64,000 bases of DNA from an uncultured virus (IMG/VR IMGVR_UViG_3300034119_000891). Taxonomy: Duplodnaviria > Heunggongvirae > Uroviricota > Caudoviricetes. The position numbers and the translations under genes were made by a program. The stretch's first letter is position 1, and every line of letters begins with the position of its first letter. The stretch is from the IMG/VR virus record IMGVR_UViG_3300034119_000891. One strand, 5' to 3'. A model generated the notes under the pieces. It ran no database searches and was not told the DNA's origin. It worked only from the letters and a program-made list of their open reading frames with translations. Positions 1 to 64,000 of this stretch are shown piece by piece.

Positions 1-9
1 TTATCTTTT

Positions 10-3000
10 TTATTCATATGAGTCTTGTGCAAGAAATCCTACTAATTTATGATTAAACAAAAAACCACTAGCATAATGAGTATAAATGCTATCTTTCTTG
101 TTAACTTTGGAAGCCCAAACAATTTCAACTCCATCATGTCTTTTCTCAACTTTTGAGACAAAGATCAATCGGTTTTCTGTTTCGTTATAATAGAAATGTT
201 TTGGTTTGATTTCCATATCATTTGTTTATTATCTTTTCTGCTCGTTCTTTTCGCTCCAAATTATCTACTTCTTCTACGACTTTTGCAACTACTTTCTTCA
301 TTTCTTTTACAGTTTTTCTACTGTTCTTTTTGATTCGCTTTTTGGTTTTACTATCTAACATATTAGTCTTTGATCCATTCTACAGGTACATCAACCCATT
401 TAACTTCTGTTCTAGTAACAACAGAATTCTCAATGATGTTGGTTATCTCTTCTTGCTGGAGAATTAATTTAAGACTACCTTTCTCTTTTTGTCTCCACCG
501 AATCTTTCCAGAATAGGAAATTTGAGAATATACAGAATCCTCTACTTTATGTCTTATGTAAGATGTGTTTGTGTCTTCCATACTATTCATCATCTGTTTT
601 CATTATCTGTTAATACTTGTTCAGATCTCTAAAATAACGATTGACAGATTCTTGTTGCTGTTCTTCTGGTAATTCTAATCGGTGTGCATGACTCCAATTG
701 TCTGCATTCCTAAGCAACCGTTGAAGTCCTTGATCATTCCCACAAGTAAACATCAAATTGATGTTATGTAGAAAATCTTCGTACTGCTTCACCTTTTCTT
801 CGAGAGTGGGTGTTTTGTTTTTCATGATTCTATTCAATTAATTTTACGGTTGTATAACTAACGCTAATGTTTGCTGTTACTCGAAATGCTCCATCACAGA
901 ATTCACAATCATATTCTGCTGGTTCAGAGTCTGGACAATAATCCCAGCTATCTTCATATCTGTGTCCACAATGAGGACACACAATCTTGTCAGTGCTGAA
1001 TGTATCAATTTCCTTCATTGGTGTTATCTAAATGGGCTACTTCGTTTTCAGTGACTTGGATAATTTTAGCAGAAGAAACATCTGCACCCCAAGAAAAAAT
1101 TTCTTTAATTTTTCCTTCAGCTTCTTTTTCTGTAGAAAACTGTACATTTCTATAATAATCATCAATATAAGTCCAAAGTTCCCGTTTATTATTGGACAGT
1201 TGAATAATATAGTAAGTCTTCATGCTACAAAATTAGCTAGGTTCCTGAGGAATGTCAATCTCAAAAAAACCTTCCTTTTTTAGATATTCTTCGATTGATA
1301 AAAATTTAAATTCGTCAATATCATCTATTCCTTGTAGAATTTTTAGAGAATACATATTTTGTGTTGTTAAATTTAAACCAGCATTGTATTGGTTTCCAGT
1401 ATATGTAAAAACTACATTTCTACGCAAATGCATATTAAACCGTTTCTGTAATTCATCTTCATTCATAAATTACAATTTCTCCCAATCTGTAACCCAGCCT
1501 TCCGCTTCCATATAATTAAAAGAGTTTTCTAAAACTTTATCTAAATCTTCTTCCAAGGAAGATCTATCAAAATCTTTTTCATTATCAAGTTTTTGTAATT
1601 GATTGGTAATTAATCCAACCAAAACTTTAGCTATTTGTTTTTCGTTTATATTCATTTTCTACTTCTAAAACATACCATTTAGTGATAAATGTTTTGGTAA
1701 CTACTTTAAATTTCATGCTACAAAATTAGCTAGGTTCCTGAGGAATGTCAACGGTAATCACATCATGATGCTCTCTTTTGATTTGAACAAACACTAATCG
1801 TGCCTTGATATATCCTTCTTCTTTTAGACGATATTCAAAATTCTTAAAATATTCCTTAGCATCTTCTAACTTTCTAAAATGGAATTTGGGATCTTCGTAG
1901 TAGCCAAAACACCCATTCCATCTCTTAACTTCCTCAAATACGTCATCTTCTTTCTTTTTGCCTTCAATGACAAAATAATAATTGTATGGAATGTTAAATT
2001 CAGCCATATTACTTCTTCGACCAGTCCCAGTTCTTACAGAATTCTTTAATAAACTTTACATAAGGTGTCTCTGGTCCATCCCATTCTCCTGTACACATCT
2101 TACGCCAATTTTCTTCAATTTCAACCCATTTTTCTTCAGTAGGAGGTCTGTCGATGCTTTTTTTGATGTAGTCCATTTCAGATTTAACGAAATCTAATTG
2201 GTCTTTAATAATATCTTCATCAGTTTTATTATTAATATTCTGTGGTTCTAATGTTTCAAACGACGGAATTGTATTAGCATAAAGAATTATTTTACGTTTA
2301 ATATGACCAATTTCTCCCTTCCAAAAATTTGGTTCATTCAATGCAAATTTTAGTGATTCTTCATCCATCAATCCAATCAACTCTTTAATAGATTTAATAA
2401 CTTGAAATTCCTTTGAAGAAATTTCTTGGAGCTTTAACTCCATTTTTAACTCTTCATTAAATTCTTCTAGAGTTTTGCAATCAGTGTACTTAAAAGAAAA
2501 TCCTTCACTATCTTTGTGGAACTTCTGAAAAGTTTCAGTATCAACAACTTTAGCTACAAATTTTGTTTGACATTCAATATCAAATTTACTAGTCGTATTA
2601 TATTCTGGAGGGTTGATGGTAAATAAAATTTCAAGACCTACATGAGATTCATCTCTGGGTTCTTTTTCAAATCTAAAATAATTAACAAGAGATCGTTTAA
2701 ATTCTGCTTTATTGTTAAATAAAATATTTTCTTTCTTGTGTTTATTAGTTTTGTTCATGTTAATCTAAGTAATATTTTTTTGTATAATAATAGTACACTC
2801 CAACTAATGTTACTACAACACCAATAAAAAATCCAACAAAAACATTAGCCATATTACAATTCCCAGATTTCTTTTCCGTCTCTATCCAATCCAACAATCC
2901 GCACATCAATTCCCAATTCCTGAAAGACTGCTAACCAAGCATTATCTTCACAAGGACTACGATGTACAAATTTTCCGTTTACATACCATTCATAGCCGCT

Positions 3001-3069
3001 TTCATCACAGCAACCATCACCACATTCATATTCGTAATATTTTTTAGAGATTTTGTGTTTCATATCCAA
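10..3069 (-). CDS. Cluster of about 10 small hypothetical phage ORFs (10-216, 363-593, 610-837, 830-1018 Zn-ribbon, 1005-1223, 1233-1466, 1470-1655, 1726-2007, 2009-2758, 2854-3069)
   Basis: Tightly packed or overlapping same-strand ORFs; 830-1018 has CPHC...CEFC. Confidence 0.7.
1219..1258 (-). promoter_or_regulatory. sigma70-type promoter cassette, copy 1 (40-bp exact repeat)
   Basis: Minus strand TTGACA-N17-TAATTT-N6-ATG(1223); identical to 1712-1751. Confidence 0.75.
1712..1751 (-). promoter_or_regulatory. sigma70-type promoter cassette, copy 2
   Basis: Same 40 bp as 1219-1258; ATG at 1716 opens a 29-aa ORF (1627-1716). Confidence 0.75.
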
Positions 3070-3425
3070 TTAGGAAAACTAACTCTATTGCTTCTCTCTT
3101 CTAATCTATAGTCAATTGTTAATTCTTCTCCTGCTTCAATATCTCTAGCAGCAGTGATGTATTTTTCTTTGATATGCCAATTAGTGTTTGGTGTTCTACT
3201 GTGGTTCATATAATTTAGATCATAAATGATATCTGTAGTTTCACATATATCATCCTCAATCATTATAATCCAATTATGATTAATTTGATATTCTGTTAAT
3301 TTACTAACTTCAATTTGATACCAATCTTCAATGTGTCTATAATCAACAACTATAGTACCTTTAGAAACTGGAGCACCAACAAATAAACCGTAACCTTGTA
3401 TTTTAGATGCTCCAATATATTTCAT
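3060..3425 (-). CDS. SET-domain protein (putative lysine methyltransferase)
   Basis: SKIQGYGLF, YMNHSRTPN and AARDIEAGEELTIDY are the canonical SET motifs. Confidence 0.9.
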   Translation of the reverse strand: MKYIGASKIQGYGLFVGAPVSKGTIVVDYRHIEDWYQIEVSKLTEYQINHNWIIMIEDDICETTDIIYDLNYMNHSRTPNTNWHIKEKYITAARDIEAGEELTIDYRLEERSNRVSFPNWI

Positions 3426-3483
3426 ATTATTTTATTATGGATAGAAATTCTTTACCATTCATCCAACTAGACTATTCAAGATT

Positions 3484-3999
3484 TTATTTATGTTTTTCGA
3501 TAAAAAGTTCAATATTTGATTGACATAACAACGGAACATTTTCTTTTATTTTATCGTCATCCCATGTCCACCATGATATTTTAATTAATTCTTCTATTTG
3601 AGATTTATCAAATCTATATTTTATTAGTTTTGCAGGGTTTCCTCCAACTATACTATAAGGTTCTACGTCTTTAACTACATGACTATTACTTGCAATAATA
3701 GAACCTGAACCTATTTTAACTCCAGACATTATAGTTACGTTATCAGCGATCCATACATCATGTCCTATAACAACCCCTCCATTAGTAGATGGATGACCTT
3801 TACCGTCAAACGTATTAAATACATTTTGATGTATATGCCCAAAAGGAAAAGTAGTAACCCAATCTTTTCTATGATTACCACCCAAATATATTGTTAGATT
3901 ACCCGCTATGGAACAAAAAGAACCTACAACCACTAAATCTGATGTTCCCCAAAATAATCGTATATTTTCAACACCATACGTATATTTTCCTACTTTCAT
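3484..3999 (-). CDS. CatB/Vat-related hexapeptide-repeat O-acetyltransferase
   Basis: VGSFCSIA, GGNH...TTFPF, IGHDVWI, VVKDVEPYSIVGGNPAKLIKYRF, WWTW. Confidence 0.9.
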   Translation of the reverse strand: MKVGKYTYGVENIRLFWGTSDLVVVGSFCSIAGNLTIYLGGNHRKDWVTTFPFGHIHQNVFNTFDGKGHPSTNGGVVIGHDVWIADNVTIMSGVKIGSGSIIASNSHVVKDVEPYSIVGGNPAKLIKYRFDKSQIEELIKISWWTWDDDKIKENVPLLCQSNIELFIEKHK

Positions 4000-4021
4000 A
4001 CTTTTGGATATTTAAAGTTTT

Positions 4022-4060
4022 TTTCTTTCAGTTCTTTTAAAGTTATAAATTCATACGCTA
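4022..4060 (+). repeat. 39-bp direct repeat, copy A (copy B at 4630-4668)
   Basis: tttctttcagttcttttaaagtta(t/c)aaattcatacgcta, one mismatch; the two copies flank ORF 4093-4623. Confidence 0.85.
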
Positions 4061-4092
4061 TCCACCCATCATCTCCATTTGTGTGAGAGATT

Positions 4093-6457
4093 TTATGTGT
4101 TCATTGAAAAATTTTTCCCACCCATCTCCATCAAAGATCCTAACCTAGATTTGAAAAATATATGATGACCCTCTATATCATAAACTTCTAGATTAGCAAC
4201 TAAAAAATTAACATTAGCATTACACTCTTTAATAAAGTCGATGACGTATTTTGAGTCTTTTATTTTTGTTGTACCATCAAACAAAGAAAATAACTTTTTA
4301 TAGTTGTTATCTGGTGTAATATTAAATTGAAGCATTTTTTCTTCTAATTGTGCAATATTTGCTAAAATATCTAGCAAAGCAATTCGATTAAATTCATTTT
4401 TCAACGCATCGAATTCCTTTTTAGTAAAATTCTTAGTCATATCAAAATAAATACTGCTGTAAAAAAAAGGAAAATCGACATCTTTTCCATTATAAGATAG
4501 ATGCTTATCGCTTTCCGTTTCATAATAAATGATATGATCATTTAAAAATTCATCAAAGATAGATCTAGCTTTTATTGCTGATTGAATAATCTCATTAATT
4601 TCATTAATTTGATTAATTTTCATTTTTTCTTTCTTTCAGTTCTTTTAAAGTTACAAATTCATACGCTACACTATCCCATGTAGCTCTATCAATACTACGA
4701 ACTTCTTCTGTAGTCAACTCTTTTTCGTGAGTAAAGAAGCTCAAAGAAAATTCCATATCTCCAAACTCTTCTAGATGTGCTCCACACCAGCTAGAAGCCA
4801 AGTGTAACTTAGAGACTGTATATTCCTTTCCAACCTCTAAGTTCTTTTCAGCGTTCTCAACAATATTCTTAAACCAGAACAATTTAGGTGCTCCTTTATA
4901 AGTTACTTTGCTACCAATTCTAGGCCATTGTTTCATGTTATTGTTTATCTAAAAAAACACCCCTCCAAACGTATTGTATAACTTCTGGTGCATCTTCTAT
5001 GAGCTTGAATGTACCTTTGTACAATTGAAGCTTCTCATATGAATAGGTCCAATACAGAACCATATCCTTTTCTTTGGCTTCTGTTAAGATATTTTCTTTA
5101 AGTTCTTCCAAAGAATCAAATGTCCTACTTTCTGCCTCAATAACCTTTTTTTGTTGAACACTTACTGGACCTACCATAAAAGCCTTGGCAGCAGCAATAA
5201 TATCCTCATCATAAAAATTACGATTACAATTACGAACTGGCTCAACAAAATCCTTAATAGTATCTTCCCATTCTTCTCTAGTGTAGTTTTGATCTTCTAG
5301 TTGTGAAAAGATTGCACGTACAGGAGTTTCTAACTTATAATTGATCACATCAAACTTACCTTCTTTATTTAATTTATAAATTTTATCAGACTTAAGCCAT
5401 TCAAGTTCTTCAAATTCGGTTTTGATGGTGTTCAAAAACTCTGTTGCATCATCTTCATTAAAATCTAATTGTTCTTTGTTCATATTTTAATTTAATTTTT
5501 TTTATTTAGTTGCATCAAATAATTTTCAACCTTCTCCTCACCATATCTCTCAATAGCATGTTCTTTACAAAGAGTCTTGTGCCATCCTATTGTATATGTT
5601 GTACCAACATTACCACACTTCTCACAAGTAACTTCACTCATGGATTCGGCATATGATGCAATGTCGTAATCAGATTCTTTACCAACATCTAAATAGAATC
5701 GAAGCGTGCTAAATTTTTCCTTGATTTGAGCAATCTTCGGAAGTTCTGCTTCCATTACTTCCATCTTATCCATCAAATCATTTAAAAACTTTTGTCTATC
5801 TTCAATAATTTCTTCGTCAGTTTTACCCTTCTCATATTGTCTAGTTTGCTCTAAAAATTTTTCTTTATTTTCTAATCTCTCTTTCCAATAGTTTACTGAA
5901 TTTTTTGTAGAACGATACCTGCTATACATCGTAGCACATGCCTTTTCTATAATATCATACCAACCGATATCGCACTCGAAAGAAAATAAACTAATTGGTT
6001 CTTGTGAATCCTCTTCTTGAGGAAAAAGAAGAGGATATTTTTTAATAATGTCTTTATAGTCTTTCATAAATAATTACCACCAGCTTGTATAATATATCGC
6101 ACTACCAAGTGCAATAGCTTTTTTTGCTTTGTACACGAATTCGATATCTTGTTCTTTACAATACGAATCATAATCGTTATCACCAAAAAAGAATCCAGAC
6201 TTACCAGATAGATTCTCTTTGAGAATATCTTTCTCAAGAGCTTCTAGATCTTCGAGAGTAAGCCTCAAGTTAACACAATTAAAACTTTCTGCTGTACCAC
6301 CCTTCTTTCGGTACAATGCTTCCATCCAATTATGCAAATGACGATTCTTCCTCCAATATTGGAGTTCTATCGAATTCGTGAACTTATCACTTTTGTAATT
6401 GAAATCATCCACAACCATTGATGGACTCACTTCGTATGCGTACATGTCTAATCCCAT
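4093..6457 (-). CDS. Hypothetical phage ORFs 4093-4623, 4613-4936, 4938-5483, 5492-6067 (QIKEKF..LRFY + CxxC), 6074-6457 (MGLDMY type)
   Basis: Contiguous ORFs; the last two carry motifs seen in common phage hypothetical proteins. Confidence 0.7.
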
Positions 6458-6487
6458 ATAGTATTATATTTAAATTATTTTAAAAAG

Positions 6488-6522
6488 AAAACGTGGCAAT
6501 CTTTATTAGAGATTACCACGTT
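6488..6522 (-). terminator. Probable intrinsic terminator
   Basis: aacgtgg..aatct / agatt..ccacgtt hairpin followed by a U-tract on the minus strand, downstream of ORF 6541-7557. Confidence 0.6.
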
Positions 6523-6540
6523 CTTACTAAATGTCAACTA

Positions 6541-7557
6541 CTAAATCAAGACACCATTTTCATATGTACCATTTTCATACGTACCATTTGCTAAAATGGC
6601 TGAACCTGATTCATAAGTATACCACTTATTATCATCCCATGCTTGAGTTGGAGTAGGATTATTACCGCTAGTATTTAGTTCTCCATTCCAGAATGCTCCA
6701 TTGCTATAATCAGCACTGTGAGCATAATAATGAGCTTGTTCTGCAACTCCAGATTCATATGAATACCATTTACCATCATCAGTTGCTTTCTGAGGTGTTC
6801 GTTTAGTATAATTCGTGTCTAAAACACCATCTTTAAAGTATCCATCACTATATGGTCCATTCTTTCCCGAACCTGTGCTTTCTGTATCCGTTCCAGAACC
6901 AGTATTTTCAGATCCACTACTTTCCGAACTAATACCATCAAGAGCTTCGTCAATTTCAGACATAGCTTCTTCCATTTCGGATTTGATTTTTCCTTTTGCA
7001 ATTTCAAGTGCGGCTTTCACTTCATCTGTGGTATCAGACAAGATTACAATTTGATTTTGCTTGTCCTTAAGCTCAGACAACAATCCAGATACCTTATTGT
7101 TTAGTTCTACAATTTGATTTTGTAGTTCAACTACAGATCCCTTTGTAGATTCTAATGCGGTTTTACTATCAGAAATTTGTGCTTTAAGTTCTTCGATATA
7201 TAAATCTTTAGAACCCATCGTAACTTGTAGATGGTCTCTATCGCTACGAATAGAATCTGATAGCATTCTCAATGCTTCTAATTCAGCATTTGTTTTAATG
7301 TCATCGTTATCCTCATCTTTAAGATGTTGAATAAGATTCTCGTATTCCATTCGGAGAGTTCTAATCTGTGATTCTAATTCAGAATTCCTACTACCCAATT
7401 CGGATAGTTCATTCTGAAGAGATTGATATTCTTCTGTTGAATACCATGTAGAAGTATTTGAGATTGCTTCTTGTAGGTAGCCGTTTAATTGAGACAATTT
7501 ATTGCTTTCGGCATTAATTATCTCTTGTAGTATTTGTGTTATTCTAGTGTTGTCCAT
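6541..7557 (-). CDS. Coiled-coil protein with Ser/Gly linker and duplicated C-terminal DDxKWYxYESG repeat
   Basis: Heptad-rich N-terminal ~200 aa; two related C-terminal repeats. Confidence 0.75.
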   Translation of the reverse strand: MDNTRITQILQEIINAESNKLSQLNGYLQEAISNTSTWYSTEEYQSLQNELSELGSRNSELESQIRTLRMEYENLIQHLKDEDNDDIKTNAELEALRMLSDSIRSDRDHLQVTMGSKDLYIEELKAQISDSKTALESTKGSVVELQNQIVELNNKVSGLLSELKDKQNQIVILSDTTDEVKAALEIAKGKIKSEMEEAMSEIDEALDGISSESSGSENTGSGTDTESTGSGKNGPYSDGYFKDGVLDTNYTKRTPQKATDDGKWYSYESGVAEQAHYYAHSADYSNGAFWNGELNTSGNNPTPTQAWDDNKWYTYESGSAILANGTYENGTYENGVLI

Positions 7558-7560
7558 AGA

Positions 7561-8196
7561 TTAATTATATTTGTTATTTACGTTTGCGCTTTTGTATGCT
7601 TGTTTGCGTAGTTTGTCTTTAAATTTATAATAGCTTCTCGTATACTTTTGTAAAGTCCATTCTATCTTTTGTAGAAAATTATACAACTTCATTTCCCATG
7701 TAGCTTCTAATTTGTCGTGTTCTTCCCGAAGTTTTTTATGTCTAATACTGATCACTTCTAAAGATTCTCTTTCTAGTTTCTCAAGAAAAATAGAATCTAA
7801 ATTACCATCAACGATAATACATTTAAACTCTAAAGATACTGCATCGGTTTCTGTATTAAAGTAATCGTAAAAAGATACACAAGTAGTGATACACTCTTTG
7901 TATAATTCTGGTTCTACTTCTTTCTTTTTTTGTTGTTCAATCTTTTCAAGTTGATCTTTGAATTGAACCTTCCATTCTTTATGCAAGAATGTTTCTCTTT
8001 GTAAGAGAAGTTGACCATCTTTTAGATAATAAGAATACAATAGATTTTCTAAATCTTTTGTTTGAAAAGAATAAAACGGTTGATTCTTATCATCGTTTAA
8101 ATACGAAATTTCTAGATGTTCTTTAATATCCTCTTCATCTTGAATCAAAGGATCAAGAATAGATTGTTGCACATAGAAACCATCAAACATTCCCAT
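7561..8196 (-). CDS. MGMFD-type hypothetical phage protein (paralog of 41958-42527)
   Basis: Both share MGMFD...FQTKxLxN.L..Y. Confidence 0.75.
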   Translation of the reverse strand: MGMFDGFYVQQSILDPLIQDEEDIKEHLEISYLNDDKNQPFYSFQTKDLENLLYSYYLKDGQLLLQRETFLHKEWKVQFKDQLEKIEQQKKKEVEPELYKECITTCVSFYDYFNTETDAVSLEFKCIIVDGNLDSIFLEKLERESLEVISIRHKKLREEHDKLEATWEMKLYNFLQKIEWTLQKYTRSYYKFKDKLRKQAYKSANVNNKYN

Positions 8197-8286
8197 AATT
8201 TTATATATTAACAGATTAATTCAAAAAAATCAAATATTTTTTATTTATTTTTAATAAATGTTAACTGTTTAAAGATAAATACTTAT

Positions 8287-8373
8287 ATGGGCAAAGGTGA
8301 ACATACACATAAAAAAGAAAAAAAGAAACCAAAACAAGAGAAGAATATCAAGAAAAAGAAAAAAGGTAAGTAA
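8287..8373 (+). CDS. 28-aa lysine-rich peptide (absent from ORF track)
   Basis: MGKGEHTHKKEKKKPKQEKNIKKKKKGK*, preceded by TAAATA-N5-ATG. Confidence 0.6.
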   Translation: MGKGEHTHKKEKKKPKQEKNIKKKKKGK

Positions 8374-8374
8374 A

Positions 8375-11201
8375 TTACGCTTTTCTAATTTTTGAACAGT
8401 AAGAACATTCTAGTTCTTCTTCGTTCTTTTTAAAGAATACACCCATCTGGCATTCTTTACAATGATCATATTCAGCATCTTCTGTTGCTACGTCAGAAGG
8501 TACTGGTAAGGTTCTAGGACACATTGGTGTAGCATTCACAAATTCATTGAATTTGTTCACTACCTCAACAGGAGGATTAATTTTAATGTTTGAATATGGT
8601 TTCTTCCCATTAACGGTAAGAAGAAGTTGTGCAACATCTCCCATCAATCCAGGCACCAAAACAACAAGACCTGCAACCGAAATCATTAATTTTAAATTTC
8701 TGCTCATATATAATTATTAATTTAAACTAGCATACACTTTACTTCCACGAATGTAAACAATTTTCGCATTTTTTATAGGGGTTTCACTGTGTTGTTCAAC
8801 AAAATCTGAGTACTTATAAGGATCATATTTCACTCTAATTACATCATAAGGGATGTATCTATCTGGTTGTTTTTTCAAATCAATAGTTCCACGAATATAA
8901 GCATGTACGTTTTTGCGTTTTTGACCTAAAACACGTTGCCTACCTTTTTCAGAAACAATAAATTCTACATCATGTACATCAATAGATAAAGTATGATGAA
9001 TTACTTTATTGGTTTCTTTACATTTAACACTTAAACAATTTCTACGTAAATTATAATAAATATCAACTTTCATTAATATGTTCCCAACGCAGTAATAGTC
9101 TGTACAACATCATTTTTCATTTTTGATAACCTAACATTATATGTAGGATTAGAAGTTTTTATTTGTTGGGCAAATGCTTCAGCACTTGCTTGATTTATAC
9201 TATCAGCAGATATTAAAGAATGAACCAACCAATCCGAGCTTGTGCTTAATTTCCATTCGAAAAACCATGATTCACTTGTAGTTGTTGTAACTGTTGCCAT
9301 AATTCTATTTATTTAGTTAATTTAAAATGTCGTTCATTAGTTTATTTGCACCGTACATTTTCAGTTCTTCATTGATCATATTTAGTTTATCACGAAAATA
9401 TTCAGAGTCAATACTTTCAAGTAAAAATTTTATATCGTTACGTTCGCGAATTTTATTTTGAACTTCTATCTCATTCATACTAATTGCTTTTTTAAATTGC
9501 TTTGCACTAAGCATATGATTAAAAATTGTATCTATCCTTAACTTGTTTCCATTTGTTTTCATTCACCACAGTGAATTCGTATCCACTCAATCTGGTAATT
9601 CCTGCGTTTTTATCAAATTTATCTTCTTGAATATATGTTCCTGTAAAATTATATACAGCATCATAGTATTTCTTGGGGTCGATAGAGATAGTTTCTGTTG
9701 ATTTTTTAAGTAGTGTCATCATAAAAGGAAGTTACCTTTCTACTCTAGTTATCGGTAAAATTTCCGATAACTTTAAGAATTTTTTGGTGTTTCTGGTGGG
9801 GGTTCTTCTTTGGCTGGCATTGGTTTACTACGAATATATCTATCAATAATAGGTATACTTTTAAAGCATTCAGATATAATAAATTTTTGGAATTGCGTAA
9901 AAGTTTTTACATCTTTACGCAATTTCATATGTTTATATAAGCTATCCAACATACGTTTGCTGTTCGCACGTTGAATGCTATGATAAATTAATTCTGTAAT
10001 AATTCTATTATGTGACGGCATATTTTATATAGTAATATCCATTCCGTATTTCAATTTAAATAACATCATCTTATTTAAATCTCTACTATAATAGATTACG
10101 TGATCTTTCTTTGTGAGACTTATACGATTTCGATACATACAAAAACCTAAACTACTTAAGAAATCTACGTATGTAGTTTCATCATTATTACGATATGATA
10201 CTATTTCATAATAGTCTTTACCAATTGATTCTACATACTTTCTAAAATCTTCTTGAAGAAGTTCATTAGGTTTTCTAAGTTCTTCTCTTTTAAAGATAAT
10301 TTTATACACTTTCATCAAAAGTAATCTTCATGATCTTCTTGATTGATAAATTCTTCAATTTCTTCTGATGTTCTCATTCTGATTTGACCATTATCAATCA
10401 AAGCAATACCTTCATTAAGAAAATATGACAATCTATTAAAGATTACAACATTCAAAAGATTATCAAAATCATCAATATTATCTGTAATGATTTTCTTAGT
10501 TTCATTCATTGGCATATCCATAAAGATATTTTCAGCCAAAAATCTTTCTTCCAAATCAATTTTAATACCGTTTTGGATAAAATTATCCAAGATACGTTTA
10601 GCGGTGTAGTTTACTAAATTTTCTACTTCAATTTTCATGAGATGTTAGTTGGTTGATTTACACAGAACTTGCTGATACTTACTAATCGGAAGATCTAGAA
10701 GAACCTTTAGAAAAATTTTAAAGTTTCTCACTTAATCCTAACTTTTGATGCTTTGATAATGTTAAGCGTATTATGATTTTGTTTTACTAAATCAGGAAAT
10801 TTTTCACGAAGATCATAATCAATTAAATCCCAACGAACATTTTTATCATTATAAACTATATCTATCTTATGATACCTAGGATGAGTTAAAATTTCATAAT
10901 CACCTATATATTTCGTAAAACTTTTTCTGCAAAGTTCTTTTACGATTTTATTTCTAAGATCTAAATCAATAGAAAAATATTCGTTATATGTATATCCATG
11001 ATACGAACCCCTAGAATTATAATGTGGATATTTCTTTTGTTTAAAACCTAATTTTTTAAAATGACTACCATGAATTGTTCTGATGTCTGTTAATAGAAAT
11101 AGATTAGTAAAAAGAAATCTTCTAGCAGGTGGTGAACCTGTTTTAATTGTGTGAATTAAAATTTTTTTCTTATAATCATCTAATATCTGTTTTTGGTCCA
11201 T
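8375..11201 (-). CDS. Small hypothetical ORFs (8375-8707, 8717-9073, 9073-9300, 9317-9562, 9519-9722, 9773-10021, 10025-10318, 10315-10638, 10728-11201)
   Basis: Packed same-strand ORFs; 8717-9073 has a common phage motif (YYNL...GRQRVL..KRKNVHAY). Confidence 0.7.
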
Positions 11202-11230
11202 AAGTATATTACTAATAGTTTATAAAAAAG

Positions 11231-11653
11231 TGGTGGAGGTGAGGGCATCGAAGCCCTGTCCTACATCTAATTAATAACCAACTACTTACATGCTTAGATA
11301 CGTTCGACATTTGATGCCTACAGGTTGTCATGGTGTATCACCTACTTTTTAAGGCTACCTGCTGGCGCGAAGTCTACCAGCTACTCTCGGCTTTTTTCTC
11401 AGGGCTTCACGATCTTACCCTACCCGTTGCGATTTACAGAAGTTTTAACGGAGTCCGCTTCTGTTTCTTAGGCAGCCATTGCATACTCATCTTCAGCGAG
11501 GAACTCGTCCACGTTGTTGATGATGTATGTTGCTTCTGCTAAGAGTGCGTCAGTATTATCTTCGGCGTTTTTGTTTTTGAATTGTTTTAATGGTCAATCC
11601 TACCCATTGCATGTTAGTTACAAACTTCGATACAGTCGAATCCTTGCACCCCC
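11231..11653 (-). ncRNA. ssrA: tmRNA
   Basis: 5' GGGGGUGCAAGGAUUCGAC; 3' CACCUCCACCA with a G3:U70 pair; tag ORF 11566-11468 AEDNTDALLAEATYIINNVDEFLAEDEYAMAA*. Confidence 0.95.
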
Positions 11654-11660
11654 ATAAAAG

Positions 11661-12368
11661 TTATTTAATCAAATCTAACATTAATCTATGTTGAATTTTC
11701 TTTTTAACAATTGTATCTAAACCAACATTATCTCGTTTCAAGATTGGAACAATCTCATTACGAATCATATTACGTCTAGATCCTTTTGATATTTTATTAG
11801 TAGGATCTTCAACAACATATTTCATTAGATTATTTTTTTCTGCATATTTGATAAAATCGATTTTTTTAGTTAAACAAAATGGTTTACATGTAATATTATC
11901 ATTATCATGAATACTCCAAAATGGCATTGGTAAATAATTTTCTTTACCCCTAAAGACATTCAATAGATAACTTTCTACGAAATCATCTAGATGATGAAAA
12001 GTTATATATGTTCTATGGTAAAATAATTTTGTCATAGAATTAAATCGTAAAGAACGTAAGTAATCTTCTGTTATTTTTTGTTCAGAATCATCTTCATCTC
12101 TAGAATGAAAACTAATAGGAACATCAGGAAATAGATCTTCATGGAATTTCTTTACTGTTTTTTCCATTTCAATATTAATTTCTTGAACCTTATGATTGTA
12201 ATGATAGATAGTATAATAAAAAATATTATCTTCGTCAACAAAATTTTTCAAAAAATAATGTGCTCCAGCAATACTGTCTACACCACCACTTACTAATAAA
12301 GTAACACGATTTTTACTTTTATGTAAAGAATGTGCTTTATCAAAAATGTTTTTTTCGAATTTGATCAT
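11661..12368 (-). CDS. tilS: tRNA(Ile)-lysidine synthetase (catalytic domain only)
   Basis: SGGVDS PP-loop, HYNH, EDYLRSLRF, HHLDDFVES, EDPTN, RNMIRNEIVP. Confidence 0.9.
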   Translation of the reverse strand: MIKFEKNIFDKAHSLHKSKNRVTLLVSGGVDSIAGAHYFLKNFVDEDNIFYYTIYHYNHKVQEINIEMEKTVKKFHEDLFPDVPISFHSRDEDDSEQKITEDYLRSLRFNSMTKLFYHRTYITFHHLDDFVESYLLNVFRGKENYLPMPFWSIHDNDNITCKPFCLTKKIDFIKYAEKNNLMKYVVEDPTNKISKGSRRNMIRNEIVPILKRDNVGLDTIVKKKIQHRLMLDLIK

Positions 12369-13069
12369 TGCTTAAAATATAATAGTTTCTTTATAAAATC
12401 TAAAAGTAAATCATGATGGATACAATCTTTCCATCTATTACGTATTCTTGTTTGCCAATAAAACCAAAACTTATGAGCTTCTGGATGCGGTCCTATAACA
12501 CCCACCATGCCTTTATTATAATTCTGTATTATTGCTGCTGCGTCACCGTTTTTGTATTTTGCTATTATTCTTCCTGATATTCGTTTATATCCTCTTCTAG
12601 GAACAAAAGCTGTACCATCATCAAAATATATATTTTTTTCTTCACCCAACCAATTTACTGTTACTATATCGTGTTGTTCTTTTTTTAAAGTAGAATCTTT
12701 GCGTTTAATGTATTGTGTTGCTTTGGTATTAGACTTTAATATATTTAAATAATAATGTCCAGCTATATAAGCACCCATACAAATACCTAAGTATCTACCA
12801 CCATTTGATATATATTCTCTGATTATATTAGATTTGTCAAGTAAAAAAGAATCATCATATTGATCTGAGTCTCCCAATCCACCTCCTACCACTAAACAAT
12901 CGGTTGCGCTCAGAATTTCTTTAGACAATTCTACAGGTGGGTAACTGTTTGGTCCAACTAATTTCACCGAAAACCCAGCATTTTTTAAAATCTCATACAC
13001 ACCATCCGCGCAGTCTATGCTGAACGCAGGGTGTTCTACGTACACTAGAAAGGATGGTTTCTTTCTCAC
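12365..13069 (-). CDS. BPL_N-like / class I glutamine amidotransferase-like protein
   Basis: GGRYLGICMGAY nucleophile elbow and GPHPE. Confidence 0.8.
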   Translation of the reverse strand: MRKKPSFLVYVEHPAFSIDCADGVYEILKNAGFSVKLVGPNSYPPVELSKEILSATDCLVVGGGLGDSDQYDDSFLLDKSNIIREYISNGGRYLGICMGAYIAGHYYLNILKSNTKATQYIKRKDSTLKKEQHDIVTVNWLGEEKNIYFDDGTAFVPRRGYKRISGRIIAKYKNGDAAAIIQNYNKGMVGVIGPHPEAHKFWFYWQTRIRNRWKDCIHHDLLLDFIKKLLYFKQ

Positions 13070-13163
13070 ATAGTATATCTTATATCAAGATTTAAAATAG
13101 TCAATCAAAAATCAGATATTGTAAATCCTATAAGCAACAAAGAAAAGATAACCATTAACAGAA

Positions 13164-14441
13164 TTAGCATAATAAATCCGTAACTACACGACCACCTTTT
13201 ACTATTGGTATAGGTCTTCCACCATCAGCCATCAAATTCTTATCGGGATCAACACCCATTTGATTGTATATTGTAGCTGCTAAATTTTCAACTGTCAATG
13301 GATTTTCTTCAACATCACTTCCTGTTGCATCAGAAGATCCATAAACATAACCTTTTTTAAATCCTCCTCCAGCAAATACAACAGAGAAAACTCTAGGCCA
13401 ATGATCCCGACCTGCATCTTTGTTAATCTTTGGAGTACGACCAAATTCAGAACTGATCATTACCAATGTAGAATCCAACATTCCACGTTGTTCTAGATCG
13501 TTAATCAACATAGCATATGCTTGATCAAATGGTGGTAATTGATTAGCTATACCTTTTCCTATACTGGTATGCATATCCCATCCTCCGTAAGTTACAGATA
13601 CATATCGCACACCAGATTCTACCAATCTACGTGCCATCAATAATCTTTGTCCTGCTTGGTTTAATCCGTATTGTTCACGAAGTTTAGTGGATTCTTTATC
13701 TAGATTAAAAGCTTCTCTTGCTTCGGGTGAAGCAATTAAATCATATGCCTTTTGATAAAAAGAATCCATAGCTGCCACTGCATCTGAATTATTTAAATAT
13801 TTAAAATGGCTATCTACAGTTTCTAATATGTTTCTACGTTTATTAAATCTATCTTGAGATACATTTTCGTGTAAATTCAAATCACGAACTTTAAACTTTT
13901 CGCTAGCAGGATCAGAACCTAATGAGAATGGTCCATATGCCTTAGATAAGAAACCAGAATCTGTTGGGTCATTACCGTTATTGGTTAGTTTCTGTGGTAC
14001 GAACACATAAGCGGGTAGATTCTTTCTATCACCTAATTCATGAGAAATAACAGAACCAAACGAAGGATACTCTAAAGCTGGTGAAGGACGGTAACCAGTA
14101 AACATACTAGTGGTACCTCTTTCGTGTGCGGCTTCACCGTGAGTCATAGATCGTACCACTGTGATTTTATCTGCTATTTTAGCAGTTTTAGTTAAGTATT
14201 CAGAAAAATGTACACCTTTTATAGAAGTAGGTATTGATTTTAGTGGTCCTCGATATTCAGAAGGTGCGTTTGGATGAGGATCGAAAGTTTCTTGTGCGGC
14301 AAAACCACCTGGAAGGTAGATGTGGATTATAGACTGTGCTTTTTGTTTAAGTGATGATTCAGCTTGTAATTTAAATATATCACCCATTGATAAACCTAAA
14401 CCACCTATAAGCCCAGTGTAAAGGAAATCTCTACGATTCAT
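13164..14441 (-). CDS. DUF1501-family protein with twin-arginine signal
   Basis: MNRRDFL; IHIYLPGG..QETFDP; ARRLVESGVRYV; GGWDMH; SEFGRTPKIN; GRDHWP. Confidence 0.92.
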   Translation of the reverse strand: MNRRDFLYTGLIGGLGLSMGDIFKLQAESSLKQKAQSIIHIYLPGGFAAQETFDPHPNAPSEYRGPLKSIPTSIKGVHFSEYLTKTAKIADKITVVRSMTHGEAAHERGTTSMFTGYRPSPALEYPSFGSVISHELGDRKNLPAYVFVPQKLTNNGNDPTDSGFLSKAYGPFSLGSDPASEKFKVRDLNLHENVSQDRFNKRRNILETVDSHFKYLNNSDAVAAMDSFYQKAYDLIASPEAREAFNLDKESTKLREQYGLNQAGQRLLMARRLVESGVRYVSVTYGGWDMHTSIGKGIANQLPPFDQAYAMLINDLEQRGMLDSTLVMISSEFGRTPKINKDAGRDHWPRVFSVVFAGGGFKKGYVYGSSDATGSDVEENPLTVENLAATIYNQMGVDPDKNLMADGGRPIPIVKGGRVVTDLLC

Positions 14442-14494
14442 AATTGTATTTAGCTTTTTAAATATAATTTATACATATCTAACTAAATATAAGT

Positions 14495-14773
14495 ATGAAA
14501 TTTGATGAACTATTCGAAAGAATGGAATTGTTGGAAGAATCCAATTCCAAATGCACTAAAGTAACTAAAAAAGCTAGCTCCACTCGTAAAGGAAAAAAGT
14601 GGATGAAATGTGCTAAACAATCAGATGGAAGTATTAAACGTATACATTGGGGTCAAGCAGGAGTACGTGTTGGAAGTGGTAGATCAAAAAGAGCTAAATC
14701 TTTCAAAGCTAGACACAAATGTTCGTCTGCTAAAAAAGGAAGCGCAAATGCAATGAGTTGCAAAGATTGGTAA
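14495..14773 (+). CDS. Small basic late protein
   Basis: TAAATA-N5-ATG; K/R-rich with IHWGQAG...SFKARHKC. Confidence 0.75.
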   Translation: MKFDELFERMELLEESNSKCTKVTKKASSTRKGKKWMKCAKQSDGSIKRIHWGQAGVRVGSGRSKRAKSFKARHKCSSAKKGSANAMSCKDW

Positions 14774-14830
14774 TAATATATCTTGACATTTAATATTAAA
14801 TATTATATATTATTTTAAATAAATAAAATT

Positions 14831-14938
14831 ATGGCTAAAATCACAAGACAACGAGTAACAGAAAAAAAGGTTCGTGGAGTAAAAATTCGTAAAACTGTTA
14901 CCGTAACGATTACTAAGAATCGTAGAAAAAAGAAATAA
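14831..14938 (+). CDS. 35-aa Arg/Lys-rich peptide (absent from ORF track)
   Basis: MAKITRQRVTEKKVRGVKIRKTVTVTITKNRRKKK*, TAAATA-N5-ATG; abuts rmlC. Confidence 0.65.
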   Translation: MAKITRQRVTEKKVRGVKIRKTVTVTITKNRRKKK

Positions 14939-14941
14939 AGA

Positions 14942-15475
14942 ATGGATATCTTTCCTACATCCATTCCTGATGTACTTTTAATATCCCCTAAAGTTCATAA
15001 AGACGATAGGGGATATTTTTTGGAATCTTTTAATCAAAAGTATTTTCCTAATAAATCTTTTGTTCAAGATAACCAATCGCATTCACAAAAGAATACTATT
15101 AGAGGATTACATTATCAAGTAGTAAAACCACAAGCTAAACTTGTTCGAGTGGTTAAAGGTTGTATTCTTGATGTAGCAGTAGATATAAGAAAAGATTCAC
15201 CTACATTTAAAAAGTTTGTAGCAGTTGAATTATCTTCAGATAACTTTAACCAATTGTATATTCCAGAAGGATTTGCTCATGGGTTTCAAGTTTTATCTGA
15301 TGAAGCTGAAGTTCTTTATAAGACTACAGAATATTGGTACAAAGAGCATGATCGTTCTATCCACTTTCTAGATCCAGAATTAAACATTCCTTGGAAGATA
15401 GACGAATTAGATTCTATAAAGATTTCATCCAAAGATCAATCTGCTGTAAATTTAAATAAAGCAGAAATATTTTAA
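14942..15475 (+). CDS. rmlC: dTDP-4-dehydrorhamnose 3,5-epimerase
   Basis: DDRGYFLESF, FVQDNQSHS, RGLHYQ, QAKLVRV, DVAVDIR, GFAHGF. Confidence 0.95.
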   Translation: MDIFPTSIPDVLLISPKVHKDDRGYFLESFNQKYFPNKSFVQDNQSHSQKNTIRGLHYQVVKPQAKLVRVVKGCILDVAVDIRKDSPTFKKFVAVELSSDNFNQLYIPEGFAHGFQVLSDEAEVLYKTTEYWYKEHDRSIHFLDPELNIPWKIDELDSIKISSKDQSAVNLNKAEIF

Positions 15476-16629
15476 TTAGTAAAAATCGGCAATACAAACC
15501 CATGCTTTAATGCAAAAAGCATATATTTATGTTTATCATAAATCCTAAAAAATCTTTTGTATTTATGATTATTAATAATAATACTATGATAGGTAAAACC
15601 TAAATGTTTTCTAAAATATCTATTCGAATTTTTTTTCTTAAAACAATCCCATGTATTATATCCGTTAATTGTTTTTAAATTAAAACGCTCAATAACATCT
15701 AATGCACCTTTTTGAATTATTTTATAAAAATCGAAAATGTTAGTCATGTCGATTTCTATGTAAGTTTTATCCATAAAACTAAGAAAAATAAATAGAATGA
15801 CATAACGTATAAGTTACATCCAATTAATATAACAAAGAAAACATTCATTAGAATGTTTAAAATGTTTTCAAGCTTTTTGTTTATCTTAAATTTCCACATC
15901 TTAGATGGGTCCATAATAAGCTTTTTGATCTGCACGTTCTGCACTCGATTCAATCTCAGCTTCGATGTTTTCAGACAAGCCTAGAAGCCAAGCTTCATTC
16001 CAAATATCTAAACATGATTGAGAAAGATCTTTGTATTCTACAGTCTCAATAATTTTGTCAAATTCTTCATCACTAGTAATCTCACCCCAGATCTGTTCAA
16101 ACCAATGATTAGGAATGCTTGGACCACAGTTTTTCTCCCAATCAATTTTGTAATAATTTAAAATAGATTCAATTTGTTCGTTAGTTGGTACAAGTAACGA
16201 ATTGTTTTCATCCCCTTCAACATACCAAATTTCTTCACTAATCTTACTGATAGCGTTCTTAAGAGTTTCAGTCAATTCAGCATAGCGTTGTTGGTTTTTC
16301 ATAAAGTAATGGTTGTTGTGGTGTTAACGCTAACCCTTCAGAAGTTCCAACGCAAGAATTTTTTCGATCTGTCTACCAATATTTTTTTCACGTAAAATGT
16401 ACCTAGTTGTATTTGCCGCGTGTCCATTAATCAAAACATCAAGTGGAACATTTCTATCAACTTCTAAAATATATCCACCCACAGCATTAATCAATCGCAT
16501 ATTCAATCCTTTTTTATCTGATTTAATACTATCGTTCATGGAATATGCTCCGATTGATGGTAATGGTGTGTTTGTGATTGATGTATTTAAATTTGATGTA
16601 TTATTAGTATTTGTAATGGTATGATACAT
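15472..16629 (-). CDS. Hypothetical ORFs 15472-15774, 15901-16302, 16330-16629
   Basis: ORF track; contiguous arrangement. Confidence 0.65.
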
Positions 16630-16641
16630 AAGATGTTATAG

Positions 16642-16730
16642 CGATCTTGGTAAGATTCGAACTTACAGCGTGCCTGTTACAGCAATTGGGGTAGAAACCC
16701 AAGCCCTTCATCCATTCGGGTCACAAGATC
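16642..16730 (-). tRNA. tRNA with UCU anticodon (nominally Arg) and long variable arm
   Basis: Acceptor GAUCUUG/CAAGAUC, G73, anticodon stem UUGGG/CCCAA, loop UU-UCU-AC, ~19-nt variable region, T arm GUAAG-UUCGAAU-CUUAC; CCA not encoded. Confidence 0.85.
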
Positions 16731-16792
16731 TTTTATTTACTCTAAGAAGCTTATCATATATTTTAAATAATACAAGAAGTTTTTTCTTAAAA

Positions 16793-17113
16793 TTAATTCT
16801 TAAGATTTATAATATATAAACCTACACACAATAACATCACACCAAACGATTGTGTTAACGTGATTTTTTCATTAAGAAAATGCATTGTGAAAATACCTGT
16901 AAATGCACCAATAGCACTGCACCATGCAGAAAATTCGTACAACGACATTTCACCATATTTCGCTGCATACGAAAATATGAACATGTAAAATATACTGGGA
17001 AAAAACGTAAGAAACCTATTGTAATCTAGATACCTAACCAAATAATTTATATATGTAGAGAAAATACACACTAAACCAAACACAATCAAAATTAAATAAT
17101 CAACCCTTTTCAT
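16793..17113 (-). CDS. Small multi-pass membrane protein (EamA/SMR-like)
   Basis: About 4 hydrophobic segments; FLNEKITLTQSFGVML. Confidence 0.55.
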   Translation of the reverse strand: MKRVDYLILIVFGLVCIFSTYINYLVRYLDYNRFLTFFPSIFYMFIFSYAAKYGEMSLYEFSAWCSAIGAFTGIFTMHFLNEKITLTQSFGVMLLCVGLYIINLKN

Positions 17114-17438
17114 TTAAAAGCCATACTAAAACGTAATTAGATTTTACATACAGGATGTATTTTGGTTGAACATTTAATTTTGTTAATTTTATTCTCTCGC
17201 TCTTTTTCTGTTAGAGCAATCATTATTTTTTGTGTGTTAATAAGAAGTTCTTTTTTACGATTCAAAACTTCTTTAATTTGATTCGAAAGAATTTCCAAAT
17301 CTCGAATACTATAGGATTCGAATGATTGTGTGTCGATTTTCATACGACGAAAAATAGCATAAAATATAAGAACGTCAAGAATGAAAAGTGGTAGGTGAAA
17401 AATTAAAAAATAGAAGTATATAACTTATTAAGTGAAAG

Positions 17439-17523
17439 TGGGTTATCTAGGTAACGATCCTAGCCATACCGTTAGGTAACTTCTTTTACAGAGAAGTCCG
17501 CGTCCTTAGCGGGTTACTAACCC
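17439..17523 (-). tRNA. tRNA-Tyr(GUA)
   Basis: GGGUUAG/AUAACCC acceptor, CUUCU-CU GUA AA-AGAAG, variable hairpin UACC-UAAC-GGUA, T-loop AUCGUUA, A73. Confidence 0.85.
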
Positions 17524-17551
17524 ATTTTTTGTAAGTTTTTTGATTATAAAG

Positions 17552-17808
17552 CAGTAGTGGATGGGCTCGAACCATCTTCAATCGGTTACATTTAACCCAC
17601 AAGTTTTAATTTCCTGTGGAATGGACTTTGTCTTCATCCTTATAGGATGTCCCGTGTAAAGTCTCTACACTTGCCTGATCTTTCGATCTGCTAGCTCGGC
17701 ATTGGCATTTCAGCGTTTACCGAATTAGCGGGATTTTTCATATATCATTGCTGATATAAGCTGCCGTATTTAACAGCCGATCCGCCCAACCATGGTGCGT
17801 TCACTACT
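17552..17808 (-). tRNA. tRNA-Asn(GUU) interrupted by a group I intron (exons 17808-17773 and 17588-17552)
   Basis: Joining the exons gives AUCGG-CU GUU AA-CCGAU; acceptor AGUAGUG/CACUACU; T arm GAUGG-UUCGAGC-CCAUC; G73. Confidence 0.9.
17589..17772 (-). mobile_element. ORF-less group I intron, 184 nt, at anticodon position 35/36
   Basis: P1 GGCUGU/GCAGCU with U:G at the splice site; P3 CCCG/CGGG; P4 UUCGGU/GCCGAG; P7 GACUUU/AAAGUC (S = AAGACAAAGUCC); P8, P9; terminal G. Confidence 0.9.
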
Positions 17809-17865
17809 ATATTTAAAAGAACAAACATAAGTTTTTTTAACTTACTCTAATAATTTATCACAACA

Positions 17866-18681
17866 TCATTCATTTGTCAACTGATATTCGGAATAATATT
17901 CATGCGATGTCGAAAGATTTGAAAAAAATTGTGGAAGATTTTTAATAGTTTGTTTATCAATAATTAATAGCTTTCTAGGAAACTGTTTCCACTTCTCATA
18001 ATCTTTTGGTTTTGTTCTTCCTTTAACTTCTATGAACACATCAAAATCTTTTAAATAAAAGTCAGGAAAGTATTCATGATTTTGTCCTTCAAATATATAA
18101 GTGAAATGTTCTTTAGATTTACACCAATGAATTTTTTGTTCATCCATATATTTGGCTACTTTTAATTCCCAACCAGCATGTAATATTTCTTCATTACCTA
18201 ACCACGAAACATGATGATAAATTTTATACAATCTATGACCATCCGAACGATATTTTATTTTTCCTTCAACAATAGCTTTAGAAATACCTTTGCTAATCTT
18301 CTCTTTTTGTGATTTAGTTAATTTGAGATTATCATACTTTCCACGCAATCTAGCAGTTTCGGTTTTAGATCTAGTTTTTAGATAACCTTCTTTAATATAT
18401 CTAGCTAATCTATGACTTGATAAATTATATTGTTTTTGAACATCTCTATATGAATGATTATCGTCATAATATGCTTGGATTTCTTTCCAATTTAAAGAAG
18501 CTAAATTAGCTTTATATATATCACTATTATAGTTCTCGTAAATTTTAAGTTTATTAGACTTTCTAACAGCATGTGAAGGTTTTCCATTACATATAGCAAT
18601 ATGTTTTTTTATATTATTATTCGAAATTAGGCAATTACATATAGTACATAAATTGGTAGGCCTTACATGATTTGTATTCAT
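17866..18681 (-). CDS. Putative free-standing homing endonuclease (PD-(D/E)XK)
   Basis: N-terminal CxxC..H..C; NUMOD3-like LTKSQKEKISKG; C-terminal WELKVAKYMD...YFPDFYL...IEVKG. Confidence 0.75.
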   Translation of the reverse strand: MNTNHVRPTNLCTICNCLISNNNIKKHIAICNGKPSHAVRKSNKLKIYENYNSDIYKANLASLNWKEIQAYYDDNHSYRDVQKQYNLSSHRLARYIKEGYLKTRSKTETARLRGKYDNLKLTKSQKEKISKGISKAIVEGKIKYRSDGHRLYKIYHHVSWLGNEEILHAGWELKVAKYMDEQKIHWCKSKEHFTYIFEGQNHEYFPDFYLKDFDVFIEVKGRTKPKDYEKWKQFPRKLLIIDKQTIKNLPQFFSNLSTSHEYYSEYQLTNE

Positions 18682-18736
18682 GTAAGTATTTATTCAAATA
18701 GCTAGACAATATAAGAGCAAGATTAAGTTTTAAATC

Positions 18737-18781
18737 AAAAAAAAACTCCTAGCTGTAACTTATAATACAACTAGGAGTTTT
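18737..18781 (-). terminator. Intrinsic terminator downstream of tRNA(CAU)
   Basis: aactcctag..tgta / taca..ctaggagtt stem followed by 9 U on the minus strand. Confidence 0.75.
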
Positions 18782-18785
18782 AAAG

Positions 18786-18863
18786 TGGTGCGAGTAGTGG
18801 GTAACGATCCCACGAAATCACCCGTTTATGAGACGGGGGCTGTACCAATCTAGCTTTACTCGC
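18786..18863 (-). tRNA. tRNA(CAU): elongator Met or Ile2
   Basis: GCGAGUA/UACUCGC-A-CCA; CCCGU-CU CAU AA-ACGGG; T-loop AUCGUUA; paired G1-C72 excludes the initiator tRNA. Confidence 0.85.
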
Positions 18864-19346
18864 TTAAAATCAACTACTTATATAAATTTTAAAAGATCAT
18901 TCAAACCCACCGACCCTTACTATGTTTACTATATTACCACACTCACTTCACATTGTCCACATTTTTTTTGGACTTTCTGAATTTTTTTAGAGGGAAACTT
19001 CCTTCTAAGATCGATTCATTGCTAGGAATCTACCACAAGAGACCCTTGTTGTCAACCTGCTGTTTGAAAATATTCGTTTTTTTCCATGAATTTGTCGAAA
19101 GCTTCTTGGAAGTCGTCGAACTCTTTTTCTGTGATATTCACGGCTTTTAGTCGATCTTGAAAATCAAAATTCACATCTACTTCACCATTTGCATGGAAAA
19201 GCACAGTATAGTAAAACTTACCGAACTTTTCGTTTTTAAATAGGAATTCCAATTTAACCTCTTGTGATTTAGATAAAAGTTCTACTTGCATTAAATTATA
19301 TTATCATTATACGGAAATTTAATCAATAATTAAAATAAATAATATA

Positions 19347-19826
19347 GTGGATCTAATTACGAAACTGTTTAACTCGAACGAGATTGATATAATTAAATCA
19401 TTATATGAAGATCCAGTTACTCATGATTCTTTATTGGTTGTTATAGGATCAAGAGTGATAGAAAAATCCGAAGTATTTTTATCTGAAAACCCACTAGACA
19501 CTTTCATGTTGATTTGTGGTACGGCAAATTTTGCCGATAACATTGATGAATGCAATACTGTTGCTGTAATTGTTTATAACAGATTAAAAGAATCTAATCC
19601 ACTTCCTATGTTCACCGAAGATAAAGGTATGGATTTAGCAGAAAAATGTTTAACGTCACTATCTTTCTTTAGAAAAGCATTAGAACATAGAAACATTTAC
19701 CATGGGGCACCAAAACCTGATTGGTATAGATCTATATCTAAGAATTTATTCGCTAACAATAACATGATGAATATAGCTGATCATCATGAAAAATGGGAAG
19801 CTTTCTTCGAGGAAATATTTATTTAG
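19347..19826 (+). CDS. Hypothetical late protein
   Basis: TAAATA-N5-GTG. Confidence 0.7.
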   Translation: MDLITKLFNSNEIDIIKSLYEDPVTHDSLLVVIGSRVIEKSEVFLSENPLDTFMLICGTANFADNIDECNTVAVIVYNRLKESNPLPMFTEDKGMDLAEKCLTSLSFFRKALEHRNIYHGAPKPDWYRSISKNLFANNNMMNIADHHEKWEAFFEEIFI

Positions 19827-19869
19827 ACGTAAAGTCAACAAAATCAACAGTTTTTAGATAAATAATAAT

Positions 19870-20460
19870 ATGAAGAAGTTTTTATTCTTCGTATCAATAT
19901 TTTTGTTATCAAACCTTAATACGTTGGTAGCATCAAATGATACCTCGTTCTTTATAAAAAGAGCTTACTTAGATACTATAGGTATTATACCATCTACAGA
20001 AGAGATAGAATGGTATTGTGTATACAATAGTGGTGACAGTTATAAATTAGCTGTGGAGACTTTAGTTAAACATCCGAAATTCTCTTGGAATATGTCTATT
20101 GCACAAGCCAAAGAGATATTGCTGTCCGAACATTATAAACACTCAGCAAAACGAACATTAACAAAGGAACAAGTAACAAAAAATCTTTTTTATGTGGTTG
20201 GTATTTCATTAGACACAAAAATAAATAACGATTCAATACAATTATCTAAAAATAAATTAATACAAAATGCATTAAAATATGCTGACAGTGATATTCCAGA
20301 AGCCATAGATTACATGGCAAACTGTTTAATGTGTAGGAACACAAATGTAAAGGAAATAAATGAATTACTGAAGATATATAGAAGTATTAAAACTGAAAAA
20401 GAAGCATTGTTAACTGTTCTAGATGCTATATTAGAACTAGAAGATGTCAACACATATTAA
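19870..20460 (+). CDS. Secreted DUF1549-like protein
   Basis: Signal peptide; FIKRAYLDTIGIIPSTEEI resembles the DUF1549 'F.RR.YLD..G..P..EE' motif. Confidence 0.6.
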   Translation: MKKFLFFVSIFLLSNLNTLVASNDTSFFIKRAYLDTIGIIPSTEEIEWYCVYNSGDSYKLAVETLVKHPKFSWNMSIAQAKEILLSEHYKHSAKRTLTKEQVTKNLFYVVGISLDTKINNDSIQLSKNKLIQNALKYADSDIPEAIDYMANCLMCRNTNVKEINELLKIYRSIKTEKEALLTVLDAILELEDVNTY

Positions 20461-21278
20461 AAAACATGTTTGGTTTTCTTCAACAAAAAGCCAACTGGAT
20501 TAAGATCCAACAGATTATCATCACGTAAATGCATTTGAGATACTGATTGAGTTTGGAACCCTTGATCTTGAAACAATTGAACAATTTCTGTCAACGGTAA
20601 AATGTTACAAACTTGTCCATAATGATATGAGCTACCAATCTCATTATTTGAACAATTCATAAAACAATATGTTAAAACTACTTGACCATCAATTGGTAAT
20701 AGTTTGTTAAATTGTTTTAAATACTTTTTAATTTGTTTAGGACTTAGATGTTGAAACGTATTAGCTGAAAAGAAAATGTTAAATTTACCAATGTATTCTT
20801 CTAGTTGTGAATCCGAAAAGGTTCCATCTTCACCTAAAATTTCCACAGCATAATCCACACGCTTAATAACATCAAATCCAGTATAATTAAAAAAACTAGT
20901 AATTTTTGAGTTTTCGTAAAAAGATCCGTAACCGCATCCAATTTCAGCCAAATTAACTTCACCAAATCTATTTTCGGTTTCGTGGATAGCTCTATGCAAA
21001 TATCCAATTAAACCTAAATAAAGTATCAACGAAAAATTGATTTTATTCGATTCTTTAATGTTAGGATTTTTTCCCGATAAATGAGTTGTATTACAAACAG
21101 GATCAACAGAGAAATGTTCATCACATGCCATCCAAAATTCTTTAGGATTGATTTTATCTGGGTCGAGATATTCATTTAATTCGTAATTATGGTTACCAGT
21201 ATTTAGATGTTTTTGATAATCTTCTAGAGAATTCCAACCAACACTTTTCCATAATTCTATAATTTGATCTTTATTCAT
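20457..21278 (-). CDS. Class I SAM-dependent methyltransferase
   Basis: AEIGCGYG, YTGFD, FSANTFQHL, LLPIDG. Confidence 0.8.
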   Translation of the reverse strand: MNKDQIIELWKSVGWNSLEDYQKHLNTGNHNYELNEYLDPDKINPKEFWMACDEHFSVDPVCNTTHLSGKNPNIKESNKINFSLILYLGLIGYLHRAIHETENRFGEVNLAEIGCGYGSFYENSKITSFFNYTGFDVIKRVDYAVEILGEDGTFSDSQLEEYIGKFNIFFSANTFQHLSPKQIKKYLKQFNKLLPIDGQVVLTYCFMNCSNNEIGSSYHYGQVCNILPLTEIVQLFQDQGFQTQSVSQMHLRDDNLLDLNPVGFLLKKTKHVF

Positions 21279-21286
21279 AAAACTTT

Positions 21287-21347
21287 CTAGTCTCTCCCAG
21301 TGTCACACCACTTTCCTCGGCCTTACCCGTGAAGCAGCAGGTGTCGC
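21287..21347 (-). ncRNA. Unrecognised structured RNA motif, copy 1
   Basis: GCGACACCUGCU...AGUGGUGUGAC-A-CUGG-GAGAGA-CUAG. Confidence 0.7.
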
Positions 21348-21430
21348 TGTTTGTGTCCCAGATTCAAGATATCACAATTCTGTAATTCTTTACAAATTCT
21401 GCGCTCACACAAAAGTATTTATTAAACTAA

Positions 21431-22045
21431 CTATCGAATTTCTTCTAAAGAATTATTATCACGAATACACCAATCAACACCTTTACCAGTAGTACCCATT
21501 TCTCCCGTAGATTCTAAACGAACACCATCATATACAACACCAGTAATTAGTTCACTGGATTCGTCGTAATCTTTATATAATATTACAAGTTTACTAGCAT
21601 CAAAAACTTCAGAGTCTAAATCCAATTCGAATTCATCATGTAATCCTTTACTCCACTCTTTACCAATAACTACATAACGACTACCACAATTAACAATATC
21701 AATAAACCCATCAAATTCTGTTTCATGCATCGCATCATCAACAATTACAGAAGACTCGTATACAGTATTACCATGTTCATCTTTGACTTCAATAATAGTG
21801 GAAACATCATTATAAGCTCCATAAGCATGAACAATATCATCGTGCTCGTATCTATTACAAGCATCTAATTGATACATATTCTTAATGTTATCTGGGACTT
21901 TCTTCATTAAAATTTCATTCAAATTATCATCAATAAATTGACAAAATGAAATTGGATTATTTTTAAAGAATTTAAAAAAATCTTCTTTAATAGTCCCCAC
22001 AATAAATTCTTCGCCCAGACCTAATAAACTAATTTTATATTTCAT
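21431..22045 (-). CDS. Acidic hypothetical phage protein
   Basis: ORF track; lies between the RNA copies. Confidence 0.7.
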   Translation of the reverse strand: MKYKISLLGLGEEFIVGTIKEDFFKFFKNNPISFCQFIDDNLNEILMKKVPDNIKNMYQLDACNRYEHDDIVHAYGAYNDVSTIIEVKDEHGNTVYESSVIVDDAMHETEFDGFIDIVNCGSRYVVIGKEWSKGLHDEFELDLDSEVFDASKLVILYKDYDESSELITGVVYDGVRLESTGEMGTTGKGVDWCIRDNNSLEEIR

Positions 22046-22056
22046 ATTAAAAGATT

Positions 22057-22141
22057 CTAGTCTCTCCCAGTGTCACACCACTAATTCAACCAGCTTTCGC
22101 CAATCAAACCCTAGCGGCATGGAGCCACTAGCAGGTGTCGC
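22057..22141 (-). ncRNA. Structured RNA motif, copy 2
   Basis: Same ends as copy 1 (28 identical nt at the 3' end) with two inserted hairpins, one capped by GAAA. Confidence 0.7.
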
Positions 22142-22160
22142 TCTCCAATTGGAGGAATAT

Positions 22161-22253
22161 TAATCGTCTCTCCGATTAGTCACACAACTTGTATCGACCG
22201 AGAATTCCCAGTCCGTACTCCTCTAGGATAACCCCAGAAGAGGCATGTGTCGC
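22161..22253 (-). ncRNA. Structured RNA motif, copy 3
   Basis: GCGACACAUGC...AGUUGUGUGAC-UAAUCG-GAGAGA-CGAUUA; compensatory changes relative to copies 1 and 2. Confidence 0.7.
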
Positions 22254-22592
22254 AATTTTCGGCAGGATTTACGTTTTGCTACATTCCAATCACAAAACAA
22301 CCTACTACCAGTGGGGTTGTGGTTACCGAAATTTAAAAAAACAGGTATTTATCAGGTTTTTTGGTATATTCACTATTTTTCATAGAAAAGGTAAAAGCTT
22401 TATTAATGTTAATAACTTTAAAAGAATCGTATCCTCTCGGTATTTCAAACGGACAAAGTAAATTATATTCTAATCCATTATCTTCTTTCATCATATTTAA
22501 ATAATCATCTCTTTCCATATAGTCTGCTTGATTTGGATTATTTTTTCTGTAATTTTTATCTACAAAAATATAATCACCAGACATATTAATAT

Positions 22593-23102
22593 TTAGAGAA
22601 AATTATACTTTTTATTATTGTTTAAAAATTCTTTCTTAAGTTTTTTAAGAGCATAATTAATCATGAAACCTATATTACCTTTAGTAGTTTTCATCTTTTT
22701 AGCTATTGTTTCATACGGCAAATTTTTATAAAATCTATAGGTGATAACTTTTTGAAAACGTGTATCAATTTTTTTAAGAGATTTTAAAAGAAACATAATA
22801 ATTTCTTTATCTTGCATCTCTTCTACTACGGATTTATCTTCACAAATTTTTTCTTCAAGTTCTTCATTCTCAACATAAACAAAACGCTTACGTTTATTGT
22901 AAAATTTAATTGAATCATTCTTACAAACCAAAAATAACCATGCTTTTGGTACTGGAATTTTGTCTAAATCTTGTTTAGAAAATTTAAAATAAACATTCTG
23001 AATAATATCTTCAGCATCAGAAAGATTTTTTAGAATTCTAAAAGAATAATTTAACAAATCTTCTCTTAAATTTTGAAAGATCTCTAAGTGGTTTGTGTTC
23101 AT
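22593..23102 (-). CDS. ECF-type RNA polymerase sigma factor
   Basis: Region 2 (LLNYSFRILKNLSDAEDIIQNVY..KAWLF) and region 4 HTH (YRFYKNLPYETIAKKM); preceded by TTGACA-N17-TAATAT-N6-ATG (23109-23137). Confidence 0.88.
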   Translation of the reverse strand: MNTNHLEIFQNLREDLLNYSFRILKNLSDAEDIIQNVYFKFSKQDLDKIPVPKAWLFLVCKNDSIKFYNKRKRFVYVENEELEEKICEDKSVVEEMQDKEIIMFLLKSLKKIDTRFQKVITYRFYKNLPYETIAKKMKTTKGNIGFMINYALKKLKKEFLNNNKKYNFL

Positions 23103-23371
23103 GTGGGGATATTAGTATGGAGATTCAAGGTTGTCAACAAAGATATTGGGAATATTTCAGAATAAAAAGCGAAAGTTTCTTGGGATTATAAACTTGAAAG
23201 TAATACACACCCATACGTTTACTTGTCATTGCCATTTCATAATTTTCCAGCATGTAATATTTTAACTTAGTACGATCCCATGGAGAATAACCTAATCCTC
23301 TACATAAAGCAGATTTAACTTTAATTCGTGTTTTTGAAGTAATTTTTTTCATTTTCATGATAAATATGTTT

Positions 23372-23746
23372 ATGAATTTTTCCGATTTGTCTAAAGAAAT
23401 ATTACTAGAAGCAGACAAAGATGTCAACAAGATACATGAATTTGTTAAGAAACGTCAATCTGGTGCTAGGAAAATCGAAAGTTCATCAAACAAAAAAGGC
23501 GGAGTCGCAAAATTAACTGCTATACATTTCGCCGCGAAAGAAAAACCATACAACGACGCTTTAAAATATTGTACTAAAGATGATTGTGAAAAAAAATTAA
23601 AAGCTAAAGGTGATGAATTAGCTAATAAATTAAAAGATTGGGATAAAATGAGTCAAAAACAATTTCAATCTGTTATGGGTGAACTAGAAGCATACGGAGA
23701 GGTTTATATACGTTGCGTTAAACCTAATTCTATTAGTCTTGAGTAA
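23372..23746 (+). CDS. Hypothetical late protein (start revised to MNFSDLSKEILLEA)
   Basis: TAAATA(23361)-N5-ATG(23372). Confidence 0.65.
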   Translation: MNFSDLSKEILLEADKDVNKIHEFVKKRQSGARKIESSSNKKGGVAKLTAIHFAAKEKPYNDALKYCTKDDCEKKLKAKGDELANKLKDWDKMSQKQFQSVMGELEAYGEVYIRCVKPNSISLE

Positions 23747-24113
23747 TATCTAAAGATTCTGGATCAAATTTTTTATGACAATAATCACAATCAGATTTAT
23801 TGTCTTTCTCTTCTAAGATTTCATGCCAAGCATTATCACAGTCAACACAATAGAATCTATACAGTTTTTTCATTTTTAAAATATTCAAATAATTTATCAA
23901 ATTCTTGCATTCGCATCCAATGCTGACGTATCTGTAAATAACTAGATACAATCTCTTTATCAGAGATAGATCCGTTATGATAATATACTTCATCGATATA
24001 GTCAACAGGATAATTCAATAAATCTTTAAAAATTTTAATTCTCTCTTCTAAAGATAATTTATTTAATTTTTCATTAACATGATTACATATTTGTAAGCAC
24101 ACCATATTATTAT

Positions 24114-24434
24114 TTATAATTTTTTTACAAAATATAATAGTAATTTTATTATATCATCCTCAGTCACAGTGTTTATTATACGACTTTCCGAATACATAAC
24201 CTGTGCTTCAGACCAATCTGGTTCTAACAAATGTATACATTCATGTATTATAGTAGGAATGAAATCCCTTCTATAATCTAAGATAATACCATCTTCCCAT
24301 TCACAATACCCATGTACTTGACGTAATTTTTTAAGCACAAAAAAACCTTTTTCCTGCTTTTTTATACAATCAATTACTCTATCAAAAAGAGCTAAAGCAT
24401 CGGATTTATTTAATTTTATTAGATTTTTTGCCAC
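24114..24434 (-). CDS. Small HExxH metallopeptidase-like protein
   Basis: TIIHECIHLL. Confidence 0.55.
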   Translation of the reverse strand: MAKNLIKLNKSDALALFDRVIDCIKKQEKGFFVLKKLRQVHGYCEWEDGIILDYRRDFIPTIIHECIHLLEPDWSEAQVMYSESRIINTVTEDDIIKLLLYFVKKL

Positions 24435-24442
24435 ATAAATAT

Positions 24443-24787
24443 TTATCTATTATGATCTAAATATTTTCTTACTGATTGTAGCCGATCCGCCACTGTGGCC
24501 AATTTGGTGAGCACCCAAGCTTCTACTTTACCTGAATTGTTCAAATCATTTAATATTTGATTGGCATCTTCAATTGCTGATTTTACCTGTGCTTCTGCCA
24601 TCTCGGTAGTTTCATTATCCACAGGATTACTACCATCAGGAAGTTGATTGCCTCCTGTTGCTATGGTTATTGCTCCTTGAGTAGAATTCATACCATTATT
24701 GCTAATGGCATTTGGTCCTAATCCCAAATCTTCTTTTACAATTTTTAGATATGCTTGAGCTAAATTTTTTTCATCTGATGAATTCAT
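24443..24787 (-). CDS. Hypothetical late protein (start revised to MNSSDEK)
   Basis: TAAATA(24798-24793)-N5-ATG(24787). Confidence 0.65.
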   Translation of the reverse strand: MNSSDEKNLAQAYLKIVKEDLGLGPNAISNNGMNSTQGAITIATGGNQLPDGSNPVDNETTEMAEAQVKSAIEDANQILNDLNNSGKVEAWVLTKLATVADRLQSVRKYLDHNR

Positions 24788-24791
24788 GTTA

Positions 24792-25688
24792 TTATTTAAC
24801 ATTCATCAGTTGAAGAACTGCTAAATTTTTTTGTTTAGCCTCTAGCTCAATATCAACATCGATTGCACAATCAGGTAATTTAGTAACATAATCCGAATGT
24901 GCACGATCTAAAGGAGAAGCTTTACCTTCACTGTAATGAAATAACGGTGTTACGTCTTTCCATGTGCTGATACAAGCATCATGAGCTTCTTGCTCTGTTT
25001 CACCTTCATTGTTAATAAGACGATGGTGATAATCCAAGGTAATTGGGATATCTGGGAAATGTTTGGATAATTTCTGATATGTCCAGTAAGACTTATCTTC
25101 AGTCTCGAAGACTAATCGAGACGTAACACTTGAAGAAAGTTTCTGGATGTTGGTATTTGTCGTATAACCAGCATCATCACCCAACTTACCATTGCTGACA
25201 TGAATGTTAATGGGGCAAAAATAACTCTGTGGAATACCAAGCATATCAAACATCTTTGCATGATATTCAAGGTTTTTAATGCCTTTATCATTTACATCAG
25301 TACGTGCACTACTGAGAACACAAAACTGATCTGGATGCGTGCTCAATCGACCACCAGATTCTAGGTATTTAATTGCAGCATTTTTAGCTGGTTCCCAATA
25401 ATACTGTTTAGAACAGAATTCATCCCATAGTTCAGAAAACTCTGGATGATCTGCTAGAGGAAACATATCAGAAGAAATTCTATAATGACTGATGCTATTA
25501 CTAGAAAGGTAGTCCAATACTCGTATAAATTCATGTAGATTATGTTTATACACATCAAACACTTTTTGTTTGGGATTAGTGTCTGCTTGTGTGCGTTTGA
25601 GTTGAAGGGTCTTAAAATGAGAACTGTTGTCTCCTAGAAGAAGACAACAGACCCCAATACGATTTTTGTTAGATGTGGTAGGTATCAT
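24792..25688 (-). CDS. uvsE: UV DNA damage endonuclease (UvsE/UvdE)
   Basis: YRISSDMFP, RLSTHPDQFCVLSS, INIHV, LVFETED, LDYHH, FHYSE, AHSDY, ELEAKQK. Confidence 0.92.
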   Translation of the reverse strand: MIPTTSNKNRIGVCCLLLGDNSSHFKTLQLKRTQADTNPKQKVFDVYKHNLHEFIRVLDYLSSNSISHYRISSDMFPLADHPEFSELWDEFCSKQYYWEPAKNAAIKYLESGGRLSTHPDQFCVLSSARTDVNDKGIKNLEYHAKMFDMLGIPQSYFCPINIHVSNGKLGDDAGYTTNTNIQKLSSSVTSRLVFETEDKSYWTYQKLSKHFPDIPITLDYHHRLINNEGETEQEAHDACISTWKDVTPLFHYSEGKASPLDRAHSDYVTKLPDCAIDVDIELEAKQKNLAVLQLMNVK

Positions 25689-26352
25689 TCGTTTTCCACG
25701 ATATACATCGCTTCATCGAACGTCAAGTACTCAATGGGTTTTCCCATAATTTCTTCATGACCAAAATTATCAATAAGATATTGCAATTTGTTCACAAAAG
25801 GCAATTCTAAAAACTCTGATTCGGTTTTGTTAAGTTTTCCAAGAAAATCTGTAATTTCAGATTTTTCCTTATAGGTGGTATCTAATTTAACAAAATTATC
25901 AATCTCTGATTCGCAAATAAATCCATCACTATATGTATATGGATCTAATTTATAAATACAATAATATTGATCCGATTTTTCATTTCTACATACCAATCCC
26001 TCGCATTTAAGGGATTTTTCTGCAATAAATCCTTCAACACCAACAAAAGAATCTTGTTCGATCATATATTTAGTTATTTTACGTTGTGCCAATTGTTTTC
26101 GATAAATTCTGAAACTGCAATTTGTAATCCAAAATCAGTATCATTAATAATACAATAAGTATTTCCTGTTTTGTTTAAAGTATAATTACTTTTAATGTTA
26201 AAGAACTTCTCAATGTTTTTATTCAAATTATATGCAAAAAATTCAGTTTGCACATCTGATCCTCCGAAAAACATTGGATCTAGACAAAACACTAATTCGA
26301 TTTGTTTTTTCATTACTTGGTTTGTTTATTTTACTTGGTTTGTTTGGTTTGT

Positions 26353-26472
26353 TTATTTACTGAAAGCGTATTCGGCAATTTTTAAAAAAACTAGACTAAT
26401 GATAATTTCTTCCCATGTCAACTGAAGAATGTCTAAATATTTTAGTAAAAATAAAAATGCCAATAAAATCAT
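26353..26472 (-). CDS. 39-aa membrane peptide (absent from ORF track)
   Basis: TAAATA-N5-ATG; MILLAFLFLLKYLDILQLTWEEIIISLVFLKIAEYAFSK*. Confidence 0.5.
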   Translation of the reverse strand: MILLAFLFLLKYLDILQLTWEEIIISLVFLKIAEYAFSK

Positions 26473-26708
26473 GTATGTATTTATTATATGGCTAAATAAA
26501 ACTCATCTATTTTTTGGGTTTCTTCTTTTTCTGTTTATCTGGCGTAACGTACCACTTTCTTCCACGGTAGTCAATAGAAAAACTTTCGTCCATATCGTCA
26601 AATCCTTCCATCTCTAGATAAGCAATTAATTTAGATTGTTCTTCTTTGTAGTTATATGATGCAAAAAACTCTGAATCCACGCATCCGTTCGATTTCAAAG
26701 GATCTGTT

Positions 26709-27443
26709 CTAAACATATGAAGTATTTAATACTTCACAGTAACCTTTTTCATCAATTTGTAGAATTTCACTCATGTAAACAGAAGAACTACAATCTACAT
26801 TTATAATAACAGAATTGGTATTATTATCTGAAATGGTTTGTATGCGTTCAATTGGTGTATGTCCAACAACTTGTTTGAAATTAGGGATTAAATCCAAATT
26901 TCTCCAATCACACCATAAGATTCCACCCACTTCACTTTGACCACCTCTAAAATGATCTGCTGACCATATTGCATTAATTGTTTCATTGGATCTTTGCTTG
27001 ATTACCGCATCATCAATTACTTTCTGCACACTGTCAACATCAATCGTATTTTTAATGGGGTTTTGAAACCAAAATTTGGTGATACCCGCATGAGAGAACC
27101 ACCACTTATTTTCGTGATGAAAATACTTCAATTTATCCCAACAATCAATCGAAAAAACTTGATTGATTGCTTCTTTCTTTTGTGAAGAGAATCCAGAACA
27201 TCTCACATGAACCCTAGGATCATACATCTCATCATGATTCCCGCGAAGAAAAATCCAATCAGGATGTTTATCCATACAATCTTTCAACCAAACAGCAGTA
27301 GCTTGATTCATCTCTGGTGTATCGTTGAACTGATCGAAATAGTCACCCATAAAAATAAATTTATGGGTGTTTTCGTATTTTTTTACAATACGATCAGCTT
27401 TTTCATGGTGTGTGTGAATGTCTGGAATGATCAACAGCTTCAT
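26709..27443 (-). CDS. Calcineurin-like metallophosphoesterase
   Basis: DIH, GDYFD, GNHD, HAG, GHT motifs. Confidence 0.92.
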   Translation of the reverse strand: MKLLIIPDIHTHHEKADRIVKKYENTHKFIFMGDYFDQFNDTPEMNQATAVWLKDCMDKHPDWIFLRGNHDEMYDPRVHVRCSGFSSQKKEAINQVFSIDCWDKLKYFHHENKWWFSHAGITKFWFQNPIKNTIDVDSVQKVIDDAVIKQRSNETINAIWSADHFRGGQSEVGGILWCDWRNLDLIPNFKQVVGHTPIERIQTISDNNTNSVIINVDCSSSVYMSEILQIDEKGYCEVLNTSYV

Positions 27444-29147
27444 GGGAGCAAATTATACTTTTTCTCTGCTGAGTGCAATTCATCTTTTGGAAAAGTCCAA
27501 CCAAAAGAACCCCATTCACTATCTGATGGATAAGTTTCTGCTGGTTCGATATACGAATCAGCAAGAGTATATCCATTGTGTCTACGGATAATAATCACTT
27601 CGTAAGCCATGATCTTACCGTTACGACGTTGTTCATAGATAGCTTTATTCTCTTCACGCTTCAAGAGTTTATATGTAAAACTTTTTCTATAAAATTCTTT
27701 TTTTAATGGTTTGTAGTTCATAGCATTGATCTAATATATAAGTAAATTAATACAAAATTCGTATATACAGTTATAGTAATAAAACAGTTTTCTAAATGAT
27801 ATGTGAAGTTATTTTGTGGTAGAAGATAGTGTATGATGCAATATAATCCTATTGAAAATATATTATAACTAAAAAGATTGATATTAACAATTGTAGGTTT
27901 AATTTCTTCGTCAGAATCAAATTTTTTATTGTTATTCATTTAATTAATCTTGGAAAGATAATCTTCAAAATTACTGAAATCATATCCGTAATTTTCTGCT
28001 AATTCAACAATATCATCAATGTCAATATCAATATTATACGATTCTTGTAAAGTTAGATAATAATCAGCTACATTTGATAATGCAATAGTTTCATTTTTTG
28101 CTCTATCTAAAATGATCTCAAATTTCTCCATTACAGATAGATCAGTTACTTCTTTGAATAGTTGTTTCATATTTGTTGTTGTTATTTGTACTAAAATTGT
28201 ATTTGAAAGAAAACCCACCATGTTTTTGATATATCACGAAAACATCCTACAGTAAAGACCAATAAATATAAATATTTCATATTAAAATCCATATCTTATA
28301 CGGAAGAGCATATACTTCTTTTTGTCAACAATTTTAAATGTGTAAACATTATAATTTATTTCTGATGAATTATCATACTCTAAACCAATAGTTTTATCAA
28401 ATCGTTCTATCGCCTTGGCATCATCAGTAGCTTTTCCGAAAGTTCTAATACACCAATCAGCAAAAGCACCATCATACATATCAATATCTATGTTAACAAA
28501 CTCTTCTGGAGTTTCTGAGTTTGGCATTATATTAATCTTCTACGTCATTCTCCACATCATATGTGTATTCCATTAATTTATAAATGGCTTTTCGTTCTCT
28601 ATCAGATAAACCTACAGAATTTGGTTCTTTATAATCTTTATCAATTAGAAAATCTGATCTATAATCCAAGCACATTTTGTAAATTTCGTAATCTCTATTT
28701 TCTAGACTTTTCATTTTTAGTAATGAGTTTAAAAAATCCTACACCACTAGGTAAATTTGTGTGATTAAACCATGGACCATCTGCTCCGTCAAGTTGAATT
28801 TCAAGATTTTCGTAGTCCACTTTGTGAATTGTACGTAGAATGGTTTGTCCAGAATTTGGGTAATTCAAATCAGGCCAATCAATTTTTGAGTTTTGATTAA
28901 CTACTTTATTGCTTACTACTAAAACGATGTTTTTATTCATAATTATTCTGATGGTTGTTTATTTTCGGTTTCTTCTTTTTGTAGATATACTTGATGTGAT
29001 CTAATAGAGATATCAGCTTGTCGTAATGCAGGCAAGCAAATACTAGGATTTTTTGTTTCTAAAGCTAATTCAATAGAATTTTTAGCTTTATTCAAAAAAT
29101 ATTCGATATCTTCAGTTAATTCTAATTCGTCTGCCATGGTAATATAG

Positions 29148-30284
29148 TTATCCTCCAAATCCTACTACACGTTTAGGTTTTTTCCTTTCTTCGTTTGTAT
29201 ATTGTTTTTCATAGTTGAAGATGTCTGCTAACGTCATTGCATCATCCACCTTAACATCATTACCCAGTTTGTCCATCAAAATTTGAGATTTTTTGGCATT
29301 TAATTTAGTAAATTTATATTCAGACCTAAGCCTTCCTTTACGAAGCAAAGCAGGATCAATGAGATTCCTGTCACAATTATAAGTAGCAATAATGCTTGTT
29401 CTTGCAAGATCTGCGTATAAACCATCAGTTAAATTTAACAATGTCGAAACTAATTCGGAATTATAAAATCCATCTTCAGTTTCTCTTTTCATTAACGCTT
29501 TTTCTGCATCTTCAATAATAAGAACACTATCTTTTAAAGATGATAGAACTAATTCAGTAAATTCTGGATTACTTAGATAATTAATCATTTGTGGTGGTAT
29601 GAACACAAATTTTCTTTCCATTTTAGTAATTAAATGTCTAATAGCAGAACTTTTACCTGTTCCAGCTTCACCATAAAAAAGATATAACCCTGTTGGATTC
29701 TCTACAAGTTTATTACATAAATCATCAAAAAATGCGGGAAAATCATCATTATAATGATCTTCACTAAATTTATTTTGAGTTTCATGATCTCTCCATGTAA
29801 CGTGAGGACCAAATTTTGTTTGTTTAATAATACCAATTTTAGAAACAGGTTTTTTATCTAATTCATAAGCAGTAAACTCATCAAGATTTATAATATCTTT
29901 AGATGAATGAAAGAAATGAATACCTCTAATATATTGTGGTTCCTCTTTTATATTAAGATAATTAATAACTACAACCATATTTTTGTATAAAAATGTACAA
30001 ATAATTTGACCATGCTCTAATCCTTCTACACCATCCTCTACAATTTTTCTATGAATTATCTTTGAATTATTTGTTAAATATTCAAGAAGTTCCATAGTAT
30101 ATAGTTTATCTGAATGATATTCAGATGGAATAATTTTAAATAGTTTATTACAAGCAAACCATCCTATATCAGGATAATGTTCAATCCTATGCTCAATTTC
30201 AACATTTGAAATAACAGGATCATTTACAGTTTGAATTTGTTCTTCGATGAGTTTTTTAAACTCTTCATTTATTTTTTTATTCAT
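29148..30284 (-). CDS. AAA+ ATPase
   Basis: GEAGTGKS, LIIEDAE, LLNLTDG, IDPALLRKGRL. Confidence 0.92.
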   Translation of the reverse strand: MNKKINEEFKKLIEEQIQTVNDPVISNVEIEHRIEHYPDIGWFACNKLFKIIPSEYHSDKLYTMELLEYLTNNSKIIHRKIVEDGVEGLEHGQIICTFLYKNMVVVINYLNIKEEPQYIRGIHFFHSSKDIINLDEFTAYELDKKPVSKIGIIKQTKFGPHVTWRDHETQNKFSEDHYNDDFPAFFDDLCNKLVENPTGLYLFYGEAGTGKSSAIRHLITKMERKFVFIPPQMINYLSNPEFTELVLSSLKDSVLIIEDAEKALMKRETEDGFYNSELVSTLLNLTDGLYADLARTSIIATYNCDRNLIDPALLRKGRLRSEYKFTKLNAKKSQILMDKLGNDVKVDDAMTLADIFNYEKQYTNEERKKPKRVVGFGG

Positions 30285-30423
30285 ATCTTTATTATTTTTA
30301 CTGTAATCTTCTAAAAATTACATAGTATTCCAATTCATAACCAATACTACAACATTCATGAGGCTTTGTCAACGATTCTAAATTTTATGTTGAAAAATAT
30401 TGGAATTAGATAAATATTAGTAT

Positions 30424-30630
30424 ATGATTACTATAGTATCTTCTTTATTACGTCATTTACTAACTACAGTTGGTGGTGGTTTAGTTGCTAAAGGTGTTCT
30501 AACTTCAACCACTCTAGATGAAGGTATTGGAGCAGCTATTACATTAATTGGAATTGTGTGGTCTGTTTTAGAAAAAAAAATAATTTCTAAATCTAATACA
30601 CAACTTATATCTGAAGTTTTAAAGAAATAA
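30424..30630 (+). CDS. Putative holin
   Basis: Two TM segments; LRHLLTTVGGGLVAKG...IGIVWS; basic C-tail; late box upstream. Confidence 0.55.
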   Translation: MITIVSSLLRHLLTTVGGGLVAKGVLTSTTLDEGIGAAITLIGIVWSVLEKKIISKSNTQLISEVLKK

Positions 30631-30660
30631 TCGAAATAATTTTGTTGTTGCATATTTATA

Positions 30661-30687
30661 AAAAGCCCTCTTCAGAGAGGGCTTTTT
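30661..30687. terminator. Bidirectional intrinsic terminator
   Basis: aaaagccctc-ttcaga-gagggcttttt. Confidence 0.8.
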
Positions 30688-30714
30688 AGTTTAAAATATT
30701 AGATAAATACAGTA

Positions 30715-31653
30715 ATGGATAAAATTTTAGAAAAACACTTAGCTGCCGTTCTATTACTTCCTAAGCAAGAAGAGGAAGATTTATCCATTCCAGAAACAAG
30801 TAAAAACATAATTCCCTATAGTTTTTATGAAAATGATGGTAATTACAATTACATAAAAACTTCTTCTACATCTCTAGTAACTGAAACCATCGGTTATTGG
30901 AAAAACAAACCTATATTTTTATATCAAGATGAGAAATATGTGGTTTTAGAAAAATCTAAAGCTCTTGTAAAGTTAGAAAGTCTTAGAATAACTAACGATC
31001 AAATACAAAAACAAAAAGAAGAAGACGAAGATAAGATAAAACCAATCTTTAAGAAAATACCAAAAAAAGAATCAGAAGATGCAGAAGATAAAAAACCTCA
31101 AAATATTTCAAATGAAATAATACAAAATTATAAAAATAAAAAACCAAGTACACAAGAAACACAAATTTCTGATGAAGCATCCGAAAAAGATAATTTAAAT
31201 GATACAACCGTTAATTCTTACATCAAGAAATTAAAAGATGACGAAGGATCAAAATCAAAAGAATCAACAAAAGCTTCAGATGATTTCACTGAAATTTTAC
31301 AAAAAAATGCTGATCATCCTGCTTTAAAAAATTTATTTAAAAATCAATTAGAACAATCTAAAAAAGAACTGTATTCACTAAACGAGAAATTTGCTCAACA
31401 ACACTTAGCTAGAGTTTTAGAAAGTGGTGGTGGTACAAACTCTGTTCAACGATATAAAAGTGTACATACAATTGGTAGTGATACTGAAACTGATATTACT
31501 GTTAGACATAATATAGGAACTAAAGAATTAGTAATTACTTTGTATCAAAACGATGAAATGATCTTAGCTGGTATAAAACACATTAACGAAAATGAGTTCG
31601 TAGTTAGTTTTACTGAACCACAACAGAATGTTATGGTAGTAATATTCGGTTAA
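30715..31653 (+). CDS. Probable late virion-associated protein
   Basis: TAAATA-N5-ATG; GGGTNSVQ and HNIGTKELVITLY C-terminus. Confidence 0.55.
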   Translation: MDKILEKHLAAVLLLPKQEEEDLSIPETSKNIIPYSFYENDGNYNYIKTSSTSLVTETIGYWKNKPIFLYQDEKYVVLEKSKALVKLESLRITNDQIQKQKEEDEDKIKPIFKKIPKKESEDAEDKKPQNISNEIIQNYKNKKPSTQETQISDEASEKDNLNDTTVNSYIKKLKDDEGSKSKESTKASDDFTEILQKNADHPALKNLFKNQLEQSKKELYSLNEKFAQQHLARVLESGGGTNSVQRYKSVHTIGSDTETDITVRHNIGTKELVITLYQNDEMILAGIKHINENEFVVSFTEPQQNVMVVIFG

Positions 31654-32168
31654 AATTTGCTGGATTTATAAGAATCCAACATCTTCCGAATCTCTGATGG
31701 TTCAATGTATACTCTTTTATTAGAATTTGATACTGCAAACAAAGGAGGTTTAGGAATATTTGACATGTTAATTCTACTAGTTGAAATGTATGGTTTACCT
31801 GTATAGTTACTATACGCTTGACCCAAATCATCATCCATAATCAAAACACCATCATAATTTGATTCTGTAAGGGTTGTAGATTTATTTAAATACAAATATT
31901 CCTGATCTGAATTAAAATACTTATTACAGTTAAATGAAGATTTGTCGTTTTCATTAAGTTGCTGATAACTAGGTTGTGAATAACTTTCTTGTTCTTCAGT
32001 TCTAACTTGACTCCTTCTATAGGATCGTTTTTGCATCGACTGAATTGCAAGTTCTGTTTGGTTTTTATCAACATTATGTTGGTAGATGTTAACGTATGAA
32101 TGATCATCAGACCTGTTTGTGGTACAAGCGGTGATCAACAATGCTGGGAGTAATAGTGCTCTTTTCAT
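31650..32168 (-). CDS. Putative lipoprotein (start revised to MKRALLL)
   Basis: Lipobox LITA-C; TTGACA(32204)-N17-TACGGT-N7-ATG. Confidence 0.6.
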   Translation of the reverse strand: MKRALLLPALLITACTTNRSDDHSYVNIYQHNVDKNQTELAIQSMQKRSYRRSQVRTEEQESYSQPSYQQLNENDKSSFNCNKYFNSDQEYLYLNKSTTLTESNYDGVLIMDDDLGQAYSNYTGKPYISTSRINMSNIPKPPLFAVSNSNKRVYIEPSEIRKMLDSYKSSKF

Positions 32169-32244
32169 GAATAAAACCGTATCAGATGTGCGATATTCTG
32201 TCAAGAGGGTCATTAAATTTTTCCGAAAAAAATAAATAATTTAA

Positions 32245-32910
32245 ATGGATAAAAAACCTTTAATCAAAAAAATACTATTAGCTTTTGAGCAATCCAGAAC
32301 ATCTATTGGATACGACAAAATTTACACATTCAATGATGGTCCAAACAATATAAAGCAAATTACTGTATCTTTTGGTATTACTGAATACGGTAATCTTAAA
32401 AAATTGATTGAAGATTACTGTAATAAAGATGGTAAACATAAACCTTATTTTGAGAAATATCTACCTAAAATAGGTAAAACACCATTATGCGAAGATTTAG
32501 AGTTTATATCTCTATTGAAAGCATCAGGATCAGATCCATTGATGCAGCTATGTCAAGATCAAGCTTTTGATAATATGTATATTAATCGTGCTTATCAATT
32601 TTGTGATACAAATCAATTAGATTTACCCCTCTCAAGATTGGTAATTTGTGATTCATATTTACAAAGTGGATCTATTTTATCATTATTACGAAATAAATTT
32701 TCTGAGAAAATTCCTGCATCAGGAGGTAATGAGAAAAAATGGATTGAATCTTATTGTACTGTAAGGCGTGATTGGTTGAAGAATCATTCTAGAAAAATTT
32801 TAAATAAAACCATATATAGAATGAATTTTATGTTGGATAGAATAAAGAAAGATGATTGGGAGTTATCCCAACCACCTTTCAATGCCAATGGATTAATAAT
32901 TAAAGATTAA
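32245..32910 (+). CDS. GH46 chitosanase-like / lysozyme-fold putative endolysin
   Basis: AFEQS...Y...DG..QITVSFGITEYG, Q..AFDNMY, ICDSYLQSG, EKKWIESY..RR. Confidence 0.7.
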   Translation: MDKKPLIKKILLAFEQSRTSIGYDKIYTFNDGPNNIKQITVSFGITEYGNLKKLIEDYCNKDGKHKPYFEKYLPKIGKTPLCEDLEFISLLKASGSDPLMQLCQDQAFDNMYINRAYQFCDTNQLDLPLSRLVICDSYLQSGSILSLLRNKFSEKIPASGGNEKKWIESYCTVRRDWLKNHSRKILNKTIYRMNFMLDRIKKDDWELSQPPFNANGLIIKD

Positions 32911-34139
32911 TCCATCGTAATGGTTGTTCCATATGGTGCTTGTATACCACCACTTTTATAACCAACAAAAATAACATTATCACAGTAATCTGGATCACCC
33001 CATCCATCACAAGGGCACATATCAGTGAAAATCATCAAAATCTTTGGATGAATGTCGTTTTCTTTCATGTAAGTAAAATTACATTCAAATAAAGTACCAC
33101 CACCACCTTTCACTTCATATCCAATAATGTCACCACCTTCATCGCTACGATAAATCATTTCTTGGTGCACCTCAGTATCAAAAGACCAAATACGAATTTG
33201 ATAATCAGTATATTGTTCCATGATACCTTTAATCTCTGTAAGCATTTCTGTTAAAATTTTATCACAAATACTACCAGAAGAATCAATCGCAACACAAATA
33301 TCGAGAGCGTTTTCTTTGATCATGCCTGGGAGGACATATCCATCGGTTCTACCCTTTTTACTTGGACGATAAAAAGAGAAATCATTTTTGATTGATGATT
33401 GAATGCTTTGCCTTAACAACTCTTTCCAATTCATTTTCGGTTCAGTCAATTCACTAACCAATCGTTTAACACTAGCAGGAACATAACCTGCTGCTGTTTG
33501 AAAAGAATTCAACAAAGATTCTCTAATTTCTGAACGAATCTTATTTTTTTCTTCTTCACTCAAACCTTTGCCTTTATCTTCTAGTTTATCAAGATGTTCA
33601 TCCAATAATTTATCAGATAAACACTGTAAATCTAATTTATCTGCATTTTTATATAAATCATCATAAATCTCTTCAGCGCATTTGTTCTTATATTTTTCTT
33701 CAAACAAAATATCATCCAAAGCATCACCAATATTAGATTCAATCAAAACTGCATTAACTGCGTAATCACACGCAATGTTCCACAATAAATGATTACGACT
33801 TTCTTTACGAAAATGATGCTCAAACACATTATGTAAGACTTCATGAGCAAAAAGAAATTCCGTTTCGGGAATGGTTAGTCCATTAATGAATTCTAAATTA
33901 TAGAAAAAATTTCTACCGTCAGTAGCAGCAGTATTAAAAGTTTCATCATCACGAATAATGTTCAGATGCGTTGCCATGCTCCCAAAGAACGGTTGACGCA
34001 TCAACAATCGAATACGAGCAGTAATAAGCTTTTCTTCAATTTGCTGTTGAGACAACAAATCTTTTGGTGTTTTGTTTTTAGGAGAAACCGAAGAAGTTTT
34101 TTTAGTCTTTTTTGTTTTAGTAGTAGCAGTAGTACTCAT
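32907..34139 (-). CDS. DUF2201-type metallopeptidase + VWA-domain protein
   Basis: TAATDG, AHEVLH, WNIACDYAVN, AIDSSGS (MIDAS), GGGGT, IFTD. Confidence 0.9.
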   Translation of the reverse strand: MSTTATTKTKKTKKTSSVSPKNKTPKDLLSQQQIEEKLITARIRLLMRQPFFGSMATHLNIIRDDETFNTAATDGRNFFYNLEFINGLTIPETEFLFAHEVLHNVFEHHFRKESRNHLLWNIACDYAVNAVLIESNIGDALDDILFEEKYKNKCAEEIYDDLYKNADKLDLQCLSDKLLDEHLDKLEDKGKGLSEEEKNKIRSEIRESLLNSFQTAAGYVPASVKRLVSELTEPKMNWKELLRQSIQSSIKNDFSFYRPSKKGRTDGYVLPGMIKENALDICVAIDSSGSICDKILTEMLTEIKGIMEQYTDYQIRIWSFDTEVHQEMIYRSDEGGDIIGYEVKGGGGTLFECNFTYMKENDIHPKILMIFTDMCPCDGWGDPDYCDNVIFVGYKSGGIQAPYGTTITMD

Positions 34140-34348
34140 AATTAATTATTCAACCTTACAACCATCAATATATCCATCACAATCAGTTTGACAAGCTTCT
34201 TTTTCAGTTTTTTTCGGAATCATTTTAATAGATCCGTTTTCGTAGAAAAAATCATACTTTTGATTCATGTCAATACCTAACTCTTTTGCTTGCTTTTCAT
34301 CAAGCAAAAGAGTTGGTTCACCATTAATTAATTCAATTTTAACGATCA

Positions 34349-35377
34349 TTAGTCTTTGTAATTTTGATTGATAATCTTTACAGAAAGCATCTTTTGCAGC
34401 TTCTTGCTATATCTGATCTCATCATTTTGTCCCCAAATTCCACGAAAAACTAGACCTTCAGCGGGTTTATTATTCTCGTAAAAAGCCTTATTAGTCCAAT
34501 CTTGAAGGTAATCTATAGACAGTAAATTAAATCCTTCTTGATTCCAATATGCATCAACTGGAACTTCTGGCACATCTAACTTAATTGCTTCTGGAATACG
34601 ATGATAATATTTTCCAGTATCCAAATCTTTGTAATTGTATACAAATAGTTTTACTTCACTAAGTCCCATGGGATTGCTTTGAATCCCTGGACCGCAAATC
34701 TCACCTTGTATAGCAGTCCCACAAATCATGTTCTCAGCAAGATTATACTTACGTGCCATTTGCCAATGGACATTGGATTCTGTATCTTTCAATTCTAGAT
34801 TACGAGAACATACTCGAAATGTTCCATCAGATTCTTTGATGTAGGTAGCACTAGTTCCATCTAGTTTTACGGTACTAACTACACAAGAACAACCACGAAG
34901 CTCTTCGAGAACCTCAATATTAGATTTGAGATTGTCTTCATCTGTTTTAGATAAAAACTTAGTAGGAAAATCTCCAGCTACTTGACCAGCAAGATGTGCT
35001 GGAATTGGTTTTTCATACTTGGTAATTCCAAGTAAACCAGCAATAGAAACATCTTCGTCGGGATCATCCATATGATCCAAAATTTCATTAGCACTGACCA
35101 ATGAAGAAGGAAAAATAAGTCCTTGAGATACAACACCTTTTAACCGAATAGTTCTCACACGAATAGGTTTTGTAGGATCGTTCTTGTCCCACAAATGTTT
35201 GTTCCATTCTGCTGGAGTTAACACCGTATCAATCGGAACAAAGATTACTTTGTCTCCTACTTTGTAATCATTTTTACGAATTACACTTTGCCATCCTTGG
35301 ACACGAGCTAATTCAATACGATCAGCTCCTTCGATAGGTAGAATTTCAGTAATGGTTTCAAATGTCGCTAGTTTCAT
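34349..35377 (-). CDS. RNA ligase (DRB0094/Rnl2-like) with N-terminal OB domain
   Basis: PIEGADRIE, KTDE, KLDGTS, VCSRN, QGEICGPGIQSN, EGLV, VKIIN. Confidence 0.92.
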   Translation of the reverse strand: MKLATFETITEILPIEGADRIELARVQGWQSVIRKNDYKVGDKVIFVPIDTVLTPAEWNKHLWDKNDPTKPIRVRTIRLKGVVSQGLIFPSSLVSANEILDHMDDPDEDVSIAGLLGITKYEKPIPAHLAGQVAGDFPTKFLSKTDEDNLKSNIEVLEELRGCSCVVSTVKLDGTSATYIKESDGTFRVCSRNLELKDTESNVHWQMARKYNLAENMICGTAIQGEICGPGIQSNPMGLSEVKLFVYNYKDLDTGKYYHRIPEAIKLDVPEVPVDAYWNQEGFNLLSIDYLQDWTNKAFYENNKPAEGLVFRGIWGQNDEIRYSKKLQKMLSVKIINQNYKD

Positions 35378-36297
35378 AGTCCTATAATTGTTTTAATTTT
35401 ATTAATTGTATCTTCTTTTTCAATCTGAGCTTTTCTTCTATAACTGGCTAGAAGTCGATGGGTTTTATCTTTATGATTTTCTAACATATCAGAAACAATT
35501 TTCAATCTTTCTTGTGAATCGAAAATGATTTCTTTTGGAATTAAATAGCCACAATTATTAATTGTGTTTTCACACTCAGCAGCAAAAATCGGTACAACAT
35601 TCCAATTCAATGCTTCGTAAAATCTATTAGCTAAATGATTGTAGTGTGTATGTGTTACCTCGTCTTCAATATATAAAGAAGAAGTATATTGATTCAAACC
35701 ATCCTTCTTCCATTTGATTCTATCCACAAACTGTGATGTAACTCCCACATCAGTAAATTTTGAAATATTTTTTTTATGTGTGGACACCACAACATTTTCA
35801 TTCAAATATTTTGAAAAATATTTACTACGATCTGCTCTAAAAGAACCATAATAAATCGTACCTTTCTTATCTTCGTTTGTTTTAAATTCTGGATTGAAAA
35901 TCAAACAATTTAAATTAACGATATTCCAATCTGTTGTATATTTTTTTACAATCTTACTAGCTGCTGCTGGGTGATTTGCAATCACAGAATATGATCTATT
36001 ACCTCGCTTAATCCCCATCCATAATATACGAGGTTCACCAAGATTATATTCATTTGTAATATAAAATAATCTAGCGTTTGGATTAGCTTCGAGCCATGCG
36101 TAATCCACAAAACTATACTGAGATGCATGATTAAAGATAATGACATCGTAGCCCGATTTAATTTCGTCGTTAACACCTTCATAACTCCAAATAAGATCTG
36201 CTTTAATACTTTTAGCTAATAAATTAGCGTTCAACAAATGAAGATTATCTGTTATATTTTTCCCACCCTTATGGGAATCAATTATTAAAATTTTCAT
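35374..36297 (-). CDS. GT-B glycosyltransferase, T4 beta-glucosyltransferase-like
   Basis: IYYGSFRADR and LANRFYEAL resemble BGT UDP-binding segments (from memory, not aligned). Confidence 0.5.
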   Translation of the reverse strand: MKILIIDSHKGGKNITDNLHLLNANLLAKSIKADLIWSYEGVNDEIKSGYDVIIFNHASQYSFVDYAWLEANPNARLFYITNEYNLGEPRILWMGIKRGNRSYSVIANHPAAASKIVKKYTTDWNIVNLNCLIFNPEFKTNEDKKGTIYYGSFRADRSKYFSKYLNENVVVSTHKKNISKFTDVGVTSQFVDRIKWKKDGLNQYTSSLYIEDEVTHTHYNHLANRFYEALNWNVVPIFAAECENTINNCGYLIPKEIIFDSQERLKIVSDMLENHKDKTHRLLASYRRKAQIEKEDTINKIKTIIGL

Positions 36298-36579
36298 TAT
36301 AATTTACATCTTTAAATTTAAAGAAGAATGCTGGAGTTTGTTCACCCATATAAGAATTAACTACATTAAATTGTAAATACTCTTCAGCCTCATCTAATGA
36401 CATACCATTTTTTTGTAAAATGGTTAAACATTTCTCGTAATCAAAAATTGAAATAGGATTATGATTTTGAAATGCAACACCAATAAAAGCATCTTCAAAT
36501 CCATCCGCAAGTAATATTTCAACATCTGGAAGCATTTCTTCCAGCCATTCATTAATTTGATCACGTTTTTTCATATATA

Positions 36580-36615
36580 AAAAATGTCCCCACTAGAATT
36601 GAACTAGTGAGGACA
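36580..36615 (-). terminator. Probable terminator downstream of the MoxR gene
   Basis: tgtcc-cactag / ctagtg-aggaca stem with a U-tract. Confidence 0.55.
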
Positions 36616-36632
36616 CCAACTTACCACTACTA

Positions 36633-37703
36633 CTAGACAGTTGTAAAGATATATTTTCCGAATTTATCGTAAAAATTATCGAAACTCTTGATTTTTGAGT
36701 TGTCAAGAGGAATATTGAAATTCATGAGAAGTGTCTTAACACCCATAATATTCAATTCTACTTGCATATGTTCCATTTGAAACTCAAATGCTCTATTAAC
36801 ATACTCCCAGAAATCAGGATGTTTCTTTTCATACTGTTCACGAATTTCGTAGCAAATTGAAACAACTAGAGAATACAATGCACTAACATCTTTAGTCTCA
36901 AGTTTTGACACTTTACCTTGGAGAATATCAATAGCTTTAGGAAGCTTTGCTGAATGTTTGCGGAATGCCAAATACTTAACAGCAAGACCATCTCCAATTG
37001 TTCCAGAGATCAAATCCATAGCAGTTTCTTCACCAATCTCATCTTCCATACTCAAAATTTGACTAACAAATTCCCATGTTCGAGGTGTTGCGAAAGCATG
37101 ACCAGAATTTTTTGAATCGAAAGTGAACAAGTCTTGCTTCATGTGTGAGATATATCCCACTACATCTTTATGTAGACCTTTATTCAAAGCCCAATCAATC
37201 CACTCATCCACATTGACTTTAAGCTCAAGATGAACAAATCGATTAGCAAGAGGTGCTGGCATCTTATATACAACACCACGATCCGAAACCCGATTACCAG
37301 CAGCAACAATATCTACATTAGATGGAAGAACGTACTCACCAATTCGTCGATTGAGAATCAATTGGTATGCTGCTGCTTGAACACTAGGGGCAGCAGACAC
37401 CAGTTCATCCAAGAAAATAATTGCATTACTAAATTCATCTGTAGGTAGTTCAGATGATGGTGCCCACTTCATGGATTTTGATTCGGGATCAAAATACGGA
37501 AACCCCTTAAGATCCGAAGGATCGTACAGAGCTAGACGAATATCGATCACAGGACGATTAGTGTCTGATCCAATTTGGTGAATGATATCGGATTTTCCGA
37601 TACCTGGAGCACCATGAAGCATAATTGGACGCTTCACTTTTAGTGCAGTTTTGATCGCAGCAACTGCTGCTTTTGGTGATACGGTACGAATGGATTCGCT
37701 CAT
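36633..37703 (-). CDS. MoxR-like AAA+ ATPase
   Basis: GAPGIGKS, IFLDE, VQAAAYQLIL, AAGN, LANRF, TPRTW. Confidence 0.92.
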   Translation of the reverse strand: MSESIRTVSPKAAVAAIKTALKVKRPIMLHGAPGIGKSDIIHQIGSDTNRPVIDIRLALYDPSDLKGFPYFDPESKSMKWAPSSELPTDEFSNAIIFLDELVSAAPSVQAAAYQLILNRRIGEYVLPSNVDIVAAGNRVSDRGVVYKMPAPLANRFVHLELKVNVDEWIDWALNKGLHKDVVGYISHMKQDLFTFDSKNSGHAFATPRTWEFVSQILSMEDEIGEETAMDLISGTIGDGLAVKYLAFRKHSAKLPKAIDILQGKVSKLETKDVSALYSLVVSICYEIREQYEKKHPDFWEYVNRAFEFQMEHMQVELNIMGVKTLLMNFNIPLDNSKIKSFDNFYDKFGKYIFTTV

Positions 37704-37793
37704 ATGTAGTAGTTTTGGTTTTTTTTGGTTAAGTTGTCAACAAGTGCTGTTGATGTTGGGTACTATAAATATTTTTCGGTGAATGTCAACAAA

Positions 37794-38219
37794 TCACGCA
37801 AATTTTTTCTCAGAAATTTTTTTGATGAAGATGTATCCCTTAGCTTCAGCACTGAATTCCAGAGTGTAAGTTGTGTCAGTATCCTTGAATACCATTGCTC
37901 CAGCAAACAAACCATCTTTTCTCAAAACAAAACCAAAACCAGATTCTGGTTTGTCTAGAAATTCTCCAAATACCTTGACAAGTTCTGTACCTTGTTCTTC
38001 GATAGATTTAACCATTCCTGTATATTCGGTACCATCTGGTAAACAAATTTTCACAATGTTAGAAGGTACAAGACGTATAATCACATTAGGATTGGCAACA
38101 CCATTTTTGTCAGTGATGTAAATATTCTGTTGTAATTTTAACCCGTAAGCTTGTTTAGGTTCCTGTGTTATTCCCAACACAGTTGTTAATAGTAATGTGC
38201 TAATTAGTAGTTTTTTCAT
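37794..38219 (-). CDS. Secreted hypothetical protein
   Basis: MKKLLISTLLLTTVLG signal peptide. Confidence 0.6.
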   Translation of the reverse strand: MKKLLISTLLLTTVLGITQEPKQAYGLKLQQNIYITDKNGVANPNVIIRLVPSNIVKICLPDGTEYTGMVKSIEEQGTELVKVFGEFLDKPESGFGFVLRKDGLFAGAMVFKDTDTTYTLEFSAEAKGYIFIKKISEKKFA

Positions 38220-38222
38220 AAA

Positions 38223-38618
38223 TTATTTCCATTCTTCAAATTCACCTTTCATGTTTGTATAATATACATGTTTATATCCAACTTGATTCAATAAATCTTG
38301 ACAACCTCTACAAGGTTTAGACATAGCAACATTATTGTTTTTATCTATTCTAATATTAATAAATGTGCAATCAGAACAATCTTCTTCACCGTATTTGAGA
38401 ATAGCACTAAGTTCTGAATGAATACCTACCATTGAACTGATGTTTTGTCCAAACTGATTAATGTATTTGTATTTTAAATTAGCTGGATGTGTTTTAAGAA
38501 CATTATATCCAATTTTTTGTAAACGATTTTTACGAAGGATAAAAGTCGTATGAAAAGTTCTTGCTGTCATATTTTCAGACATCAAAGCTTTGGTTATATC
38601 TATGTATCTATTAAACAC
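38223..38618 (-). CDS. Zn-dependent deaminase-fold protein
   Basis: HSE...SKPCRGC. Confidence 0.75.
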   Translation of the reverse strand: MFNRYIDITKALMSENMTARTFHTTFILRKNRLQKIGYNVLKTHPANLKYKYINQFGQNISSMVGIHSELSAILKYGEEDCSDCTFINIRIDKNNNVAMSKPCRGCQDLLNQVGYKHVYYTNMKGEFEEWK

Positions 38619-39120
38619 GTTTCTTGGAAAGTTTTATACAGTTTATATTATTAAATATATCAGTAAATTTTATTTTGGATAGAACATCTTGCCTACCTTT
38701 TCTAGTGTAGGCTTTGTACAAGCAACTATCTCTATCACATATATCGGTCAAATCAACCAATTCTTCACATATTTTTTTGAGTTTTTCTCTACTGACTAAT
38801 ACAAAATCATCTTTTCTCTCGAAAGCTATCATAGTAGCTGTTCCATACAACCAGCCCTTTTTACCCCGAACATTTTTAAATTCAATCCAAACATCCTGAT
38901 CTTCATTTGTAAATTTTTTTCTAGCTTTTACATCAACTGTAAAATATTTATTTTTATCATCATAAACATAATAATCAATGTGATTGTATGTTTGTTCTTT
39001 AAAAGAAGCAGGAACTATTTTAAATTTTTCAGAAATTATATTTAAAAAATTATTTTCGGCTTTAGCACCTTTTTCTCCCATTTTCCCTGTATAATCGAAC
39101 TTATTGATATATATACCCAT
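38611..39120 (-). CDS. PD-(D/E)XK nuclease-like protein
   Basis: HIDY...VDVKARK...WIEFKN..G..GWLYG. Confidence 0.65.
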   Translation of the reverse strand: MGIYINKFDYTGKMGEKGAKAENNFLNIISEKFKIVPASFKEQTYNHIDYYVYDDKNKYFTVDVKARKKFTNEDQDVWIEFKNVRGKKGWLYGTATMIAFERKDDFVLVSREKLKKICEELVDLTDICDRDSCLYKAYTRKGRQDVLSKIKFTDIFNNINCIKLSKKRV

Positions 39121-39874
39121 AAGTCTATCATTATAGCAAACGTATTACCGAAAATCAATCCAATCTTCACAAGGTAACTCATTTCCTTGTGAATCTTCTT
39201 CATATACATAATCTGATATGAAGAATGAATTTCTATTTTTAATATTTTTTAATCTACAAGAACAACCTCTGGGCACACATTCATCACACGCAAAGATAAA
39301 TAATAATGTATTCTTCCATTTAACTTCAGTAGATCCACAATTATCACATTTATCAGTTTCTATTTTAATTGGTAGGATTTTAGATTGTTGATCTACATCT
39401 AAATCTTTAGATATTTTTTTCCAATATCTATTAATTAAAAATTGTTGTGATGATGATTTCCTATTAAAGCCCACATAAATATTTATCCTAGAAATACTTA
39501 CATTTTTATATATGTAATAACTTTAGGCTTAAATTTTGGTGAACAAATATAAGCTTTCCAATGATCTGTTAAAGTTTCTGGATAATATACATCACCATTC
39601 TCAAGAACAATAGAATAATTTGTTACTAATACATCTTTATATCCATTCCTAAGCAAAGAATATGAAATGGGTGAACATGTCTCGGATGTGGAAATTCCTT
39701 GATTTAAATCGTTTAATGTAATGTCTAAAAACAATTTTTGTTCTGTGGATTTAGTTTGTTCCACAGTTTCATCAGAATTATAAGTTTTTTCAAACGCAAT
39801 AAAATCCGTGATTTTTTTTAGTTTTTTTAACATATTATAATTTAATATATAATATTTATTTTTCCACATAAATA

Positions 39875-39903
39875 AACACCCTCCACTTATTAAGTGGAGG
39901 GTG
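39875..39903 (-). terminator. Hairpin/terminator downstream of the 39970 ORF
   Basis: caccctccactt-att-aagtggagggtg perfect stem. Confidence 0.7.
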
Positions 39904-39969
39904 AGTAGTCAGTCAACCTTACTTATTTTTTATATTATATATTTTAGTTTCGGGTTAATTGAATCTTAA

Positions 39970-40231
39970 TTAGATAAGACCCAAACTGTTGATTGCGTTA
40001 GTTACGGTACGCACATTAGCGGGAATGATACGTGAACTGTGTTGATTAACACGACTTACAATAACAGCTTCACGAACTGTGTATCCGTTAGGAGTACGTT
40101 CTACAGTCAGAGTAATTGCTTTAGGGGCATCACTCTTGCGAAACTTTTTGGTTTCGCTAGTAGCGGTACGTGTGGTTTTTGCCCTGCGAGCAGAGCACTT
40201 AGTGCTTTGGGTTTTTGTTGTTTGTTTCATT
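39970..40231 (-). CDS. Small basic protein (probable start MKQTTKTQ, approximate)
   Basis: A/C-rich leader; K/R/T-rich N-terminus; own terminator. Confidence 0.6.
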
Positions 40232-40494
40232 GGTTGGCTTTTGGTTTGTTTTGTTTGTTGCATAAATTGGTTTATTTCCCGTACTCTAGCAAAATGTTTT
40301 TGTAATAGCAAGACATTTTTTCAATAAAATCTGAATATTTTTCAGAATCGTTACCTAATTGGTTATTCAGCCTATGTAGATGCTTTAAGGTAAAAATAAG
40401 CTGTTTTTCTTCTTCAGTCAAGAAGAAATTGTACACAAACTTTTTTTTGTAAGGTTTAATGGTGTTATTGTTCATAATTAAACTAAATATTTTA

Positions 40495-41172
40495 ATGGCT
40501 AAAAAAGAATTTGAACTTTTACAGGAATCTTATGAAGAAGTCAAGATACAAAAGTATATTGATGATTTAATATCTGAAGGGAAATCCGAAAAAGAGATAG
40601 AACAAATTTTATCTGAAGCTGGTTTACTTACAAGATTAAAAGGAAAATTTCAAGAATACGGTGGTAGAGGCGGATGGGAAAATTTAAAAAGTTCTTTACA
40701 AGGAAAAGCTGCTAGAGGTCTAGCAAAAACTAGAGAATTTTTCGGTCAAGACGTTGAAGATCCTGAGTATACAGAAACAGGAATGGAAGCAAGAAGAGCT
40801 GAAAGTGAAATGCGTGGAAGACGCTTGGAATCTATTGTTTCTGATCACAGAAGAGATTTAGAAAAATTAATTGGAAAAATGGAAAAAACCAAGGAAGATT
40901 TTATCTATAATGCCAATACATTAGCAAAAGAAATAGCTAAAGATTATTTCAAAACTGGTGGTTTATCCAAAAACAGTGTGAATAAAATGAAAGTATCTAT
41001 TCAAGAAACTATCATAGATTTATTTAAATCTACTTTTTATGATGAACGTAGCCCACACGATATTAGCCGAGATCTTATGAATCAAATTATTGAGATAATC
41101 AATAAAGAGAAAACAGATTCTAAAAAAGGTATGGGCTTACGCGCATCTGATAAAATCAGAAGAAGATATTAA
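40495..41172 (+). CDS. Hypothetical late protein (start revised to MAKKEFELLQE)
   Basis: TAAATA(40484)-N5-ATG. Confidence 0.7.
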   Translation: MAKKEFELLQESYEEVKIQKYIDDLISEGKSEKEIEQILSEAGLLTRLKGKFQEYGGRGGWENLKSSLQGKAARGLAKTREFFGQDVEDPEYTETGMEARRAESEMRGRRLESIVSDHRRDLEKLIGKMEKTKEDFIYNANTLAKEIAKDYFKTGGLSKNSVNKMKVSIQETIIDLFKSTFYDERSPHDISRDLMNQIIEIINKEKTDSKKGMGLRASDKIRRRY

Positions 41173-41957
41173 TCAATTTTTGGGAATTTTAGCCAAAGCC
41201 CGAGCAATTGCTCGTTTTGTTCCAAAGTTTTTTACATATCGTTCTTCTACAGAACATTCAATAGAACCTTCATATTCTTCAGTAGAATTTGGAGGTCTAA
41301 TAGTAACCAATGTCTTACCACCTTTAGTGCTCAAATAAAGGTCAGAATATTTTTCTCTCCATTCAGAAAAGAGAATATTATATACACTGGTTTTCTTGCC
41401 TGTTTGTGGGTTGTATTTATAGAAGTTCCTGAAGTGACCTACTTTAACTTTGTAGCCCGTCTTCCGTAGTTCGTGTACTGTTGGGATGTTTTTCATAATT
41501 TTTAGGAGTATCGCATTTTTCCTCAGATTTGTCAACCGCCTTTTTTCCAAAGATTTCGTCCCAGTTCTCCAAGAACTGTTCCATGTCACTGATTGGTCTG
41601 GGTTTAGATCCTTTTCCGTTCTGCATATTTTTAACCCTTTCTGATTAATGCTTGTGAAAAAATTGTAACTGATTCATACGGACTTACATTCATAGAGGTA
41701 GATAACCCACCAACTAATTCCCATCCATCATTCAAATGTTTAGATACTTCGTTTTGAAGATAAACATAATCATTTCTAAATGCTAAAATTTTATATTCAA
41801 ATTTAGGTTTTTCTGGTATCGGATCAATTGCAGGTACTGTTTTTTCTTCGACAACAGGAACTACAACATCTACGGCTGAAATAGGTTTAACCGTTGAAAC
41901 AGAATTTTTTGATTCCCAATTATATTTTGTTTTTTGTTTATTTTTATTGCTCATAAA

Positions 41958-42527
41958 TTACTTTACATCATACATAATTAACCAATAATCAATTTTATTA
42001 AGTTTATTGATTGTAAAATTAATACATTTTCTCAAAAAATAAACCAATTTATAGATTGGATCTTTTTTTCTTTTTTCATAAATCTTTTTCCATTTTTGTT
42101 TTGTTTCTAGTATTTCTTCGTATGTAGTTATTTTTAAACTACTAATCTTTGAAGGTTTATACAAAACACCATCCACAAACAAAAATTCTAATTGCAACCA
42201 CACATCATCATTTTTTTCTTCAAAATTAGTGCAATGTGCTGTTGCAATTATAGATCCTGTATATTCTGATCTAACTTTTTTTCTAGATTTTTCTGAAAAA
42301 ACTGGAAGCCTATACGCTTCCGCTACAGGTTTACTCATTTCCCTATAATAAACATCAAACTCAACATCATCAAACCACAAAAAGCCTGCTTCATCAATAT
42401 AATAATCTATTAAACAATTATCTAGACTTTTAGTTTGAAAAGATTCAACTTTATAACCTCGTTCAACTAATTCTCTGATATGTGGTATGTGTTTATTATC
42501 CACATACAAATAATCAAACATTCCCAT
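41958..42527 (-). CDS. MGMFD-type hypothetical phage protein
   Basis: Paralog of 7561-8196. Confidence 0.75.
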   Translation of the reverse strand: MGMFDYLYVDNKHIPHIRELVERGYKVESFQTKSLDNCLIDYYIDEAGFLWFDDVEFDVYYREMSKPVAEAYRLPVFSEKSRKKVRSEYTGSIIATAHCTNFEEKNDDVWLQLEFLFVDGVLYKPSKISSLKITTYEEILETKQKWKKIYEKRKKDPIYKLVYFLRKCINFTINKLNKIDYWLIMYDVK

Positions 42528-42533
42528 AATAAA

Positions 42534-42893
42534 TTAATTTAATGATAATCTATATCTAAGATGCGAAACCTCTTGTAGTAAGGAATCTCTAATATTTAGT
42601 AAATCTGAATATTTTTCTAATTCTTCATCCATATCTCTAAGATAATTTTGAAATGAATCTAAAATAGTAAAAACTGATTCCATAGAAATTAACGGTTTCA
42701 ATTCAATTACAAAAGTTGTGGTGGGTTTACTTCTACCAAAATATCCCATATAAACTTCTAGAAAAGAATCAATTAAGTCATCTAATCCCTCATAAGCTTT
42801 ACCAAAAGCTTTATGAGCAGCATAAGAATCTGTTTGCCAATGATATATTCTTAACTGTTGTTGAAATTGTATTAGAGGTGTAATAACATTCAT
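42534..42893 (-). CDS. Ferritin/Dps-like protein (DUF5856-like)
   Basis: HWQTDSYAAHKAFGKAYE.LD.LIDSFLEVYMG...LLNIRD. Confidence 0.75.
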   Translation of the reverse strand: MNVITPLIQFQQQLRIYHWQTDSYAAHKAFGKAYEGLDDLIDSFLEVYMGYFGRSKPTTTFVIELKPLISMESVFTILDSFQNYLRDMDEELEKYSDLLNIRDSLLQEVSHLRYRLSLN

Positions 42894-43309
42894 GGTATGT
42901 GATGTAATCTTATTTTATACATATTTGCCACATTGTCAACTAAAATGTGATCTTGAGTCTTGTATTTTTCTGTGAAATATACGTCTTTTATACCGTATGC
43001 AACCATATTTTTCAGGCAATCAACACAAGGCGATAATGTAAGTGCGACTCTATCACATTCATGAGGTTTTATGTATCGCAAAGCGTTCATTTCAGCGTGA
43101 ATCACATATGGTCTACGCGCATCTCTATCAGACCAATCGATTTCTATTTTAGGTGGAGCACCATTATAACAAACTGCTGCTATGGAGTTGTCAGGACGTA
43201 TAGCAACAGCACCAACTTTCTTATAAGGATCTTCACTACGCAAAGCAGCAGTTTTAGCTAATTCCAAAAACCAAGTTATTTTATCTAATCTTTTATTCAA
43301 GATCATCAT
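42890..43309 (-). CDS. dCMP deaminase
   Basis: RSEDP..KVGA, YNG, HAEMNAL, SPCVDC. Confidence 0.9.
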   Translation of the reverse strand: MMILNKRLDKITWFLELAKTAALRSEDPYKKVGAVAIRPDNSIAAVCYNGAPPKIEIDWSDRDARRPYVIHAEMNALRYIKPHECDRVALTLSPCVDCLKNMVAYGIKDVYFTEKYKTQDHILVDNVANMYKIRLHHIP

Positions 43310-43457
43310 TAGTTATATTAGTGATTTTAGAAGATAGAACTAATTCTAATTCATCTTCTTCTAAGTCTAGTTCGTCACAAATTTCTTCAAAACAATCTAA
43401 TTCTTGTAGATATTGTATCACTTCGTTTAAAATTTTCAAGCATTCTTTTTTTGTCAT
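43293..43457 (-). CDS. 54-aa acidic protein (absent from ORF track)
   Basis: MTKKECLKILNEVIQYLQELDCFEE...DDLE*; overlaps the start of the deaminase gene. Confidence 0.55.
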   Translation of the reverse strand: MTKKECLKILNEVIQYLQELDCFEEICDELDLEEDELELVLSSKITNITNDDLE

Positions 43458-43741
43458 AGACAAGTTTATTTATATAATTATTGTTGTAATTGTTTTTAGT
43501 AATTTGATTTTTTTTAAATAAATAGTTTTATGCCTTATAATTTTGAATATACCAACGAATTGAAACAATTTGGTATGACATATTATGTTCTAAAACTTAT
43601 TGATTCTGATGGAATTTTACCAGATATATATCATCCTGTTATTGTAGATGATAATAATTTAGAAGATGGTACACTACAAGGAATTGCTAATAAGCTAATT
43701 CAACAAAATACACCGAAAATCAATACAATTTCTTAATTTAT

Positions 43742-46700
43742 ATGCCTTACTTCTTTTCAATAAATGATGGATTAATAACAGATCCAAATGTATTTGGATT
43801 TACACTTTCTAGTGCTGATGTAGTTTCTAATACAAATGGTATAATGTTAAGTACTTCTGATAGTTATTGCCTTGATGTTTTTGGTGATAATTCTGCTCTA
43901 ACTGGTGTTGCAGTGCAATTATCTTCAATTAACGCTAGCCCAAGTGGAACTTTAATATTAACTGTTAGTACTACCAATCTTTCTTTTATTGAGACATATG
44001 CAGTCTCATCTTTTACTACATATAATAATTCCAATAATTTAATTGCTTCTTATCCATTAAATTGGCAGATATTAAAATTTACAACACCAATAACTGTATT
44101 AAGTACGAATAAAATTAGATTTAGTTTAAAAACAGAAAACTCAAATCAAATTAGTTTGTTGGGTTCAAATTTAAGTACTTATAATAAATGTATTATTAAA
44201 TCTCCTACAGTTTCTATTAGTGGTTTATTAAGTTCTAATGTTATTCATATTGGTGGTGCACTTAATGGTTTAAATTTAGAATATAGAAATATTAGTGCAT
44301 CAACAATATCATTAAGTAACACTTACATTCATAATGGTGGTGTATTAAACTTTCCTGCTAATACAAATACTACATTAACTATTTTAGGTAATGCTGGTTT
44401 AAATATAACTTCTGATGGAACATTTAATATCGGAACATCTTCATTACCTATATTATCTTCATCAAATCAAATCGTTAATTTAATTAATTCGTTTATTCAA
44501 GTACATAATGGTGGTAATTTGAATATATATGGTGCATATAAAAACCCGATAGCATATTTAAATTCCAACACAACAACCACAGCCACTTCATTTAGTACTA
44601 TAAATGATATTTCTAATTGGTCTATTGGTGATGTTATTATATTTTCACCGAACATAAGTTCTATAAATTCTTCAGATATTAGAATATTAACAAGCGTTTC
44701 AACTAATTCTTTTAATATTAGTTTATCTAACAGAAATTCACACGATGCATTAAATTATATACCAAACATATTTAACATGACAAGAAATGTTATGGTTAGT
44801 GCTGCTGGATTAAATAGATTTATACGGTCTGTGTATGGAGCAAAAGTTAATATTGTCAATACACAATTAAATACTCTCAGTGTATTATATTACCCAAATT
44901 TAAGTGGTAAATTGGTATTGAGTGGATGCTCATTGAGCGGCATGATGTTATCTTTATCTTCTATATATAATAACACTCCATGTAATATCGATATTTATGA
45001 TAATAATATTATATCTGTAATTCCTAATTCTGATACTTTTAATTTAACTAATCTTAGTGCCAATAATTTAAACTTTATTAATAATAACTTAATTATTTCA
45101 AGAAATAATGGATTGGTTTTAGATAATTTAAGTGGTAATAATATTAATTTAATTAATAATAATATAATTGGATCTAACTTATATGGTGTATATATAAGAA
45201 ATGTTTTTTTAAATCAAAGTATAATTGGTGGAAACTCTTATAGATGTTTAAGTTCAGGTTGGTTGCTTTCTGGTAATAATGTTGTATCACCAACTTATTT
45301 AAATATCGGTTCTTATAATAATAATGGTAATGGTATATCTATATCAGGAAATAATGTCACAGATTATTTAAATTCTCCATTAATTTTAAATATTAATGGT
45401 TTAAATTCTTTTTATAATACTGGTGGTTTTGAAGGTTATAATATAACTGGAAATTTAAGTTCATTTACTATATTAAATAATAATAATTATGGTTTAAAAA
45501 TTTCATTAGGTAATTATAATACAATTTTTGATGGGCTTAGCGTTATTAAATCAATTGCTGGTGCTACAAATTTAACAATAACAGGATCTCCTACAGTTTC
45601 TGCACAAACATTAATAGATAAAGGTATTGATGGTAGTATTTTACTAGTTAGATTATCATCACAATATTTAAGTAAACCATATGATTCATCTTTTGCGTTT
45701 GGTACTAATGATTTTACTATTGAATCATGGGTTAATTTAACTAGTTTACCATTAGCAGGAGATACTTGGCCCACAAATTTTACTAATAATTTTGTTCTAT
45801 TTGGTGTAGGTTCTCCTAATTTAGGAGATGGGTTTAATGCAATAATTGGTAATACACAATTATTTATGCAGTCAAATGACGTTAAATACGGTAATTTTGT
45901 ACATGGTATGTCTCCTAATAATTGGTATCATGTAGTTTGGATGCGTAAATCTAATTTATTATATTGTTTTGTAGATGGAGTTTTAAAAGGATCTGCTATA
46001 CCTATGGATATTAACGCAGGAACAGGTTCAAATATATACGTAGGTTGTGAAACTGGTCAAGGTGCATTTTTTAATGGACGTATTTCAAATTTACGAGTTA
46101 TAAATGGTTCATCTGTATATCCTATTGATGGTTTTACTCCACCAACCAATACATTATTACCATTAATAAATACTGTATTTCTATGGAAATATCCATATTC
46201 TAATAGTTATTATAACACATCTTTCACAAATATAGAAATATTATCTGGCATTAATTATTATGAAACCACAATTAATAATGTATTATTATCTGGTGATAGT
46301 TATGGATTAATTTTAAATAGTACAAAATTCGAACAATTTTATTTGAATAATTCTATTTTATCTGCATCTATTTCTAATATTAACATAACTAGTTTAAGAA
46401 ATAAATGTGAAGGTTCTTATAATTTTAATAATTGTATATTTAATGAATCTATATTAAGTTCCAATATAATACTAAATTACCAAACAGATTCTTATCATGA
46501 AACAGGTTTTAGTTTCATGCGTCATAATAAACAAGATAAGAATCATTTTAAAATTACACCAGCAGGAAAAATATCATTTGATACTTCATTTGGTTTTAAT
46601 AATTCTGGTTATTCTGAAAAATTAGAACCTTATTCTAGAATATATCCTTTACGTAGTAGTTCTAAGTTAATTCCAGTAAATTTCGGAGATTTAGTAACAG

Positions 46701-46951
46701 TAACTGTGTATGTATATAAATCAATAATTCCTAATTATACAGGATCACAACCCAGATTAATGTTAAAACAAAATTCTTCTTGTGGATATCCATTAACGGT
46801 TTTAGATACATCTACTAAACCTAATGGTATTTGGGAAAAACTTACTGGTGTTTTACCAATAGCAAAAAATAATGGTATTGCTGAAGTTTATGTAGAATGT
46901 ACAGGTATTCCAGAAGATGGTTATATAAGTATTGATAATTGGAATTTCTAA
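43742..46951 (+). CDS. Large fibre/receptor-binding-like protein (beta-helix + LamG-like domain)
   Basis: N/S/I-rich beta-helix repeats; FGTNDFTIESW...WYHV...FNGRISNLRV LamG-like motif. Confidence 0.75.
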   Translation: MPYFFSINDGLITDPNVFGFTLSSADVVSNTNGIMLSTSDSYCLDVFGDNSALTGVAVQLSSINASPSGTLILTVSTTNLSFIETYAVSSFTTYNNSNNLIASYPLNWQILKFTTPITVLSTNKIRFSLKTENSNQISLLGSNLSTYNKCIIKSPTVSISGLLSSNVIHIGGALNGLNLEYRNISASTISLSNTYIHNGGVLNFPANTNTTLTILGNAGLNITSDGTFNIGTSSLPILSSSNQIVNLINSFIQVHNGGNLNIYGAYKNPIAYLNSNTTTTATSFSTINDISNWSIGDVIIFSPNISSINSSDIRILTSVSTNSFNISLSNRNSHDALNYIPNIFNMTRNVMVSAAGLNRFIRSVYGAKVNIVNTQLNTLSVLYYPNLSGKLVLSGCSLSGMMLSLSSIYNNTPCNIDIYDNNIISVIPNSDTFNLTNLSANNLNFINNNLIISRNNGLVLDNLSGNNINLINNNIIGSNLYGVYIRNVFLNQSIIGGNSYRCLSSGWLLSGNNVVSPTYLNIGSYNNNGNGISISGNNVTDYLNSPLILNINGLNSFYNTGGFEGYNITGNLSSFTILNNNNYGLKISLGNYNTIFDGLSVIKSIAGATNLTITGSPTVSAQTLIDKGIDGSILLVRLSSQYLSKPYDSSFAFGTNDFTIESWVNLTSLPLAGDTWPTNFTNNFVLFGVGSPNLGDGFNAIIGNTQLFMQSNDVKYGNFVHGMSPNNWYHVVWMRKSNLLYCFVDGVLKGSAIPMDINAGTGSNIYVGCETGQGAFFNGRISNLRVINGSSVYPIDGFTPPTNTLLPLINTVFLWKYPYSNSYYNTSFTNIEILSGINYYETTINNVLLSGDSYGLILNSTKFEQFYLNNSILSASISNINITSLRNKCEGSYNFNNCIFNESILSSNIILNYQTDSYHETGFSFMRHNKQDKNHFKITPAGKISFDTSFGFNNSGYSEKLEPYSRIYPLRSSSKLIPVNFGDLVTVTVYVYKSIIPNYTGSQPRLMLKQNSSCGYPLTVLDTSTKPNGIWEKLTGVLPIAKNNGIAEVYVECTGIPEDGYISIDNWNF

Positions 46952-46973
46952 AGTTGATTAGATAAATATAATT

Positions 46974-49900
46974 ATGAATTTTGTTGCTGTAAATGACGGT
47001 ATTTTGGATAGTAATGGTGTATTTGTTGGTACTATACCTGATGCCGATTATTATATAGGTTCAACAGCTCATACATTAGGAACTGATAGTGGTGGTATAT
47101 TCACATGTTTTAGATCAAACGGTGAATATATCAAAGGTATGATGTTAGAGCATTATCCTGTTGTTCTATCAAATTTAACAGCTACAGATTACTTAAGTGT
47201 TACAATAGGTTATGCTGGTAATATCAATGCATACACAGAAAGTTATCCATTAACAGCATTTACTTCATCTAATGCTACTAATAGTTATATTCCAAATACA
47301 ACACATTGGCAGTACTTAAAATTTAATAAACAAAATTACGCTGATAATGGTTCTGGTGTTCCTACAGCTTCTGGTAATCAATTCACGTTCGTAACTTTAA
47401 AAACTACAAGAACTAATACATTAACTATAGTTAGAGGTGATGCAAGACCAAAACCTAAAGCTCTTAGAATTTCTACAAGTGTACCAGTAAACGATTATAA
47501 CGATTATTATTGTAATTTGATAAATGGTTCTAGATTATTAAATTATGATGGTTATTGGATGGATACCATTGGTACTAGTACTTGGGGTGCTTCTAGAGGA
47601 AGTTTTAATGGTGATTGTTTTTATAAAGATGGATCTACTATAGATGGTTTAAGATTTAATAATTTAACTCTTAATAATAATACTAATAATACTATAATTA
47701 GTGGTACGAATGATTATACTGTGGAGTTTTGGATATATCCACAAAATACAGATCCTTTTACTGGTGAAAATCCAGTATTCGTAGCTGGAAATTCAACTAG
47801 ATGGATATATATTTATTATAATTTGACTGATTGGATTGTTTCTATAAACGGTGCTTCATTTACAGTAACAACAATTGATTATGATCAATGGAGGCATATT
47901 AGTTTTTCAAGAAAAAATGGAATTTTTAGATTTTTTAAAAATGGTACTTGCGTATATACTAATTCCGCAAATTTTGGTTTTAGTATTGATTCAAATTCTG
48001 ATGCTAGAATTGGATACAATACTTATAGTAATGGGTTAATGGTTTCTTATTATGGAGGAATAAATCAAGACACTTATAGATCTAAGCAACTTATAACAAG
48101 TATTCAATATAGTCAAGCTGCATTAGATCCACTCGCACCAAAACCTGGAAGTTTATCAATACGAGGAACCATCATTCCTATTGCAATGGGAAAATATCGA
48201 TTCGTATCGGCGCATCATGATGGGATGAGAATGAATATAGATGGTACTAGTTTAATAGATAATTATAATACTAAAGGTGTTAATAGACAATATGCTTGGT
48301 TAGAGTATACAAATTCAAGTCTAGCTTTTTATGAAACTGGTTCCAAACATAGCATAACAATAACTTATTATAGATCTAGTAGTCAGACTACAAGTACTTT
48401 AACATTAGGAGTTAGCAATACTAAATCAGATACTGTTGCTTCTACTGGTGAATTAGGTAATACTCAGATTAATGCCTATAATGCTAATGATTTTAATTTT
48501 TTAAATACTAAATTCGTAGCACTCAATCCAGATTCTCAATTTTATTTAAATGGTTTTGCTATTTATAATCATGGTAAAACTGTATTTGATATAACAAAAC
48601 GTCTTTATGAAATTGCTCTTAATGATACTGGTTGTACTTTTTATTTAGATGTACCACAAAACTTTAATAAATCTATAATCAAATACGATTATAATACAAA
48701 TATAAAAAATTTATCAACTTTTAGTGAAATTACTTTAACTAAAAATTCTCCATTAGCTACACAAGATGCTGGTACTCCATATAACATTGTTACTACCTCA
48801 GTAGATGGTTCTTTACGTTTTACTGGTGGAAGCATTATTAATACAAATAATTCATTAGTTGGATTTGGATATGAAGATTTTACTATTGAATGTTGGGTAG
48901 CTGATTTTGGTTCTGTCGGAGATACTCTTATATTTGGTGATAACCCTGGTGTAAGTGCATATATTGTTGGTTCTAATAAAGCTATACATGTTTATTTAAA
49001 TAATACATTAGTTATAGATACGAACGAATTCGGAACTTATTATTTACCTACAAATGCGTGGACCCATGTATGTGTTGTAAGAAATAATTCTAATATATCT
49101 TTATATATAAACGGTATCATACAAAGAACTTATTGGGGTACAATAAATTCTTTTAATTTAAATACTTCAAATACTTTAAATATAGGTGGTAATATTAATG
49201 GACATATATCTAATTTTAAAATTTATAAATATGCTAAATATACTGCAAATTTTGGTGTTAGTCCAGTATATTTAAATACTAGAAATGAAGCTGTATTAAA
49301 TTATGAAAATAGTAATTATACTTTAAAATATCTATCAGCTTCTAATATAGAAAATACATATGTAACATATTCAATTTCTAATAATTCTAAAAATATAGTT
49401 AATTATTCTGGAACAATATCAGCTGTCAATTTTCATCCTTTTAATGGTCAAACCGAAAGTTCATTAATATTTCGTGGAGATATAAATGACTTTATTTATA
49501 TTGATAATGAAGATGCAAATTCTTGGTTATGGTTACCTAGAAATTCTGGAACAATAGAAGCATGGGTTTATTTAAATTCTTATGCAACATCAGATCCAGA
49601 GAATTATCAGCATAGATCTATATATAGTATAGGTGATAATCGTTTAAATTTTGGTGTAAATGCATCAGGTAATTTACAATTTTCATGGTTTAGAAATACT
49701 TATAATTCATTTAACGGATCAACCGTAATACCTTTATCTACTTGGACTCATGTGGCTTTTGTATTGAATAGTGATATTTCAAATAATGCACAGTTATATG
49801 TAAACGGAAATTTAGATGCTTCGACAAATTTTAATAATTTTACTTTTGCATCTGATAATGCTAAAAGTAGAACTTATATAGGAAAAGAATTAAGTGGTAT

Positions 49901-52900
49901 AGGAATTTTTAATGGTTATATTAGTAATATACGAGTAACAAAAAGTAATCCTGTATATACTTCAAATTTCACACCACTTACAACATCTTTAGCGATAGAT
50001 AATAAAACTGCAATTTTATATAAACATCCGCATTCAAATACATACATTAGTAATGTAATAGAATTAAGAAATTTAAAAGCAGCAAATGTTAATATAAACT
50101 CACTTTATTTAGGAGTAAGTTCAGGATTATATTTTGATCCTTTATCTAGCGCAACTATAACTATAAACAATGAAAATGGTATAAAAATATATCCATTTGC
50201 AACTTTATCAATAGGTTCTAGTTCAACACCAACAAACTATAATAATACAAACTCTATAATTTTACCAACATATAATACTAAAATAGATGTTTATGATTTT
50301 GGTAATTTTCTTTCATATGGTAGTACTAAAACTCCGTATACTTATTTAAATACAGATAGTCTATCTGGTAATTCAACTTTCACTGTAAAAGATTCTATAT
50401 ATAATATAAATAACAGTAATTGGAGAATTGGTGATACCTTAGCGTTAATACAAAATGTAACTTCTTTTTCAGAATTATTAAATATAAACTCTTTTACAGG
50501 ATCTAATGGATTTACTACGAATAGATCGATATTTGATCATCCTTCTATTAATAGTTTACCAGTTATACCTACAATAGCTAATTTAACTAGAAATAATAAA
50601 ATTATTAGTAAGAATACTAATAGCGTAGTTAGTAACAATAATAATTTTATTAGAGCTGATAGAAATTCTAATTTACAATTAAAAGATACACAGATTAGTA
50701 TTATTAATATATATACTGGAGCACAATCTAGAGGATTTAATATATTAAATAGTAATGCTATTTTATCTTCTTGTGTCGTAAACAAAAATTATGATACTGG
50801 TACTTATAGTATATTAAATAATATATGGTATGCACCAATTGCTAATTTTGCTGCATATTATTCTTCTTTAAATAATACTTCGATATCTTCTTACACTTTA
50901 TCAGGTAATTTTATTATTGATGGTAGATCTGCTGGTATAGAAATTACAAGTACTATTATACCAAATTTAAATTTTATTAGTAATTACGTTGTTGGTTGTG
51001 CTGGTAATGGTATTCGTTTAAATTATACTACTTTAAGTAGTTTTAATCTATATGATGTACATATTCATCGTTGTTCTAGTGGTATAATGACATCAGACGA
51101 TTCAATTAGAGCACAATCTTTGTTAACTGTTAGAAATTATATTAGTGCTGATTATTGTAGTGCTAACTATAGTTTTGGACAAAATAATAGAGTCTTTTCA
51201 AGAGGTATATCTATTGATTGTAGTTTCACTAATATAACAGCAAAAAATTTATCAGCAATATCAAATAATGGTGATTGGGGTTTAGTTGTATCTAATTTCC
51301 CTTCTTCGTTAACAGCTAATTCTTTTTATGTTGAAAATCTTTATGCTGCAAATAATGGTAATAGAAATATAGTTTTAGCTAGTAAATATATATCTACTGA
51401 ATTACAAGCACTTTCCGTAAAAAACATTAAATCAATAAATGCAAGAGGTGGTGATACTAATAATGGTTTATTATATATTGAGAGTACCAATTCTAATATA
51501 AATAATTTATATCTAGATAATATATTCGTAAATAAAGGTGTTTATCATGGTGTTATGGTAAATAAAGTTAATAATTTATTTATATCAAATTTAACAGCAG
51601 CTAATTGTTCCTCACGAGGAATTAATATAATAAATCCTATTAGTTCTTTATTTTGTAACACTTTATATATATCTAACAATGGAAATACATTTTATAATAT
51701 AGTAAACAATTCTGCAACATTAAACAATTTAAAAATTTTCAGAAACACTCAAGGTTTAGAATTATATGCTAATAATTTGTTTATTAATAATTGTTTATTA
51801 TCATCAAATCCTAACTATGCATTATATTGTATAGCAAATAATATAACAGCACAAAATCTTTCATCTATTGGTAATACATATGGCTTATACTTAAGTGGAA
51901 ATGGATCACATTATGTTAATAATCCTTATTTAGAAAGAAATACCTACTCATTTATTTTAAATAGAGCAAATAATATATATGTAAATAACCCATACGTATT
52001 AAATAGCTCTTATTCATTTAATTTAATTAATACAAATAATGCGTATCTAAATAATGTTTCCGCAATATCAAGTAATTATCTATACTATTTAAATAATACA
52101 AATAATACATATTTAAACAATTCTCTCATAAGTTCTGCTAAATATGGTTTATCAGCAGTTGAAACTAATATAACAACAATCAATAATGTTAATGTATTAA
52201 GTGGATCATCAGGAATTTATTCTTTAAATCATAAAAGTTTAAGTGTAGTTAATTTAAATACTGTTAGTAGTTTTAGTGGTATTTATATAAACACTAATAA
52301 ATCTAATAACGATTTTACTTTACAAAATAGTGTTGTTAGAAATAATAATACATATGGAATAATATTAACTGGTATTTCTACAACACCAATTAGTGCTAAT
52401 ATAGAAAATAGTATTTTCACTTATAACAACATAGGATTATTAGGATATTATTTTTATGGTAATTTAAAAAATACTAATTTAAGTTATAATAGATCTTATA
52501 ATATTGGCATGTTAGCTGCTAACAATCCAATACTTTGGGATTCTGTATCTGCTTTAAATCCTAATATTACTTTTAATACCTTAACAGCATATAATAATCC
52601 AACTTTATCTTCTGGATCACCATTTGGTGTTGGAACTGATGGTTCACTAAGATTTAATGGATCAAATCAATATTTAGCATTACCACAAAGTTCTGATTAT
52701 GTATTAAACGGTGATTTTACTATAGAATTCTTTATAAATTTAAGAACTTCTACAGGATCAGTTTATTTAGATCAATGGAATGGTATACAAGGTATAGGTA
52801 GTTGGCAGATAGGAAATAATTCTAGTAGAACACTACAATTATTTTATGATGGATCTAATTATATTAATGGTCCAGTTTTACCATTAAATACATGGAATCA

Positions 52901-53957
52901 TATAGCTGTATCAAGAAAAACTAATATATTGAGACTATATGTAAATGGTTTATCTACCAATAGCGTTTCTTATTCTGGTGTATTTGGTAAAAATGATTTT
53001 ATTTATGTAGGTGGTCAAAAATATTTAGGTAATCCTACGATATTTAATATGCCAGCAAGTTTATCAAATCTTCGTATGGTGAAAGATGTCGGTCTGTATT
53101 CTTTATCCACTTATACAGTACCTACTAATAGTCTAGGTCCAGTTAGCGGAACTATCACTGTTTTATATCAATATCCTTACAATAATAGATATATAAACAA
53201 ACTATTACCTACTTCAGTAAATTGTGTTTTTCTATCTGGTTATAATACACATGAATTTTATATAAAAGATTCAGCTATTAGCAATACACCATTTAGCTAC
53301 TATAACATACCAGGTATTACTTTTGATGGAATAAATTTCAAAAATTTCCATGTAGATAACACTGATGTGGGTAGTATAAATATGATTTCAGCAGTAAAAA
53401 TAAATGAAGGTTCTTACATATTTAATAACTGTTCATTTAATAATATACCAATATCAAAACCTTTAAATGGGTTTTATCAACCTTATAATATAAAATCTAC
53501 AGGATTTTCTTTTATGAGTTACAATAAATTAAGTGGTTATCATATAACTTATCTACCTGCTGGTACTAGATCTATAGATACAACAATTCATAAAGAAGCA
53601 TATGCGTCAGAAAGATTAACCCCATCAAGTAGTACAAAAAAATTAAGAAGTGGTAGTAAATTCGTAGCATTAAATGCTGGAGATTCTTCTTTTATAAATG
53701 TTTATGTGAGAAAATCTACTTTGTCTTCGAATGGTGTAGCTTATAATGGAAGTTCTCCACGTTTAATATTAAAACGAAATGGTGCAATGGGTGTAAATAA
53801 TGATATTATCTTAGGACAAGCAACTGGAACATCAGAAGATTTTGCTTTATTAGCTGGATTAACACCAACAGTTATAGATACTGGTGTATTAGAATTTTAC
53901 GTTGATTGTGATGGAACTCAAGGTTGGATAAATGTAGATTCATGGTCAGCAAATTAA
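46974..53957 (+). CDS. 2327-aa fibre-like protein with ~4 LamG-like domains, possible PA14 domain and beta-helix
   Basis: Repeated DFTIE..W..WTHV..LYVNG..ISN modules; HDGMRMNIDG; C-terminus homologous to the upstream gene. Confidence 0.75.
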   Translation: MNFVAVNDGILDSNGVFVGTIPDADYYIGSTAHTLGTDSGGIFTCFRSNGEYIKGMMLEHYPVVLSNLTATDYLSVTIGYAGNINAYTESYPLTAFTSSNATNSYIPNTTHWQYLKFNKQNYADNGSGVPTASGNQFTFVTLKTTRTNTLTIVRGDARPKPKALRISTSVPVNDYNDYYCNLINGSRLLNYDGYWMDTIGTSTWGASRGSFNGDCFYKDGSTIDGLRFNNLTLNNNTNNTIISGTNDYTVEFWIYPQNTDPFTGENPVFVAGNSTRWIYIYYNLTDWIVSINGASFTVTTIDYDQWRHISFSRKNGIFRFFKNGTCVYTNSANFGFSIDSNSDARIGYNTYSNGLMVSYYGGINQDTYRSKQLITSIQYSQAALDPLAPKPGSLSIRGTIIPIAMGKYRFVSAHHDGMRMNIDGTSLIDNYNTKGVNRQYAWLEYTNSSLAFYETGSKHSITITYYRSSSQTTSTLTLGVSNTKSDTVASTGELGNTQINAYNANDFNFLNTKFVALNPDSQFYLNGFAIYNHGKTVFDITKRLYEIALNDTGCTFYLDVPQNFNKSIIKYDYNTNIKNLSTFSEITLTKNSPLATQDAGTPYNIVTTSVDGSLRFTGGSIINTNNSLVGFGYEDFTIECWVADFGSVGDTLIFGDNPGVSAYIVGSNKAIHVYLNNTLVIDTNEFGTYYLPTNAWTHVCVVRNNSNISLYINGIIQRTYWGTINSFNLNTSNTLNIGGNINGHISNFKIYKYAKYTANFGVSPVYLNTRNEAVLNYENSNYTLKYLSASNIENTYVTYSISNNSKNIVNYSGTISAVNFHPFNGQTESSLIFRGDINDFIYIDNEDANSWLWLPRNSGTIEAWVYLNSYATSDPENYQHRSIYSIGDNRLNFGVNASGNLQFSWFRNTYNSFNGSTVIPLSTWTHVAFVLNSDISNNAQLYVNGNLDASTNFNNFTFASDNAKSRTYIGKELSGIGIFNGYISNIRVTKSNPVYTSNFTPLTTSLAIDNKTAILYKHPHSNTYISNVIELRNLKAANVNINSLYLGVSSGLYFDPLSSATITINNENGIKIYPFATLSIGSSSTPTNYNNTNSIILPTYNTKIDVYDFGNFLSYGSTKTPYTYLNTDSLSGNSTFTVKDSIYNINNSNWRIGDTLALIQNVTSFSELLNINSFTGSNGFTTNRSIFDHPSINSLPVIPTIANLTRNNKIISKNTNSVVSNNNNFIRADRNSNLQLKDTQISIINIYTGAQSRGFNILNSNAILSSCVVNKNYDTGTYSILNNIWYAPIANFAAYYSSLNNTSISSYTLSGNFIIDGRSAGIEITSTIIPNLNFISNYVVGCAGNGIRLNYTTLSSFNLYDVHIHRCSSGIMTSDDSIRAQSLLTVRNYISADYCSANYSFGQNNRVFSRGISIDCSFTNITAKNLSAISNNGDWGLVVSNFPSSLTANSFYVENLYAANNGNRNIVLASKYISTELQALSVKNIKSINARGGDTNNGLLYIESTNSNINNLYLDNIFVNKGVYHGVMVNKVNNLFISNLTAANCSSRGINIINPISSLFCNTLYISNNGNTFYNIVNNSATLNNLKIFRNTQGLELYANNLFINNCLLSSNPNYALYCIANNITAQNLSSIGNTYGLYLSGNGSHYVNNPYLERNTYSFILNRANNIYVNNPYVLNSSYSFNLINTNNAYLNNVSAISSNYLYYLNNTNNTYLNNSLISSAKYGLSAVETNITTINNVNVLSGSSGIYSLNHKSLSVVNLNTVSSFSGIYINTNKSNNDFTLQNSVVRNNNTYGIILTGISTTPISANIENSIFTYNNIGLLGYYFYGNLKNTNLSYNRSYNIGMLAANNPILWDSVSALNPNITFNTLTAYNNPTLSSGSPFGVGTDGSLRFNGSNQYLALPQSSDYVLNGDFTIEFFINLRTSTGSVYLDQWNGIQGIGSWQIGNNSSRTLQLFYDGSNYINGPVLPLNTWNHIAVSRKTNILRLYVNGLSTNSVSYSGVFGKNDFIYVGGQKYLGNPTIFNMPASLSNLRMVKDVGLYSLSTYTVPTNSLGPVSGTITVLYQYPYNNRYINKLLPTSVNCVFLSGYNTHEFYIKDSAISNTPFSYYNIPGITFDGINFKNFHVDNTDVGSINMISAVKINEGSYIFNNCSFNNIPISKPLNGFYQPYNIKSTGFSFMSYNKLSGYHITYLPAGTRSIDTTIHKEAYASERLTPSSSTKKLRSGSKFVALNAGDSSFINVYVRKSTLSSNGVAYNGSSPRLILKRNGAMGVNNDIILGQATGTSEDFALLAGLTPTVIDTGVLEFYVDCDGTQGWINVDSWSAN

Positions 53958-53964
53958 AAATATT

Positions 53965-54156
53965 ATGGCTAATCGAGATATAAACAATAAAATGGTATAC
54001 TGGTATGAAGGTTCATCCGCTTCCAGTATAAAAACAAAACTGAATGCACCAGTAGGATGGCAGAATTATTGGTATAACGGATCAGTTGTTGGATTTGTTG
54101 CTGGATTTTCTCGTCCACCAGTTCCAAGAACTTTTAGTGTTTTAATTGGATTTTAA
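53965..54156 (+). CDS. Small hypothetical protein
   Basis: Follows the fibre gene; duplicated YWYxG motif. Confidence 0.6.
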   Translation: MANRDINNKMVYWYEGSSASSIKTKLNAPVGWQNYWYNGSVVGFVAGFSRPPVPRTFSVLIGF

Positions 54157-54171
54157 ATAACTTATACAATA

Positions 54172-54209
54172 AAACGGACTAGCGAATTTTTATTTCGCTA
54201 GTCCGTTTT
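54172..54209. terminator. Bidirectional terminator between convergent genes
   Basis: aaaacggactagcgaa...ttcgctagtccgtttt. Confidence 0.85.
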
Positions 54210-54217
54210 CGTTTTAT

Positions 54218-57200
54218 CTATGCTGTTTTAACACATTTGATACCAACTGTTACAGAACCTGCAACATCATTACCCATCAATGTGAATTTCAATAACGAAT
54301 CTTTATCAACTATAGTAGTCCAATTAGGTAATACATTACTACTATTTTTAAGATTTCCGACAGTTTTGATATAATCATCTTGTGTATTATCCCCACCAGA
54401 TATTCTATCGAATACTGGGAAATTATCGTATGATGATGATAAAACTTCAACATACACACTTGCAGCTTTATCAGTTAATACAACCCAATTTAATATTTGT
54501 ATTTTTGCTGGTATTTGTACTATACCACTCATACCATTTGCAATTATATCACCACCACCATCAAACACGAAATTTATTTGTGCTGCTCCACTTACACTAC
54601 TAGTAGAATTAACATAACTATATAACGAATCATATGAATCAGCTTTACTTCTGAATATTGGATCTACACCAATAATAGAAGAATTCGAACTTAAAAATGT
54701 ATATGAACTATAAATTAATCCTGATTGTCCTGTATATACATTGTAAGCATTATCATATAATGATTTGTTAGTTACTAAGAAATCACTCACTGCTGTGGAA
54801 ATACTGCGAGTATATGTATCTACTTGATCATATGAAGTTTTTGCAGTTAATATTGAATTAATATTAAAACCACTTAAGTTTATATAATCTACAGCAATTT
54901 GATATGTTGCTGAATTTTGTGCAAATGTTGTATATTGTGGAGGAACAGAACCATAAACCAATCCTGTTACTGAAACATTACCAACAATAGTCAAAGCTTC
55001 ATTTGGTGTAGCTGTATTAATACCAACTCGATAATTTGGATCTACATAAAGAACTGCTGAACCTTTATTTGTAAATGTTGCTATAGCACCAGTTAGAGTA
55101 GTTTTAGTTACTACCAATGCATCAAAATTACTATCATTTACTATTCTAATTACTGATGTTTGTATAACATTTGTTGTTGATAATGCAACTAAAGATCCTG
55201 TAGTTGATATTGTATTAAATAATGCATTACCAGAAACAGTTAAATTATTTACAGTAAAATCTTGTACTGATGATCCATTAATCCATAAAGCAGAACTCGT
55301 ATTAATAATATTATATGCATTATACCATGATGCTGAATTAGCTGTTATTATTGTTAATGATGTATTCCAATATGCTGAATTAGAAGTTAATGTAGCATAT
55401 AAATTATCGTATTTAGCATATCCAGATGATAAAGAATTCCAATATGCTGAATTAGAATTAACTACATTTGTAGCAGAAATCCAACTAGCTGAATAAGTAG
55501 ATAATATAGTTGTTGAACTAATATCACCCCAAAAAGCTGAGTTTGTGGACATTAATATATAAGTATTTTGCCAATTAGCAGAATAAGAAGTTAAAAACGA
55601 ACTTATATTATCAATAGCCGATAGTGTAGAATTCCATACAGCTGATGATGTTTGTAATCTAGTAACTGAATCATTCCAGTTTCCAGAATTAAATTGTAAA
55701 GTATTAGATATTAACGAATTATCCCATAATGCTGAATTGCTTTGTATATAAGTATATACAAAGTCCCAGTAAGCAGAATTAGTACTAAAAGTATTAGTTA
55801 AATTATTTACATTTATTACATTATCATTCCAGCTTGCAGAAGAAGCTGTTAATATACTGTAAGAATTCATCCATGCTGAAGAATTTGATATTACTAAATT
55901 AGTAATACTAACATTATCAACATCATACCATGCAGCAGAATAAGTTGTTAATATATTATGACCACTATCATATAATACTTTATTGTCATAAACACTATTC
56001 CAATTAGCTGAATTTGCATTTATAATTAAATATGCTACATTAGTATTATCCCAATATGCAGAATATGTACATACTGTGTTAAATGTGCTATCCCAATAGC
56101 CAGAAAATGTTCCGAAATTAGCACTTAATACACTTAATGAAACATTAGCAGCTTCCCAATCACCAGATTTTGATGTAATGGTTGTATATACAGATTCCCA
56201 GCTAGCAGAATTACTTGATAGTATATTAGCATAAACTGAACTATCCCAATTACTAGATGTACTTGATACTAATATATATAAATTTTCCCAATTACTAGAA
56301 TTTGTAAATACAGATGTATATGCATTATCATAATTAGTTTTTTGATCATATATTTCTATCCAATTAGCTGAATTAGAAGAAACTATATTTGTTAATGCTG
56401 ATACATCCCAATAAGAAGAATTTGATAATACTGTTGAATATACATCTTGCCAAGCAGCAGAATATGTACATATTACTGTATTTGCTGTATCATAAGCAGA
56501 TTTTTGATCGTATACACTAATCCAATTAGCTGAATTAGAAGATATTATACTATAATATGCTGTAGTGTCCCAGTTTGCTGAGTTTGCACAAACTACATTA
56601 TATATACTATCCCATATACTAGAATTACTACTTATTACTGTATATACACTATCATAATAAGGTTTTTGATCGTATACGCTAATCCAATTAGATGAATTTG
56701 TACTTAATATATTAGTTAGTTGTGTTATATCCCAATTAGCTGAATTATTTTGTACTGTTGTATATACAAAATTCCAATCAGCTGAATAAGAACAAACAAT
56801 TGAATTAGTGCTATCGTATGAATCTTTTTGATTATATACAGATTCCCAATTAGCTGAATTTGAACAAATTATATTATATAATGATGATACATCCCATGTA
56901 TTATAAGTAGAACTTATTATATCATATGCTGTGTTCCAAATTCCAGAATATCCACAAAGTAAAGTAACTGCACTATCATATGCAGATTTTTGTGCATATA
57001 CAGATTCCCAATTAGCTGAATTGGTATTTAGTAAATTTACTGTAGTTCTGTCATCCCAATAAGCTGAATTTGCACTTACTACATTATAAGTGTCATACCA
57101 AGTTCCTGAATATGTTGCAAAATCTGTGCTTATTGCGCTTATTGTAGTTATACCAAACTCCCAATTAGCTGAATTTGAATATACCAATAGATAAGAAGAA

Positions 57201-59752
57201 TCCCAAGTACTAGAAATTACTCCATATGTATTTAATATATCAGTAGTATCCCATGATGCAGAATACGTGGATAATAATGAATATGTATCATTCCAGCTTG
57301 CTGAATTAGCTACATAACTATTATATAATTCCCCTAAATTATTTGCTGCTTCTGTCCATGCAGCAGAGGATGTGCATACTATAGAATATGTATTATTCCA
57401 ATTAGCAGAATTTGTTATAAATTCTGTTGATAATACATTAAAATTCGATGCGACAAGATCCCAGTTTCCAGAATTAGATACTACTGCATTATATGCTAAA
57501 TCGTATTTTGATTTATTATCATAAACGGAATTCCAATTTGCACTGTTAGCGCATAATATATTTGATGCTGATGAAATATCCCAATTAGCAGAATATGCGA
57601 GAACTGTGTTGTATGCATCATCCCAAGTTGAAGAGTTGCTAGCATAATCAGTGCTTAAAATATTTAAGTTTAAAATAGTATATTCCCAATTAGCAGATTT
57701 TGATGATACTATATTATACGAATTTTCCCAAAAACCAGAAGATGATGATATTAAATTAATTAATTCTGTATTATCCCAAAGAGCAGAATATGTAGATACT
57801 GTAGTATACGCATTATCCCAATTAGCAGAATTAGTATTATAATTATTTGTTAAAATATCAATATTATTAGATGCTGTATCCCAATTACTAGAGGTAGAAT
57901 ATACTATATTGTATCCTTCATTCCAATTAGCTGAATTAGCAGCAAATACAGATGATACTGCATTAAAATTAGATGTTACTGCGCTCCAATCAGCTGAATA
58001 TGTGCATACAACTGTATATGAACTGTCGTAATTAGGCTTTTGTTCGTATACAGATTGCCAATTAGCTGAATTAGAAGATATTATAGTTAAGTTTGTTGTA
58101 TCGTTCCAAGAACCAGAATAAATTGTTGTTGTGGTATATGTATTATCCCAATTAGAAGAATTTGATTGATATTCTGTACTTAATGTACGTATTCCAGTTT
58201 TTGCTTCTTCCCATATTCCAGAATTTGAATTTAAATTAGTATAAGCATCTTCCCAATAACCTGATTGTGCTGCTAATAAATTTTTTAAAGATGTTGTATC
58301 CCAATTTGTTGCTGAATATGTATTTACTGTATTATATACACTATCCCAATTACCAGAATTGGAATTATAATTATTTATTAAATTAGTTATATCAGTTAAA
58401 CTTTGTTCCCAATTAGCAGAATTTGAACTTAGTATATTATATGATTCGTTCCATGAACTTGAATTAGTTTGTAATACTGTTGATATAGCACCAAAATTTG
58501 TTGCTACATAATTCCAATCAGCTGAATATGTGCATACAACTGTATATGAATTGTCGTAACTAGATTTTTGTTCATATACAGATTGCCAATCTGCTGAAAA
58601 GGTGCTTACAATATTTAAATATTGTGTGTCATTCCATACTGAAGATAAACCAGATGTTGTTGCATAAGTACTTTCCCAATTAGCTGAAAATGTATTATAA
58701 TCAGTTAATAAATTATTAATATCATTTTTTGCAGTTTCCCAACTTGAAGATGTTACAGATACTACAGTATAAGTATCTACCCAATTACTGGAATTGGATT
58801 GCAATAAACTAATTATTTCTGTTTTATCCCATGACGCAGAATATGTACATACAGTTGTATATGTATTGTCTAATGTAGTTGAATTAGTACTAAAAGTATT
58901 TGTTAAATTTTGTAAATCTATTATTGATTGATCCCATATAGCAGAATTTGCACATATTATATTATAAGAAGTAGTCCAATCTGCTGAAAATGTATTTACT
59001 GTATTTACTATTGGTGTTGTAATAGCTGCTGCACTTAACCAATCAGCAGATGATGCACTAACAATAGATAACATACCATCGTATGCTGGTGCTTGATTAT
59101 ATAAATAATTCCAATTTGAAGAATTAGCTTCTACAACGGTAGAAACTCTATTATATCTTTCTGGGTCTAGATTAATCCATGATGAACTATTATTTTGTAC
59201 TACATTATATGTTTCATTCCATTTACCGCTTGCATTTGCTATAACACTAGTGTCCTCTTCCAAGACATTTAATAAATTCATTATATGACTTGGATATTTT
59301 ATGTTAGAACCATTAATAGTACTAAGATATAATACAGCTGTAGCTTGATTTTGTCCGTCACTTATAGTATAATATATTTCTTCTTCAGCATTAAAACCAT
59401 AAGATTTATAATATAAAGTTTTATTTTCATATCTAATAAAACCATATCTTGCTTCTGATACATTAACAATTTGTAAGTTTGCTCCTATATCTAAATCACC
59501 AACATAGCTACTGACATCTATTTCAATATTTTCATCAGTATTTTTAATTAAATATATATCTTGAGCAGAAGGTGCTTGATTTGTTGTTGTTACAAAATTA
59601 GTTTCTGTTCTAGTTCCACCAGAATCTGTAATTTTATATACATAATAATCGTTACCATAGAAGCCTGGATTGGGTGTATAGACAAATTCGTTTCCGTTCC
59701 AATACACTTTTCCATATAAAGGTTCTTTTATAATAACAACATTAATAGACAT
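54218..59752 (-). CDS. 1844-aa fibre-like protein: N-terminal Ig-like pair, S-x-x-W repeat shaft, C-terminal tip
   Basis: YTPNPGFYGND..Y.ITD and YTISDG Ig-like motifs; dozens of NSANW-type repeats; VGINTATPNEALTIVGN; TAAATA-N5-ATG. Confidence 0.75.
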   Translation of the reverse strand: MSINVVIIKEPLYGKVYWNGNEFVYTPNPGFYGNDYYVYKITDSGGTRTETNFVTTTNQAPSAQDIYLIKNTDENIEIDVSSYVGDLDIGANLQIVNVSEARYGFIRYENKTLYYKSYGFNAEEEIYYTISDGQNQATAVLYLSTINGSNIKYPSHIMNLLNVLEEDTSVIANASGKWNETYNVVQNNSSSWINLDPERYNRVSTVVEANSSNWNYLYNQAPAYDGMLSIVSASSADWLSAAAITTPIVNTVNTFSADWTTSYNIICANSAIWDQSIIDLQNLTNTFSTNSTTLDNTYTTVCTYSASWDKTEIISLLQSNSSNWVDTYTVVSVTSSSWETAKNDINNLLTDYNTFSANWESTYATTSGLSSVWNDTQYLNIVSTFSADWQSVYEQKSSYDNSYTVVCTYSADWNYVATNFGAISTVLQTNSSSWNESYNILSSNSANWEQSLTDITNLINNYNSNSGNWDSVYNTVNTYSATNWDTTSLKNLLAAQSGYWEDAYTNLNSNSGIWEEAKTGIRTLSTEYQSNSSNWDNTYTTTTIYSGSWNDTTNLTIISSNSANWQSVYEQKPNYDSSYTVVCTYSADWSAVTSNFNAVSSVFAANSANWNEGYNIVYSTSSNWDTASNNIDILTNNYNTNSANWDNAYTTVSTYSALWDNTELINLISSSSGFWENSYNIVSSKSANWEYTILNLNILSTDYASNSSTWDDAYNTVLAYSANWDISSASNILCANSANWNSVYDNKSKYDLAYNAVVSNSGNWDLVASNFNVLSTEFITNSANWNNTYSIVCTSSAAWTEAANNLGELYNSYVANSASWNDTYSLLSTYSASWDTTDILNTYGVISSTWDSSYLLVYSNSANWEFGITTISAISTDFATYSGTWYDTYNVVSANSAYWDDRTTVNLLNTNSANWESVYAQKSAYDSAVTLLCGYSGIWNTAYDIISSTYNTWDVSSLYNIICSNSANWESVYNQKDSYDSTNSIVCSYSADWNFVYTTVQNNSANWDITQLTNILSTNSSNWISVYDQKPYYDSVYTVISSNSSIWDSIYNVVCANSANWDTTAYYSIISSNSANWISVYDQKSAYDTANTVICTYSAAWQDVYSTVLSNSSYWDVSALTNIVSSNSANWIEIYDQKTNYDNAYTSVFTNSSNWENLYILVSSTSSNWDSSVYANILSSNSASWESVYTTITSKSGDWEAANVSLSVLSANFGTFSGYWDSTFNTVCTYSAYWDNTNVAYLIINANSANWNSVYDNKVLYDSGHNILTTYSAAWYDVDNVSITNLVISNSSAWMNSYSILTASSASWNDNVINVNNLTNTFSTNSAYWDFVYTYIQSNSALWDNSLISNTLQFNSGNWNDSVTRLQTSSAVWNSTLSAIDNISSFLTSYSANWQNTYILMSTNSAFWGDISSTTILSTYSASWISATNVVNSNSAYWNSLSSGYAKYDNLYATLTSNSAYWNTSLTIITANSASWYNAYNIINTSSALWINGSSVQDFTVNNLTVSGNALFNTISTTGSLVALSTTNVIQTSVIRIVNDSNFDALVVTKTTLTGAIATFTNKGSAVLYVDPNYRVGINTATPNEALTIVGNVSVTGLVYGSVPPQYTTFAQNSATYQIAVDYINLSGFNINSILTAKTSYDQVDTYTRSISTAVSDFLVTNKSLYDNAYNVYTGQSGLIYSSYTFLSSNSSIIGVDPIFRSKADSYDSLYSYVNSTSSVSGAAQINFVFDGGGDIIANGMSGIVQIPAKIQILNWVVLTDKAASVYVEVLSSSYDNFPVFDRISGGDNTQDDYIKTVGNLKNSSNVLPNWTTIVDKDSLLKFTLMGNDVAGSVTVGIKCVKTA

Positions 59753-59760
59753 AATAATAT

Positions 59761-62700
59761 TTATCTTTTTGTGACATTGAGATTAATTAAAATATAATTA
59801 GCATTTGTATTTGTTTTCAAAACAAATTTTAAATACGAATCTCCTTCTAATTCGTGTATCCAATGGTCATCATAAGCTACACCTTTATTTTTTATCGGTT
59901 TTGAAGAATCTAAATGTGGTATATTATTACCTATAATAGATGTTAATCTAGGATAATTGTTATACTTACCATATAATATGTCTACGGACGCAAAGGTTGG
60001 TTGATCTGATTGCATACTCCATGTATTAATTGTTACACCCTCTTTTAAATAGATTATTCCAGAAGTATTTTTACGTACTGTATTATAACCAAACAAATAA
60101 CTTACATTATAAGAAGTTAAATATTCTGACGATGTACTATTAAAATAAGTATACGCATTATCATATAATGCAGAATTTTGCCTATAATATGTATCTACAC
60201 CAAAATTATCTCCACTGAGTACTATGTAACTAGATAATACGTTATTTATATAAGTTTGTGTAGTTAATGAATCTACGACAGTTTGGTAATACCCATTAAG
60301 GGGATCTATATTTGAAGAATTTAATGCATAATAATTATATAAACTATCATATTTATTAAAATCAAAACCATCAATTGTAGCTGAACTAGAACTTAATATT
60401 GAATATGCATTTATATATGAAGTAGATATTTGTGCATATTTCGTGATTTGATCTTGTAAATATGTTGCGATAGATCCTGTTGCAGATAAATTACCAGATA
60501 CAGTTAATGCTGTTGTTGTGTCTAAACTTGGTGTTATATTAATACCAACAACATTATTATTTTGTGCATTAACATATAAAATATCATTCCCAACTGAATC
60601 ATTAAATCTGGATACACCGTTATAATTTCCTACAGTAAATACCGATAAAGCTGCATTTGTAGATGTGTTATATACACTAAGACTAGTTAATGTTACTGCA
60701 AAAGAACCAATTTTATATAATCTCGAAGCACTTAAATTGTTGAAGTTTCCAACACCATAACCTCTTATATCCCTTACAGAAAAATCTATAGTATCCGATC
60801 CTGATAAAGCTATTGCAGTTATCGGATTTAATGCATTTATACTATCTGTGATCCAATTTGCAGAATATGTTGTTATTAAATTAAAAATACTATTCAATGA
60901 AGCACTAGTCGAACTAGTGTATGTATATGTTGTTATGAATGTATCTTTTTCATTAAATATCCAATTACCAGAATTTTGACATAATGATGTAGTAAACGAA
61001 TCCCAAATAGAAGAATTAGATGTTAATAATGAAAGATTTGTTCTATCTTGCCATTTTAAATAATTATCACTAATAATTGATGTTATTGGATTAATATTTG
61101 AATTTAGTGTATTAACATTATTATATATTTCATCTGCTAATTCATGAACATTATCCCATGTTGCTACATAGTTATCAACAAACAATACATCATATACACC
61201 ATCCCAATCATCTGAATATGATGTTAGTATATTATTAAATATACTAATATTCCATATAGTTCCACCATATGCTGTTACAGTTTCATATAAACTATTGAAT
61301 TTATCTGTATTTGGCTTTATGAAAGAAGATAAATATTGACTAAAAATGAAAATATTATCTAATTTTATACTACTTAAATATATATAATTAGAAGCCAAAT
61401 TATAATATTGACTATCTCTTAAGATTACACCAGAGGTAGGACTGAATGTAATATATGTTGTACATAATGATGTAATTAAATTAACATTATTATAATAAAG
61501 ATCTTTTCTTTCATATACAGAGTCCCAATTAGCTGAACCTGATGATAATATATTATATGGAGGATATGTACTAATCCATTTAGCTGAATTGCTACATACT
61601 ATTTGATATATAGAATTGTAATTTTCTGATTTATTTAAATAAAAACCTGAAAAAGCTGTTAATAAACTATAAGGTGTATTCCAATAAGATATTTTATCAT
61701 TATAAACTAATTGATTTGAACTTATACTACCCAATAAATTTACATAATCAACCCATAATGCCGAATTAGAACTTAATATAGATTTATTTACATCTATATT
61801 ATTAATGATATTTAATATATTATAAGTATCATAAATCCAATTGTAAGAATAAGAGGTTATTATATAATTTAAATTATCATAATTAGATTTACTATTATAA
61901 ATATCAATCCAATTTGCTGAATTAGAACTTATAATAGATTGTAAATTAGTTATATAATCAAAAAATCTATAATTAATCCAATTTGGTGAATATGATGTTA
62001 TTACATAATTAAAATCATCATAAATTTGTTTATTATTATAAATATCAATCCAATTTGCTGAATTATTTTTTAAAGCATTCGAAACCCCTGCAATTTTTCC
62101 TAAAAATTCAAAATTAAGATTCCATCCACTAGACAAAGATGTTACTGTATTAACTGCATTGTCATAATTAAATTTATTATTAAATACCTCAATCCAATTT
62201 GCTGAATTAGAACTAAACACAACAAATAAATTATTTGTTGCTATTTCATCAACCATTAACTTATCATACCATTTTGCTGATTGTGATGATATTATAGAAA
62301 AATGACCGTCAAATTTTTGTTTATTATTATAAATATCAACCCATTTTGCTGAGTTAGAACTATTTGTTGTTAACAAATTATTTATTAATGGTGCAGCAGA
62401 AACTGTGGTTTGCCAATAACCAGAATTACTATTTGATACAGAATATATATCATCAAATTTTACTTTATAAGAATATATATCAACCCAATTTGCTGAATTA
62501 CTACTTAATAATGATTCTGTATTGTTTTTTAGATTATTCCAATCATTTATTTTTTGAAAAATTAAATTATTTAAATTATTAAAATTGTTTCTATTTATAT
62601 AATATACAGAAGAAAAATATTGAGATGTATTATATAAATTGATCCAATTAGATGATATTGCTGTTAATAAGTTATATGTTTCAACCCATACACTTGAATT

Positions 62701-64000
62701 TGGATTTAATAAAGATCTAAAATATTCTGCATTCCATTTAACAGCATCTGTGTGAACAATATCATATACATTTCCTAAAATTAATATTCTATTTATTAAA
62801 TTATTAATAAAGTTTTTTGTGAAATCTAATATAATATAATTTGCTGATATAGTGCTAAAAGCACTATTCCAATTTGAATATCCAGATAAATATGTATCTT
62901 TTATAGAATTTGATGTATTAACATCACTTACATATATATCAGATTTTAAACCTAACGTATCATATAAATCTTTATTTTCGTAAAAAGAATTCCAATTAGC
63001 TGAATTATCTTTTATTATAGTAGTTAAACTGTTTACATTACTATTCCAAAAATTATAATTAGATAAAATATAATTAGCAAATGGTGTATAGTTAAAATAT
63101 GCGGAATTAAAATAAGTAAAAGTGTTATATGTAGTATCCCAACTATTTACATAATCTGTATTAATTAGAAAGTCGTTTGTATTACTCCAATTTGTAGATA
63201 ATCCAGATAAGAAACTATTTAAATATATTGTATTAAAGTTAGCAGATATATTATATATGGTATTATAAAAATTTATTACCTTTTCAATTTCAGTATTAAA
63301 GTAATCATATGATCCAGATAAACTATTCCATATATCTGTATTATTTTGTAATGTATCTGTAGTGTTAAGCCAATTGTCAGCACTTAATAATATTAAATTT
63401 TTTAATGTTGTTGATGCATTTACATCAGTAGGCCAATTTGATGACGTAGATGATACTAATGATAATAAATTATCATAAGTAGTTTTATTTTCAAAAAAAG
63501 AATTCCAATTAGCAGAATTAGCATTTAATATAGAAGAAACTTTCGAAAATTTAGTAGTCCAAATACCAGAATTTGAACTAATTATATTAAATATATAATC
63601 AAAATTTGGTTTATTAGTATAATAATCAGAAGAAGTTTGGTTATATGTTGTTACATAGCTATTCCATTCTATAGGATAATTACCGTTTAAAAATGGATAC
63701 AAAACGTCCCATTTTGAAGAATTTGTATTTGTTAAGCTATTTAAACTTTCTGCTTGCCAATCGGAAGAAGAAATATTATTAATTAAACTAAATAAATCAT
63801 TTAAAAATGAAGGTGCTGTACTTATATCTGTGTAAAATGTAGTTAAATTACTCCAAATACTATTATTAGTTGTTAATGTTTCGTATGTGCTTGTGAAATT
63901 ACTAGCACTTAACATTATATCATTTAATATATCTACCGATCCTCTATCAGAAATCCAATTTGATGATATAGTGGTTAACAAGGATACTAAATTATCGTAA
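59761..64000 (-). CDS. Paralogous NSANW-repeat fibre-like protein (5'-truncated at window edge)
   Basis: Frame open to the window end; NSANW repeats; C-terminal ~350 aa parallels 54218-59752. Confidence 0.75.
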   Translation of the reverse strand, partial: YDNLVSLLTTISSNWISDRGSVDILNDIMLSASNFTSTYETLTTNNSIWSNLTTFYTDISTAPSFLNDLFSLINNISSSDWQAESLNSLTNTNSSKWDVLYPFLNGNYPIEWNSYVTTYNQTSSDYYTNKPNFDYIFNIISSNSGIWTTKFSKVSSILNANSANWNSFFENKTTYDNLLSLVSSTSSNWPTDVNASTTLKNLILLSADNWLNTTDTLQNNTDIWNSLSGSYDYFNTEIEKVINFYNTIYNISANFNTIYLNSFLSGLSTNWSNTNDFLINTDYVNSWDTTYNTFTYFNSAYFNYTPFANYILSNYNFWNSNVNSLTTIIKDNSANWNSFYENKDLYDTLGLKSDIYVSDVNTSNSIKDTYLSGYSNWNSAFSTISANYIILDFTKNFINNLINRILILGNVYDIVHTDAVKWNAEYFRSLLNPNSSVWVETYNLLTAISSNWINLYNTSQYFSSVYYINRNNFNNLNNLIFQKINDWNNLKNNTESLLSSNSANWVDIYSYKVKFDDIYSVSNSNSGYWQTTVSAAPLINNLLTTNSSNSAKWVDIYNNKQKFDGHFSIISSQSAKWYDKLMVDEIATNNLFVVFSSNSANWIEVFNNKFNYDNAVNTVTSLSSGWNLNFEFLGKIAGVSNALKNNSANWIDIYNNKQIYDDFNYVITSYSPNWINYRFFDYITNLQSIISSNSANWIDIYNSKSNYDNLNYIITSYSYNWIYDTYNILNIINNIDVNKSILSSNSALWVDYVNLLGSISSNQLVYNDKISYWNTPYSLLTAFSGFYLNKSENYNSIYQIVCSNSAKWISTYPPYNILSSGSANWDSVYERKDLYYNNVNLITSLCTTYITFSPTSGVILRDSQYYNLASNYIYLSSIKLDNIFIFSQYLSSFIKPNTDKFNSLYETVTAYGGTIWNISIFNNILTSYSDDWDGVYDVLFVDNYVATWDNVHELADEIYNNVNTLNSNINPITSIISDNYLKWQDRTNLSLLTSNSSIWDSFTTSLCQNSGNWIFNEKDTFITTYTYTSSTSASLNSIFNLITTYSANWITDSINALNPITAIALSGSDTIDFSVRDIRGYGVGNFNNLSASRLYKIGSFAVTLTSLSVYNTSTNAALSVFTVGNYNGVSRFNDSVGNDILYVNAQNNNVVGINITPSLDTTTALTVSGNLSATGSIATYLQDQITKYAQISTSYINAYSILSSSSATIDGFDFNKYDSLYNYYALNSSNIDPLNGYYQTVVDSLTTQTYINNVLSSYIVLSGDNFGVDTYYRQNSALYDNAYTYFNSTSSEYLTSYNVSYLFGYNTVRKNTSGIIYLKEGVTINTWSMQSDQPTFASVDILYGKYNNYPRLTSIIGNNIPHLDSSKPIKNKGVAYDDHWIHELEGDSYLKFVLKTNTNANYILINLNVTKR

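What the first reader, a model, noticed from the sequence alone, without database searches (positions are those of the whole stretch)
21287..22351. Three covarying copies of an unrecognised structured RNA, placed behind late-promoter boxes
Seen: the minus-strand scaffold GCGACAC[C/A]UGC-(variable)-AGU[G/U]GUGUGAC-stem-GAGAGA-stem occurs at 21287-21347, 22057-22141 and 22161-22253. Pairing is kept by compensatory change (ACACC/GGUGU vs ACACA/UGUGU; CUGG/CUAG vs UAAUCG/CGAUUA). The invariant parts are GCGAC, GUGAC and the GAGAGA loop. The interiors differ entirely in sequence but fold into hairpins (e.g. CUAGUGGC/GCCGCUAG and a GAAA-capped stem). Both loci start just downstream of a TAAATA box (21416-21421, 22346-22351) that, unlike the ~20 others, is not followed by a start codon. 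Each locus opens with an extra multi-stem domain (UUUGUGU/ACACAAA; UUUCGGUA/UGCCGAAA). Copies 1 and 2 end 8 and 11 nt before a start codon. Inference: a multi-copy late ncRNA with a conserved core and swappable inserts, such as a ribozyme/processing element, protein-binding decoy or cis-regulator. I cannot match it to a family I know.
Basis: partly seen in the sequence, partly recalled or inferred. Interest (0 to 1): 0.85.

Follow-up and report, generated by a model that had tools for sequence, protein, structure and literature searches.

The report
Widespread pseudoknot RNA of mobile elements
The three repeats are real copies of a small, tightly folded RNA that matches no catalogued RNA family yet recurs in hundreds of phages, plasmids and prophages from very different bacteria, so it probably does something basic to RNA that has not been described.

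Summary
The scaffold occurs three times on the minus strand (21287-21347, 22057-22141, 22161-22253), against 0.02 expected. A covariance model finds only these three in the window (E 1e-13 to 1e-16). Rfam 15 has no match.

The element is far from private. Two capped pattern scans each filled 120 IMG/VR loci, and 83 bacterial genome loci match. It also occurs in Marinobacter phage PS3 and in four plasmids.

I refined the fold:
- The 5-bp helix ACACC/GGUGU is stem 2 of an H-type pseudoknot. The two bases 5' of G-ACACC pair with the two bases after the U that follows it (94% paired, with compensatory changes).
- It is followed by GAC and a 4-6 bp hairpin with a GAGAG(A/U) loop, with strong covariation.
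- In about half of viral copies a U/C tract 4-5 nt downstream is complementary to that loop.
- Extra hairpins are inserted only in the first loop.

Copies sit at transcript-unit boundaries: before start codons, tRNAs and a tmRNA, in arrays of five or more before terminase genes, and sometimes at operon ends. No conserved partner gene was seen.

Function is untested. My leading model is a decay roadblock or boundary insulator RNA (0.3). Rivals are a new self-cleaving ribozyme, a host-factor decoy, and a sensor.

The parts
22346..22351 (-). TAAATA box (promoter -10-like) in front of RNA locus 2
   Evidence: The same box lies 11 nt before the ATG of 11 of 82 ORFs and 8 nt before the tmRNA 5' end. 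Here no ATG follows.
22257..22331 (-). Opening domain of locus 2. An outer 8-bp stem (UUUCGGUA/UGCCGAAA) encloses two hairpins.
   Evidence: Conserved in 4 related phage contigs; 6 of 20 predicted pairs show changes on both sides.
22161..22253 (-).
- PK1: 22253-22252 with 22244-22243
- P1: ACACA 22250-22246 with UGUGU 22186-22182
- Two inserted hairpins
- GAC: 22181-22179
- P2: 22178-22173 with 22166-22161
- GAGAGA loop: 22172-22167
   Evidence: model hit of 44.1 bits, E 1e-14.
22143..22154 (-). Palindromic spacer hairpin CUCCAAUUGGAG between copies A and B
   Evidence: Kept as CCCCAAUUGGGG in G002 and G004, and present in L040 and L147.
22046..22141 (-).
- PK1: 22141-22140 with 22132-22131
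- P1: 22138-22134 with 22079-22075
- Inserts: GGCUCCAUGCC hairpin and GAAA-capped hairpin
- GAC: 22074-22072
- P2: 22070-22067 with 22060-22057
- Loop: 22066-22061
- Tail AAUCUUUUAAU: 22056-22046, then ATG at 22045
   Evidence: model hit of 39.8 bits, E 4e-13.
21416..21421 (-). TAAATA box in front of RNA locus 1
21350..21413 (-). Opening hairpin domain of locus 1 (UUUGUGU/ACACAAA outer stem)
   Evidence: MFE prediction only. No homologues were examined.
21279..21347 (-).
- PK1: 21347-21346 with 21338-21337
- P1: 21344-21340 with GGUGU just 5' of GAC
- Insert of the UCACGGGUAA type
- P2: CUGG/CUAG, ending at 21287
- Tail AAAGUUUU: 21286-21279, then ATG at 21278
   Evidence: model hit of 47.2 bits, E 7e-16.
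21431..22045 (-). ORF of 204 aa directly behind copy B. No Pfam or PHROG family.
   Evidence: It is not related to the ORF that follows the same RNA in G004.
20457..21278 (-). ORF of 273 aa directly behind copy C, methyltransferase-like (PF13489, E 4e-9)

Best explanation
SHOWN. The three elements belong to a large, uncatalogued family of compact RNAs carried by phages, prophages, plasmids and other mobile elements.

The core reads 5'-N1N2-G-ACACC-U-N2'N1'-(2 nt or inserted hairpins)-AGU-GGUGU-GAC-N-[4-6 bp stem]-GAGAG(A/U)-[stem]-3'.
- N1N2:N2'N1' together with ACACC:GGUGU form an H-type pseudoknot.
- The second hairpin always carries the GAGAG loop.
- About half of viral copies add a 4-5 nt spacer and a U/C tract complementary to that loop. 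This would form a second pseudoknot.

INFERRED, the model I commit to. The module works as RNA, in cis, without a partner encoded by the element. It acts as a mechanically robust boundary element, a roadblock to RNA decay. It would stop 5'-end-dependent decay (RNase E scanning or RNase J) and 3' exonucleases from passing from one transcript unit into the next. The loop-tail pairing would hide the only single-stranded A/U-rich linker in front of the protected start codon or tRNA. Arrays would add successive barriers.
For: The family and its fold:
- No Rfam 15 match in the window, in 5 related phage loci, or in 20 bacterial loci.
The genome scan returned 83 loci.
- The model gave 110 hits in 100 viral loci and 104 hits in 80 bacterial plus 20 viral loci.
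- Pairing across 103 distinct rows: P1 97.1%, pseudoknot helix 94.4%, P2 83.6%, overall 91.0%. Shuffles gave 77.1 +/- 0.7 (0 of 500 reach it); slid registers gave at most 49.5%. The second set gave 93.2% against 78.8%.
- Pseudoknot pairs are formed in 158 and 159 of 168 copies. Variants GU/AC, CC/GG, AC/GU, AU/AU and CU/AG occur. 0 of 1000 shuffles reach this.
- The two modules are coupled. When only the pseudoknot half was required, 106 of 113 copies were followed by a GAGAG(A/U)(A)-loop hairpin, with 56 distinct stems.

The boundary role:
- In the loci whose flanks were annotated, the copy lies on the same strand as the neighbouring tRNA or the gene before or after it.
- In 94 viral copies the next feature is an ORF (46), another copy (26) or a tRNA (9). 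18 of 46 ORF starts lie 5-11 nt after the hairpin, three tRNAs lie at 3-12 nt, and six next copies lie at 8-11 nt.
- A stretch of 4 nt or more complementary to the loop is present in 43 of 94 viral tails. Control windows gave 7 and 8 of 94; shuffles gave a mean of 26 and a maximum of 35. The stretch starts 4-5 nt after the stem in 38 of 67.
- Contexts include the leader of packaging or lysis genes, between tRNAs and a tmRNA, and operon ends.
- The downstream genes are unrelated to one another.
- G001 and G003 share no protein with the window at BLASTP E<1e-4.
Against: - No experiment or end-mapping exists. The only RNA-library evidence is a 162-nt contig identical to 22152-22313 in one metatranscriptome, and that could be DNA carry-over.
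- A pure roadblock need not keep about 20 loop and junction bases, and helix P1 itself, nearly invariant from 30% to 70% G+C. That degree of constancy is more typical of catalysis or of a specific ligand or partner.
- The U/C tail is missing in roughly half of copies, and because the loop does not vary the tail pairing cannot be tested by covariation.
- Many hosts of the chromosomal copies (Gammaproteobacteria) are, from recall, not known to have a 5'-3' exoribonuclease.
- The counts come from pattern-ascertained sets. Some low-scoring model hits (15-22 bits, for example L014, L015, L093, L083) lie in coding DNA and are probably false.
Confidence: 0.3

Rival explanations
1. A new class of small self-cleaving ribozyme that cuts polycistronic phage or mobile-element RNA at unit boundaries. 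It would release tRNAs, the tmRNA and (near-)leaderless mRNAs.
For: - The core is about 45 nt and pseudoknotted, with many near-invariant bases in loops and junctions. Peripheral insertions are tolerated only in one loop.
- It occurs in tandem arrays, close to tRNAs and in mobile elements of many lineages. No partner gene was found between two small phages and the window.
- It meets the criteria that PMC5737381 (passages read) gives for 'sophisticated' RNAs: several phyla, a pseudoknot, and many highly conserved bases.
- HDV-like theta ribozymes lie within 5 nt of phage tRNAs (PMC10879173, passages).
- Ribozymes just upstream of ORFs can drive translation in RNA viruses (PMC13725137, abstract).
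- This phage appears to rely on leaderless starts, yet the two ORFs behind the motif have long leaders and no promoter box.
Against: - No known ribozyme model matches, even at E up to 10.
- No cleavage site can be named.
- Contigs from an RNA library run uninterrupted through a copy, and in a relative through P2 and 255 nt beyond. This is weak evidence, because it may be DNA.
- The constant spacer and U/C tail are not explained.
Confidence: 0.2
2. A trans-acting decoy or sponge RNA. The module would be processed out of tRNA-operon-like transcripts and bind a universally conserved host factor (RNA polymerase, 30S/S1, an RNase, CsrA-type proteins) or a defence protein.
For: - Arrays of units, embedding between tRNAs and a tmRNA, and 3'-terminal or stand-alone placements followed by terminators.
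- No cis gene class is shared.
- Conservation across hosts points to a conserved partner.
- In Marinobacter the motif is preceded by a hairpin with GGA in its loop. Its likeness to a CsrA site is recalled, not tested.
Against: - No partner has been identified.
- The spacing to start codons is tight in 18 of 46 cases.
- Most chromosomal loci carry a single copy, which is a weak design for a sponge.
Confidence: 0.15
3. A riboswitch-like sensor. The pseudoknot core would bind a small molecule or ion. The GAGAG loop to tail pairing, or an alternative pairing of GUG with a CAC tail followed by U's, would then open or close the start region or a terminator.
For: - A conserved pseudoknotted pocket.
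- The U/C tract directly abuts the ATG.
- In hosts that use Shine-Dalgarno sequences, the motif sits just upstream of SD plus ATG (L171, L193).
- A few copies are followed by terminator-like hairpins.
Against: - The downstream genes have nothing in common. Copies precede tRNAs, a tmRNA and other copies, and some end operons.
- Terminator-like sites follow only 10 of 92 viral and 7 of 72 bacterial copies, and several of those are the next copy's own hairpin.
- CAC directly precedes the U run in only 9 of 67 tails.
- Arrays of five are unlike known riboswitches.
Confidence: 0.1
4. A cis-acting transcription antitermination element (put-like RNA polymerase binder, or a nut-like site whose GAGAG hairpin is a boxB analogue) in leaders of late, packaging and tRNA operons.
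For: - It is placed at the head of packaging or lysis operons in three unrelated phage types.
- In Morganella phage IME1369_02 it lies between a promoter-like region and a terminator-like hairpin before the holin gene.
- The layout of two hairpins and a purine-rich loop resembles put and boxB. Both comparisons are recalled.
Against: - 3'-terminal copies exist.
- Downstream terminators are rare.
- The spacing to ATG is unexplained.
- BoxA was not looked for.
- The Morganella-type copies score only about 21 bits.
Confidence: 0.1
5. A ribosome-recruiting or translation-start element that presents GGAG on a hairpin loop.
For: - G-GAGAG contains GGAG.
- 18 of 46 ORF starts lie 5-11 nt behind the hairpin, with no SD in the spacer.
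Against: - This phage and G001 hardly use SD at all (6 of 82 and 12 of 53 ORFs).
- Copies precede tRNAs, a tmRNA and other copies, and some end operons.
Confidence: 0.05
6. A DNA-level signal (single-stranded hairpin site, pac site or promoter), or a chance repeat.
For: - It lies next to terminase genes in some phages.
- There is a superficial likeness to phage RNA-polymerase promoters (recalled).
Against: - Strand-specific G-U pairs, a pseudoknot with compensatory changes, and co-orientation with the neighbouring gene or tRNA in the annotated loci.
- It is found in phages with no phage RNA polymerase detected.
- Chance is excluded.
Confidence: 0.03

Closest known systems
Exoribonuclease-resistant RNAs (xrRNAs) of flaviviruses and some plant viruses (recalled, not tested)
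   Same: - Compact, sequence-conserved folds, often in tandem.
- A 2-3 bp pseudoknot made by the bases just 5' of the first helix.
- A second pseudoknot between a hairpin loop and the 3' tail.
- They act in cis and need no viral protein.
   Different: - Different topology. Here there are two consecutive H-type pseudoknots rather than a ring-closing three-way junction.
- DNA mobile elements of bacteria rather than RNA viruses of eukaryotes.
- No stalling has been shown, and there is no sequence likeness.
Small self-cleaving ribozymes of phages (hammerhead, twister, pistol, hatchet; HDV-like theta ribozymes, PMC10879173)
   Same: - Similar size, pseudoknots and invariant junction bases.
- Tandem occurrence, closeness to phage tRNAs, and enrichment in mobile elements.
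   Different: - No Rfam ribozyme model matches at E up to 10.
- The topology is not the nested double pseudoknot of HDV.
- No cleavage has been shown.
Small stable RNAs of phage tRNA clusters (T4 species 1 and 2, rnaC/rnaD; recalled, and named in earlier scan notes e1-4040530 and e1-5783110) and ROOL/GOLLD RNAs (PMC5737381)
   Same: Non-coding, structured, co-transcribed with phage tRNAs, function unknown.
   Different: - Those are single, larger RNAs confined to narrower phage groups.
- This is a roughly 45-nt module with a fixed core. It is reused in arrays and in plasmids and prophages of several phyla.
Lambda boxB / nut and HK022 put antitermination RNAs (recalled)
   Same: A short hairpin with a purine-rich loop, or two adjacent hairpins, in leaders of phage operons.
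   Different: - A pseudoknot takes the place of boxA.
- The loop is a 6-7 nt GAGAG(A/U).
- It is conserved far beyond lambdoid phages, and it also occurs at operon ends.
Start-associated sequences of cluster K mycobacteriophages (recalled)
   Same: A conserved GGAG-containing short hairpin a few bases upstream of many start codons.
   Different: That element is a 13-nt sequence within one phage cluster. It has no pseudoknot and does not precede tRNAs.

Membership tests
Any Rfam 15 family (4227 models) | Score at or near the family's gathering threshold | tested here: not met
   - Window at gathering threshold: only the tmRNA.
- 21200-22450 at E up to 10: one chance S15-leader hit of 15 bits (threshold 39.5), inside the ORF.
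- Five related phage loci and 20 bacterial loci: only tRNA, tmRNA and sub-threshold noise away from the motif.
HDV-like / theta ribozymes | Nested double pseudoknot (P1, P1.1, P2, P3) with the P3 hairpin between the two strands of P1 | tested here: not met
   In the minimal form only 8 nt (UGC-NN-AGU) lie between the strands of the 5-bp helix, in 48 of 168 copies. The two pseudoknots are consecutive, not nested. No HDV-family hit.
Type III toxin-antitoxin antitoxin arrays (ToxI-like) | Near-identical short direct repeats next to a ToxN/AbiQ-type toxin gene | tested here: not met
   Units differ in length (61, 85 and 93 nt), stems and inserts. The flanking ORFs are a methyltransferase-like protein and a protein with no Pfam family.
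Riboswitch (as a kind) | Association with one functional class of downstream genes | tested here: not met
   Downstream features include methyltransferase-like, unknown, TerL, primase, holin, helicase-module genes, tRNAs, a tmRNA, or nothing.
Riboswitch (as a kind) | Expression platform (terminator or start-site sequestration) overlapping the aptamer | tested here: inconclusive
   The loop-complementary tract abuts the ATG in a subset. Terminator-like sites follow only 10 of 92 viral and 7 of 72 bacterial copies.
xrRNA-like decay roadblock | Pseudoknot formed by the bases immediately 5' of the first helix | tested here: met
   158 and 159 of 168 copies are paired, with compensatory variants; 0 of 1000 shuffles reach this. 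94.4% paired on the model alignment.
xrRNA-like decay roadblock | Hairpin loop pairs with the 3' tail | tested here: inconclusive
   43 of 94 viral tails are complementary, against 7 and 8 of 94 controls. No covariation test is possible because the loop is invariant.
xrRNA-like decay roadblock | Stalls an exoribonuclease, leaving a protected downstream fragment | not testable with these tools
   Only contigs, not raw reads, were available for the RNA run.
Lambda-type nut site | BoxA sequence upstream of a boxB hairpin, with an N-type protein | not tested
   Only the hairpin likeness was noted. BoxA was not searched for.
'Biochemically sophisticated RNA' criteria of PMC5737381 (section 17) | [quoted passage not shown] | tested here: inconclusive
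   - A pseudoknot is shown.
- Records are labelled as Pseudomonadota, Chloroflexota (an isolate), Cyanobacteria, Acidobacteriota, Planctomycetota and others, but most are metagenome bins.
- Conservation was measured on pattern-ascertained sets.

The most novel reading that the evidence does not exclude
The module is a new class of self-cleaving ribozyme, the first found for some years. Phages, plasmids and prophages of many phyla would use it to cut their transcripts at unit boundaries. In phages like this one, that would create leaderless mRNAs and free tRNA and tmRNA precursors.
Probability: 0.2. Interest if true: 0.92.

Novelty: categorically new. Interest (0 to 1): 0.82.

Why it matters
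A roughly 45-nt RNA core is held almost letter for letter in mobile elements whose genomes range from about 30% to 70% G+C, and it is reused in arrays. An element like that is likely to touch something universal: RNA decay, RNA cleavage chemistry, or a conserved host machine.

- If it is a decay roadblock, it would be the first xrRNA-like device of bacterial viruses, and a portable stabiliser for synthetic biology.
- If it is a ribozyme or a sensor, it would be a new class.

It can be tested directly, because cultured carriers exist. These include Marinobacter phage PS3, several Marinobacter and Microbulbifer isolates, and plasmids.

Tried and rejected
- Whole-genome search: no genome is held for this window.
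- DNA similarity of 20400-23200 to GenBank phages: no match.
- Relatives of the 204-aa ORF in IMG/VR: none.
- The ORFs behind the same RNA in the window and in G004 are unrelated.
- Earlier scan notes by sequence, place and words: nothing on this motif.
- Literature:
  - Three keyword searches and a fourth gave no description of the motif.
  - A search for four core strings found 61 papers. In the 10 listed, only the DNA 10-mer occurred, in unrelated primer or variant contexts.
  - PMC5737381 mentions no terminase-linked or comparable motif in the passages found. Its supplements were not read.
- E. coli genomes: no match to the Morganella-type copy.
- RNA evidence: the metatranscriptome run covers only 22152-22313, plus 45 nt of a relative's contig. 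The contig ends coincide with DNA-contig ends at the palindrome, so they say nothing about RNA ends. Parts without cover are not evidence.
- Alternative terminator idea (GUG pairing with a CAC tail before the U run): CAC precedes the U run in only 9 of 67 tails, so I dropped it as a general feature.
- Protein-coding reading of 22150-22350 (antisense ORF 22189-22461): rejected, because relatives differ by 1-, 2- and 5-nt indels there.
- Shared partner protein: none found between the window and G001 or G003. The window is only part of its genome.
Full report
**1. The observation**

The pattern GTGTGAC-N(4-12)-GAGAGA occurs 3 times in the window against 0.02 expected, and 0 of 100 shuffles reach 3. 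The quoted compensatory pairs, the inserted hairpins, the 8- and 11-nt distances to ATG 21278 and ATG 22045, and the two TAAATA boxes are all present.

Rfam 15 finds only the phage tmRNA in the window at gathering thresholds. At E up to 10 it finds nothing at the loci; the one hit is a 15-bit S15-leader match inside the ORF.

The window is a roughly 30% G+C phage-like genome. It carries a tmRNA, two tRNAs, a sigma factor, an RNA ligase and UvdE. No whole genome is held for it.

**2. The element is not private to this phage**

- A scan of IMG/VR for GTGTGAC-N(3-13)-GGAGAGAC filled its 120-locus limit. 106 of 138 matches had a 4- or 5-nt gap, which chance would not give. Most carried GCGACACCUGC...AGUG upstream, and several were in arrays.
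- Of 126 matches with a 3-8 nt gap, 83 had the 5' half within 170 nt, giving 81 unique copies.
- I built a covariance model (R1) from 18 short copies from other phages. It gave the following:
  - exactly the three window copies, at 47.2, 44.1 and 39.8 bits, with the next hit at 5.2 bits;
  - 110 hits in the first 100 viral loci;
  - 104 hits in 80 bacterial plus 20 viral loci.
  - Hits of 15-22 bits inside coding DNA (for example L014, L015, L093, L083) are probably false.
- A strict three-part pattern found 83 loci in the species-representative genome collection. They were mostly Marinobacter, Microbulbifer and other Gammaproteobacteria. Records labelled Cyanobacteria, Acidobacteriota, Chloroflexota (the isolate Bellilinea), Planctomycetota and others also matched. 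Many are metagenome bins that could hold phage contigs.
- Marinobacter phage PS3 carries a clear copy at 42.3 bits. Morganella, Providencia and Pseudomonas phages and two cyanophages carry weaker or variant copies.
- Four plasmids carry it.
- None of these loci matches an Rfam family at the motif.

**3. The fold**

I parsed 168 unique copies out of 217 model hits. Thirty failed my parser and the rest were duplicates.

The consensus is G-C-G (91%, 84%, 91%), then ACACC, then UGC (135 of 168), then at least 2 nt or inserts, then AGU (145 of 168), then GGUGU, then GAC, then usually one unpaired base, then a 4-6 bp stem, then GAGAGA, then the returning stem.

- *Helix P1.* It is ACACC/GGUGU in 140 of 168 copies. 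Compensatory variants ACACA/UGUGU and ACGCC/GGCGU occur in 7 copies each.
- *New pseudoknot (PK1).* The two bases 5' of the linker G pair with the two bases after the U that follows ACACC.
  - They are paired in 158 and 159 of 168 copies.
  - Variants GU/AC, CC/GG, AC/GU, AU/AU and CU/AG occur.
  - 0 of 1000 shuffles reach the observed count.
  - P1 is therefore stem 2 of an H-type pseudoknot with one-base loops G and U. All inserted hairpins sit in its third loop.
- *Pairing on the model alignment (103 distinct rows).*

| Helix | Paired |
|---|---|
| PK1 | 94.4% |
| P1 | 97.1% |
| P2 | 83.6% |
| Overall | 91.0% |

  Shuffles gave 77.1 +/- 0.7 (0 of 500 reach the observed value), and slid registers gave at most 49.5%. 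The second alignment gave 93.2% against 78.8%. The second pair of P2 shows CG 36, UA 31, AU 12, GC 12 and GU 8.
- *Caveat.* These alignments are fitted to the model, and the sets were ascertained with patterns.
- *Less biased test of the second hairpin.* I required only the pseudoknot half plus GAC. Of 113 unique copies, 106 were followed within 3-10 nt by a GAGAG(A/U)(A) loop. Of those 106, 89 had a contiguous stem of 4 bp or more, 92 had a G-C closing pair, and there were 56 distinct stems.
- *Recurring insert modules.* These are a GGCUCCAUGCC hairpin, a GGACYGGG...GGUCGA hairpin, a UCACGGGUAAUGCC type, and GNRA-capped stems. The window's copies use all four types between them.

**4. The tail**

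After the second hairpin, 43 of 94 viral copies have 4 nt or more complementary to the GAGAGA loop (G-U pairs allowed) within +3 to +14. Two control windows gave 7 and 8 of 94. Composition-matched shuffles gave a mean of 26 and a maximum of 35. A U run begins 4-5 nt after the stem in 38 of 67 tails that have one.

This geometry fits a second H-type pseudoknot. It cannot be tested by covariation because the loop does not vary.

**5. Context**

*Related large phages.* In four related contigs (G002, G004, G005, L147) the whole composite RNA of window 22046-22340 is conserved: opening domain, copy A, palindromic hairpin, copy B. Relatives differ by 1-, 2- and 5-nt indels, which excludes a coding reading. 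In these contigs the RNA lies behind tRNAs and in front of a tmRNA, an unrelated ORF, or further tRNAs.

*A complete small phage.* G001 is a complete 39-kb phage with terminal repeats. Five copies lie between a small ORF and TerL-portal, and a sixth lies elsewhere.

*Other carriers.*
- Pseudomonas phage Itty13 and Morganella phage IME1369_02 have weaker copies in the leaders of terS and holin.
- PS3 and a Sedimenticola plasmid have copies at the 3' end of a transcription unit.
- Some chromosomal copies lie 125-460 nt downstream of tRNA genes, or next to transposase, primase, tail or SSB genes.

*What follows the motif.* Across 94 viral copies the next feature is an ORF (46), another copy (26), a tRNA (9) or nothing called (13). 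18 of 46 ORF starts lie 5-11 nt after the hairpin. Terminator-like hairpins rarely follow: 10 of 92 viral and 7 of 72 bacterial copies.

*Partner genes.* The downstream genes share no family. G001 and G003 share no protein with the window's 168 ORFs at BLASTP E<1e-4.

*Start signals in this phage.* TAAATA lies exactly 11 nt before 11 of 82 start codons and 8 nt before the tmRNA. Only 6 of 82 ORFs have any SD-like tetramer. The box therefore behaves like a -10-type promoter element that gives leaderless mRNAs. The two RNA loci are the exceptions, because there the box is followed by structured RNA.

**6. Expression**

One metatranscriptome run holds a 162-nt contig identical to 22152-22313, and a deeper contig from a relative that runs through the second hairpin and 255 nt beyond. 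DNA runs of the same study break at the same places. This is at most a weak hint of transcription. It says nothing about RNA ends.

**7. How it may work**

A model has to explain these facts:
- near-invariant loop and junction bases from about 30% to 70% G+C;
- restriction to mobile elements;
- the same orientation as the neighbouring gene or tRNA in the loci I annotated;
- placement at unit boundaries, whatever follows;
- arrays whose units have different stems;
- a short, constant spacer with a loop-complementary tract;
- no partner gene.

I commit, at 0.3, to a cis-acting boundary or decay-roadblock RNA. Two stacked pseudoknots would resist unwinding from either side, and the loop-tail pairing would hide the A/U-rich linker before the protected unit.

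The weak point of this model is the sequence invariance of P1 and the loops. That pattern is more typical of catalysis or specific binding. The rivals are:
- a new self-cleaving ribozyme (0.2), which fits the criteria quoted from PMC5737381 and has precedents near phage tRNAs (PMC10879173) and upstream of ORFs (PMC13725137 abstract);
- a trans-acting decoy (0.15);
- a sensor (0.1);
- an antiterminator (0.1);
- a translation element (0.05);
- a DNA signal or chance (0.03).

**8. Novelty**

No Rfam 15 family matches. No earlier scan note covers it. None of the six literature searches that ran described it. The library lacks most subscription journals, and I read no supplements, so an earlier description cannot be excluded.

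At the family level it is new. Which kind of device it is remains to be shown.

Noticed in passing
window, e.g. 59763, 39485, 26728, 26483, 24798, 24445, 24116, 22595, 18692, 14452, 9311 (minus strand) and 11667: TAAATA sits exactly 11 nt (a 5-nt spacer) before the ATG of 11 of 82 ORFs and 8 nt before the mature 5' end of the tmRNA. Only 6 of 82 ORFs have an SD-like tetramer. This suggests a T4-late-like -10 box that produces leaderless mRNAs.
   Followed up: partly
window 11231-11653 (-): A phage-encoded tmRNA (79.6 bits) with tag peptide AEDNTDALLAEATYIINNVDEFLAEDEYAMAA. The relative G002 has a homologous tmRNA directly behind the same RNA motif pair.
   Followed up: partly
window 13164-14441 (-) and 19870-20460 (+): The phage carries a DUF1501 protein (E 1e-116) and a PSCyt2/DUF1549-like ORF. 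From recall these families are typical of Planctomycetes-type bacteria, which may hint at the host. The contig L147 (binned as Bacteriovoracaceae) has the same DUF1501 gene and the same RNA.
   Followed up: no
L121 3054-3580 (G001) and many podovirus-like loci (L009, L025, L033, L075, L081): The array region also holds other conserved structured modules. Examples are GCCCGCC-AAGGCUAGUGCGAAAGCAUCCUCAAACC-GGCGGGC and a UCGGGACGCCGAAUCGGGAACGCC element that is itself a divergent motif copy. The region follows a small ORF ending in GNPLGLGKFDY.
   Followed up: no
L132, L134, L137, L152, L153, L155, L173, L186 (bacterial loci): In Marinobacter-type chromosomal copies the motif is preceded by a hairpin GGCA-NGGAU-GCC. 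It resembles a CsrA/RsmA binding site (recalled consensus). In some loci an intrinsic terminator follows, so these copies may be stand-alone small RNA genes.
   Followed up: no
L215 3000-3052, L216 3000-3056 (Microcystis and Nostoc phages): A variant keeps the pseudoknot half (GGCG-GCACC-UGC-CC-AGU-GGUGC-GAU) but is followed by a plain GC hairpin without the GAGAG loop.
   Followed up: no
window 46974-53957 (+), 54218-59752 (-), 59761-63999 (-): Three very large ORFs (2327, 1844 and more than 1400 aa) in very A+T-rich DNA. They were not examined.
   Followed up: no
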